Shown: positions 1 to 32,000 of the stretch, piece after piece
Position numbering within the stretch: position 1 is the stretch's first letter
Layout: every line of letters starts with the position of its first letter
Assembly (NCBI GenBank): GCA_963817635.1
Contig: CAWFPR010000005.1
Span: 737,433-769,432 of the forward strand
Length of the DNA stretch: 32,000 nucleotides
Direction of reading: 5' to 3'
Source: an uncultured Acidobacteriota bacterium
GTDB lineage: Bacteria; Acidobacteriota; Vicinamibacteria; Vicinamibacterales; 2-12-FULL-66-21
Program-made: the position numbers and the translations under genes
Notes under the pieces: generated by a model
Seen by the model: only the letters and a program-made list of their open reading frames with translations
Database searches by the model: none
Told to the model about the DNA's origin: nothing

Positions 1-1
1 T

Positions 2-1846
2 CACTGGAGCGCTGGTTTTGGCACCCGTGCGGCCTTCGCCGATCTCGGCGGACGCCAACAGTCCTGGACGGGCGACCGAAAAGAGTTCCTTGGCCGCAAC
101 GGGACGCTTGATCGTCCCGCCGCGCTTGCCAACGGCATGCCCCTCACCAATCGAGTCGGAGGCGGCCTCGATCCTTGCGGCGCCCTCCAGACCTCTCTGG
201 AGCTCGAGCCGAACGGGGTGGCGGAGATCGTGTTCCTCCTTGGCGAGGCCGCGACGAAGGCCGAAGCCGTGTCCCTGGTCACGCGTTATCGAGCGGCCGA
301 TCTCGACGCCGTCTTCAGAGCCGTGACCGAGGCGTGGGACAGCGTCCTGGGGATGGTGCAGGTCAAGACGCCCGATCGCGCGATGGACGTGCTGCTCAAC
401 CGCTGGCTGCTCTACCAGACGCTCGTCTGCCGGGTGTGGGCAAGGGCCGCCTTCTATCAGGCCAGCGGCGCCTACGGCTTCCGCGACCAGCTCCAGGACG
501 TCATGGCGCTCAGCGTGTCGAGACCGCAGATCACGCGGGCGCACCTGCTGCGCGCGGCCGCGCGGCAATTTGTCGAAGGCGACGTGCAGCACTGGTGGCT
601 TCCGCCGCTCGGCCAGGGCGTGCGCACGCGGGTCTCGGACGACCGGCTGTGGCTGCCATATGTCACCGCTCTGTACATCGAGACGACTGGCGACCGGGGC
701 ATCCTCGATGAAATGGTGCCGTTCCTCGACGGCCCGGTCCTCAAAGCCGGCCAGCAGGAATCGTTCTTTCAGCCGACGGCGTCCCTCGAGCAGGGGACGC
801 TGTTCGAGCACTGCGCGCGTGCCCTCGACACGAGCCTTCCGGTCGGCAGCCACGGCCTGCCCCTGATCGGAACCGGTGACTGGAACGACGGCCTGAATCG
901 GGTCGGGGCGGGCGGTAAGGGCGAGAGCATCTGGCTCGGCTGGTTTCTTCATGCCACGCTGTCGGCATTTGCTCCGTTGGCGGATCCTCGCGGCGAGGAC
1001 ACGCGCGGCGCATCCTGGCGGCAACACGCCGTCGCGCTGGCGGCATCCCTCGAGCGAGATGGGTGGGACGGCGGCTGGTACCGGCGAGCCTATTTCGACG
1101 ATGGGGCGCCGCTCGGTGGGCAGGCGAACGCCGAATGTCGAATTGATTCGATCGCGCAGTCGTGGGCGGTGCTCTCCGGTGCCGCACAGGAAGGTCGCGC
1201 CGCGACGGCGATGGCAGCGGCGGACACGCAGCTCGTCCGTCGCGCGGAGGGACTGGCGCTGATCTTCACTCCACCGTTCGATCGCGCGCCGCTCGACGTC
1301 GGATACATTCAGGGCTACCCGCCGGGCATCCGCGAGAACGGGGGCCAATACACCCATGCCGCGCTGTGGTCCGTGATCGCCTTTGCGATGCTCGGTAACG
1401 GAGACAAGGCCGCGGAACTGTTCGAGATGCTCAATCCGATCAACCACGCGCGCACGCGCGCGGATATCCATCGGTACAAGGTCGAACCTTACGTGGCATG
1501 CGCTGATGTGTACGCCGAGCCGAGCCATCTCGGGCGCGGCGGATGGACGTGGTACACCGGCTCGGCCGGATGGATGTATCGGGCGGGGCTCGAGTGGATC
1601 CTCGGATTCCGTCTGCGGGGCACGGCGCTCGTCATCGATCCCTGCATACCGAAGTCGTGGCCCGGCTTCACCATCGCGTTTCAGTACCGCACCGCGCGGT
1701 ACGAGATCGCTGTCGAGAACCCGAATGGCGTCAGCCACGGCGTGTCGCGCATCGCACTCGACGGCACCCCCGTACAAACGCCTCCGGCGCAGATCGAGTT
1801 GTCGGATGACGCAACAGTCCACCAGGTACAGGTGATCCTGGGATGA
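2..1846 (+). CDS. GH94-type glycoside phosphorylase / cyclic beta-1,2-glucan synthase-like catalytic region; 5' end lies outside the window
   Basis: Frame 2 is open from nt 2 (HWSAGFGTRAAFADLGGRQQSWTGDRKEFLGRNG...) and runs into the listed 137..1846 ORF. GH94 hallmark strings are present: YQASGAYGFRDQLQD, GTGDWNDGLNRVG, IRENGGQYTHAALW, YTGSAGWMYR. Stop is TGA 1844-1846. Confidence 0.85.
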   Translation, partial: HWSAGFGTRAAFADLGGRQQSWTGDRKEFLGRNGTLDRPAALANGMPLTNRVGGGLDPCGALQTSLELEPNGVAEIVFLLGEAATKAEAVSLVTRYRAADLDAVFRAVTEAWDSVLGMVQVKTPDRAMDVLLNRWLLYQTLVCRVWARAAFYQASGAYGFRDQLQDVMALSVSRPQITRAHLLRAAARQFVEGDVQHWWLPPLGQGVRTRVSDDRLWLPYVTALYIETTGDRGILDEMVPFLDGPVLKAGQQESFFQPTASLEQGTLFEHCARALDTSLPVGSHGLPLIGTGDWNDGLNRVGAGGKGESIWLGWFLHATLSAFAPLADPRGEDTRGASWRQHAVALAASLERDGWDGGWYRRAYFDDGAPLGGQANAECRIDSIAQSWAVLSGAAQEGRAATAMAAADTQLVRRAEGLALIFTPPFDRAPLDVGYIQGYPPGIRENGGQYTHAALWSVIAFAMLGNGDKAAELFEMLNPINHARTRADIHRYKVEPYVACADVYAEPSHLGRGGWTWYTGSAGWMYRAGLEWILGFRLRGTALVIDPCIPKSWPGFTIAFQYRTARYEIAVENPNGVSHGVSRIALDGTPVQTPPAQIELSDDATVHQVQVILG

Positions 1847-1977
1847 CAAAGGTCAGTCCGCTTGCCGGCGCTCTGTGCTGTTGCGAGCTTCTGCCGGCCG
1901 CCCGCCACGTAAACGGTTCGCAGCCGACTTGTGCCGAACCGCACGAAGGTGTGTGATGGGTGCTGACGGATTGATCC

Positions 1978-3180
1978 ATGCCATCTCCGCTACCCTGCAT
2001 CCTCACGATCAACGCTGGCTCGTCGAGCATCAAGTTCGGTGTGTACGAGGCCGGGGACACGATCCGCCGGCTTCTGAGCGGCAAGCTCGATCGCATCGGG
2101 CTGAAGGGCACGAACCTCATCGTCCACGACCCCGCCGGCTCGGCGCGGCCCGCGGTCCGGCTTACCGCATCCGATCACCACTCTGCAGTCGTCGCACTTC
2201 TCGACTGGCTCGACGCGCAACCCGTCTTTACCTCCGTCGAGGCCGTGGGCCACCGGGTGGTGCACGGCATGACGCACTCCGCACCGGAGCGCATCACCCC
2301 GAAGCTGCTGGCCGAACTGCGCCGCATTACGCCGTATGCGCCCGATCACCTGCCGCGCGAGATCGCGCTGATCGAGACGGTCGGGCGCCGGCATCCGAAA
2401 CTGCCGCAAGTGGCGTGCTTCGACACCGCGTTTCACCGCACACTGCCCCAGGTTGCGAGGGTGCTGCCGATCCCGCGGCGGTTCGCGAAGAAAGGGGTCG
2501 AGCGCTACGGCTTTCACGGGCTGTCGTACACGTATCTGATGGAAGAACTCCGCCGGCTGGATCCACCCGCCGCAGCGGGGCGCGTGATTCTCGCCCACCT
2601 GGGCAACGGCGCAAGCCTCGCCGCCGTGCGCGACGGCCGGAGCCTCGACACCAGCATGGGCTTCACTCCCACGTCGGGGCTGGTGATGAGCACGCGCACC
2701 GGAGACCTGGATCCTGGCCTCGTGTACTACCTCGCGCGCGCCGATCGCATGTCCGCGGCGCGATTCCAAAGAATGGTCAACGACGAGTCCGGGCTCCTCG
2801 GCGTGTCCGGCACCAGCTCCGACGTGCGCGACCTGCTCGCACGCGAAGCCAGCGACGCGCGAGCGGCGGAGGCCGTGGCGCTCTTCTGCTATCAGGCGAA
2901 GAAGTGGATCGGCTCGTTCGCCGCCGCGCTCGGGGGGCTCGACACGCTCGTCTTCTCCGCGGGGATCGGCGAGAACGCGCCCGACATCCGGACCAGGATC
3001 TGCGAGGGGCTCGGTTTTCTCGGCATGGAACTCGACCAGGAGCGCAATGCGAAGAATGCCCCGCTCATTTCGCGAGACGACGGTCGCGTCAAAGTACGGG
3101 TCATCCGCACGGACGAAGAACTCATGATCGCAACGTTCGTGGCCCGCGTTCTCGAACTCGGCACAACGGGGAGCACGTGA
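1978..3180 (+). CDS. ackA: acetate kinase
   Basis: Intact 400-aa ORF carrying acetate/propionate kinase signatures: ILTINAGSSSIKFGVY, HRVVHG, FDTAFH, GFHGLSY, AHLGNGASL, GFTPTSGLVMSTRTGDLDP, FSAGIGENA, DEELMIA. It ends 3 nt before the xfp start. Confidence 0.95.
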   Translation: MPSPLPCILTINAGSSSIKFGVYEAGDTIRRLLSGKLDRIGLKGTNLIVHDPAGSARPAVRLTASDHHSAVVALLDWLDAQPVFTSVEAVGHRVVHGMTHSAPERITPKLLAELRRITPYAPDHLPREIALIETVGRRHPKLPQVACFDTAFHRTLPQVARVLPIPRRFAKKGVERYGFHGLSYTYLMEELRRLDPPAAAGRVILAHLGNGASLAAVRDGRSLDTSMGFTPTSGLVMSTRTGDLDPGLVYYLARADRMSAARFQRMVNDESGLLGVSGTSSDVRDLLAREASDARAAEAVALFCYQAKKWIGSFAAALGGLDTLVFSAGIGENAPDIRTRICEGLGFLGMELDQERNAKNAPLISRDDGRVKVRVIRTDEELMIATFVARVLELGTTGST

Positions 3181-3183
3181 ATC

Positions 3184-5550
3184 ATGGAAAACAGGACGCT
3201 GACACCGGAACTGCTCCACAGGATGGACGCCTACTGGCGTGCCGCCAACTACCTGTCGGTCGGCCAGATCTACCTGTATGACAATCCGCTGTTGAAGCGG
3301 CCGCTCACCCTGGCGGACGTGAAGCACATGCTGCTCGGACACTGGGGCACGACCCCCGGGCAGAACTTCGTCTACGTGCACCTGAACCGGGTCATCAAGA
3401 AGTACGACCTCGACATGATCTACGTCTCGGGCCCGGGACATGGCGGTCCGGCTGTTGTGGGTAACACGTATCTCGAGGGCACCTACAGCGAGATCTATCC
3501 GGACATCAGTCAGGACGAGGCCGGCCTTCGCAAGCTCTTCCTGCAGTTTTCCTTCCCCGGGGGCATTCCCAGCCACGCGTCGCCCGAGTGCCCGGGGTCG
3601 ATTCACGAGGGGGGCGAGCTGGGCTACTCGCTCAGTCATTCGTTCGGAGCGGTGTTCGACAATCCCGATCTCGTCGTCGCCTGCGTCGTCGGCGACGGCG
3701 AGGCGGAAACGGGACCGCTCGCCACGGCGTGGCATTCCAACAAGTTCCTGAATCCGGCCACCGACGGCGCGGTGCTGCCGATCCTGCATCTGAACGGCTA
3801 CAAGATTGCCAACCCCACGATTCTTGCCCGCATCGAGCCCGAGGAACTGGAACAGTTGCTTCGCGGCTACGGGTGGACGCCCATCTTCGTCGAGGGGCAC
3901 GAACCGGCACTCATGCACGAGGCGATGGCCGCGGCGCTCGACCGCGCCGTCGAGCAGATTCAGTCCATCCAGAGAAACGCCCGCGTGCAGGGCGACCTCA
4001 CGCGTCCGCGCTGGCCGATGATCGTCCTGAAGTCACCCAAAGGCTGGACCGGGCCGAAAGTCGTGGACGGGCGACAAATCGAGGGCACGTTCCGGGCGCA
4101 CCAGGTGCCACTCGCCGACCCGGCCACTCATCCCGAACACCTCAAACTGCTGGAGAACTGGCTGAGGAGTTACCGCCCGGAGGAGTTGTTCGACGAATCG
4201 GGGCACCTGAAGCCGGAACTGGCCGAACTGGCTCCGAAGGGCGCTCGACGCATGGGCGCCAATCCCCACGCCAACGGCGGCATCCTGCTTCACGATTTGC
4301 AGTTGCCGGACTTCCGCACCTATGCGGTGGAGGTGCCGGCACCGGGAACGCCCGGCATCGGCGACACCCATGTGCTCGGACCTTTCCTGCGCGATGTCGA
4401 ACGGCTCAACGACGCCCAGCGGAATTTCCGGATCTTCGGCCCCGACGAGTCGCTGTCGAACGGCCTGGCCGCGATCTTCGAAGCGACCAACCGTCAATGG
4501 GACGCCGCGACCGTGGCCAACGACGAGTTTCTCGCGCCGGACGGACGCGTGCTGGACTCGATGCTCAGCGAGCATCAGTGCGAGGGCTGGCTGGAGGGCT
4601 ACCTGCTCACCGGGCGACACGGGCTGTTCAACTGCTACGAGGCGTTCATCCACATCGTCGATTCGATGTTCAACCAGCACGCCAAGTGGCTGGAGGTCAC
4701 CTCGCACCTGCCGTGGCGGCGCAAGATTGCCTCGCTGAACTACCTGCTGGCCTCGCACGTCTGGCGGCAGGATCACAACGGCTTCACCCATCAGGATCCC
4801 GGATTCATCGACGTCGTGATGAACAAGAAGGCCGGAATCGTGCGGGTGTACTTTCCGCCGGACGCCAACTGCCTGCTGTCGGTGATCGACCACTGTCTGC
4901 GCAGCCGGCACTACGTCAACGTAGTGATCGCCGGCAAGCACCCGGCGCCGCAGTGGCTGCCGATGGACGCTGCCGTTGAACACTGCGCGGCGGGCATCGG
5001 CATCTGGCCGTGGGCCAGCAGCGATCAGGGCGCTGAGCCAGACGTCGTCATGGCCTGCTGCGGCGACGTGCCCACACTCGAGACGCTCGCGGCCGTGTCG
5101 ATCATGCGGGAGCACCTGCCCGAGCTGAAGATCCGCGTGGTGAACGTCGTGGACCTGATGAAGCTGCGGCCGACGAGCGAGCACCCGCACGGATTGAGCG
5201 ACGCGAGCTTCGACGCGCTGTTCACCAGGGACAAGCCGGTGATCTTTGCCTTCCACGCCTATCCGTGGCTGATTCACCGTCTGACGTACCGCCGCGCCAA
5301 CCACGACAACCTCCACGTTCGCGGATACAAGGAGGAAGGCACGATTACTACCCCCTTCGACATGACGGTGCTGAATGATCTGGACCGCTTCCACCTGGTG
5401 ATGGACACAATCGATCGGTTGCCGCAGACCGGCGAGAAGGGTCAGCGCCTGAAGCGGCAACTCGCGGAAAAGCTGATCGAGCACAAGCAGTACATCGACA
5501 AGCACGGCCAGGACCTTCCGGAGGTTCGGAACTGGAAGTGGCAGGGATGA
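3184..5550 (+). CDS. xfp: xylulose-5-phosphate/fructose-6-phosphate phosphoketolase
   Basis: Intact 788-aa ORF of typical XFP length. Motifs: [66 protein letters not shown] Shine-Dalgarno-like run lies about 10 nt upstream. Confidence 0.96.
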
Positions 5551-6167
5551 GCCTCTACCTGGTTCGACACGGCGAAACGGCCTGGTCGCTCTCGGGCCAG
5601 CACACAGGGCGAACCGATATTCCCCTGACGGCGCGAGGCGAGCAGGAGGCCCGCAGGCTGGCTGCGCTGGTGGGCGCCGTGAGTTTCAGCCGCGTCTTCA
5701 CCAGCCCGCGCCGGCGCGCGCGGCGGACGTGTGAACTTGTCGGACTGGGTGGCGTCGCACACGTCGAACCGGATCTGGCGGAGTGGGACTACGGAGAGTA
5801 CGAGGGGCTGCGCTCCGAGGAGATTCAGCAGCGGCGGCCGGGATGGAACCTCTTTCGCGACGGATGTCCGCAGGGTGAATCGCCCCGTGACGTGTCGGAC
5901 CGGGCCGATCGCCTGATTGCCCAGTACCGGTCGATCGCCGGAGAGGTTGCGATCTTCTCGCACGGCCACTTCGGGCGCGTCATGGCGGCGCGATGGATCG
6001 ACCTGCCGATCAGCCAGGCGCAGCACCTGGTTCTGAGCACGGCGTCAGTGAGCATCCTCGGCTACGAGCACGACCGCCCTGACCCGGACGAGGCGGCGAT
6101 CGTGTTGTGGAACGCCGTGGTGGGCAGCCTGACCGTCGCGCCGCCCGACACGCTTTTCCAGCCGTAA
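5547..6167 (+). CDS. histidine phosphatase family protein (phosphoglycerate mutase superfamily)
   Basis: [12 protein letters not shown]...[10 protein letters not shown] is the RHG catalytic motif, and a second His lies in [11 protein letters not shown] 5547-5549 overlaps the xfp stop TGA 5548-5550 (ATGA). The track ORF begins 9 nt earlier at GTG 5538. Confidence 0.85.
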
Positions 6168-6317
6168 CACCGGCGTCAGACCCCCGGCGTCTGGGGGGGT
6201 GGGGTCAGACCCCGACGACGCGTTCCGGAGTGTGCCCATGCAACCGGCTCGGCCGCCGCGCGGGCATATACTGAACAAATGAGGGAGGAGTGACAAAGGA
6301 GGGACAGGAGACCACAA

Positions 6318-8193
6318 ATGTACAGGTTGCGCGTCAGGGTTGTGCCACTCGCGGCCCTCATGATGCTGTCGAGCGCGGCGGCCGCGCTCGGCCAGACCGG
6401 TCCGATCACCCTCACCGTCGATGCCACCCGGGCGCCGGAGAAGATCCTGCACAGCACGATGGTCATCCCGGTGACGCCGGGTCCGCTGACGCTCTACTAC
6501 CCCAAATGGATTCCCGGTGAGCACGCCGCAAGCGGCCCGATCGCGAACGTCACCGGCCTGAAATTCACCGCCAACGGAAAGACGCTCTCCTGGCAGCGCG
6601 ACACGAAGGACGCCTTCACGCTCCGGGTTGACGTGCCGCAGGGAGCCACCCGCCTCGACGTCGCATTCGACTATCTGGAACCAGGCGCGGGCCAGTTCAC
6701 GGGCGGATCGTCCGCGACGGCCAAGCTCGTGGTGATCAGCTGGAACCAGAACCTGCTGTACCCGGCCGGCCGCCCGCCCAGCAACTGACCTATGACGTGA
6801 AACTGATGCTGCCGTCCGGATGGAAATTCGGCACGGCGCTCCCGACCGAAGGCCAGTCGCGGCGACAGCATCACGTTCAAGCCGGTCGAACTGAACCGGC
6901 TCGTGGATTCGCCCGTCATCGCGGGGCAGTACTACCGCGCGATCGATCTCACGCCTTCGGGAGAATCGGTGCATCACGAGATCGACATGGTGGCCGACAG
7001 CGCCGAGGCGCTGAACATGAGCCCGCAGGTGCAGTCGGGAATGAAGAACCTCGTGATCGAAGCGGCGAGGCTCTTCGGCTCACGCCACTATCGCGACTAC
7101 CACTTCCTCCTCACGCTCAGCGATCACGTCGCGCACTTCGGCCTCGAGCACCACGAATCGAACGACAGCCGGCTGGGTGAACGCGCGCTCCTCTCGCCGC
7201 ACGCCGGCGTGACCGTCGGAGGGCTCCTGGCGCACGAGTATGCCCATTCGTGGAACGGCAAGTTCCGCCGTCCCGCCGACCTGAGCACGCCCTATTACGA
7301 GGCGCCCGAGGAAACCGACCTGCTCTGGGTCTACGAAGGATTGACCGACTTCGCCGGCCCACTCCTCGCGACCCGCAGCGGACTGTGGACGCCGGAGGAG
7401 TATCGCGACTATCTCGCCGGCATCGCGGCCGCGCTCGGTCCGGGCCGGCCAGGCCGCACCTGGCGTCCGCTGCTCGATACCGCGATCGGCGAGCCGGTGC
7501 TCGGCGGCGCCCGCGGCGGGTGGGCGAACTGGCGCCGCGGGACCGACTACTACGATGAAGGCGATCTGCTGTGGCTCGAGGTCGCCACCATCATCCACGA
7601 CCGCACGCGCGGCCAGAAGTCGATCGACGACTTCTGCCACCTGTTCCACGGCGGCGCGAACGCCGGACCCGAATTGAAGACCTATACGTTCGACGATGTG
7701 GTTCGCACGCTCAGCCAGGTGGCGCCGTACGACTGGGCAACATTCCTGCACGAGCGGCTCACGTCCATCTCACCGGAGGCGCCCACGGGCGGAATCGAGA
7801 ACGGCGGGTGGAAGGTCGTATTCACGGCCGAGCCGCAGAAGACGACGGGACGCCGCGCCATCCCGCCCGACTTGTACTCCGTCGGTCTGGACCTGTCCGA
7901 AGACGGCACGGTAAGGGATCGGTTGTCGGCGGTCCCGCGTTCAAGGCGGGGATCACGCCCGGGATGAAGATCGTCGCCGTGGACGACCGCGCCTATACGC
8001 ACGATCGGTTCGAGGATGCCATCCGCAGCCGCACGGGCGCGTCGCAGCCGATTGCGGTCCTCGTCCTCAACGACGACTATTACAAGACCTGCCAGATCGA
8101 CTACCACGGCGGTCAGCGCTTTCCCACCTCGTCCGCGACGCGAGCAAGCCGGACTACCTGGACCAGTTGATCGAGCCGAAGACGACGTCCTGA
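6318..8193 (+). pseudogene. M61 family (glycyl aminopeptidase-like) zinc metallopeptidase with C-terminal PDZ domain; reading frame broken at least 4 times
   Basis: Signal peptide MYRLRVRVVPLAALMMLSSAAAALGQ. Zinc motif HEYAHSWNGKFRRP. PDZ string GGPAFKAGITPGMKIVAVDD. The homology thread moves frame 3->2 (~6775), 2->3 (~6858), 3->2 (~7920) and 2->1 (CCC run 8123-8125), and ends ...HLVRDASKPDYLDQLIEPKTTS* at TGA 8191-8193. The track pieces are 6318..6788, 6797.., 6903..7967 and 7571..8170. Confidence 0.85.
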
Positions 8194-8371
8194 CCTGCGG
8201 ATTCCTGCCGCCTGACCGGCGCTCCGGGAGGCCCGATTCCGATCGGCCGGAGCGTCGGGACGGCAGCGGCCAGTTATACTTGCTCGAGAGGCTCCGAACC
8301 GTTCAGCCAGCGACAATCCAGCACGTTCCCGAGGCGCGGTCCGCCGTGCCGGGCGTCTACCAATACACACA

Positions 8372-10008
8372 GTGAATCTGGACAACCCCGCTCCGTTGAC
8401 CGCCGGCGCCGCGCCGGCCGGTGAAGCCGATGCCTTTGCGCGCGAAATCGCCCGGCGTCGAACCTTCGCGATCATCTCGCATCCCGACGCCGGCAAGACC
8501 ACGCTGACCGAGAAGCTGCTCCTGTACGCCGGCGCCATCGAGCTGGCGGGCGCGGTGCGCGGACGCAAGACGCAGCGGCACGCCGTCTCCGACTGGATGG
8601 AGATGGAACAGCAGCGCGGCATCTCGATCAGCGCCGCCGCCCTCGAGTTCGAGATGGACGGGCACCACGTGACGCTCCTCGACACGCCCGGACACCAGGA
8701 CTTCAGCGAGGACACCTACAGAACGCTCCTGGCGGTCGACAGCGTCGTCATGGTGCTCGACGCGGCCAAGGGCATCGAGCCCCAGACACGCAAGCTGTTC
8801 GAGGTCTGCCGCACGCGCGGGCTGCCGGTCCTGACCTTCATCAACAAGCTGGACCAGCCGGCGCTCGATCCCTTCGAGCTGCTGGACCAAATCGAACGCG
8901 TCCTCGGGATTGCGGCCGCGCCGATCAACTGGCCGCTCGGCGACGGCCAGAACTTCGCCGGCGTCTACGACCTCGAGGCGAAGACGGTCCTCCTGTACGA
9001 ACGCGGCGCCCGGGGAGAGCGCACCGTGCCGGTGCGCGTCGGCGACCCGCACGACCCGGCTGTCGCGCACCTGATCGGCGAGTCGCGCCAGCAGCACCTC
9101 ATCGAAGCGGCGGCGATCATTTCGGGAGCGGGTACGCGCTTCGACATGGACGCCTATCGCCGGGAGCGGCTGACGCCCGTGTTCTTCGGCAGCGCCCTCA
9201 ACGATTTCGGCGTCGAGCCGTTCCTCCGCGCCATCCTGACGCTCGCGCCCTCTCCGGCGCCGCGCGCCAGCGAGACCGGTCTCGTTTCGCCCACCCACCC
9301 GGATTTCTCCGGGTTCGTCTTCAAGATCCAGGCGAACATGAACCCCCGCCACCGCGACCGGGTGGCGTTCGTGCGCGTCTGTTCGGGGCGCCTGACGAAG
9401 GACATGTCGGCGGTCAACGAGCGGCTCGGCACGACGCTGCGCCTCTCCCGTGTGTACCGGTTCTTCGGCCGCGATCGCGAAACCGTTCCCGAGGCCTACC
9501 CGGGAGACGTCGTCGGGCTCGTCAATCCCGGACGGCTGGCGATCGGCGACACGCTCTACGCGGGGCAGCGTGTCCGGTACCCGCCCATCCCGCAGTTTCC
9601 CGCCGAGCGCTTCGCGAATCTCCGGCCTGCCGACGTGCGCCACAAGCGATTCGACGAGGCGGTGCGTCAGCTCGAAGAAGAGGGCCTGATGCAGGTCTTC
9701 ACGCCCCAGACCGGCCTGCGCCATCCGATCATCGGCGTCGTGGGTCCGCTCCAGTTCGATGTCGTCGAGGCGAGGCTGCGGTCCGAGTACGGCATCGATT
9801 GCGTCATCGAACCGCTGCCGCACGTGGCGGCGCGGTGGCCGGTGCCGAAGTCCGCCGACAACACGACGCCTGTCACCCTGACGACCGTCCGGCGCAAGGC
9901 CGGTGAAGGACCGGCTCGGATCGCGACGTGATTCTCTTCGAATCCGCGTGGGCGCTCGGCTACGTCGTCGAAGGGAACCCTCACGTCGAGTTCCGCGACT
10001 CGATGTAG
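8372..10008 (+). CDS. prfC: peptide chain release factor 3 (GTPase), with one frame break near the 3' end
   Basis: RRTFAIISHPDAGKTTLTEKLLLYAGAI, SDWMEMEQQRGISI, DTPGHQDF, INKLD. The track ORF stops at 9931, but the conserved C-terminus RDVILFESAWALGYVVEGNPHVEFRDSM* continues in frame 1 to TAG 10006-10008. This implies one indel at about 9907-9930. Confidence 0.93.
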
Positions 10009-10251
10009 TTCCGACGCACGCCCAGGTTTGCGCTCGCCTGAACCCCGCTCAACGGGCGCCGGCGTCACTCGAAAGAATCGGCCGATACCGCGGCCCCGCC
10101 GCAACCTCTCGTCGAAGAAATCGGCCCTGTTGATCTGGCGAAAGTCTGCTGATGTAAGATTCTGCTCAACCAATCGAACGTCGGCGAAGCTGCGTCGCTC
10201 GCCATTCGGGCGGGACAGAACCGTCCTCCATGCGGTCAGAGGTTCACACTG

Positions 10252-10935
10252 ATGGCCTGTCGCGTGCGTGTCTGCGTCCTGGGAGCGGTGCTGGCGCTGG
10301 CCCTGCCGGCTGACGTAATCGGGCAGACCGTCACGGATGCCCGCGGCTGGTTCGGTGTCATCGCGCAGCATCGGCCTCGCGCCCGATCGGCATGGGAGAC
10401 GGCGTTCGAAGGTATCGCCCACAGCCGCGATGGGCTCCGTGCGCGGGACGTGTTCGGCACGCGGGTCACCCTGCTGCGACGGCTCTCCGCACGAACGGCG
10501 CTCGGCGGCGGATACCTCTACGATCGCGCCTTCGCCGCCTCCGGCGTGGTCGTCGAACATCGAGTGTTCGGCCAGTTCACCACCGCAGTGCCCGCCGCCG
10601 GCGGCACGTGGGCGTTCCGCACGCGGGTGGAAGCGCGCTTCATTGATGGGAACGGCGGCGAGGTCACCCGTCTGCGCCAGCAGGTCGGGTTCACTCGCCC
10701 GTGGCGAACGTCCAGCCGGCTGGCAGTCACCGCGTCCGACGAACTCCTCGTTCACGCGAACGGCAGCGTGCGCGGGCCGCGCGGCGTCGATCAGAATCGG
10801 GTGTTTGCCGGCGTGTCGGTCGCCGTCAGCGGCGGGCGGCTCCAAGTCGGATACCTCAACGACCTTGTGCCCGGCCACGGCCGCCCCCGGCGCGTGAGTC
10901 ACATCCTCTCGACGACGCTGACAATCCTGTTCTGA
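10252..10935 (+). CDS. secreted beta-barrel-like protein, possibly DUF2490 family
   Basis: Signal peptide MACRVRVCVLGAVLALALPADVIGQ. The sequence shows alternating amphipathic strands, EHRVF / RTRVEARF / DQNRVFAGVSV strings, and a C-terminal ...TLTILF ending in Phe as in outer-membrane barrels. The family assignment is from memory of the DUF2490 pattern only. Confidence 0.45.
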   Translation: MACRVRVCVLGAVLALALPADVIGQTVTDARGWFGVIAQHRPRARSAWETAFEGIAHSRDGLRARDVFGTRVTLLRRLSARTALGGGYLYDRAFAASGVVVEHRVFGQFTTAVPAAGGTWAFRTRVEARFIDGNGGEVTRLRQQVGFTRPWRTSSRLAVTASDELLVHANGSVRGPRGVDQNRVFAGVSVAVSGGRLQVGYLNDLVPGHGRPRRVSHILSTTLTILF

Positions 10936-11006
10936 TCCCGGCCGTCCTGGCGCCCGCCCGGTACGATTCGGCTGCAGGTCCGTCGTTCGTCGCCAACCCG
11001 AGAGGT

Positions 11007-11258
11007 GTGCTGGCCGGTCACCTGGAGGCTGCGATGAACGGGATGTTCCTCACCATCGTCGGCCTGTTCTTCAACCGCGTCACGCTCTCGGTACTACAGG
11101 CTCGTGTCTGTCGAGGCGCGCTGCTCTATAGCGTCTTCGCGAACTGGTTCTTCGCGACACTCGCCGGCATCGCCCAGGGTCACGTACCGCCGCCCGAGCG
11201 GCAGGCGCTGGCCGCGATCCAGCCTTCCGGTTGGCTGCCGACGGCGATTCGGCGCTGA
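11007..11258 (+). pseudogene. possible 5'-truncated remnant of a hydroxylaminobenzene-mutase-like small membrane protein
   Basis: GHLEAAMNGMFLTIVGLFFNRVTLS...LLYSVFANWFFATLAGIA resembles the central HLEG-MNG-FL and following transmembrane helices of that family. Only about 100 nt separate it from the upstream gene, so the N-terminal helices are missing. The start is not defined. Confidence 0.25.
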
Positions 11259-11388
11259 ATCGTCCGGCCCCATCGTCTGTCCGCCCGTTCAACCGCGGTC
11301 GCGTCAGGCCGATTACCCATGTATGCCAGCGGCCGGTCGGCACAATTGGGTGCGGCGGTGCCGAAGCGAGCGATTTGGACTCATACCC

Positions 11389-11799
11389 ATGCTGACCTAC
11401 TGTCCCCGGACGATGGGTACAGGCATCCCGACGATCGATGCCCAGCACAAGGAACTCTTCAAGCGCCTCAATCAGCTGTTCGCGCAAATGTCGGTCGGAC
11501 GCGCGACCGACGGCTTGGATGAACTGCTGCTGTTCCTGAAGAACTACGCGGAGTGGCACTTCGAGCACGAGGAAGACTGCATGGCCCGGGCGCAGTGCCC
11601 GGTGCAGGCCGCCAACAAGTCGGCGCACGCCGAGTTCATCAGGATCTTCACCGCGCTCACCGAGCGGCTGCAGAAGGACGGGCCGACGCCGACCATGGTG
11701 ATCCAGGTCGAGAAGCAGTTCAGCGGGTGGATGACCAGCCACGTCGTCAAGATCGACACCAACTTGAAAAAGTGCCTGGAGGCGAAGGCTACGGCCTGA
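11389..11799 (+). CDS. bacteriohemerythrin (hemerythrin-like metal-binding protein)
   Basis: IPTIDAQHKELF, YAEWHFEHEE, SAHAEF and GWMTSHVVKIDTNL supply the His/Glu/Asp di-iron ligand pattern. The start is taken at ATG 11389 (alternative ATG 11413). The longer track ORF from 11104 is GC-driven read-through. Confidence 0.85.
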   Translation: MLTYCPRTMGTGIPTIDAQHKELFKRLNQLFAQMSVGRATDGLDELLLFLKNYAEWHFEHEEDCMARAQCPVQAANKSAHAEFIRIFTALTERLQKDGPTPTMVIQVEKQFSGWMTSHVVKIDTNLKKCLEAKATA

Positions 11800-11909
11800 G
11801 GGCGTCGTCGGGTATGCGGGTAATCGCACCCGTGATGCCGCACAACCGATGAACATCCTTCTATTTGGCGCCAGCGGTCGAGCAGGAACTTCACTGCTGA
11901 CCGTCTATC

Positions 11910-12194
11910 TCATCGCGCGCGGATTTCGAAGCCCAGCGAGAGGATGGCCTTCACCGTTTCAGTGACCGTCGTGCGGTCGTACTGCTTCTCCGACTCGGGC
12001 AACGAGCCATAAGGCACGAGGTCGGGATGGGTCTTCGATGCGTCGTCTCGCTGCGGTCCGTGCACCCATCCTTCCGACATGCGGCGCGCGGCCCAGTGGT
12101 CGTGCACGTTCTCGGAGAGCCGCTCCACCAGTTGCTCGAGCTCCGGCGTCAGTGCGACCGGGCTGGTGTCGATGGTGCGAGGCCGGTACGTCAT
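11910..12194 (-). CDS. stand-alone RyR (ryanodine-receptor repeat) domain protein, 94 aa
   Basis: LVERLSENVHDHWAARRMSEGWVHGPQRDDASKTHPDLVPYGSLPESEKQYDRTTVTETVKAI follows the Pfam RyR consensus (lAe.iHe.Wa...i.eGW.yG..rdd..k.hP.LvPy..Lpe.eK..dr......lk.i). An AAGGAG Shine-Dalgarno lies 7 nt upstream, inside the 13-nt gap after the TIR gene stop. Confidence 0.85.
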   Translation of the reverse strand: MTYRPRTIDTSPVALTPELEQLVERLSENVHDHWAARRMSEGWVHGPQRDDASKTHPDLVPYGSLPESEKQYDRTTVTETVKAILSLGFEIRAR

Positions 12195-12207
12195 CGCGCG
12201 CTCCTTG

Positions 12208-13575
12208 TCAGTCCAGCACCTTGATGATCCGATCGACGATGCCGTCGGCGTTCGAATGTTCCCACGCGCGAATGTACTGGATGTCGGTGAGGTAGGGTGG
12301 CAGGGCCATCTCTTCGCGCGCCAGCTTGACGGGAACCACCCTGAGCTTCTTCGCGTCGTGAGCCGCGACGACGCTTCGAGCTTCGTGCCCGCAGTTGCCC
12401 GATGACAGATACGACGGCGACAGCATCAGGACCGCGATGGCGCTGCGATCGAGCTTCGCGAAGATCTCGTCCATCCACGGCCGGCCCGGCTCGATGGAGT
12501 CCCCGCCGTCGCGATAGTCGAACACCGACTGGAAGCGCCGCCGCAGGGCCGTCGCGATCGGCGCCACCAGGGCTTCGTCCTGGCCGCTGTAGCTGAGGAA
12601 GACGGCTTCCTTGCGCATCGCGGCCTCGCGAAAATACGCCCGCGCCTCTTCCACCGCGCCGATGCGCCGGCCTTCCTGGAGGATCCGGTCGAGCCGTTTC
12701 TGGAACCCGTCGACCAGTTGATCTTCGGTCGTCCAGCGCACGATGTCCTTGCTGTACCCTACGTCGTACGCGCCGTAGAGGCTCCCTTCGAGCGGCGGCC
12801 GGCCCGTGTCTGTGCCGGGACCGTCCGATGACTGCCACGAGAGCCGCAGCGTCGGAATGGCCTGCCCGTGCAGGTACGCGCCGATGCCGGTTTCCGCTGC
12901 CGCCGCGCCCACGTCCGTGACGATCCAGTCCGCGGCCTGGAGCCTGCTGACGAGCCGACCGTCCAGTTGCGGCGGCCACGCCAGCCGTTCGACCTCGATG
13001 TTCGAGGCGCCGGCCATGGACTCGAGCCGCCGGACGATATCTTCCTTGTACCCCTGAGGCGGGAGCAGCAACCCGACCGTTCGGCCGGGTAGCTGCGGGC
13101 ACGTCCGCTCGTACTGCATCGAGACGTCCACGTTCTCGCAGAACCGCTTGAACAGGCTCCGGAAAGCCTCGCGATTCGGGGAGCCGCCGCGGCCCGTCAC
13201 TTCCTTGTGATCGAACGGGCACACGAACATCGACGGCGGGAGCGGGATGACCGGACCGTACCGGCGGTCCACGAAGACGATGGCGGGCGTCCGCCCGCGG
13301 ACCGCGAGGTCGACCTCGAGCCGGAAGTACCGGCTCGCTTCGAGCAGCAACTGGCGGGTCGGGCGTTCGTCTCCCTCGCCGTCATACGGATAGATGCCGA
13401 CAAACGCGTCGGTATCCCGAATCATGCGCTCGAGGCGCGTGACGTTGGTGGATCCCGTGCCCCGGTCCACGTCGAACTGCAGCTCGGCGACCTCGCTGAA
13501 CACCTCGTGAAAATAGGTGTTCACCACGGGCGACTGGTAGCGGTGGCTCAGAAAGGCCTTGAGCGTCAAAGACAT
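12208..13575 (-). CDS. multi-module TIR-domain protein: N-terminal TIR/DUF4062-like module, central nucleoside 2-deoxyribosyltransferase-like module, C-terminal canonical TIR
   Basis: The C-terminal residues 324-455, VFLSYSGQDEALV...SIEPGRPWMDEI...AIAVLMLSPSYLSSGNCGHEA, match the TIR_2 pattern and include the conserved Glu (E398, nt 12382-12384). The start is taken at ATG 13575 (MSLTLKAFLSHRY...). The track ORF extends to 13695, but that leader is Arg/Gly-rich junk. Confidence 0.85.
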   Translation of the reverse strand: MSLTLKAFLSHRYQSPVVNTYFHEVFSEVAELQFDVDRGTGSTNVTRLERMIRDTDAFVGIYPYDGEGDERPTRQLLLEASRYFRLEVDLAVRGRTPAIVFVDRRYGPVIPLPPSMFVCPFDHKEVTGRGGSPNREAFRSLFKRFCENVDVSMQYERTCPQLPGRTVGLLLPPQGYKEDIVRRLESMAGASNIEVERLAWPPQLDGRLVSRLQAADWIVTDVGAAAAETGIGAYLHGQAIPTLRLSWQSSDGPGTDTGRPPLEGSLYGAYDVGYSKDIVRWTTEDQLVDGFQKRLDRILQEGRRIGAVEEARAYFREAAMRKEAVFLSYSGQDEALVAPIATALRRRFQSVFDYRDGGDSIEPGRPWMDEIFAKLDRSAIAVLMLSPSYLSSGNCGHEARSVVAAHDAKKLRVVPVKLAREEMALPPYLTDIQYIRAWEHSNADGIVDRIIKVLD

Positions 13576-13659
13576 GTCGGGTGCCCTGCGCCGGGCCTTA
13601 GACGGTAGCACAGGTTCCGGGGCGCCGGGCCGGGCGCCTCGCCCGTCTCGCGAGGAGCA

Positions 13660-13688
13660 TTGACACCCCGCCCCGCCCTTCGTAGCAT
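13660..13688 (+). promoter_or_regulatory. sigma-70-like promoter candidate for the PIG-L deacetylase gene
   Basis: TTGACA (13660-13665), an exact 17-nt spacer, then TAGCAT (13683-13688), about 58 nt upstream of ATG 13747. GGAG at 13737-13740 lies 6 nt before the ATG. Confidence 0.4.
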
Positions 13689-13746
13689 GAGGCACTTTCT
13701 ATCGAGCGCCGACTCGAGTCCACCATAGGCGCTTCCGGAGCACGCA

Positions 13747-16564
13747 ATGAACCTCAGAAAACATCCGATTGCACTGTTGCTGGCCACATTCGTCGCCGTG
13801 GCTGCCATCCTCATGGGGACGGACCTCGTCAACGGCGGCGTTTCGGCTCAGAACCGGAAGAATTTCTCGATTATCAGCGAGCAAAGCGGCCACGTCGCGC
13901 TTGGGCTGGCCATCCGTAAGCTGGACGTCGCCGGCACCTACATGCAGTGCCCCGCGCATCCCGATGACGAGACGAACCCGCTCTTCGCCCTGTACGGGTA
14001 TGGCATGGGCCTGCGCACGATCGACCTGCAGAACAACCGGGGCGACGGCGGCCAGAACGAGATCGGCCCGGAGCTGTTCCGCGACATCGGCGTGCTGCGT
14101 ACCGCGGAGCTGCTCGCCGCGCACGAGATCGACGGCGCGGAACAGTACTTCACGCGCGCCATCGACTACGGCTACTCCTTCGATCCGCAGGAGGTCATCC
14201 GCAAGTGGGGCCACGACGACATCGTGGGCGACTACGTGCGGCTGTTCCGCACGCTGCGGCCGGAAGTCGTGGTGACGATGAACATCCAGGGGCGCGGCGG
14301 CGACCGCGCGCACGAAGCCCAGACCATTCTCGTGCGCGACGCCTTCCGCGCCGCAGGCGATCCGACGAAATACCCCGAACAGCTGCGCGAGGGGCTCAGG
14401 CCCTGGCAGCCACGCAAGCTGTATTTCTCCGGCGCCGGCATCGTGCAGCCGGGCGGCGAGCGGACCTCGCCGGCGCACGTCGCGCGCATCGACACGGCGG
14501 CGTACGATCCGCTCCTGGGCCGGACCTACGCCGAGATCGGGACCGACGCGCACGGCAACCACAAGTGCCAGGGCACAGGCGGGGTGCCGCCGCTGCTCGG
14601 AGTCGTGGGCGGCCGCGGCCGTGGAGGCCGGGGTGGGCCGCCGGCGCCCGCTGGACGGGGAGGTGCGCCAGGCGGCGCGCGCGGCGGCGCGGTCTACACC
14701 CTCGTTGACACGACGATACCGGGCGAGCAGGACAAGGACGAGACGTCGTTGTTCGATGGCATCGACGTCAGCGTGAAGGGGCTGGCCCATTACGCCGGGT
14801 CCGCGCCTCCGGCTGCCCTCACTACCGGCCTCGCCGCGATCGCGGACGCCGCGTCCGCCGCGTCCCGTGCATTCGACGGAGGCAACGACGCTGGCACGGT
14901 CGCGCCGATTGCCACCGGGCTGACGGCCGTGCGCTCGCTCCGCGGCCAGCTCGCCTCGATGGGATTGTCAGACGATGCGCGCTACGAGATCGACTTCCGG
15001 CTCGAGACCGAGGAGGCGGACTTCCAGGATGCGCTGCTGGCGGCCCACGGCCTGACGTTCGGTGCCGTCGCGAACGACGGCCTCATCATCGCGGGCCAGC
15101 CGGTGCAGTTGACCGTTGCGGCGGTCAACCGAGGAGCGGCCGACGTCACGGTGCGTGACGTCGCCATCGCTGGCTTCGACCGCCCGGGCGCGTGCGCGCC
15201 GGGGCCGATCGCTACCGACGGCGTGTTCACCTGCGAATCGACCGCCACCGTGCCGGCCGGCGCGAAGCCCACCGAGCCGTACTTCACGGACAACTACTGG
15301 AGCCACCCGGAAAACCAGGCGATCTACCGGTTCGATCCATCCGTGCCGTTCGGCGTCCCGTTTGCGAAGACGCCGTTTCGCGCGACCGTCCACCTGACGG
15401 TCGGCGGCGTTGACGTCACGAAAGAGCTGCCGTTCGAGTATCGCTACGTGAAGGATCTCTATTTCGGCGACAAGCGGATGGAGCTGACCGTCGTGCCGGC
15501 CTTCTCGGTGGAGGCGACGCCGCGCCTGGCGATTATCCCCGCCGGGGCCGCGGCGACCACCCGGGCCACGACGCGCGAGATGTTCGTTGCCGTCACCAAC
15601 GGGACGAAGGGCCCCGCGGACGCGACCGTCGTCACTGACGCTGCCGGCCGGCTGGAGCGCCTCGCCGGTCTCGGCGCCGCTGCACTTCGACAACGAAGAC
15701 GAATCGCTCTCGGCGCGCTTCGTCGTCACGGCGCCCGCGCAGGTGAAGACTGGCGACTACACGGTGACGGCGACGGTCCGCTCGGCCGCGACCGGCGCGC
15801 AGACCTTCGCCAGCGGCTACCAGGAGATTGAGTACCCGCACATCGAGCGCCGCCAGGTGATCAAGCCGTCCGCCACCGAGGTGAAGGTCGTGGACGTCAA
15901 GACCGTGCCCGGCCTCAACGTCGGCTACATCGTCGGCGTGGGCGACCAGGTGCCGCCGGCAATCGAGCAGCTTGGGGGGAAGGTGTCGTTCATCGACACG
16001 AACGAGCTGGCGTGGGGCGATCTGTCGAAGTACGACGTCATCATGACCGGCGTCCGCGCCTACGAGCGTCGCGACGACCTGCGCGCCTACAACAAGCGGC
16101 TCATCGATTACGCGGCGGCTGGCGGGACGGTGATCGTGCAGTACAACAAGATGGAGTTCAACCAGGCGCAATACGGACCCTATCCCGCCACCGTCGGACG
16201 CGACCGCGTCGCGGACGAGACCGTGCCGGTCAAGATCCTCGTGCCCGGCCATCCCGTGTTCAACTACCCGAACAAGATCGGGCCGGCCGCCTGGGCCAAC
16301 TGGGTGCAGGAGCGCGGGCTCTACTTCCTGGGTGAGAAGGACCCCAAGTACGTGGATCTGATCTCCATGACCGATTCGTTCCCCGACAACCCGGGCGAGA
16401 AGCTCGGATCGCTCGTCGAGGGCAAGATCGGGAAGGGCCGCTGGCTGTACCTGGGCCTCGGACTGTGGCGCCAGCTCCCTGCGGGGACGCCCGGCGCCTA
16501 CCAGTTGCTGGCGAACCTGCTGGCGCTGCCCAAGGCTCCCGGGTCCTCCGCCGCGATGCGGTAA
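13747..16564 (+). CDS. large secreted PIG-L/LmbE-family deacetylase with C-terminal GATase1/ThuA-like region; one frame break
   Basis: N-terminal transmembrane/signal segment. PIG-L motif CPAHPDDETN, then GGDRAHEAQ. The C-terminal region DVIMTGVRAYE...AAGGTVIVQYNK follows. The homology thread passes from frame 1 (13747..15831) to frame 2 (15587..16564) at about 15630 (GPADATV / LTLPAGWSASPVSAPLHF). Confidence 0.8.
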
Positions 16565-16603
16565 GAGGGCAGACCGAAGATACGGAGGTGTTTCAGCCGG
16601 CGA

Positions 16604-16831
16604 CTACGTTCCCGTCGGATGGTCGCTCTTGTACAGGGTCTGTTCCAACGATTCGGGAGGGTTCATCATCCTTCCCACGAAAACGAGAACGACCGCCGCC
16701 AGCGCCACCGTCAGTGCGCCCAGAAACGCAAACGTGCCGAAACCGAGTCGGCCCGTGGCGTAGGCGAAACCGAGTCCGGCCACCACCAACGCGGCGATGG
16801 TGTACCCCAACAGATTGAGATACCTTGACAT
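16604..16831 (-). CDS. small two-TM membrane protein (75 aa), function unknown
   Basis: MSRYLNLLGYTIAALVVAGLGFAYATGRLGFGTFAFLGALTVALAAVVLVFVGRMM contains two hydrophobic helices. ATG 16831 is preceded by a GGAGG Shine-Dalgarno 5 nt upstream. The longer track ORF (to 16969) has no better start context. Confidence 0.5.
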   Translation of the reverse strand: MSRYLNLLGYTIAALVVAGLGFAYATGRLGFGTFAFLGALTVALAAVVLVFVGRMMNPPESLEQTLYKSDHPTGT

Positions 16832-17037
16832 GACATCCTCCCTGAACGGTCGTGCGTCTCGTGCCCCCCGGCTCGCCGATGCCAGAAAGGGGTGAAGCAA
16901 GACGCGTTCGTTCCCTTCGGTCAATGTACGTCCTGCCCGGGAACCAGGGATGTTCACAATCGCACACATGTGACGATTGGTTTCAACCTGTCGCCGCCCA
17001 GAGCGGGAGGGATCAGACCGTGGTTGAAGAGCCGAGC

Positions 17038-19422
17038 ATGTTCGCCCCGGGGTGGCCGGGCATTCCGGGGCGTTGGACCTCGAGCGTCAAGACCGGCGTC
17101 GGCACGTCCGCCGGTCGCGACAGCCATGTCTGGTTCACGCTGAGTCACGGCATCCTCGACGAGGTCTACTATCCGCGCGTCGATCGTGCCTGCACCCGCG
17201 ACCTCGGACTCCTCGTGACCGATGGCCGGACCTGGCTGTCGGAAGAAAAACGGCACACCCGGTCGGAGACGACGCCGAGCGCGCCCGGTGTGCCCGCGTA
17301 TCGCGTGCGCAACACCGACAACGACCGTCGCTACCGGATCGAGAAGGAGGTGCTGACCGATCCCCGTCGCGACGTCGTGCTCCAGCGCGTGCACTTCGTC
17401 CCCCTCAGTGGGACGCTGTCTGACTTCCGCCTGTATGCGCTGCTGGCGCCTCACCTCGCGAATCGAGGCGGCGGCAATACGGCCTGGGTGGGCGAGTACA
17501 AGGGCACCCCGATGCTGCTCGCCGAGCGGAACGGGACCGCACTGGCGTTGGCGTCTTCCGCGCCGTGGCTCGCCCGGTCGGCCGGGTTCGTCGGAGTCTC
17601 GGACGGCTGGCAGGAACTCACCGAGCACAAGCGGCTGGTCCATACGTACGGGCGGGCCGAGAACGGGAATGTCGCGCTGATCGGCGAGATCGATCTGCTC
17701 GCGTCGGACGGTCTCTTCGTGCTCGCGCTCGCCTTCGGCCCCACGGCCATGGAGGCAGGTCAGCACGCGGCCGCCAGTCTCATGGACGACTTCACCGCGA
17801 CGCAGGCCGAGTACGTCAGAGGCTGGCAGGCCTGGCACGCGTCACTCGAGGGCGGTGTCCCGCTCGGGCGGCCGGGCCGCGAGCTGTGCGACCTCAGTGC
17901 CGCGGTGCTGCGGATCCACGAATCGAAGCACGTGGACGGCGGTGTGATCGCCAGCCTCTCCATTCCCTGGGGCTTCTCGAAGGGGGATGACGACCTGGGC
18001 GGCTATCACCTCATCTGGCCGCGGGATCTGGTCGAAGCGGCCTCGGGATTTCTGGCGGTCGGTGCGCGCCACGAGGCCCGGCGCGTGCTGCGGTACCTGC
18101 GCGTCACGCAGGAGCCCGACGGCCACTGGACGCAGAACATGTGGCTCGACGGTATGCCGTACTGGCACGGCATCCAGATGGACGAAACGGCCCTGCCGAT
18201 CGTGCTGGTGGACCTGGCCGTTCGAGAAGGCCTGCTCGATTCCGCCGCGCGCGACGCCTGCTGGCCGATGGTGCGGCGGGCCGCCGCGTTTCTCGTCTGC
18301 AACGGTCCGGTGAGCCCTCAGGATCGCTGGGAAGAAGATCCCGGCTATTCGCCGTTCACGATTGCCGCCGAAGTGGCCGCGCTCCTGGCCGCGGCCGACC
18401 TGGCTGACGCGGCCGCCGAGACGACCGCCGCGGAGTACCTGCGGGAAACGGCCGATGCGTGGAACGACAGCATCGAGCGATGGCTGTATGTGTCCGGCAC
18501 CGAACTGGCGCGGCAGCACGGCGTCGACGGTTACTACGTGCGCGTGGCGGAACCGGATCGATCGGACGCCGCCTCGCCGCGCGACGGCTTCGTGTCCATC
18601 AAGAACCGCCCCCCGGATCAGTCCACGGTCCGCGCCGCGTCGCTGGTCAGCGTGGACGCCCTCGCGTTCGTGCGCTTCGGCCTGCGCGCGGCTGATGACC
18701 CCCGGATGGTGAACACCGTGAAGGTCATCGACGCCACGCTTCGCGTCGAGACGCCGAACGGCCCGGCGTGGCGCCGATACGCGGGCGATGGATATGGGGA
18801 GCATGCCGATGGCGGTCCGTTCGACGGGACCGGCATCGGGCGCGCGTGGCCGCTCCTGACCGGGGAGCGGGCCCACTACGAACTTGCCGCCGGCCGCCCT
18901 GACGCGGCCGGACACCTGGCGGCGGCGCTCGAGACGTTCGCCGGCGAGAGCCGCCTCCTGCCTGAACAGGTCTGGGATACCGCCGACATTCCCGAGCAAG
19001 AACTGTTCTTCGGCCGGGCATCCGGCTCGGCGAGACCGCTCGTGTGGGCCCATGCCGAATACCTCAAGCTGCGCCGATCGCTTCGTGATGGCCGGGTGTT
19101 CGATTGTCCCCCGCAGACCGTGCAGCGATATCTCGTCGACAAGGTGACGTCGCGCCGCGTCATCTGGCGCTTCAACAACAAGCCGCGCACGATACCGGCC
19201 GAATCGGTCCTCCGCATCGAGACCCTTGCCGCGGCGGTTGTTCATTGGAGCGACGACGGGTGGCAGACGGTGCGTGACACCGCCACGCGCGACACCACGC
19301 TCGGCGTCCACGTGGCGGATCTGCCGATGACCCCGCCGGCCGGCGTCGTCGTCGTGTTCACGTTCCACTGGGTGGACGTCAATCGCTGGGAAGGGGTCGA
19401 TTTCCTGGTCAACGTTGTCTGA
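17038..19422 (+). CDS. GH15 glucoamylase / glucodextranase-type glycoside hydrolase with an extra ~100-aa C-terminal module
   Basis: Bacterial GH15 N-domain MFAPGWPGIPGRWTSS...VWFTLSHGILDEVYYPRVD. Catalytic-domain strings GGYHLIWPRDL and DRWEEDPGYSPFT, then ARPLVWAHAEYLKL. The start is taken at ATG 17038, within track ORF 16852..19422. Confidence 0.9.
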   Translation: MFAPGWPGIPGRWTSSVKTGVGTSAGRDSHVWFTLSHGILDEVYYPRVDRACTRDLGLLVTDGRTWLSEEKRHTRSETTPSAPGVPAYRVRNTDNDRRYRIEKEVLTDPRRDVVLQRVHFVPLSGTLSDFRLYALLAPHLANRGGGNTAWVGEYKGTPMLLAERNGTALALASSAPWLARSAGFVGVSDGWQELTEHKRLVHTYGRAENGNVALIGEIDLLASDGLFVLALAFGPTAMEAGQHAAASLMDDFTATQAEYVRGWQAWHASLEGGVPLGRPGRELCDLSAAVLRIHESKHVDGGVIASLSIPWGFSKGDDDLGGYHLIWPRDLVEAASGFLAVGARHEARRVLRYLRVTQEPDGHWTQNMWLDGMPYWHGIQMDETALPIVLVDLAVREGLLDSAARDACWPMVRRAAAFLVCNGPVSPQDRWEEDPGYSPFTIAAEVAALLAAADLADAAAETTAAEYLRETADAWNDSIERWLYVSGTELARQHGVDGYYVRVAEPDRSDAASPRDGFVSIKNRPPDQSTVRAASLVSVDALAFVRFGLRAADDPRMVNTVKVIDATLRVETPNGPAWRRYAGDGYGEHADGGPFDGTGIGRAWPLLTGERAHYELAAGRPDAAGHLAAALETFAGESRLLPEQVWDTADIPEQELFFGRASGSARPLVWAHAEYLKLRRSLRDGRVFDCPPQTVQRYLVDKVTSRRVIWRFNNKPRTIPAESVLRIETLAAAVVHWSDDGWQTVRDTATRDTTLGVHVADLPMTPPAGVVVVFTFHWVDVNRWEGVDFLVNVV

Positions 19423-19435
19423 CGCCACAGCGGGT

Positions 19436-19745
19436 TCAGCGCCGGCGGAACTTCCAGTACACGAATCCGCCCGTGGCGACGACGGCGAGCAGGTACGCGA
19501 TCGGTGGATGGCGGTAGAGATTCGCCACGAGCCCGCGCCATTGATCGCCGAGCACGTACCCAATTACCAGGAAGCAGCAGACCCACATCGCGGCGCCCGC
19601 GTAGGCGTCACGAACGTGCCGCCGGAGAGCTTCGAGGCGCCGGCGACGACCGCCGTGACGTGGCGGACCCCGGGAATGAAGAACCCGCCGGCCAGCAGCC
19701 ATCTTCCGGTGTTCAACCCGGCTTCGACCCAGCTTCGACCGCGAT
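19436..19745 (-). pseudogene. DedA/SNARE-associated membrane protein, 3' half only, with a frame break
   Basis: The minus strand reads ...GRWLLAGGFFIPGVRHVTAVVAGASKLS, breaks near 19625, then continues VRDAYAGAAMWVCCFLVIGYVLGDQW...YWKFRRR*. This is the conserved FIPGVR...AG core and the last transmembrane helices of DedA proteins. No N-terminal half is present. Confidence 0.55.
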
Positions 19746-19749
19746 CGAC

Positions 19750-19885
19750 GGAGCGGCGCCGCTTTTGCGCGCACCGCCGTCCTGATCCGCCAGTGGGCGC
19801 TCGACGCGCTCGGCAACGAGCGGGCCATCGGGCGGCATTTCGTCGCGGTGTCCACCAACGCCGAGGTGCTCGCGGGCTTCCACGC
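19750..19885 (+). pseudogene. pgi: internal fragment of a glucose-6-phosphate isomerase gene
   Basis: LIRQWALDALGNERAIGRHFVAVSTNAEVLAGF carries the HFVA(V/I)STN...F string typical of PGI. It has no start, no stop and no flanking PGI sequence, and it abuts the GH15 fragment in a different frame. Confidence 0.4.
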
Positions 19886-20182
19886 TACCTCGTCGACAGG
19901 GCGACGTCGTGCCGCGTCATCTGGCGCTTCAACAACAAGGTGCGCACGGTGCCGGCCGATACGGTGCTCCGCATCGAGACCCTCGCGTCCGCAGTCGTGC
20001 ACTGGAGCGTGGATGGCTGGCGGACGGTACAGGACACCGCCACGCACAACACCACGCCGGGCGTCCACGTGGTAGACCTGCCGACGACGCGCCTGCCGGC
20101 CGGCGCGAGCGTGGTCTTCACGTTCCGCCAGCCAGACGCCGGCCGGTGGGAGGGCAGTGATTTCCTGGTCAGCGTCGGATGA
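19886..20182 (+). pseudogene. orphan 3' end of a second, diverged GH15 gene; paralogous copy of 19129..19422
   Basis: YLVDRATSCRVIWRFNNKVRTVPADTVLRIETLASAVVHWSVDGWRTVQDTATHNTTPGVHVVDLP...VVFTFRQPDAGRWEGSDFLVSVG* aligns residue for residue with the last ~97 aa of the intact GH15 gene (YLVDKVTSRRVIWRFNNKPRTIPAESVLRIETLAAAVVHWSDDGWQTVRDTAT...). The nucleotide sequences are clearly diverged and there is one extra codon. Confidence 0.7.
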
Positions 20183-20238
20183 CGACCACGCCGGTTCCAG
20201 AGACGCTTCATCGCCGCCGTGCCTTCAAGTCGCGATCG

Positions 20239-21393
20239 TCACTCCAGCAACGCCAGAAACACCCCCGCAACGACCGCTGAGCCGACCACGCCGGCGACGT
20301 TGGGCCCCATCGCGGCCATCAACGGGTTGACGCGGCCGGAGGTCTCGGTCGACACAAAGTTCTGCACGACCCGCGCGCTCATTGGCACGGCCGACACGCC
20401 GGCCGCGCCGATGCACGGGTTCACCCGCCAGTCCCTGGGGAGCACGAGGTTCATCAGCTTCGCGAAAGCGATGCCGCCCGCCGTGCTGAAGACGAACGCC
20501 GTCGCGCCGAGCACCAGGATACCGAGCGTCCTCGGCGTGAGAAACCCGTTCCCGTTCATCGTCGCGCCGACCACGAGCCCGAGGAAGATCGTCGCGATGT
20601 TGATGAGCGCTCCTTCCGCCGTCTTCGAGAGGCGGTCGGTGACGCCCGTCTCGCGCAGGAGATTGCCGAACATCAGCAGGCCGACCAGCGGTGCGCAGTC
20701 GGGAACAAGAAGCGACGCGACCATCGCCGTCATGATCGGGAACACGATCACGGCCGCCTGCGAGACGTCTCGCGCCGGGGCAATCGGGATCTCGCGTTCC
20801 GCCTGAGTCGTCAGCAGCCGCATGACCGGAGGCTGGATGATCGGCACGAGGGACATGTAGCTGTAGGCCGCGACCGCGACCGCGCCGAGCAAGTGCGGCG
20901 CGAGCCGGCTCGCCAGGAAGATGGTCGTCGGTCCGTCGGCGCCGCCGATGATGCCGATCGACGCCGCTTCGCGTGCCGTGAAGCCGAACAGCCAGTGCGC
21001 CGACAGTGCGGACACGAGGATTCCGAACTGCGCGGCGGCTCCCAGCACGAACGTGATCGGACGCGCGAGCAGCGGACGGAAATCCGTGAGCGCGCCGACA
21101 CCGAGGAAGATGACAGGAGGCAGGAACTGCGTGGCGATGCCGGCGTCGTAGACGCGCTGGAGAATTCCGGTGTCGTAACCGCTGCCCGGAATCAACGCAC
21201 TGCCCGCGCCGAGGTGCGCGCCAGGGAGATTCGCCAGAATAGCGCCGAAGCCGATCGGGACGAGGAGCAGCGGCTCGTAGTGCTTTCGGATGGCCAGGAA
21301 GATCAATACGCCGCCGACGATGAACATGGAGAAGTTCTGCCACGTCATCGCGACGAGCCCCGAATGGCGGAGGAGGGTAGTGAAGACGTCCAC
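20239..21393 (-). CDS. oadB: sodium ion-translocating decarboxylase, beta subunit
   Basis: Intact 384-aa polytopic membrane protein. FIVGGVLIFLAIRKHYEPLLLVPIGFGAILANLP and GIIGGADGPT are typical of OadB/GcdB/MmdB. GTG start at 21393, 1 nt after the oadA stop, with a GGAGG Shine-Dalgarno. Confidence 0.93.
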   Translation of the reverse strand: MDVFTTLLRHSGLVAMTWQNFSMFIVGGVLIFLAIRKHYEPLLLVPIGFGAILANLPGAHLGAGSALIPGSGYDTGILQRVYDAGIATQFLPPVIFLGVGALTDFRPLLARPITFVLGAAAQFGILVSALSAHWLFGFTAREAASIGIIGGADGPTTIFLASRLAPHLLGAVAVAAYSYMSLVPIIQPPVMRLLTTQAEREIPIAPARDVSQAAVIVFPIMTAMVASLLVPDCAPLVGLLMFGNLLRETGVTDRLSKTAEGALINIATIFLGLVVGATMNGNGFLTPRTLGILVLGATAFVFSTAGGIAFAKLMNLVLPRDWRVNPCIGAAGVSAVPMSARVVQNFVSTETSGRVNPLMAAMGPNVAGVVGSAVVAGVFLALLE

Positions 21394-21394
21394 G

Positions 21395-23252
21395 TCAGCC
21401 TCCGATCGTCAGGATGGGTTGCGCCGCCGTGACGTCCGTGCCGACCGACGCGTGGATCGCGACGACCGTGCCGTCGCGAGGAGCCCTGACGTCGTGCTTG
21501 GCTTTCATGGCTTCGACGCCGGCCACGATCTGCCCCTTCCTGACCGCGTCGCCGACGTGCACGGCGATCTCCACGAGGGCGACTTTCCCCTCGAACGGCG
21601 AATACACGGGTACGTTGCGTTCCGCGGACGGAAGGGCTGACGTCTCGACCACGGCCTGACCGGAGCTCGCCGCCGCCGCCGGCGGATCGATCGTGATGCG
21701 GAACGTGCGTCGATTCCCGTTCTCCTCGACCACGCAGGTCGTCCTCACCGGACCGACGACGCGTGGCTGCGCGTCTGGAACCGGCACCGCGGCCGGTGGC
21801 GTGGCGGCGACCGGGGCCGTGTGCTTCAGGGGCACCGACACTTTCGCCGTGCCGTTCAGAAAACGGATCCCTTCGTTGAGATCCATGTTCTTGCCGGGAA
21901 CGATTGCCGAGGCCACGAGGAAGACGTGCTCGTCGGTGACGGGGAGCTTGCGCTCGCGAAGCGCGTCTTCCGCCAGCTGCAGCGTGTCGGGCGCGGCCTC
22001 GAGCGGATCGCCTGTGAACACGGGCTTCCCGAGCTGCGCTGACGCGAGACGCACGACCTCCGGATCGGGCGGCAGCGGCGGCCGCCCGAAGTAGCCCAGC
22101 ACCGCCTTGCCATACCCGTCGTCGATCTTCTTCCATCGACCGAGCAGCACGTTGTTGAACGCCTGCAGCCAGTATTGCTGGCTGCCCGGCGTGACGCTCG
22201 TCCACGCGCCGCCCGCGCGCACGACGATCGGGAATTCCGCGAGCACGTCGCCGTACTTTCCGAGAATGCCCGCCTCCTTCATCATGTGCACGTTCGGCCC
22301 GATGGCGCCCCCCGGCATCGGGAAGTTGATCACCCGCGCGTCGGCCGTGGTCGTGATCGGGTCGAACGCATACTCCGCCATCCGCTCGTCGAGGATCTTC
22401 TCGAGCTCCGCCATTCTGGCGACGTCGATGTCGAGCCTGTACCCGGTGCCCTTGAGCGCGTGCCACATCGACCTGACGTCCGGCTGCACCGTGCCCGGAC
22501 GCGAGCGGGCGCACCGACAGATCGATGCCGTCCACGCCTCCCTCGAGACCGGCCAGGTAGCACGACACGGCCATCGACGCGGTGTCGTGCGTGTGCTGCC
22601 ACAGCGGGATCTCCGGCGGCAGGATCCGCTTGAGGCCTCTTGCCGTCTCGTAGCAGGTTCGCGGATCGGTGGTCCCCGACGCGTCCTTCATGCACACGCT
22701 GTCGAAATGCGCGCCGCGGTCCAGCAGCGTCTGGATGATCCCGACGTAGAACTCCGCGCTGTGGACCGTCGCGTCGTCGAACGGCAGGCCCATCATCGCG
22801 ATTGCCACCTGGTGATGCAGCCCGGCCTGGACGATCGGCCGGCCGGTCTTCTCCAGGTTGTCCACGTCGTTCATGTAGTCGAAGTTGCGGTCCCACGTGG
22901 CGCCGTGTCTCGCCATCAACCGGGCCTGCAGTTCCAGCGTCTTGAGGGGCTGCGTCGTGAGCGTGACGCCAGAGACCGAGCGCGTGAGGATCTGGAGGTC
23001 GGCCTCCGGGCCGACCACGCGGCGCATCTCGTCCTGGCAGGCGAATGGATCTTCGCCGAGGTAGAAGTACGGCGCCTGGAAGCGGGCTCCGCCGCCGAAC
23101 TCGAAGTGGCGGATGTGCGCCTCCTTCGCCGCGTATTCCATCGCGGGGAGGATGTCGTTCAGGCGTGTCTTCCCTCCGAACGAGCTTTGCAGCCCGTCGC
23201 GGAAGGTCGTGAGCATTACCCGAATCGTCTTGGTCGCAACGGTGGCGAGCAT
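21395..23252 (-). CDS. oadA: oxaloacetate decarboxylase alpha subunit (carboxyltransferase plus biotinyl carrier domain); one frame break
   Basis: N-terminal TIM-barrel carboxyltransferase region (IRVMLTTFRDGLQS, FEFGGGARF, CMKDASG, WQHTHDTASMAV). C-terminal biotinyl domain GVEAMKAKHDVRAPRDG. The thread passes from the 21345..23576 frame to the 21395..22489 frame at about 22490-22495 (PLASG / VQPDVRSMWHAL). ATG 23252 has a GAGGAG Shine-Dalgarno. Confidence 0.9.
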
Positions 23253-23530
23253 GGGATCTCCTCGATCTGGACGACCCGGGCACCAGGGGAGATCACCGAG
23301 ACGGATGAGGCAATTGCCGCTATGAGAACGGGGTCGGGGTCGGGGCCGGCCGGTCGCTCGGCGAGGAGCCGCGTGACAACGCGCATCGCGAGAGCGAGCG
23401 CGGCAAGGAGGATGAATACCGTCAGGAATGCGAGGCCGCAGACAACAAGAAAACTCTGCTGATCCACAGGCGCCTCCGGTCCCAGGTTGTCCGGTAACCC
23501 CAGCATAGCGCCGTCCAGGTCGAATGCCAA
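23216..23530 (-). CDS. oadG: OadG-like gamma subunit (small membrane anchor) of the decarboxylase
   Basis: A single transmembrane helix FLVVCGLAFLTVFILLAALALAMRVV is followed by a Pro/Asp linker and IAAIASSVSVI, the usual OadG layout, and the gene sits directly upstream of oadA. The start is uncertain (TTG 23530 or ATG 23506). The 3' end overlaps oadA by 37 nt. Confidence 0.6.
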   Translation of the reverse strand: MAFDLDGAMLGLPDNLGPEAPVDQQSFLVVCGLAFLTVFILLAALALAMRVVTRLLAERPAGPDPDPVLIAAIASSVSVISPGARVVQIEEIPCSPPLRPRRFG

Positions 23531-23545
23531 ATGGCGCCGCCTCCG

Positions 23546-24502
23546 TCAGAGGGGCGGCAGGCCACGCTCGCGGCAATCCGTCTCGAAGGCTAGCCGCCCC
23601 CGCGCGACGGGCTCCGGCAGACCGTCGATCACGAGTGACAGGTCGTCGCGAATGTCCCGCACCACGCCGGCGGCGAGTGGCGGCGGCCAGTCGGCGAGGA
23701 CGGCTGTCCCGGTCCCGTCGGCGTATACGCGCACCCTGCGGCCGATGACGTTCGACGCGGCGCGATACTCGACCAGCATCGAGGCGAAGCCGCGGTCGAG
23801 CGCCTCGTTACGGCGCCGTTCGAGCGCGGTGAGCGCCTCGCGGAGGAGCACACGAGAATCGACCCCCTCGGCGGCCCCGGCGCGCGGCACGAACGGCGAT
23901 GGCGCGATCGGCGGCGCGGCGCGCACGTTGACGCCGATGCCGGCGAGGAGCAGCTCCGCCCGCGCGCCCGTGATCTCGGTGCGGGTCAGCACGCCGGCGA
24001 GCTTGCCATCCCCGACGTAGAGGTCGTTGACCCACTTGATTCGCGGGGCAACGGCGCCCGCGCTCGCCGACATGATGGCGTCGCGCGCGGCAAGCGTTGG
24101 CACGAGCACGAGGGAACACGCCGTTGCCGCCGGGCAGTTGTCGAGGGGAAGAACCGCCGCGAGATGCAGATTGCCCGCCGCCGACTCCCATGTGCGGCCG
24201 TGAAAGCCGCGCAGGTTCGGGCACGTTCCCGCGACCGCGGCGAGGGCCCCAGGCAGGGTGAATCCGGCGGCGGCCGCCTCGGCGAGCGCGTCGAACTGCG
24301 ATCGGGGCGACCGCTCGACAATCACCAGACGCGACCAGAATGCGATGGCGGGCAGCTCGAACGCGACGGTGTCGTCCGGCGCGCCGTGAATCCGCGACCA
24401 CAACTCCCGGTCGGTCGCCGGCAGCGGTCGAGTGCCGCCGGAGGGGCCCAGGCACGCCACCAGCTCGCGAGCGAAGCGCGACCCGTCGGTGAGGCAGATC
24501 AC
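23546..24502 (-). CDS. birA: biotin--protein ligase (BirA-like, no obvious HTH domain)
   Basis: IKWVNDLYVGDGKLAGVLTRTE...LLAGIGVNV is the KWPNDL catalytic-Lys region, and HGRTWESAAGNLHLA is the biotin loop. The start is taken at GTG 24502, with AGGAG 8 nt upstream. The gene ends 15 nt before oadG. Confidence 0.8.
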   Translation of the reverse strand: MICLTDGSRFARELVACLGPSGGTRPLPATDRELWSRIHGAPDDTVAFELPAIAFWSRLVIVERSPRSQFDALAEAAAAGFTLPGALAAVAGTCPNLRGFHGRTWESAAGNLHLAAVLPLDNCPAATACSLVLVPTLAARDAIMSASAGAVAPRIKWVNDLYVGDGKLAGVLTRTEITGARAELLLAGIGVNVRAAPPIAPSPFVPRAGAAEGVDSRVLLREALTALERRRNEALDRGFASMLVEYRAASNVIGRRVRVYADGTGTAVLADWPPPLAAGVVRDIRDDLSLVIDGLPEPVARGRLAFETDCRERGLPPL

Positions 24503-24624
24503 GAGTCCAGCTCCTGCACCGCACCCTGCAGTGGGTTGCGGCCGTCCGCAAATGGCCGCCGGCCGATGACGGCTGGCGTATACTGATCTTGCATCATTTG
24601 TGGAGCCTTCGCGCAGGTGCCGCA

Positions 24625-26363
24625 ATGCCTCCCGCCGCCGACGGCCCGTCCGGATCCACCATCCCACCGATAGTGCTGGAGTGGGCGCGGGATACCTCGC
24701 CGCTCGACCATGCGCTCGACGTCATCGAGCGCGAGCTGGCCCTCACGCAGGGAAACGTCGAGGCGGTCGCCGCGGCATGCGCCGAGGTAGGGCGTGGTCG
24801 CGCCGCCTGGTCTTTCGCGCCCGTTGCCCAGCGCCTGCGCGCGCTCGCGCACCCCGTGACGACGGGATCCAGCGGGGTCAGGCAGCCGATCGTTGACCTC
24901 CTGTACGACGTGGCGGACGCGAGCGACGATCCCTGGAGCATCCTCGCGGCGCTCCTGGAGTCGCACGACCGCTCGATCTGTGACGGAACGCTCGAACGCC
25001 TGCGACAGCTGGTCGAGGCAGGCCGCCTTCGCATCGACGAACGGCTGCTGACGGGCCTCGGGAGGCTCGTGGAATCCGGCCCGATCTGCTGCGAGAGGGA
25101 TCCGCCCTCGAGCAGATCCGCGGCCTGCTCCGAGGCCCTCCCGGCGGAGCCGCCGCCGACGCCGCGCTGACGGCGATGTACCTCGAATCCGCCGTTCCCC
25201 TGTCGCGCCGCCTCGCGGCGCGCCTCCTGGACCTCTCGTCGTCTCTCCCGCCGCCCACGGTCGCGGTTCGCATCCTGGGCCGCGAACTCGCGGACTACCT
25301 CGAGCCCACTCTCGCGTACACGCGCGCGACGTACCTCGATCTGCTGGATCTTGGCGGCGGCGGAGTCAGCCGGGAGGTTCTTCTCGAGTCGCTGCGTCGC
25401 GCGGATGCCGTCTGTGGCCCCGCGCTGCTGCGGCAGGTCATCAGCGCGCTGGGCTGGCGATCGCTGAACGGCGGCCTCGCCGCGAGTGTCGCTGCCGGCG
25501 TGTCGGTCGGCGGCTCGTTTCCGCTGGTGATGGCGACGAGCGAGGCCGCGCTGGTCGAACGCTGCCCCGACGCCCGGCGGGTGTTCGAGCGGGTCGTGGT
25601 CGTCGCGCATGCGGCGACACCGTGGCTCGGCGATGGGGGGGCATCAGGCGCAGACGCCATCGATCGCTTCCGCAGGCACAACGTCCGCCATGCCGACCTG
25701 CTCGTCGGTCTGCTCGACGTCGCGCCGCTGACGACCGAAAAAGTCCGGCGGATGTTGCGCGGGATGAGCGCCGTCGTTGACGACTTCGAGGCGCTGTTCA
25801 GCGGTGCGCACAAGGACGAATGTGTGGCGGTGGCCGACACGTATCGCGCCATCGAGCAGGAGATCGAGCGCGAGTTGGCCTCGAGCTCGCCCGACCGGCT
25901 GCTGCCGGCGGGCCTGACGCGACTGGTGCAGATGTTCGAGGATCCGCCCGCGCCCTCCGACATGCACTCGCTGCACGGGTGCAAGCGCTACCTGCACCAG
26001 CGGGGCCTGCAGCTCGGCTCGTCTCTCGCGGAATCGGCGCGCACGACCAACCGGACGGTCACGCTCGTCGTCGCGTCGGCAACGGAAGTCCTGCACGTGC
26101 TCAGGGCGGTCGAATACGCCGACTTCGATGCGGGCGAAGGGCAACCGGCGGTCCCCTATGTCGTGCGCGTCGCGGTAGAGGCGTTCGCGCGCCACCTGGT
26201 CCACGGCGAGCGCGCGTTTCCGAAGCTGAGGATCTTCTGCTACGGCAACGAAGTGCACTGCTTTGCCGCGTTCAGGAACCACCCCGTCTTCATCCGGGTG
26301 GACTCTTCGCCGCCGCTGCGGGGCGGCATGATCGACCTCGACTACTTCGGCGTCAGCAAGTGA
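24625..26363 (+). CDS. uncharacterised protein (~580 aa once one frame break is repaired)
   Basis: Track ORFs 24589..25170 (frame 1) and 25176..26363 (frame 3) join sensibly at about 25080 (...GLGRLVESG / PDLLREGSALEQIRGLLRGPPGGAAADAALTAMYLESAVPL...). Frame 3 is open from 24984. I recognise no family motif. The start is taken at ATG 24625. Confidence 0.5.
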
Positions 26364-29300
26364 CGACCTTCGAGTGGCACCCCAACGTCTCGCTCACGTT
26401 CATCGAGCAGATATTCCGCGCGGTGGACTTCGACGTGCAGGTGGACACCACGCGCATCCACGCGCGGTACGACAAGGAGCGCGCGGCCGACCTCAGGGAT
26501 CTCGACGACAAGCTCAGGAGCCTCTTCAACCTCGTGCCGTACCTGATGGACGTGGACTGGGTCATCGGCGATCTCGGGTTGTCGGACGGAGCCCGGCGGG
26601 ACGTGGCTGCCGCGTGGGCGGCGTTCTTCGTCAACTGGGGTGTCGTCCCGATCGCACACGCGCTGACCGCCGATCGACTGGGAATTTTCATGGGCGTCGA
26701 ACACTCACCTGCGGGCGATCGAGAACGGCGATGGAACGGATCGGGCCCTTACCGGGATCGCTTCTCAGTCGAATCGCCGCCTGACTTCTGGGCGTCGCTT
26801 CGGGCGGCGACCCACGAACAGGGTCTGGACGACGTGGTCGCGTTTGACGGAGAGCGTCCCATCGCACAACGCACCCTCGACGCGCACCTGCTGAATCCGC
26901 TGCGACGGGCGGTCGAGCGCAGCCAGGTCGTGGACGGTGGCAACCGGCTGTCGGCGTCGCCCCGGCAGGTGTATGCGCCGCGCCACGAGGCGGAGAACCT
27001 CGCAGGAATCCTGGCCTCCACGGACGAGACGCTCGTGCGATCCGCGCGCCTGGCCGGGCTCGTGGAACGCCTGGAGGGAGGCCGGCGATTCGACCTCACT
27101 GGAACCGTCAACGGGTACAAGGTGCAGCGGGCGGTCATCCCGCTGGCTGGCGGGATCCTCGGTCTCTACGTGCTGTGCGACAGCGGGGGAATTCCGCGGC
27201 TGGGGCTCTTCAGCCACGACGACACGCTGTACGAGCGACGCGATCGGGTCGGGGAGGCATGGAGGCCGAACTGGTCGGTGCACGCCGAGCAACTGGCCGC
27301 GGCTCTGCGGCGCGGCAACTTTGGAGCCGATGGGATCGATCCTGCGGAGCGGGCTGTCGCACCGCTTTTACTCAGGCGCACGTTCGACATGCCGAACGCG
27401 TGGGCTCACTCGGCACCGCTCGCGGGTGACTGCAGTCTGACCGGAGTCAAGGCCTCGCCCGGACGAGCGGTCGGACTGGCGCGGCTCGGCACGCCGGGTC
27501 GCCGGCCTGACGATCTCGACGGCGGGATTCTGGTGACGCCGGCGCTCAGCCCGCTTGAAAACCCGTTCGTGTATCGCTCGGCCGGCGTGGTGTCCACGGG
27601 CGGCGGCGTGCTCAGCCACGCCGGACTGCTGGCGCTCGAGTTCCGCAAGCCGGCCCTGGTGGTGAGCGGCCGATGGGAACGCTCGGCATCGGGTGCCGAG
27701 ACGCTGGTCTACACCTGCGTCGCACATCGCGAGGCGCGCCGGCGCGTCGGGAGATACGCCGTGACCGAGCGGCACCATGCAATCGAGCGCGACGAACGCC
27801 TGCAGGACGGCGATCTCGTCGTGCTGGACGCGGATGAGCGCACGCTGAGTGTCCTCGGTCAGGACCCCGATGCGCTGGCCCTCCACGACGGGCTGCGCCG
27901 GCTGGCCGGCGCCAGCCGGAGCCTCGCCGCCGCGGCAGCTGATACGGAACTGCTCGCGCAACGCGGCCGGATGCTGCGGGCGCGACATCATCTCGAGAAG
28001 CTGCTGGGACGCATCGACGATCCCGTCCTGGGCCGGTTTGCGGCGGTGGAACTGGTCGCCGGCGAAGCAGGCGCCGAACCCACGCTCGGGCAGGCGGACA
28101 AGGTGCGCCTGCTTCGGGCGGTCCTCGCGAACGTCTCCGTCGGCACCGACGTGGCCGGCATGGTGAAGGCGCTGGAGCACGTGCTCGGCCGACGCGCGGC
28201 CGCTCTCCGGGAGCAGGTCGCGCAGCTGGTTCCGTCCTCGGACGACCCGCTCGAGATTCTGACTCTGCGTCTGGCGGCCATCGAAGCGGGCGATCTGCAC
28301 CAGAACGTGTGCGCCCTGGTCGACGCGTGTGTCGTCGCCCCGGCCAGGCCGCCGCAGCCGGCGAGCCTCGATCTCGACACCGTTGCGACGGACCGCCTGC
28401 ACGCGCTTCGTGCACGTCTGCTCGCAGACGTGGAGCGCCTGTCGGCCGGTCCGCCACACCGGCTCCGGCACATTCTGCGCCAGCTTCAGCGTCTGGACGA
28501 CCTGCTCGCGACCGACGCGGACGAACAGGAGGCGATGGCGCGCCTGTGGCCTCGCCTCGTGGACGAAGATGCCGCCACCGTGCAGGCGCTCTCGGCACGG
28601 CGGATCCTGGGCCCGTCGGACGGCGGCGCCGAGCTGTGGCCGCTCGTCGGATCGAAAGCCGCTAACCTCGCGGAGGCGGAGCGTCTCGGCGAAGGCGGGC
28701 TGATCCCGCGGTGGTGTGTGGTGACCGATCGCGCGTTTCGCGAGGTCATCGATCTGCCGGCTCCGCCCGACCAGGCGGCGCCGGCGGGCGGCAGCCTGCG
28801 CGACTGCATCGGCCGGACCCTGCGCGTCACGATCTGTCCGATGCGGAGAAATCCACGGCGATCGCACGCGCCTGGGAGACAGTGCCGCTTCCCGCGGCGC
28901 TCGTTGACGAGGTCGCCGGGGCCTACCGCGCGCTGGCGATCGACGCGCGTGGACCGGGCGAGGAGTACGACCAGCCGTTCGTCGCGGTGCGGTCGTCTGC
29001 CAAAGAAGAGGACCTCGAGGCGACCGCACGCGCCGGCGAGTTCGACACGTTCCTGTTCGTCCGCGGCGTCGATGCGCTGTGCGAGTGCCTCAAGCGTGCC
29101 TGGAGCGGCCTGTGGACCGAACGGGCGATCTACAACCGCGCGGTCCTCGGGGTCACCGGCGAAGTGGGCGGAGGCGTGCTCATCCAGCGAATGGTCGCGG
29201 CGCGCGCCTCTGGCGTGCTGCACACCATCAACCTGGCCGAGGGCCGTCTCCGCGAGATGGTGATCAACGCCGGCCTCGGGCTGGGTGAGGGGATCGTCTC

Positions 29301-29670
29301 CGGCGCGGTGGCGGCCGACCAGGTGATCGTGTCCAAGGCGGAGATCGGGTGTGCCGTCCCCCTGCGCTTCCGGTACATCACAAACGACAAGCGCGAGCGC
29401 ATCGTGTTCGATGCCCGGTTCGGCTCCGGAACGACACGCGTCGCCACGCTCTATCACCAGCGGCTGCGACCGGCGCTGGAATACGTGGAGCTCTGCGAGA
29501 TGGCGGCCGCCGCCGCGCGGCTCGAGTCCGCCTTCCGCCAGCCGCTCGACGTCGAGTTCGCGCTCGAAGGCGGCCGACTCTGGCTGCTGCAGGTTCGTCC
29601 CGTGCCCGCCGCGCTGGCCGCGTGGCGCGAGACGCTCGACAGGCATCCCCTCGTCAGGAGGAACACATGA
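26360..29670 (+). CDS. dikinase-like protein: unknown ~360-aa N-terminal region, PEP-utilizer phosphohistidine swivel domain, ~300-aa helical linker, C-terminal PPDK_N ATP-grasp domain; one frame break
   Basis: Swivel domain GVKASPGRAVGLARLG...ILVTPALSP...VVSTGGGVLSHAGLLALEFRKPALVV, with the His codon at 27617-27619. ATP-grasp domain LVGSKAANLAEAERLG...FVAVRSSAKEEDL...AGEFDTFL...WSGLWTERAIYNR...GGVLIQRMV...VINAGLGLGEGIVSG...LDVEFALEGGRLWLLQVRPV. The frame goes 2->1 at about 28825. GTG 26360 overlaps the stop of the preceding gene (GTGA). Confidence 0.8.
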
Positions 29671-32000
29671 TCCGGCGCGACGAATCACTCGAGTATCACG
29701 GCGGCCACCGCCCGGGAAGGTCGAGCTGCGCGCGACGAAGCCCTGCCTGACCGCGCGAGAGCTTCGCCTCGCGTACCTGCCGGGGGCGACGTTCGCCTGC
29801 GAGGCCATTGTGGCGGAGGCGGAGGCCGTGTTCCGCTACACCGCACGCGGGAATCTCGTCGCGCTCGTGTCGAACGGATCCGCGGTGCCCGGCCTCGGCG
29901 ACATCGGCCCGCGCGCCGCCAAGCCGATGCAGGAAGGACTGGCGCTCCTCCTGAAACGCCTGTCCGACATCGACGTCTTCGATCTCGAGCTCGACGCGAA
30001 CGACCCCGAATCGATTCGTCGAGACGGTCCGAGTCCTCGGGTCGGGGTTCGGCGCGATCGTGCTCAAGGACATCCGTGCGCCGGAGGGACTCGCCATCTA
30101 CGAGCGGCTCGTGCCACTGCTCACCATCCCGGTGTTCCACGAGAACCTGCAGAGCACCGCCGTCGTGGCGGCGGCCGCGCTGTCCAACGCGCTCGACCTG
30201 GTAGACAAGGCGGTGAGCGCCGCGCGCGTCGTGATCTGCGGCGCTGGCACCATCGGCATCGGCTGCGCCCGGCTGCTACGCCAGCTCGGCGTGGGCGGCG
30301 AGCACCTGCTGATCTATGACGTCAACGGCCTCCTTCATGCGGACCGCGACGACCTGACCGTCTACCAGCGGGAATTCGCCATCGCGGACCCCCGCCGCAC
30401 GCTCGCCGAGGGCCTCGGCGGCGCGGACGTGTTCGTCGGCGCCTCGGTCGGCGGAGTGCTGTCGCAGCAGATGATCCGGTCGATGGCGCGTTTCCCGATC
30501 GTGTTCTCCCTCGCGACGCCGGTGCCGGAGATCGCGTACGAGGACGCCAGGGCGAGTCGCCGCGACGCCATCGTCGCCACCGCGCTGTCCCAGATGCCCA
30601 ATGCGATCGTCGATCACCTGTGCGTCCCGTATGTGTTGCGTGGCGCGCTCGACGTGCAGGCGACGCGCATCACCGACGGGATGCTGCTGGCGGCCGCGGG
30701 TGCGCTCGCGGACCTTGCCCGCGAGGAGGTCGTGGACGAGGTGAGCCGCGCCTACGGACGGGAGCGCTTCAGCTTCGGCCCCGAGTACCTGCTCCCGAAG
30801 GCCATCGACCCGCGCATCCTGGTGCGCGAGTCCTCCGCGGTGGCCCGCCAGGCGGTCGCGGAAGGCGTCGCCCGCCGGCCGCTCGAGATGGAGCCGTACC
30901 AGGAGAGCCTGCGCATCCGTCTCGGCACCGGCGGTGAGCTGATGCGCCGCCTGGTCGTGAAGGCCCGTCACGAACGCCCGCGCGTCGTGTTCCCGGAGGG
31001 AGCGACCGAGACCGTGCTGCGCGCGGCCGCGATCCTGGCCGACGAAGGGATCGCGCGCCCCATCCTGCTCGGCGACGACGGAGAGATCCGCGGCTTGGTC
31101 GAGCGGCTGGGGCTCGACGCTGCCGGGCTGGTCGTGGTGATCCGGCCCGCAGCACGCGGAGGGATGCCTACGCGCGAGCAGTACTTCCGGATCCGCCGCC
31201 GCCGCGGCGTCATGCAGTCCACCGCGGTCGATCGGCTGCGCCAGCCTGAGTACTTCGGGGCCATGATGCTGCGCGGGGGCGACGCTGAAATGATGGTCTC
31301 CGGGTTTGCCGCGCACTATGCCGACTCGCTCCGGATGATCCTGGAGGTGTCGGCACGGCGCCGCGCGTGCGCCGGATCTCCAGCCACTACATGGTGCTCC
31401 TGCCGCGAGACGTGTACTTCCTCGCCGACTGCGCGGTCAACATCGAGCCGACGGCCGAAGACCTGGCTGAGATCGCGCTGCTGACGCCGACTGCGTGCGC
31501 ACGCTCGGTCTCGAGCCGCGCGTGGCGATGCTGTCGTTCTCGAACTTCGGCAGCGTCGACCACGCGTTCGCGCGCCGGGTCCGGCGGGCCACCGAGCTGG
31601 TGAAGCAGCGGGCGCCCGACCTCATCGTGGACGGCGAGATGCAGATGGCGACAGCGCTCAATCCACAGGTCCGCCACGAGTACTTCCCGTTCTGCGAGCT
31701 CGGGAACAACGCCAACGTGCTCGTGTTCCCGGATCTCCAGTCGGGCAACCTGGCGATGCAGCTCATCACCCACATGGGAGACGCGGTGGTGGTCGGGCCC
31801 GTGCTGATGGGGACGCGGCTGCCCGCGCACCTGATCCAGTACGGCAGCTCGGTGCAGGATCTGGTCAACCTGACCGCGGCGGGCATCGTCCACGCCGTGG
31901 GGTCCCGAATCGGAAGCATCCGCCGTCGCACGGCCGCTCCTCCTGTCGCCGAACGCGGATCAGCCAGTCAGCGTCGAGCCGTCGTAGAACACGGCAGGGG
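29667..32000 (+). pseudogene. maeB: NADP-dependent malic enzyme, MaeB type (malic enzyme plus PTA-like domain); at least 4 frame breaks; 3' end unresolved
   Basis: EYHGGHRPGKVELRATKPCLTARELRLAYLPGA, VSNGSAVPGLGDIGP, AIVLKDIRAPE, ICGAGTIGIG, then a PTA-like region (VVFPEGATETVLRAA, FLADCAVNIEPTAEDLAEIA, VAMLSFSNFGS, VFPDLQSGNLA). Frames go 3->2 (~29711-29716), 2->3 (~30008), 3->2 (~31350) and 2->1 (~31486). There is no in-frame stop before the window edge. ATG 29667 overlaps the upstream stop (ATGA), and AGGAGG lies 5 nt upstream. Confidence 0.88.

Follow-up and report, generated by a model that had tools for sequence, protein, structure and literature searches.

In Thoeris systems, the gene located beside that of the TIR protein normally encodes a signal-sensing effector (Yirmiya et al. 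2025). Type VIII Thoeris is composed of ThsB and ThsI (i.e., a CMP-hydrolase-like domain with TPR), and uses canonical cyclic ADP-ribose (cADPR) as its signal (Yirmiya et al. 2025). Two phage proteins have meanwhile provided biochemistry for the RyR domain. RyDEP, the 138-aa gp78 of Mycobacterium phage DyoEdafos, is encoded in a phage NAD+-resynthesis operon and hydrolyses 2′cADPR and 3′cADPR by means of an H75/D117 catalytic dyad, with W78 stacking on the adenine and H100 contacting the phosphates; the ADP-ribose (ADPR) that it yields feeds phage NAD+ resynthesis (PMC13232231). Six of the eight other RyDEP homologues tested bound 2′/3′cADPR without cleavage, and the two non-cleaving homologues studied in detail were nanomolar sponges (PMC13232231). 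RyR Tad, gp68 of Pectobacterium phage CB1, is a dimeric, two-domain sponge from a phage anti-signalling hotspot, which binds 3′cADPR at 43 nM (and also 2′cADPR and cADPR) via contacts from H129/W132, K147/H154, and K170/D171 (10.64898/2026.06.04.730250). In animal ryanodine receptors, the R12 domain binds ligands and regulates the channel to which it belongs, and ATP and adenine-containing ligands have been reported bound at its site (PMC13232231; 10.64898/2026.06.04.730250). With RyDEP and RyR Tad (both 2026 preprints), the premise of the original prediction that no function has been assigned to bacterial RyR domains is out of date. The two Aravind-group eLife papers make no mention of a role for bacterial RyR.

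The window analysed here (i.e., the whole stretch of 32,000 nucleotides) carries a TIR gene on the minus strand (12208–13575), the product of which has 455 aa and three domains and is a candidate ThsB-like signal generator, followed by a gene for a 94-aa protein with a single RyR (Repeat12-type) domain (11910–12194, minus strand). The TIR ORF starts with an ATG at 13575 and stops with a TGA at 12210–12208. An alternative in-frame GTG start at 13695 would yield a TIR protein of 495 aa, but the ATG at 13575 was preferred since homologues begin at the equivalent of MSLTLKAFLSH. The intergenic spacer comprises the 13 nt after the TIR stop codon (CAAGGAGCGCGCG; 12195–12207, minus strand) and contains a Shine-Dalgarno motif (AAGGAG, 12206–12201) located 6 nt upstream of the RyR ATG. 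ORF calling, Pfam, and reading of the sequence thus bore out both genes and the spacer as predicted. Such a spacer indicates that TIR and RyR are probably co-transcribed and coupled in translation. A sequence scan of positions 11700–13900 detected no terminator-like sites.

The pair is convergent with a hemerythrin gene (11104–11799, plus strand) and divergent from a PIG-L gene (13747–15831, plus strand), with RF3, DUF2490, an M61 peptidase, a phosphoketolase, and a glucodextranase encoded farther out. Annotation of these neighbours agreed with the earlier view that the pair lies among functionally unrelated genes, and in the window these flanking genes are housekeeping ones. In the window, the pair is surrounded by no defence island and no prophage, and the annotation also lacks any ThsA-like, helicase, nuclease, or STAND neighbour, just as had been predicted. 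A mobile element or recent transfer of the pair was considered and rejected, as the window displayed no GC shift, flanking repeats, or phage or transposase genes. The host of the two-gene operon is a soil bacterium. Because hundreds of homologues exist for each gene, and because dN/dS ratios against three orthologous pairs ranged from 0.15 to 0.28 (approximately 0.18 for TIR), both the TIR and RyR genes were judged to be real, and these ratios point to purifying selection on both.

The TIR protein has more than 300 full-length homologues (43–76% identity), all of which share its architecture, and its AlphaFold model (pLDDT of 87.5, pTM of 0.80) consists of three alpha/beta domains. The family-specific N-terminal domain (aa 1–130; 13186–13575, minus strand) has invariant residues in the TIR-family alignment that include F8-L9-S10-H11, D37, E87, R93, and D103. 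Profile searches with this domain returned no Pfam match and no PDB sequence match, and Foldseek searches with a confident model of it returned only weak generic matches, the best of which was the TIR of TIR-STING (9lmq, TMq of 0.58), with the SARM1 and RPS4 TIRs also among them. On the basis of this model, the N domain is possibly a divergent TIR-like domain. Searching its profile against 1.84 billion representatives yielded 304 matches, nearly all of which either shared this architecture at a length of approximately 450–480 aa or were shorter proteins (presumably fragments). The middle domain (aa 161–320; 12616–13095, minus strand), delimited from the secondary structure of the model, has a mean pairwise identity of 0.38, vs. 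0.55 and 0.53 for the N and TIR domains, respectively, and a profile search gave no PDB sequence match for it. HHalign comparison of the N and middle domains with the TIR domain gave no signal either. DUF4062 and the nucleoside 2-deoxyribosyltransferase families, which the original prediction had named as candidates to check, were rejected for the N-terminal part, since the protein has no Pfam match to them even at E ≤ 1.

At the C-terminal end, a TIR_2 domain (aa 325–446; 12238–12603, minus strand) was identified by Pfam with an E-value of 9.8e-21. The glutamate at its catalytic position, E398 (codon 12382–12384), was unchanged in 20/20 homologues of the TIR protein and aligned with the Glu in the WCxxE catalytic motif of Cat1 and ROQ1, so that the predicted retention of the catalytic Glu holds. 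Moreover, the domain matched the cyclase AbTir in Foldseek (7uxu, TMt of 0.81). It shares 37% identity (E = 2e-25) with a TIR that the 2025 Thoeris survey, in its supplementary TIR table, assigns to the '4TM SLOG' configuration.

The downstream protein is almost entirely occupied by its RyR domain (PF02026, E = 1.6e-33), which spans residues 3–92 and covers 90 of the 91 Pfam model positions. Among PDB sequences, it matched the animal RyR repeats (best single-repeat E-value of 1.5e-18, and whole-chain E-values down to 1.8e-63) and the Bacteroides thetaiotaomicron protein 3NRT (E = 1e-26). Identity to RyDEP is only 39% over 51 aa, the animal RyR repeats being closer. Upon alignment, residues H75, W78, H100, and D117 of RyDEP gp78 corresponded one to one to H31 (12102–12104), W34 (12093–12095), H56 (12027–12029), and D73 (11976–11978; all minus strand) of the window RyR. 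These four residues form a predicted nucleotide pocket, and their equivalents were unchanged in 26/26 bacterial stand-alone RyR proteins. Because the sponge RyR Tad retains the same His and Asp, sponges and hydrolases are inseparable by sequence. The initial guess that the RyR protein could be a sensor or sponge for an ADP-ribose-type nucleotide made by the TIR has gained the backing of homologue biochemistry, i.e., that of RyDEP and RyR Tad.

The explanation that we prefer, and to which we give an even chance, is that the pair encodes a Thoeris-like TIR signal generator together with a co-expressed RyR dimer that binds or cleaves the TIR product and thereby serves as a buffer or off-switch. 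Both genes would then form one operon and a minimal Thoeris-like, NAD+-derived signalling module, with the TIR protein being a ThsB-type enzyme whose two N-terminal alpha/beta domains would constitute the sensing or assembly part. The TIR domain, equipped with E398, would be an active cyclase converting NAD+ into a cyclic ADP-ribose-type nucleotide (2′cADPR, 3′cADPR, or canonical cADPR). RyR, produced from the same transcript, would be expected to form a homodimer mimicking the two-repeat R12 domain. The H31/W34/H56/D73 pocket of this dimer would take up the TIR product, after which the product would be either sequestered or hydrolysed at its glycosidic link to linear ADPR. The role of RyR would consequently be one of damping rather than reception, in that it would set the threshold for activation, keep leaky signalling down, and return the system to its resting state (cf. 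ring nucleases), and the responding effector would be either unlinked or the TIR protein itself.

The TIR-RyR pair was found in five loci of related Acidobacteriota (i.e., the window, L120, L119, L033–35, and L025), which represent four distinct flanking contexts since the window and L120 are syntenic. In the orthologous pairs the TIR-RyR gap measured 13, 17, or 118 nt, and identities across these pairs were 95, 76, and 73% for TIR and 93, 69, and 73% for RyR. The two genes therefore diverge in step, with similar dS and with dN/dS below 0.3 for both, and are passed on together as a unit. Metabolic or miscellaneous genes flank the orthologous pairs. No conserved third gene stood beside the pair in L119, L120, or L033–35, no effector gene was linked to it in any of the four flanking contexts, and no NAD+ salvage genes were located beside it in the window or in the orthologous loci. 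The lack of a linked effector gene counts against our preferred explanation, as a damper without a visible target makes for an incomplete system, and so does the position of the locus outside a defence island.

In 32 genome loci of the window TIR family, RyR was present in one, while a glycosidase-like/TPR-S protein (ThsI-like) was adjacent or close in eight, and neither RyR nor TPR-S was found nearby in 23. The partner protein in the eight loci matches MAP3K_TRAF_bd and TPR-S, and has an N-terminus with a weak resemblance to the Rcl/DNPH1 N-glycosidases. The idea that RyR is a constant partner of the window TIR family was rejected on the basis of the single RyR-bearing locus, and TIR-RyR pairing is clade-specific within the family rather than a fixed two-gene system. 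Of the recurrence of RyR beside TIR genes that the original prediction had wanted surveyed, the part that stands is the five loci and the neighbourhood of other TIR architectures (see below), and the part that does not is any general association throughout the window TIR family (1/32 loci). Canonical cADPR as the product, argued from the ThsI-like partners, was likewise rejected as unsafe, because the window TIR is unrelated to a validated type VIII TIR and resembles a '4TM SLOG' TIR.

Since 23 of the 32 loci contain neither RyR nor TPR-S, the TIR protein may be an effector that depletes NAD+ by itself, in which case degradation of a by-product would regulate nothing, and this weighs against the preferred explanation. 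In a different reading, which we consider rather improbable, the TIR protein would unite sensor and NAD+-depleting effector in itself, and RyR would be a metabolic accessory without signalling role, which either turns the cyclic ADPR by-products, themselves very stable, back into ADPR so that NAD+ can be recycled, or serves as a sensor of ATP or adenine nucleotides. The solitary state of most members of the window TIR family accords with it, as does the confinement of the N domain to the three-domain architecture among its 304 profile matches (presumed fragments aside), and the same can be said of the housekeeping context of the pair and of the NUDIX genes that adjoin some RyR genes. Precedents exist as well in RyDEP, the product of which (ADPR) feeds phage NAD+ resynthesis, and in the ATP and adenine ligands reported at the animal R12 site, the latter also implying that, contrary to the preferred explanation, the RyR ligand could be another adenine nucleotide. 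Nevertheless, the pair is not accompanied by NAD+ salvage genes, and the ties of RyR to TPR-S sensor-effectors and to several unrelated TIR architectures point to signalling rather than salvage.

These ties became apparent from the neighbourhoods of stand-alone RyR genes of the window subfamily, which adjoin at least five TIR architectures as well as TPR-S effector proteins. The TIR architectures comprise TIR-STAS, TIR-WG-Sel1, short TIR proteins, an abhydrolase-TPR-S-TIR with ThsB_TIR, and a TIR followed by an NB-ARC-TPR-S-patatin, and some RyR genes adjoin TPR-S proteins that lack TIR. Other neighbours are TrkA_N proteins and, beside some RyR genes, NUDIX genes. TIR_2 was the most frequent family among 56 close same-strand RyR neighbours, and TIR accounted for 11/103 immediate RyR neighbours vs. 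4/~290 control genes, which is an approximately eight-fold enrichment even though the control set was itself rich in TIR. Of 80 RyR loci, 28 contained a TIR or TPR-S gene. RyR, TIR, and TPR-S thus form a wider recurrent partnership that links the pair to Thoeris-type signalling; the pair had been predicted to be an undescribed module, which is upheld to the extent that it matches no named system, and qualified in that this partnership makes it not a wholly undescribed one.

Such counts also bear on the trivial possibility of a chance adjacency of unrelated genes, which is already disfavoured and which we deem extremely unlikely. Although RyR occurs in only 1/32 genome loci of the window TIR family, and only about a third of RyR loci have a TIR or TPR-S gene, the pair was kept in four flanking contexts with matched divergence of both genes, gaps are as short as 13–17 nt with a Shine-Dalgarno motif inside that of the window, TIR is enriched some eight-fold beside RyR even over the TIR-rich control, and the TIR and RyR domain families are linked biochemically. 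The tight spacing of the operon, in which the downstream gene is small, and the co-inheritance of TIR and RyR would equally suit a toxin-antitoxin-like arrangement in which RyR restrains the TIR NADase through direct protein-protein contact, as the original prediction had offered as an option. This option was rated as not supported, and we hold it to be very unlikely: the conserved RyR residues examined are those of the nucleotide pocket, close TIR relatives (L001 and L121) persist without RyR, and the association of the RyR subfamily with unrelated TIR architectures and TIR-less TPR-S proteins is hard to square with a specific antitoxin.

Some of the RyR neighbourhoods proved to be three-gene operons, in which RyR accompanies a TIR producer and a TPR-S-patatin or TPR-S-hydrolase sensor-effector. 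Because such operons already hold a producer and a sensor-effector, RyR is an additional component, as would befit a regulator. RyR was also found fused N-terminally to TPR-S-adenylate/guanylate cyclase proteins, and by analogy these fusions resemble self-limiting fusions of a sensor with a signal degrader. The same fusions, and the adjacency to TrkA_N proteins, are at the same time typical ligand-sensing positions, and would therefore suit a receptor function, in which the TIR product would switch the RyR dimer to act on an unlinked channel, enzyme, or TPR-S protein, or on the N and middle domains of the TIR protein. RyR would then constitute, in minimal form, the sensor of a new type of Thoeris-like system. 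The fact that the TIR-adjacent gene in Thoeris operons normally encodes a signal-sensing effector speaks for this as well, and the reasoning of the survey by Yirmiya et al., which reads such a gene as an effector and not a regulator, counts against a damper. Likewise, the homologous animal R12 is a ligand-binding regulatory part of its channel. We still regard a receptor as unlikely, since the protein is a single 94-aa RyR domain without output module, no conserved third gene goes with the pair in the four contexts, all characterised stand-alone or phage RyR members are sponges or hydrolases, and the three-gene operons already contain a TPR-S sensor-effector.

The preferred explanation of RyR as a damper of a TIR-derived signal would draw its support from the biochemistry of RyDEP and RyR Tad, the conserved pocket, the catalytic Glu and likeness to AbTir, the co-inheritance of the pair, the recurrent TIR neighbours, and the fusions. 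Extending it beyond the window, stand-alone bacterial RyR proteins could in general be host proteins that are encoded in cis with the TIR gene and regulate the cyclic ADP-ribose signals derived from TIR, functioning as glycosidase off-switches or buffering sponges, although we put this forward tentatively and with some doubt.

With respect to novelty, PADLOC gave only weak TIR-domain matches for the TIR protein (ThsB1 at 6e-5, SAVED_TIR, and PDC-S66) and none for RyR, NCBIfam gave no specific match for either protein, and the partner proteins from related loci matched no named system, in line with the predicted lack of a named counterpart. An RyR partner is also absent from the text and the accessible supplements of the 2025 Thoeris survey (Yirmiya et al. 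2025). As far as PADLOC, NCBIfam, and those parts of the survey extend, a host-encoded RyR partner is new. TIR-made cyclic ADPR isomers are unusually stable, and an enzyme destroying them first became known from the 2026 phage work, whereas no host-encoded terminator or buffer for Thoeris-type signalling has been described. If the preferred explanation is true, a host RyR co-expressed with TIR would fill this terminator gap in the way that ring nucleases do for type III CRISPR. If its extension to stand-alone RyR proteins in general holds too, these would be the first host-side signal terminators known for Thoeris-type immunity, as well as a likely source of phage RyDEP and RyR Tad. The RyR-TIR-TPR-S network, made up of TIR, RyR, and TPR-S linked to patatin, hydrolase, protease, or cyclase domains, ties together a phage immune-evasion domain, an ASK1-type sensor scaffold, and the R12 of the animal ryanodine receptor. 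If the general reading is right, the network would be a prokaryotic forerunner of the connection that animals have between cADPR and the ryanodine receptor. It also offers a testable approach to a long-standing question, namely whether cADPR-type ligands act on RyR and, if so, at which site. Should the pair serve a purpose other than defence, it would still be a compact and tractable case of bacterial cADPR-type second-messenger signalling.

Compared with Thoeris, the window resembles it in that its TIR protein carries the catalytic Glu as well as additional, possibly sensing, domains, and differs from it in that the pair has no adjacent effector joining a signal-sensing to a toxic output domain, and in that it sits outside defence genes, among housekeeping flanks in the window and metabolic or miscellaneous ones in the orthologous loci. 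Likeness to type VIII Thoeris and BcTir-Tpr (2023 preprint) lies in the ThsI-like partner of 8/32 window-TIR-family loci. However, their N-glycosidase and TPR-S partner is absent from the window, where RyR fills the partner position, and BLASTP revealed no similarity between the window TIR and the validated type VIII TIR from a Pseudomonas scaffold (E = 6.5).

With RyDEP, the window RyR shares its Pfam family, its H/W/H/D pocket, and the form of a small stand-alone protein, and TIR-made cyclic ADPR isomers would be its expected ligand class too. Unlike RyDEP, it is chromosomal and located in a TIR operon, measures 94 aa without N-terminal extension, and would presumably serve in host self-regulation instead of anti-defence. 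RyR Tad has the RyR/R12 fold in common with it, and its His/Trp, His, and Asp pocket residues are kept in the window RyR, which is in contrast a bare domain beside a host TIR gene. Moreover, no phage genes surround the window RyR, in which it differs from both phage proteins. As for animal R12, the window RyR is approximately 45% identical to RyR2 repeat 1 over 89 residues, and the pocket residues are conserved family-wide. However, the animal domain consists of tandem repeats inside a 5000-aa Ca2+ channel, whereas the single, free-standing repeat of the window must dimerise. Finally, the ring nucleases of type III CRISPR (the host proteins Crn1–3 and Csx3, and the viral counterpart AcrIII-1) are small signal-degrading proteins encoded beside the signal generator that switch immunity off, and the ring nuclease fold is also used by viruses as an anti-defence protein. 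Their folds are unrelated to RyR and their messenger is a different one (cyclic oligoadenylate), the likeness to the window RyR being conceptual and not a matter of homology.

The two-gene arrangement of the original prediction was borne out by the ORFs read from the minus strand, i.e., a gene for a 455-aa TIR protein (ATG at 13575 to TGA at 12208) and a gene for a 94-aa RyR protein (12194–11910), separated by a 13-nt spacer (CAAGGAGCGCGCG) of which the AAGGAG hexamer ends 6 nt upstream of the RyR-gene ATG. Pfam assigned TIR_2 to residues 325–446 of the former (E = 9.8e-21) and RyR (PF02026) to the latter (E = 1.6e-33, 90 of 91 model positions). A GTG at 13695 could provide a longer TIR-gene start, but the starts of homologues coincide with the ATG position instead. 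The neighbors are indeed functionally unrelated, with a convergent hemerythrin gene, a divergent PIG-L deacetylase gene, and further housekeeping-type genes around the pair (RF3, DUF2490, M61 peptidase, phosphoketolase, and glucodextranase). No GC anomaly, flanking repeats, or mobile-element genes were found in the window, and the nearest relatives belong to metagenome-assembled genomes of Acidobacteriota.

More than 300 full-length homologues of the TIR protein (43–76% identity, ~455–480 aa) share one fixed architecture and are distributed over Acidobacteriota, Chloroflexota, Bacteroidota, Proteobacteria, Verrucomicrobiota, Planctomycetota, and Myxococcota. A confident AlphaFold model (pLDDT 87.5, pTM 0.80) comprises three alpha/beta domains, the C-terminal of which resembles solved TIR domains (e.g., AbTir 7uxu, TMt 0.81). 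The presumed conserved glutamate was recovered as E398, which is invariant among the homologues and aligns with the catalytic Glu of Cat1 and ROQ1. The N-terminal domain (aa 1–130, 13186–13575) is conserved as strongly as the TIR domain (mean identity 0.55 and 0.53, respectively, vs. 0.38 for the middle domain), and its motifs follow a TIR-like order (i.e., an FLSH strand, an F-V-D strand, a DAFVGIY strand, and a helix SRYFRLE with the invariant E87). This E87-bearing domain may contain a cryptic second site of the TIR-like kind, either catalytic or ligand-binding. It matched nothing in Pfam or among PDB sequences, and Foldseek returned weak, non-specific similarities (top TMq 0.58, the TIR of TIR-STING). 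A profile search against 1.84 billion representative proteins yielded 304 matches, nearly all of the same architecture or shorter, the shorter ones presumably being fragments; a Pfam scan of seven matches of atypical length revealed no RyR or TPR-S fusion. On these grounds, the N-terminal and middle domains were treated as a putative family-specific sensing or assembly module.

In the clade nearest the window, the pair was found at five loci in four distinct flanking contexts. L120 is syntenic with the window (95% TIR and 93% RyR identity), L119 (76% and 69%, 17-nt gap) has MOSC, a caspase-like gene, and a Ser/Thr kinase as neighbors, L033–L035 (73% and 73%, 118-nt gap) has NHL and peptidase M14, and L025 (~68%; 5812–8221) carries an opposite-strand ORF (~7384–7770) between both genes. 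In this last locus, the TIR gene is broken across two frames, a suspected assembly frameshift, and a second TIR gene lies upstream (4778–5866, minus strand). Synonymous divergence is alike for the TIR and RyR genes and dN/dS amounts to 0.15–0.28, indicating that they are co-inherited and both under selection; that their adjacency reflects mere chance is considered very improbable. The recurrence to be checked across genomes was only partly found: the pair recurs at these loci and TIR genes are enriched beside RyR genes, but of the 32 genome loci examined for the TIR family, a single one gave an RyR ORF with an HMM of the RyR subfamily. A 65%-identical relative of the window TIR gene (L001/L121) likewise has no RyR gene. 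The pairing is thus real in the window's clade and not family-wide.

Stand-alone RyR proteins sharing 60% identity or more with that of the window are abundant, and all seven that could be placed on long contigs lie beside TIR and/or TPR-S genes. In some, RyR is followed by abhydrolase-TPR-S-TIR_2 (4-nt gap) and ThsB_TIR (L036, L037, L124–L126), in others by TIR_2 and NB-ARC-TPR-S-patatin (L127–L129; RyR 6001–6288, TIR_2 6368–7558, NB-ARC gene from 7555), and in L122–L123 RyR is convergent with TPR-S-patatin. Neither three-gene operon kind matched a named system in PADLOC or NCBIfam. In L036 (1–2352) and L037 (288–3243), the RyR/TPR-S-TIR operons adjoin thymidylate synthase, thymidylate kinase/HMUDK_hel, MazG, and dCTP-deaminase-like genes and an M78 peptidase-HTH pair, surroundings that may represent a cluster for DNA base hypermodification or a prophage remnant.

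Across 80 metagenome RyR loci, the 56 close same-strand neighbors, classed by Pfam family, included TIR_2 (six), RyR (five), TPR-S and TrkA_N (four each), the STAND-type NTPase domains AAA_16 (four) and nSTAND_NTPase5 (three), and DUF4062, NUDIX, and STAS (two each). The TIR proteins concerned have unrelated architectures (TIR-STAS, TIR-WG-Sel1, and short TIR proteins), and a DUF4062-STAND protein was also present. By local seed search, TIR genes made up 11 of 103 immediate RyR neighbors, vs. 4 of ~290 control genes, the control loci being rich in TIR genes already. Of the 80 loci, 28 contained a TIR or TPR-S gene at some position, as did 12 of the 27 with a stretch of at least 4 kb. The recurrence of TrkA_N (of the NAD-binding, K+-channel regulator type; e.g., L087:2–427), NUDIX hydrolases, and TIR-STAS fusions beside stand-alone RyR makes the partner set wider than TIR and TPR-S. 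Among viral contigs, RyR genes were 33–58% identical to that of the window and only 1 of 15 adjoined a TIR gene.

Two 2026 preprints have changed what can be said about the RyR domain. RyDEP (Mycobacterium phage DyoEdafos gp78) acts as an inverting glycosidase on 2'cADPR and 3'cADPR, which it opens to ADPR, with H75 and D117 as catalytic dyad, W78 stacking on adenine, and H100 contacting the phosphates; six of eight further phage homologues bound the signals without cleavage, and two of these are nanomolar sponges (Lopez Rivera et al., PMC13232231). RyR Tad (Pectobacterium phage CB1 gp68) uses the equivalent His/Trp, His, and Asp residues to bind 3'cADPR (at 43 nM), 2'cADPR, and canonical cADPR (10.64898/2026.06.04.730250). 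The window RyR protein is a bare single repeat with a match (E = 1e-26) to 3NRT, a solved protein of B. thetaiotaomicron. It shares ~45% identity with repeat 1 of animal RyR2 (89 aa) and 39% with RyDEP over 51 aa; this closer likeness to the animal repeat is relevant to how the animal R12 domain arose. In the gp78 alignment, H75/W78/H100/D117 correspond to H31/W34/H56/D73, and the equivalents are invariant in all 26 bacterial stand-alone RyR proteins. Since a sponge retains the hydrolase residues, binding and cleavage are not separable by sequence.

The simplest account would be a Thoeris-like module in which a cyclic ADPR-type nucleotide is produced by the TIR protein and bound or cleaved by a co-expressed RyR dimer. 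RyR would then serve as buffer or off-switch for the TIR product, a role whose prospects we judge evenly balanced. Because the three-gene operons already contain both a signal producer and a sensor-effector of the TPR-S type, RyR has the look of a regulator there. No effector gene is linked to the pair in the window, so that the effector may be unlinked, the TIR protein may itself act by NAD+ depletion, or RyR may be the receptor of the TIR product, the latter being unlikely. A salvage or adenine-nucleotide accessory function of RyR appears somewhat less likely still, and an antitoxin role improbable. RyR is also found N-terminally on TPR-S-adenylate/guanylate cyclase proteins in four loci and on a TPR-S protein once (L078:6001–8316, L092:5953–8295, L093:86–2365, L101:163–2523, and L066:921–2495; C-terminal cyclase in four of five). 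These cyclase fusions would couple a putative cADPR-type pocket to a second cyclic-nucleotide output, and the fusions resemble self-limiting sensor and degrader proteins.

The sole other recurrent neighbor of the TIR family is a ~460-aa protein matching MAP3K_TRAF_bd and TPR-S, present in 8 of 32 loci. It is directly adjacent in six (L008:4536–5975, L011, L012:7556–8935, L020:7567–8901, L023:4593–5978, and L031) and at most about 5 kb away in L006 and L007. The protein shows similarity to ASK1 in its TPR part (E = 7e-6) and, weakly, to Rcl/DNPH1 N-glycosidases at its N-terminus. This architecture is shared by the type VIII Thoeris effector ThsI ('CMP hydrolase and TPR') and by BcTpr. According to Aravind and colleagues in 2020, TPR-S reportedly senses NAD+-derived signals. 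The ThsI-like partners hint at canonical cADPR as TIR product; however, the window TIR domain has no similarity to a validated type VIII ThsB (the TIR signal maker). Its identity to a TIR listed under the '4TM SLOG' configuration in the supplementary table of the Thoeris survey is 37%, and no product was found for that TIR in the available literature.

The cassette was rightly placed outside the Thoeris gene set, as Thoeris has an effector and a defence-island context and the cassette has neither. Similarly, the claim that it belongs to no named system stands as far as PADLOC, NCBIfam, and the accessible text and supplements of the systematic survey of Thoeris from 2025 extend, none of which holds a host-encoded RyR partner of TIR; neither 2026 RyR preprint describes one. 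Host RyR proteins might, more tentatively, be the missing terminators of TIR signaling and the ancestors of the phage and animal versions. TIR and TPR-S systems have already been named (type VIII Thoeris and BcTir/Tpr), the TIR-signaling role of the TPR domain being a prediction credited to Aravind and colleagues by the survey (Yirmiya et al. 2025). Binding or hydrolysis of cyclic ADPR isomers by the RyR fold is known only from anti-defence phage proteins (PMC13232231; 10.64898/2026.06.04.730250). Compared with these phage proteins and with TIR and TPR-S signaling, what is new is the host-encoded RyR partner of TIR: RyDEP is phage-encoded, whereas the window RyR is not.

Follow-up and report, generated by a model that had tools for sequence, protein, structure and literature searches.

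The interval 24625..29670 (plus strand) of the window, the 32,000-nucleotide stretch of an uncultured Acidobacteriota contig analysed here, is a single gene for a multidomain phosphohistidine dikinase of about 1,681 residues, and a gene for a MaeB-type malic enzyme lies directly downstream of it. The dikinase family is uncharacterised: it does not pass any NCBIfam model and a literature search found no paper on it. The synteny shows a functional link of unspecified nature between the two genes. The phosphate acceptor is probably either pyruvate, with PEP as product, or MaeB itself.

Reading frame and extent of the dikinase gene

The initial annotation placed the gene start at 26360, with a separate partner gene upstream and a single frame break. 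tblastn with full-length homologues (P0001, P0002, P0004 and P0011) puts the coding sequence from about 24625 instead, collinear to 29670 in four frame pieces: 24625/24694-25083 (frame 1), 25080-26360 (frame 3), 26360-28822 (frame 2) and 28822-29667 (frame 1). The ORF flagged earlier is the back two-thirds of a gene of about 1,680 codons, split by three single-base frame errors, and the supposed partner (ORF 25176-26363) is the N-terminal part of the same protein. With one base added at each break the gene comprises 1,681 codons, from an ATG at 24625 to a TGA at 29668-29670; homologues are 1,650-1,730 aa long.

Break 1 (25075..25090, plus strand) lacks one base, GGCCCGAT where GGCCCCGAT is expected; repair restores ...VESGP|DLLRE..., at which position homologues run uninterrupted (...IDSGPDLLRS...). 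Break 2 (26355..26365, plus strand) lacks one base in AAGTGACG and imitates the GTGA stop/start overlap of two genes. Homologues cross this point without interruption (GGMIDLEYxGVSKYELxxHPNPSL), and it falls inside one continuous domain in the AF2 model of homologue P0124. Break 3 (28818..28830, plus strand) is the one already noticed near 28825, and is real in the sequence; CTGCGCG should read CTGGCGCG, which yields ...GRTLARHDLSD..., compared with ...IRRTLARTDTS... at the same place in P0001. The other two, at about 25083 and 26360, had been missed.

The breaks most likely stem from an error-rich assembly, since adjoining genes are broken likewise, maeB at least three times and oadA at least once. 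It is quite improbable that the breaks are real, with the window copy decaying as a pseudogene or, following the ORF calls, representing two or three separate genes, although 5 kb hold three of them and that at 26360 resembles a natural GTGA overlap and lies outside any long homopolymer. Each break is one missing base whose repair gives perfect collinearity, the pieces are free of in-frame stops and all show 45-69% identity, and the break at 26360 would cut a single, highly conserved folded domain in the middle. Moreover, related assemblies that share the ENA accession series and apparently derive from long reads have their breaks elsewhere (in L004 within a C-run, and also in L088 and P0245), and 70 of 80 GTDB loci contain an ORF of 1,600 aa or more without interruption.

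The N-terminal module of the family has 272 matches among 1.84 billion representative proteins, and relatives are encoded in 160 GTDB species genomes. The 80 loci examined all derive from MAGs and represent at least 10 phyla.

Domain architecture

AF2 models of the homologues P0124 and P0037 (pLDDT 87.1 and 86.4, pTM 0.81 and 0.82), display a HEAT-like repeat, an alpha/beta region of about 660 residues, a swivel domain, a helical bundle and an ATP-grasp domain, in this order. Pfam matches to PF00391 and PF01326 bear out the initial assignment as a dikinase-type His-swivel/ATP-grasp protein, and the order of glucan water dikinases, with the His domain ahead of the C-terminal nucleotide-binding domain, likewise holds.

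The N-terminus (approximately residues 1-276; 24625..25451, plus strand, window coordinates mapped via motif offsets) is an all-helical HEAT/ARM-like repeat, modelled as helix pairs over residues 1-255 of P0124, with weak Foldseek matches to PP2A-A, INTS4, AP2 and TOG repeats. Together with the linker between swivel and ATP-grasp it is the least conserved part of the protein. A mixed alpha/beta region follows (approximately residues 277-937; 25452..27433, plus strand). It has no match in Pfam, NCBIfam and PDB-sequence searches, none among the best 50 Foldseek PDB matches listed for both whole-chain models, and by hhalign it resembles neither the ATP-grasp nor the swivel domain of the family itself. 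A novel N-terminal region, as first proposed, is thereby supported; its unassigned part ahead of the swivel comprises about 940 residues and not 360, because the gene starts at about 24625 and is broken at about 25083 and 26360. The alpha/beta region is presumed to be an acceptor-binding or catalytic module, and the acceptor site must be held by the novel N-terminal region.

The best-conserved core of the alpha/beta region (approximately residues 439-718; 25938..26776, plus strand) straddles break 2 and carries the motifs HG(L/C)KRYLHQRGL, FCYGNEVH, NHPxF(L/I)R(I/V)D, GGMIDLxYxGVSK, HPNxSL, TRIHARYDKERA and DxDW. Columns conserved to at least 90% make up 34% of this core, 36% of the ATP-grasp and 26% of the swivel domain. 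Many invariant His, Lys, Arg, Asp and Glu residues and a near-invariant Cys are found in the core, which we predict from this conservation to be an active second site.

The phosphohistidine swivel domain (27434..27859, plus strand) matches PF00391 over residues 387-490 of the piece starting at 26363 (E 1.5e-8; 34.6 bits, with a cut-off of 23.1). Its catalytic His999, within GGGVLSHAGLL, is encoded by CAC at 27617-27619, the codon named at the outset. Foldseek matches of the domain are the PPDK central domain (2fm4, TMt 0.71), RPH and the pyruvate kinase C-domain. The helix-rich linker between swivel and ATP-grasp is a bundle of long helices of about 250 residues in the AF2 model (approximately residues 1080-1335; 27860..28627, plus strand; helices 517-761 in P0037), poorly conserved except for scattered Arg, His and Glu, and has no PDB match among the Foldseek matches listed.

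The C-terminal PPDK_N-type ATP-grasp domain (28628..29667, plus strand) is interrupted by break 3; PF01326 matches the C-terminal piece with E 9.1e-50 and covers about 330 residues up to the C-terminus in intact homologues. In the PDB it matches PEP synthase 8a8e (E 1e-36 by sequence, 1.5e-65 by profile), and its Foldseek matches, ranging from 5e-18 to 1e-16, include RPH 5hv1 (5e-18), HpeI 9goj (1e-17) and the PEPS 2ols. GSKAANLAE, VRSSAKEED and LLQVRPV are unbroken in the window protein; these ATP-grasp motifs and the swivel His do not vary among 109 homologues, and the window gene retains them. The PEP-utilizers_C TIM barrel is indeed absent, its Pfam model giving no match even at E<=1, and in the AF2 model the N-terminal region is built of antiparallel beta meanders instead of forming a (beta/alpha)8 barrel.

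Linkage to MaeB

The gene directly downstream on the same strand encodes a MaeB-type malic enzyme in 6/6 contigs and in 76 of the 80 GTDB loci. In the remaining four the contig ends at the match or within about 160 nt; as the contig runs out there, the informative set is 76 of 76 loci. MaeB is the sole universal neighbour. Stop and start codons of the two genes overlap by 4 nt in 44 of the 76 loci and by 14 nt in 5 (49 in total), and the genes are predicted from this layout to be translationally coupled in most loci. In the window the coupling signal (29656..29670, plus strand) reads AGGAGG-N5-ATGA directly from the sequence, with AGGAGG at 29656-29661 and the MaeB ATG at 29667-29669 overlapping the dikinase TGA at 29668-29670. 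The hybrid malic enzyme (malic, Malic_M and PTA_PTB domains; 29667..31908, plus strand, by tblastn) contains at least three frame changes. Over its full length, the L001 orthologue is homologous to the MaeB structures of Bdellovibrio and E. coli (6zng, 8jzo).

An accessory cluster lies divergently beside the pair (20242..24514, minus strand, all by tblastn) and consists of OadB (20242-21393), OadA (21398-23252, frame break at about 22495), an OadG-like protein (23258-23467) and a BirA-like biotin ligase (23558 to about 24514). Genomes with this arrangement are in the minority: the window, L003 and 7 of the 80 GTDB loci. Oxaloacetate decarboxylase OadGAB likewise yields pyruvate. Glycan, antibiotic-resistance or aromatic-catabolism genes do not recur near the dikinase loci and PADLOC found no defence-system match; the glucan or antibiotic substrates considered initially thus find nothing in the gene context that points to them. 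Given the MaeB adjacency, the substrate is better sought at the malate/pyruvate/PEP node, or in MaeB itself.

Comparison with known dikinases

PpsA (EC 2.7.9.2) and PPDK (EC 2.7.9.1) provide the best sequence match, in the PPDK_N ATP-grasp, and share the PF00391 swivel with its invariant His, a presumed relay from ATP via His~P to the acceptor, and the link to the pyruvate/PEP node. The new family scores about 190-200 bits against NF005057 and TIGR01418, far under the equivalog cut-offs (192 vs 740 bits). It differs in the reversed order of swivel and ATP-grasp, the missing TIM barrel and the obligate pairing with MaeB, and its size is doubled by a helical insert of 250 residues and about 940 residues added at the N-terminus.

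By layout, the plant and algal GWD/PWD are similar, with N-terminal substrate modules, a phosphohistidine domain and a C-terminal PPDK_N, in a similar size class (1,200-1,700 aa). The GWD sequence around the His is LSH, as here. In contrast, CBM45/CBM20 starch-binding modules are replaced by the HEAT-like repeat and the novel alpha/beta region, and the family is bacterial, from MAGs only, in the context of a malic enzyme and not of glucan metabolism. No solved GWD structure exists (PMC12892837).

RPH, HpeHI, phenylphosphate synthase and PigC/RedH are small-molecule dikinases that also lack the TIM barrel, and RPH and HpeI supply the closest solved ATP-grasp structures among the Foldseek matches listed (5hv1, 9goj). 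RPH differs in its order of ATP-grasp, helical acceptor domain and swivel; its rifampin-binding domain is not among the Foldseek matches listed for the helical bundle or the N-terminal module, and the family reaches 162-172 bits against NF041857 (cut-off 999). Within the superfamily domains can be reordered or divided among subunits, and HpeHI starts hydroxyphenylethanone catabolism (PMC12167813).

The mycobacterial VadK (Rv1127c) is a further PPDK relative without the TIM barrel, but small, devoid of HEAT-like and alpha/beta modules and not linked to MaeB. VadK retains the order ATP-grasp, then swivel. Reportedly it binds metabolic enzymes and phosphorylates itself, instead of making PEP (bioRxiv 10.1101/2025.10.30.685616).

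Proposed function

We tentatively favour, at somewhat less than even chances, a MaeB-coupled malate-to-PEP dikinase module, the acceptor being most likely pyruvate or its enol form. The C-terminal ATP-grasp would bind ATP and pass the beta-phosphate to His999, while AMP and Pi (or PPi) are released. From there the swivel domain would ferry the phosphate to a second site, built by the conserved N-terminal alpha/beta core, at which pyruvate or its enol, the C3 keto-acid that MaeB makes, would become PEP. The HEAT-like repeat may dock the dikinase onto MaeB in a physical complex, and the gene pair would form a malate-to-PEP module with an acceptor domain other than a TIM barrel. Dikinase chemistry (ATP to AMP) typically serves phosphorylations that are energetically demanding, among them pyruvate to PEP and those of phenols and glucan hydroxyls. 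PEP formation is also supported by the Oad cluster, since this pyruvate-producing system adjoins the pair in some genomes. Against it argues the absence of the TIM barrel, which to our knowledge all PEP-forming or PEP-using members of the superfamily employ; recruiting an ordinary ppsA would be simpler, and so elaborate a novel module therefore argues for an acceptor other than pyruvate.

HEAT-like repeats and a GWD-like layout suit a macromolecular target such as MaeB at least as well. The dikinase could accordingly be a regulatory protein kinase, in which His999 is autophosphorylated and the phosphate is passed to a MaeB residue or kept as a signal, while the HEAT-like repeat grips MaeB and a ligand sensed at the N-terminal module switches malic-enzyme activity. 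We consider this somewhat less likely than PEP formation. It agrees with the obligate pairing with a single enzyme gene, the HEAT/ARM-like repeat as a classic protein-binding scaffold, the lack of a TIM barrel, and the GWD-like layout, as N-terminal modules of GWD hold a macromolecule. VadK, PPDK-derived, autophosphorylating and enzyme-binding by report, would be a precedent (bioRxiv 10.1101/2025.10.30.685616). However, the stop/start overlap suggests near-equimolar amounts of a 1,700-residue protein and an abundant enzyme, costly for a catalytic regulator; phosphorylation of Ser, Thr or His does not need two phosphoanhydride bonds; and the dense invariant charged residues of the core look more like a small-molecule active site.

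Another acceptor, be it a polymer, cofactor, xenobiotic or antibiotic, was left open by the initial annotation, and the MaeB link would then reflect co-regulation only. The novel N-terminal module gives no clue to specificity, and the superfamily phosphorylates targets as diverse as rifampin, phenols, glucans and prodigiosin precursors (NCBIfam names; PMC12167813). Such an acceptor is nevertheless improbable, as adjacency in 76 of 76 loci over at least 10 phyla combined with the stop/start overlap is far tighter than usual co-regulation, and the neighbourhood is devoid of the recurring genes and defence matches mentioned above.

Highly improbable is an ATP-driven carboxylation in reverse, modelled by analogy on phenylphosphate synthase/carboxylase and HpeHI, in which phosphorylation by a dikinase precedes carboxylation: the dikinase would make the enol phosphate of pyruvate, which MaeB would carboxylate and reduce to malate. 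The synteny fits equally, the RPH-type and HpeI ATP-grasp structures are the nearest among those listed, and a biotin-dependent carboxyl-transfer system (OadGAB/BirA) adjoins in some genomes; but this reading is purely analogical, we know of no malic enzyme that uses PEP, only about 10% of loci have the Oad cluster beside the pair, and no carboxylase-specific component is universally linked among the neighbours.

The constant pairing with MaeB points to an uncharacterised enzyme or regulator that acts where malate, pyruvate and PEP meet in central metabolism.

Extent of the dikinase gene

With the repaired 1,102-residue protein as query, 322 relatives are found. Among the best 120 of these 322, alignments take in 98-100% of the query, and almost every protein has 1,650-1,730 aa, ~560-600 residues more than the query. 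In tblastn searches of the window with four full-length homologues as queries, the giant dikinase gene appears on the forward strand as four collinear pieces at 24625/24694-25083 (frame 1), 25080-26360 (frame 3), 26360-28822 (frame 2) and 28822-29667 (frame 1), with a minus-one shift at each transition that one added base mends. The break at 25083 is mended by changing GGCCCGAT to GGCCCCGAT, and at 26360 one base is missing in AAGTGACG. The break that the initial annotation had noticed near 28825 is present in the sequence, and one extra G mends the reading frame: at 28822 the change from CTGCGCG to CTGGCGCG yields ...GRTLARHDLSD..., where the homologous protein P0001 has ...RTLARTDTS.... After repair the protein comprises 1,681 aa. 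The four collinear pieces and this repaired length identify the ORFs 24589-25170 and 25176-26363 as the N-terminus of the same dikinase; the "upstream gene product" previously taken for a separate partner is this N-terminus, and the ~360 unassigned residues before the swivel domain become ~940 once the gene extent is corrected. ORF calling in an error-rich assembly had thus cut one gene into four and produced a spurious partner gene.

The breaks in the window copy are much more likely an assembly error than a biological feature. A pseudogene, or truly split genes, is very unlikely: the pieces contain no in-frame stops, and all four match P0001 with 45-69% identity (58% over the C-terminal 1,102 residues). 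Within the same 10 kb of the window the neighbouring genes are frame-broken likewise, maeB three times or more and oadA at least once, and 70 of 80 species-representative loci possess an unbroken ORF of at least 1,600 aa. Relatives in the same ENA accession series, whose record names suggest long-read assemblies, are broken elsewhere, P0084 (locus L004) in a C6 run, P0121 (locus L088) near residue 1499 and P0245 in many places. The break at 26360 resembles a GTGA stop/start overlap, yet it interrupts the most conserved folded domain.

A natural two-gene split at 26360 seemed to be backed by the "short" P0084 and was rejected, as the split in P0084 lies ~15 residues upstream of the 26360 break, within a run of C, and is a frameshift artefact in its turn; P0121 and P0245, being frame-broken too, were likewise rejected as natural variants. 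At the P0084 locus (L004 8301-13453) the artefact consists of a 1,150-aa protein preceded by a 567-aa ORF, at the P0121 locus (L088 9001-14081) of a 1,499-aa protein followed by a 176-aa ORF, and in P0245 conserved stretches alternate with Arg/Pro-rich junk. Database lengths of giant-dikinase proteins need to be read with care, since such artefacts mimic short members. In the window, maeB (29667-31908, forward strand) is recovered by tblastn in pieces in frames 3, 2, 2 and 1, and with the dikinase gene, maeB and oadA counted together, ~10 kb contain at least seven frame breaks, as is typical when high-GC DNA is assembled from long reads without polishing.

Domain organisation

The initial annotation had proposed a swivel domain followed by a C-terminal ATP-grasp domain, in the absence of a PEP/pyruvate-binding TIM barrel, and profile searches bear this out. 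With hmmscan, PF00391 (PEP-utilizers mobile domain) matches the piece that begins at 26363 over its residues 387-490 (E 1.5e-8, exceeding the gathering score) and PF01326 (PPDK_N) matches the 28711-29670 piece (E 9.1e-50, reaching 2.7e-59 in homologues). The swivel His lies in GGGVLSHAGLL, its codon is CAC at 27617-27619 as previously stated, and it is invariant across 109 sequences. In five full-length homologues, Pfam detects no PEP-utilizers_C even when matches up to E 1 are admitted. A hidden barrel was rejected, as none shows in the same Pfam searches, in a PDB-sequence profile search, which matched nothing beyond ATP-grasp and swivel, in the Foldseek matches listed, or in the AF2 secondary structure of the P0124 and P0037 models, in which no (beta/alpha)8 pattern is seen.

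These two models were built from natural fragments with ~90 homologues as alignment: P0124 covers the N-terminus and swivel (1,113 aa, pLDDT 87.1, pTM 0.81), P0037 the second half (1,125 aa, pLDDT 86.4, pTM 0.82). Mapped onto the window protein via motif offsets, the AF2 models give an all-helical HEAT/ARM-like repeat at residues ~1-276 (P0124 1-255), a mixed alpha/beta region with many antiparallel beta meanders at ~277-937 (P0124 256-910) and a long-helix bundle at ~1080-1335 (P0037 517-761). The swivel with His999 occupies residues ~938-1079 (Pfam and motif positions) and the ATP-grasp ~1336-1681 (Pfam and AF2). In Foldseek searches with whole-chain queries against the PDB, top 50 matches considered, the swivel matches the PPDK central domain (2fm4, TMt 0.71), RPH and the pyruvate kinase C-domain. 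The ATP-grasp matches RPH (5hv1, 5.1e-18), HpeI (9goj, 9.8e-18) and PEPS (2ols, 1.5e-16), with a TMt of 0.84-0.89 for 5hv6, and the helical repeat weakly matches PP2A-A, INTS4, AP2 and TOG.

Neither the alpha/beta region nor the helical bundle matches a PDB fold among the top 50 Foldseek matches listed for the whole-chain queries, or anything in Pfam, NCBIfam or the PDB-sequence profile search. The possibility that the N-terminal module is a degenerate copy of the protein's own ATP-grasp or swivel was rejected at profile level (hhalign probability <=1.2%). Over 109 full-length homologues, 34% of the columns of the alpha/beta core (P0001 residues 401-680; window residues ~439-718, nt 25938-26776, forward strand) are at least 90% conserved, on par with the ATP-grasp (36%) and followed by the swivel (26%), the HEAT-like region (10%) and the linker (10%). 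The His, Lys, Arg, Asp and Glu residues that are invariant in the core fall within the motifs HGLKRYLHQRGL, FCYGNEVH, NHPAFLRID, GGMIDLEYYGVSK, HPNPSL, TRIHARYDKERA and DxDW, all found in the window protein. This conservation pattern and the invariant charged residues suggest that the core is a ligand-binding or catalytic site rather than a passive spacer.

Among 1.84 billion representative proteins, only 272 match a profile built from the N-terminal module alone at E<=1e-3, 170 of them at E<=1e-30. Among the best 150 of the 272, ~100 are 1,400-1,942 aa long and the remainder look like short fragments. Pfam detects the swivel in six of seven matches checked and also PPDK_N in five; the seventh is the frame-broken translation P0245. 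Given so few matches and the recurrent swivel, the module appears to be specific to the giant-dikinase architecture.

Linkage to maeB and other neighbours

In six of six contigs with different members, the next same-strand gene encodes a MaeB-type hybrid malic enzyme (malic, Malic_M and PTA_PTB). MaeB also lies directly downstream in 76 of the 80 GTDB loci. The remaining four, in which the match is at a contig end or no more than ~160 nt from one, lack downstream sequence, so that MaeB is present in 76 of 76 informative loci, from at least ten phyla. The end of the dikinase gene, with its stop codon, overlaps the start of maeB by 4 nt in 44 loci and 14 nt in five, and most others are separated by a gap of <50 nt. 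In the window, an AGGAGG at 29656-29661 precedes the ATG (29667-29669), which overlaps the TGA at 29668-29670. The partner is a bona fide MaeB, which aligns end-to-end with the MaeB structures of Bdellovibrio (E 1e-195) and E. coli (E 1e-180). The partner MaeBs at loci L001 (14953-17238) and L003 (15106-17376), although homologous to these structures over their full length, score ~660 bits on PRK12861 (NADP-dependent malic enzyme; cut-off 1,178) and may represent a distinct subfamily specialised for the dikinase partnership. A Rosetta-stone fusion of dikinase and MaeB, considered for loci L078 and L084, was withdrawn: in L084 a stop codon and 17 nt separate the two genes, and L078 shows the usual 4-nt overlap.

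Clustering of all flank ORFs of the 80 loci reveals no universal neighbour besides MaeB, only OadGAB/BirA, an AcrB-type pump and a GAF-sigma54 activator in subsets. The OadGAB oxaloacetate decarboxylase with BirA adjoins the pair in the window and in seven of the 80 GTDB loci; in the window, the OadB-OadA-OadG-like cluster with a BirA-like biotin ligase spans 20242 to ~24514 on the reverse strand, divergent from the dikinase gene, with a frame break in OadA near 22495. A GAF-domain sigma54-dependent activator lies just upstream of the pair in ~5 Desulfobacterota loci, e.g. at L005 7925-9508 and L054 5655-7454 (Syntrophobacter-type loci), a hint that sigma54 may govern the pair in this lineage.

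Elsewhere in the window, a 495-aa ORF at 12208-13695 (reverse strand) carries a C-terminal TIR_2 domain (PF13676, E 1.2e-20) behind ~360 N-terminal residues unmatched in Pfam; it may encode a bacterial TIR NADase or a protein of defence type. The ORF at 137-1846 (forward strand) contains a GH94-family phosphorylase catalytic domain (PF17167, E 2e-123), with the upstream supersandwich domain matched over its last ~35 positions only, and its true N-terminus may lie upstream of the ORF or of the window. A complete phosphoketolase (XFP_N/XFP/XFP_C) follows at 3184-5550 (forward strand). Phosphorylase and phosphoketolase are sugar-phosphorolysis genes without relation to the dikinase finding.

Distribution and comparison with known dikinases

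A relative is encoded in 160 of 185,579 GTDB species genomes, and the 80 loci retrieved all derive from MAGs. They comprise Acidobacteriota (Thermoanaerobaculia, Vicinamibacteria, Terriglobia), Desulfobacterota (Syntrophobacter, Desulfobacterales, Desulfatiglandales), Eisenbacteria, Krumholzibacteriota, Ignavibacteria, Melioribacteraceae, other Bacteroidota, Calditrichota, Gemmatimonadota, Zixibacteria, Phycisphaerae, Elusimicrobiota and Anaeromyxobacter. Databases list the proteins under generic names ("PEP/pyruvate-binding domain-containing protein", "pyruvate, water dikinase", "hypothetical"), the giant dikinase passes no NCBIfam cut-off, and our literature search found no account of the family or of the MaeB-dikinase pair. 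A role in anti-phage defence is unsupported, with no match in PADLOC.

The giant dikinase shares with PpsA/PPDK the PPDK_N ATP-grasp (Pfam, Foldseek) and the swivel with its catalytic His (PF00391 above cut-off). It is nevertheless not a member of these families, as it lacks the C-terminal PEP/pyruvate-binding barrel, its swivel precedes the ATP-grasp instead of following the order ATP-grasp, swivel, barrel, and its NCBIfam scores fall below cut-off (TIGR01418, 186-192 bits against 739.75; NF005057, 191-202 against 598). With RPH, HpeHI and PigC it has the RPH/PpsA-type ATP-grasp in common (Foldseek), and the RPH alignments span only ~350 columns, i.e. the ATP-grasp. It does not belong to RPH, since no homologue of the rifampin-binding acceptor domain was found among the Foldseek matches listed and NF041857, whose cut-off is 999 bits, gives only 136-172. 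Compared by domain content and order, it agrees with GWD/PWD in order alone, both placing the phosphohistidine domain ahead of a C-terminal nucleotide-binding domain (Pfam and AF2 coordinates). In place of the CBM45/CBM20 starch-binding modules its N-terminus consists of the HEAT-like repeat and alpha/beta region, and Pfam searches of homologues reveal no carbohydrate-binding family at E<=1. GWD and PWD are so far without a solved structure (PMC12892837). HpeHI and phenylphosphate synthase demonstrate that domain reordering and splitting are tolerated in the superfamily (PMC12167813).

Provisionally, the family can be defined by a HEAT-like repeat, an alpha/beta core (HGLKRYLHQ, CYGNEVH, RYDKER), swivel, bundle and PPDK_N, followed by maeB; the window protein has all motifs, with MaeB next to it in an ATGA overlap. 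Judged by its domains, the protein would work like a swivelling-His dikinase of the PpsA/PPDK/RPH/GWD type. The phosphorelay chassis is known; the presumed acceptor module, the architecture for bacteria and the obligate partner are new.

Proposed function

By homology, the ATP-grasp would transfer the beta-phosphate of ATP onto His999, from which the swivel would ferry it to a second site. Because the TIM barrel is absent, this acceptor site must be located in the N-terminal module or, as a further possibility, in the helical bundle. That the gene is so strictly paired with maeB across phyla, mostly with stop and start codons overlapping, implies that dikinase and MaeB catalyse consecutive steps or form a physical complex.

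Synteny and chemistry tentatively point to pyruvate (or enolpyruvate) from MaeB as the leading candidate for the acceptor, to be converted to PEP. Dikinase chemistry fits the energetically hard step from pyruvate to PEP, and the recurring neighbours MaeB and Oad both yield pyruvate from C4 acids. Against pyruvate counts that, to our knowledge, every PEP-forming relative has a TIM barrel, and that the HEAT-like repeat and GWD-like layout suit a macromolecular target equally well. The latter point favours phosphorylation or regulation of MaeB itself by the dikinase, for which VadK, a PPDK relative without barrel that is reported to act as a regulatory kinase, offers a precedent (bioRxiv 10.1101/2025.10.30.685616); we regard this as rather unlikely. 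An acceptor unrelated to MaeB, set beside the strict pairing, is distinctly improbable, and the reverse direction, an ATP-driven carboxylation module, hardly probable at all.

A more specific form of the pyruvate reading is a stoichiometric dikinase-MaeB complex, in which enolpyruvate or pyruvate from oxidative decarboxylation of malate would be phosphorylated in place by the swivel His on the new acceptor fold. We consider such a complex a long shot. If true, the PEP-pyruvate-oxaloacetate node would gain a twelfth enzyme type, a malate-to-PEP machine that needs neither PEPCK nor PpsA and occurs widely among uncultured Acidobacteriota, Desulfobacterota, Ignavibacteria, Eisenbacteria and other groups.

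Significance

The PEP-pyruvate-oxaloacetate node is one of the best-studied metabolic junctions. At least 11 enzyme types at this node are counted in a 2020 review, in whose text, as far as covered by a term search, MaeB is unmentioned and nothing resembles the giant dikinase (PMC8100219). A protein of ~1,700 residues whose dikinase machinery is intact and whose conserved 660-residue module lacks a recognisable fold match, the giant dikinase represents either a new PEP route or a new kind of malic-enzyme regulator. In either case, models of metabolic flux would change for many uncultured bacteria of soil, sediment and groundwater, and the swivelling-histidine dikinase superfamily would prove more plastic than known so far.
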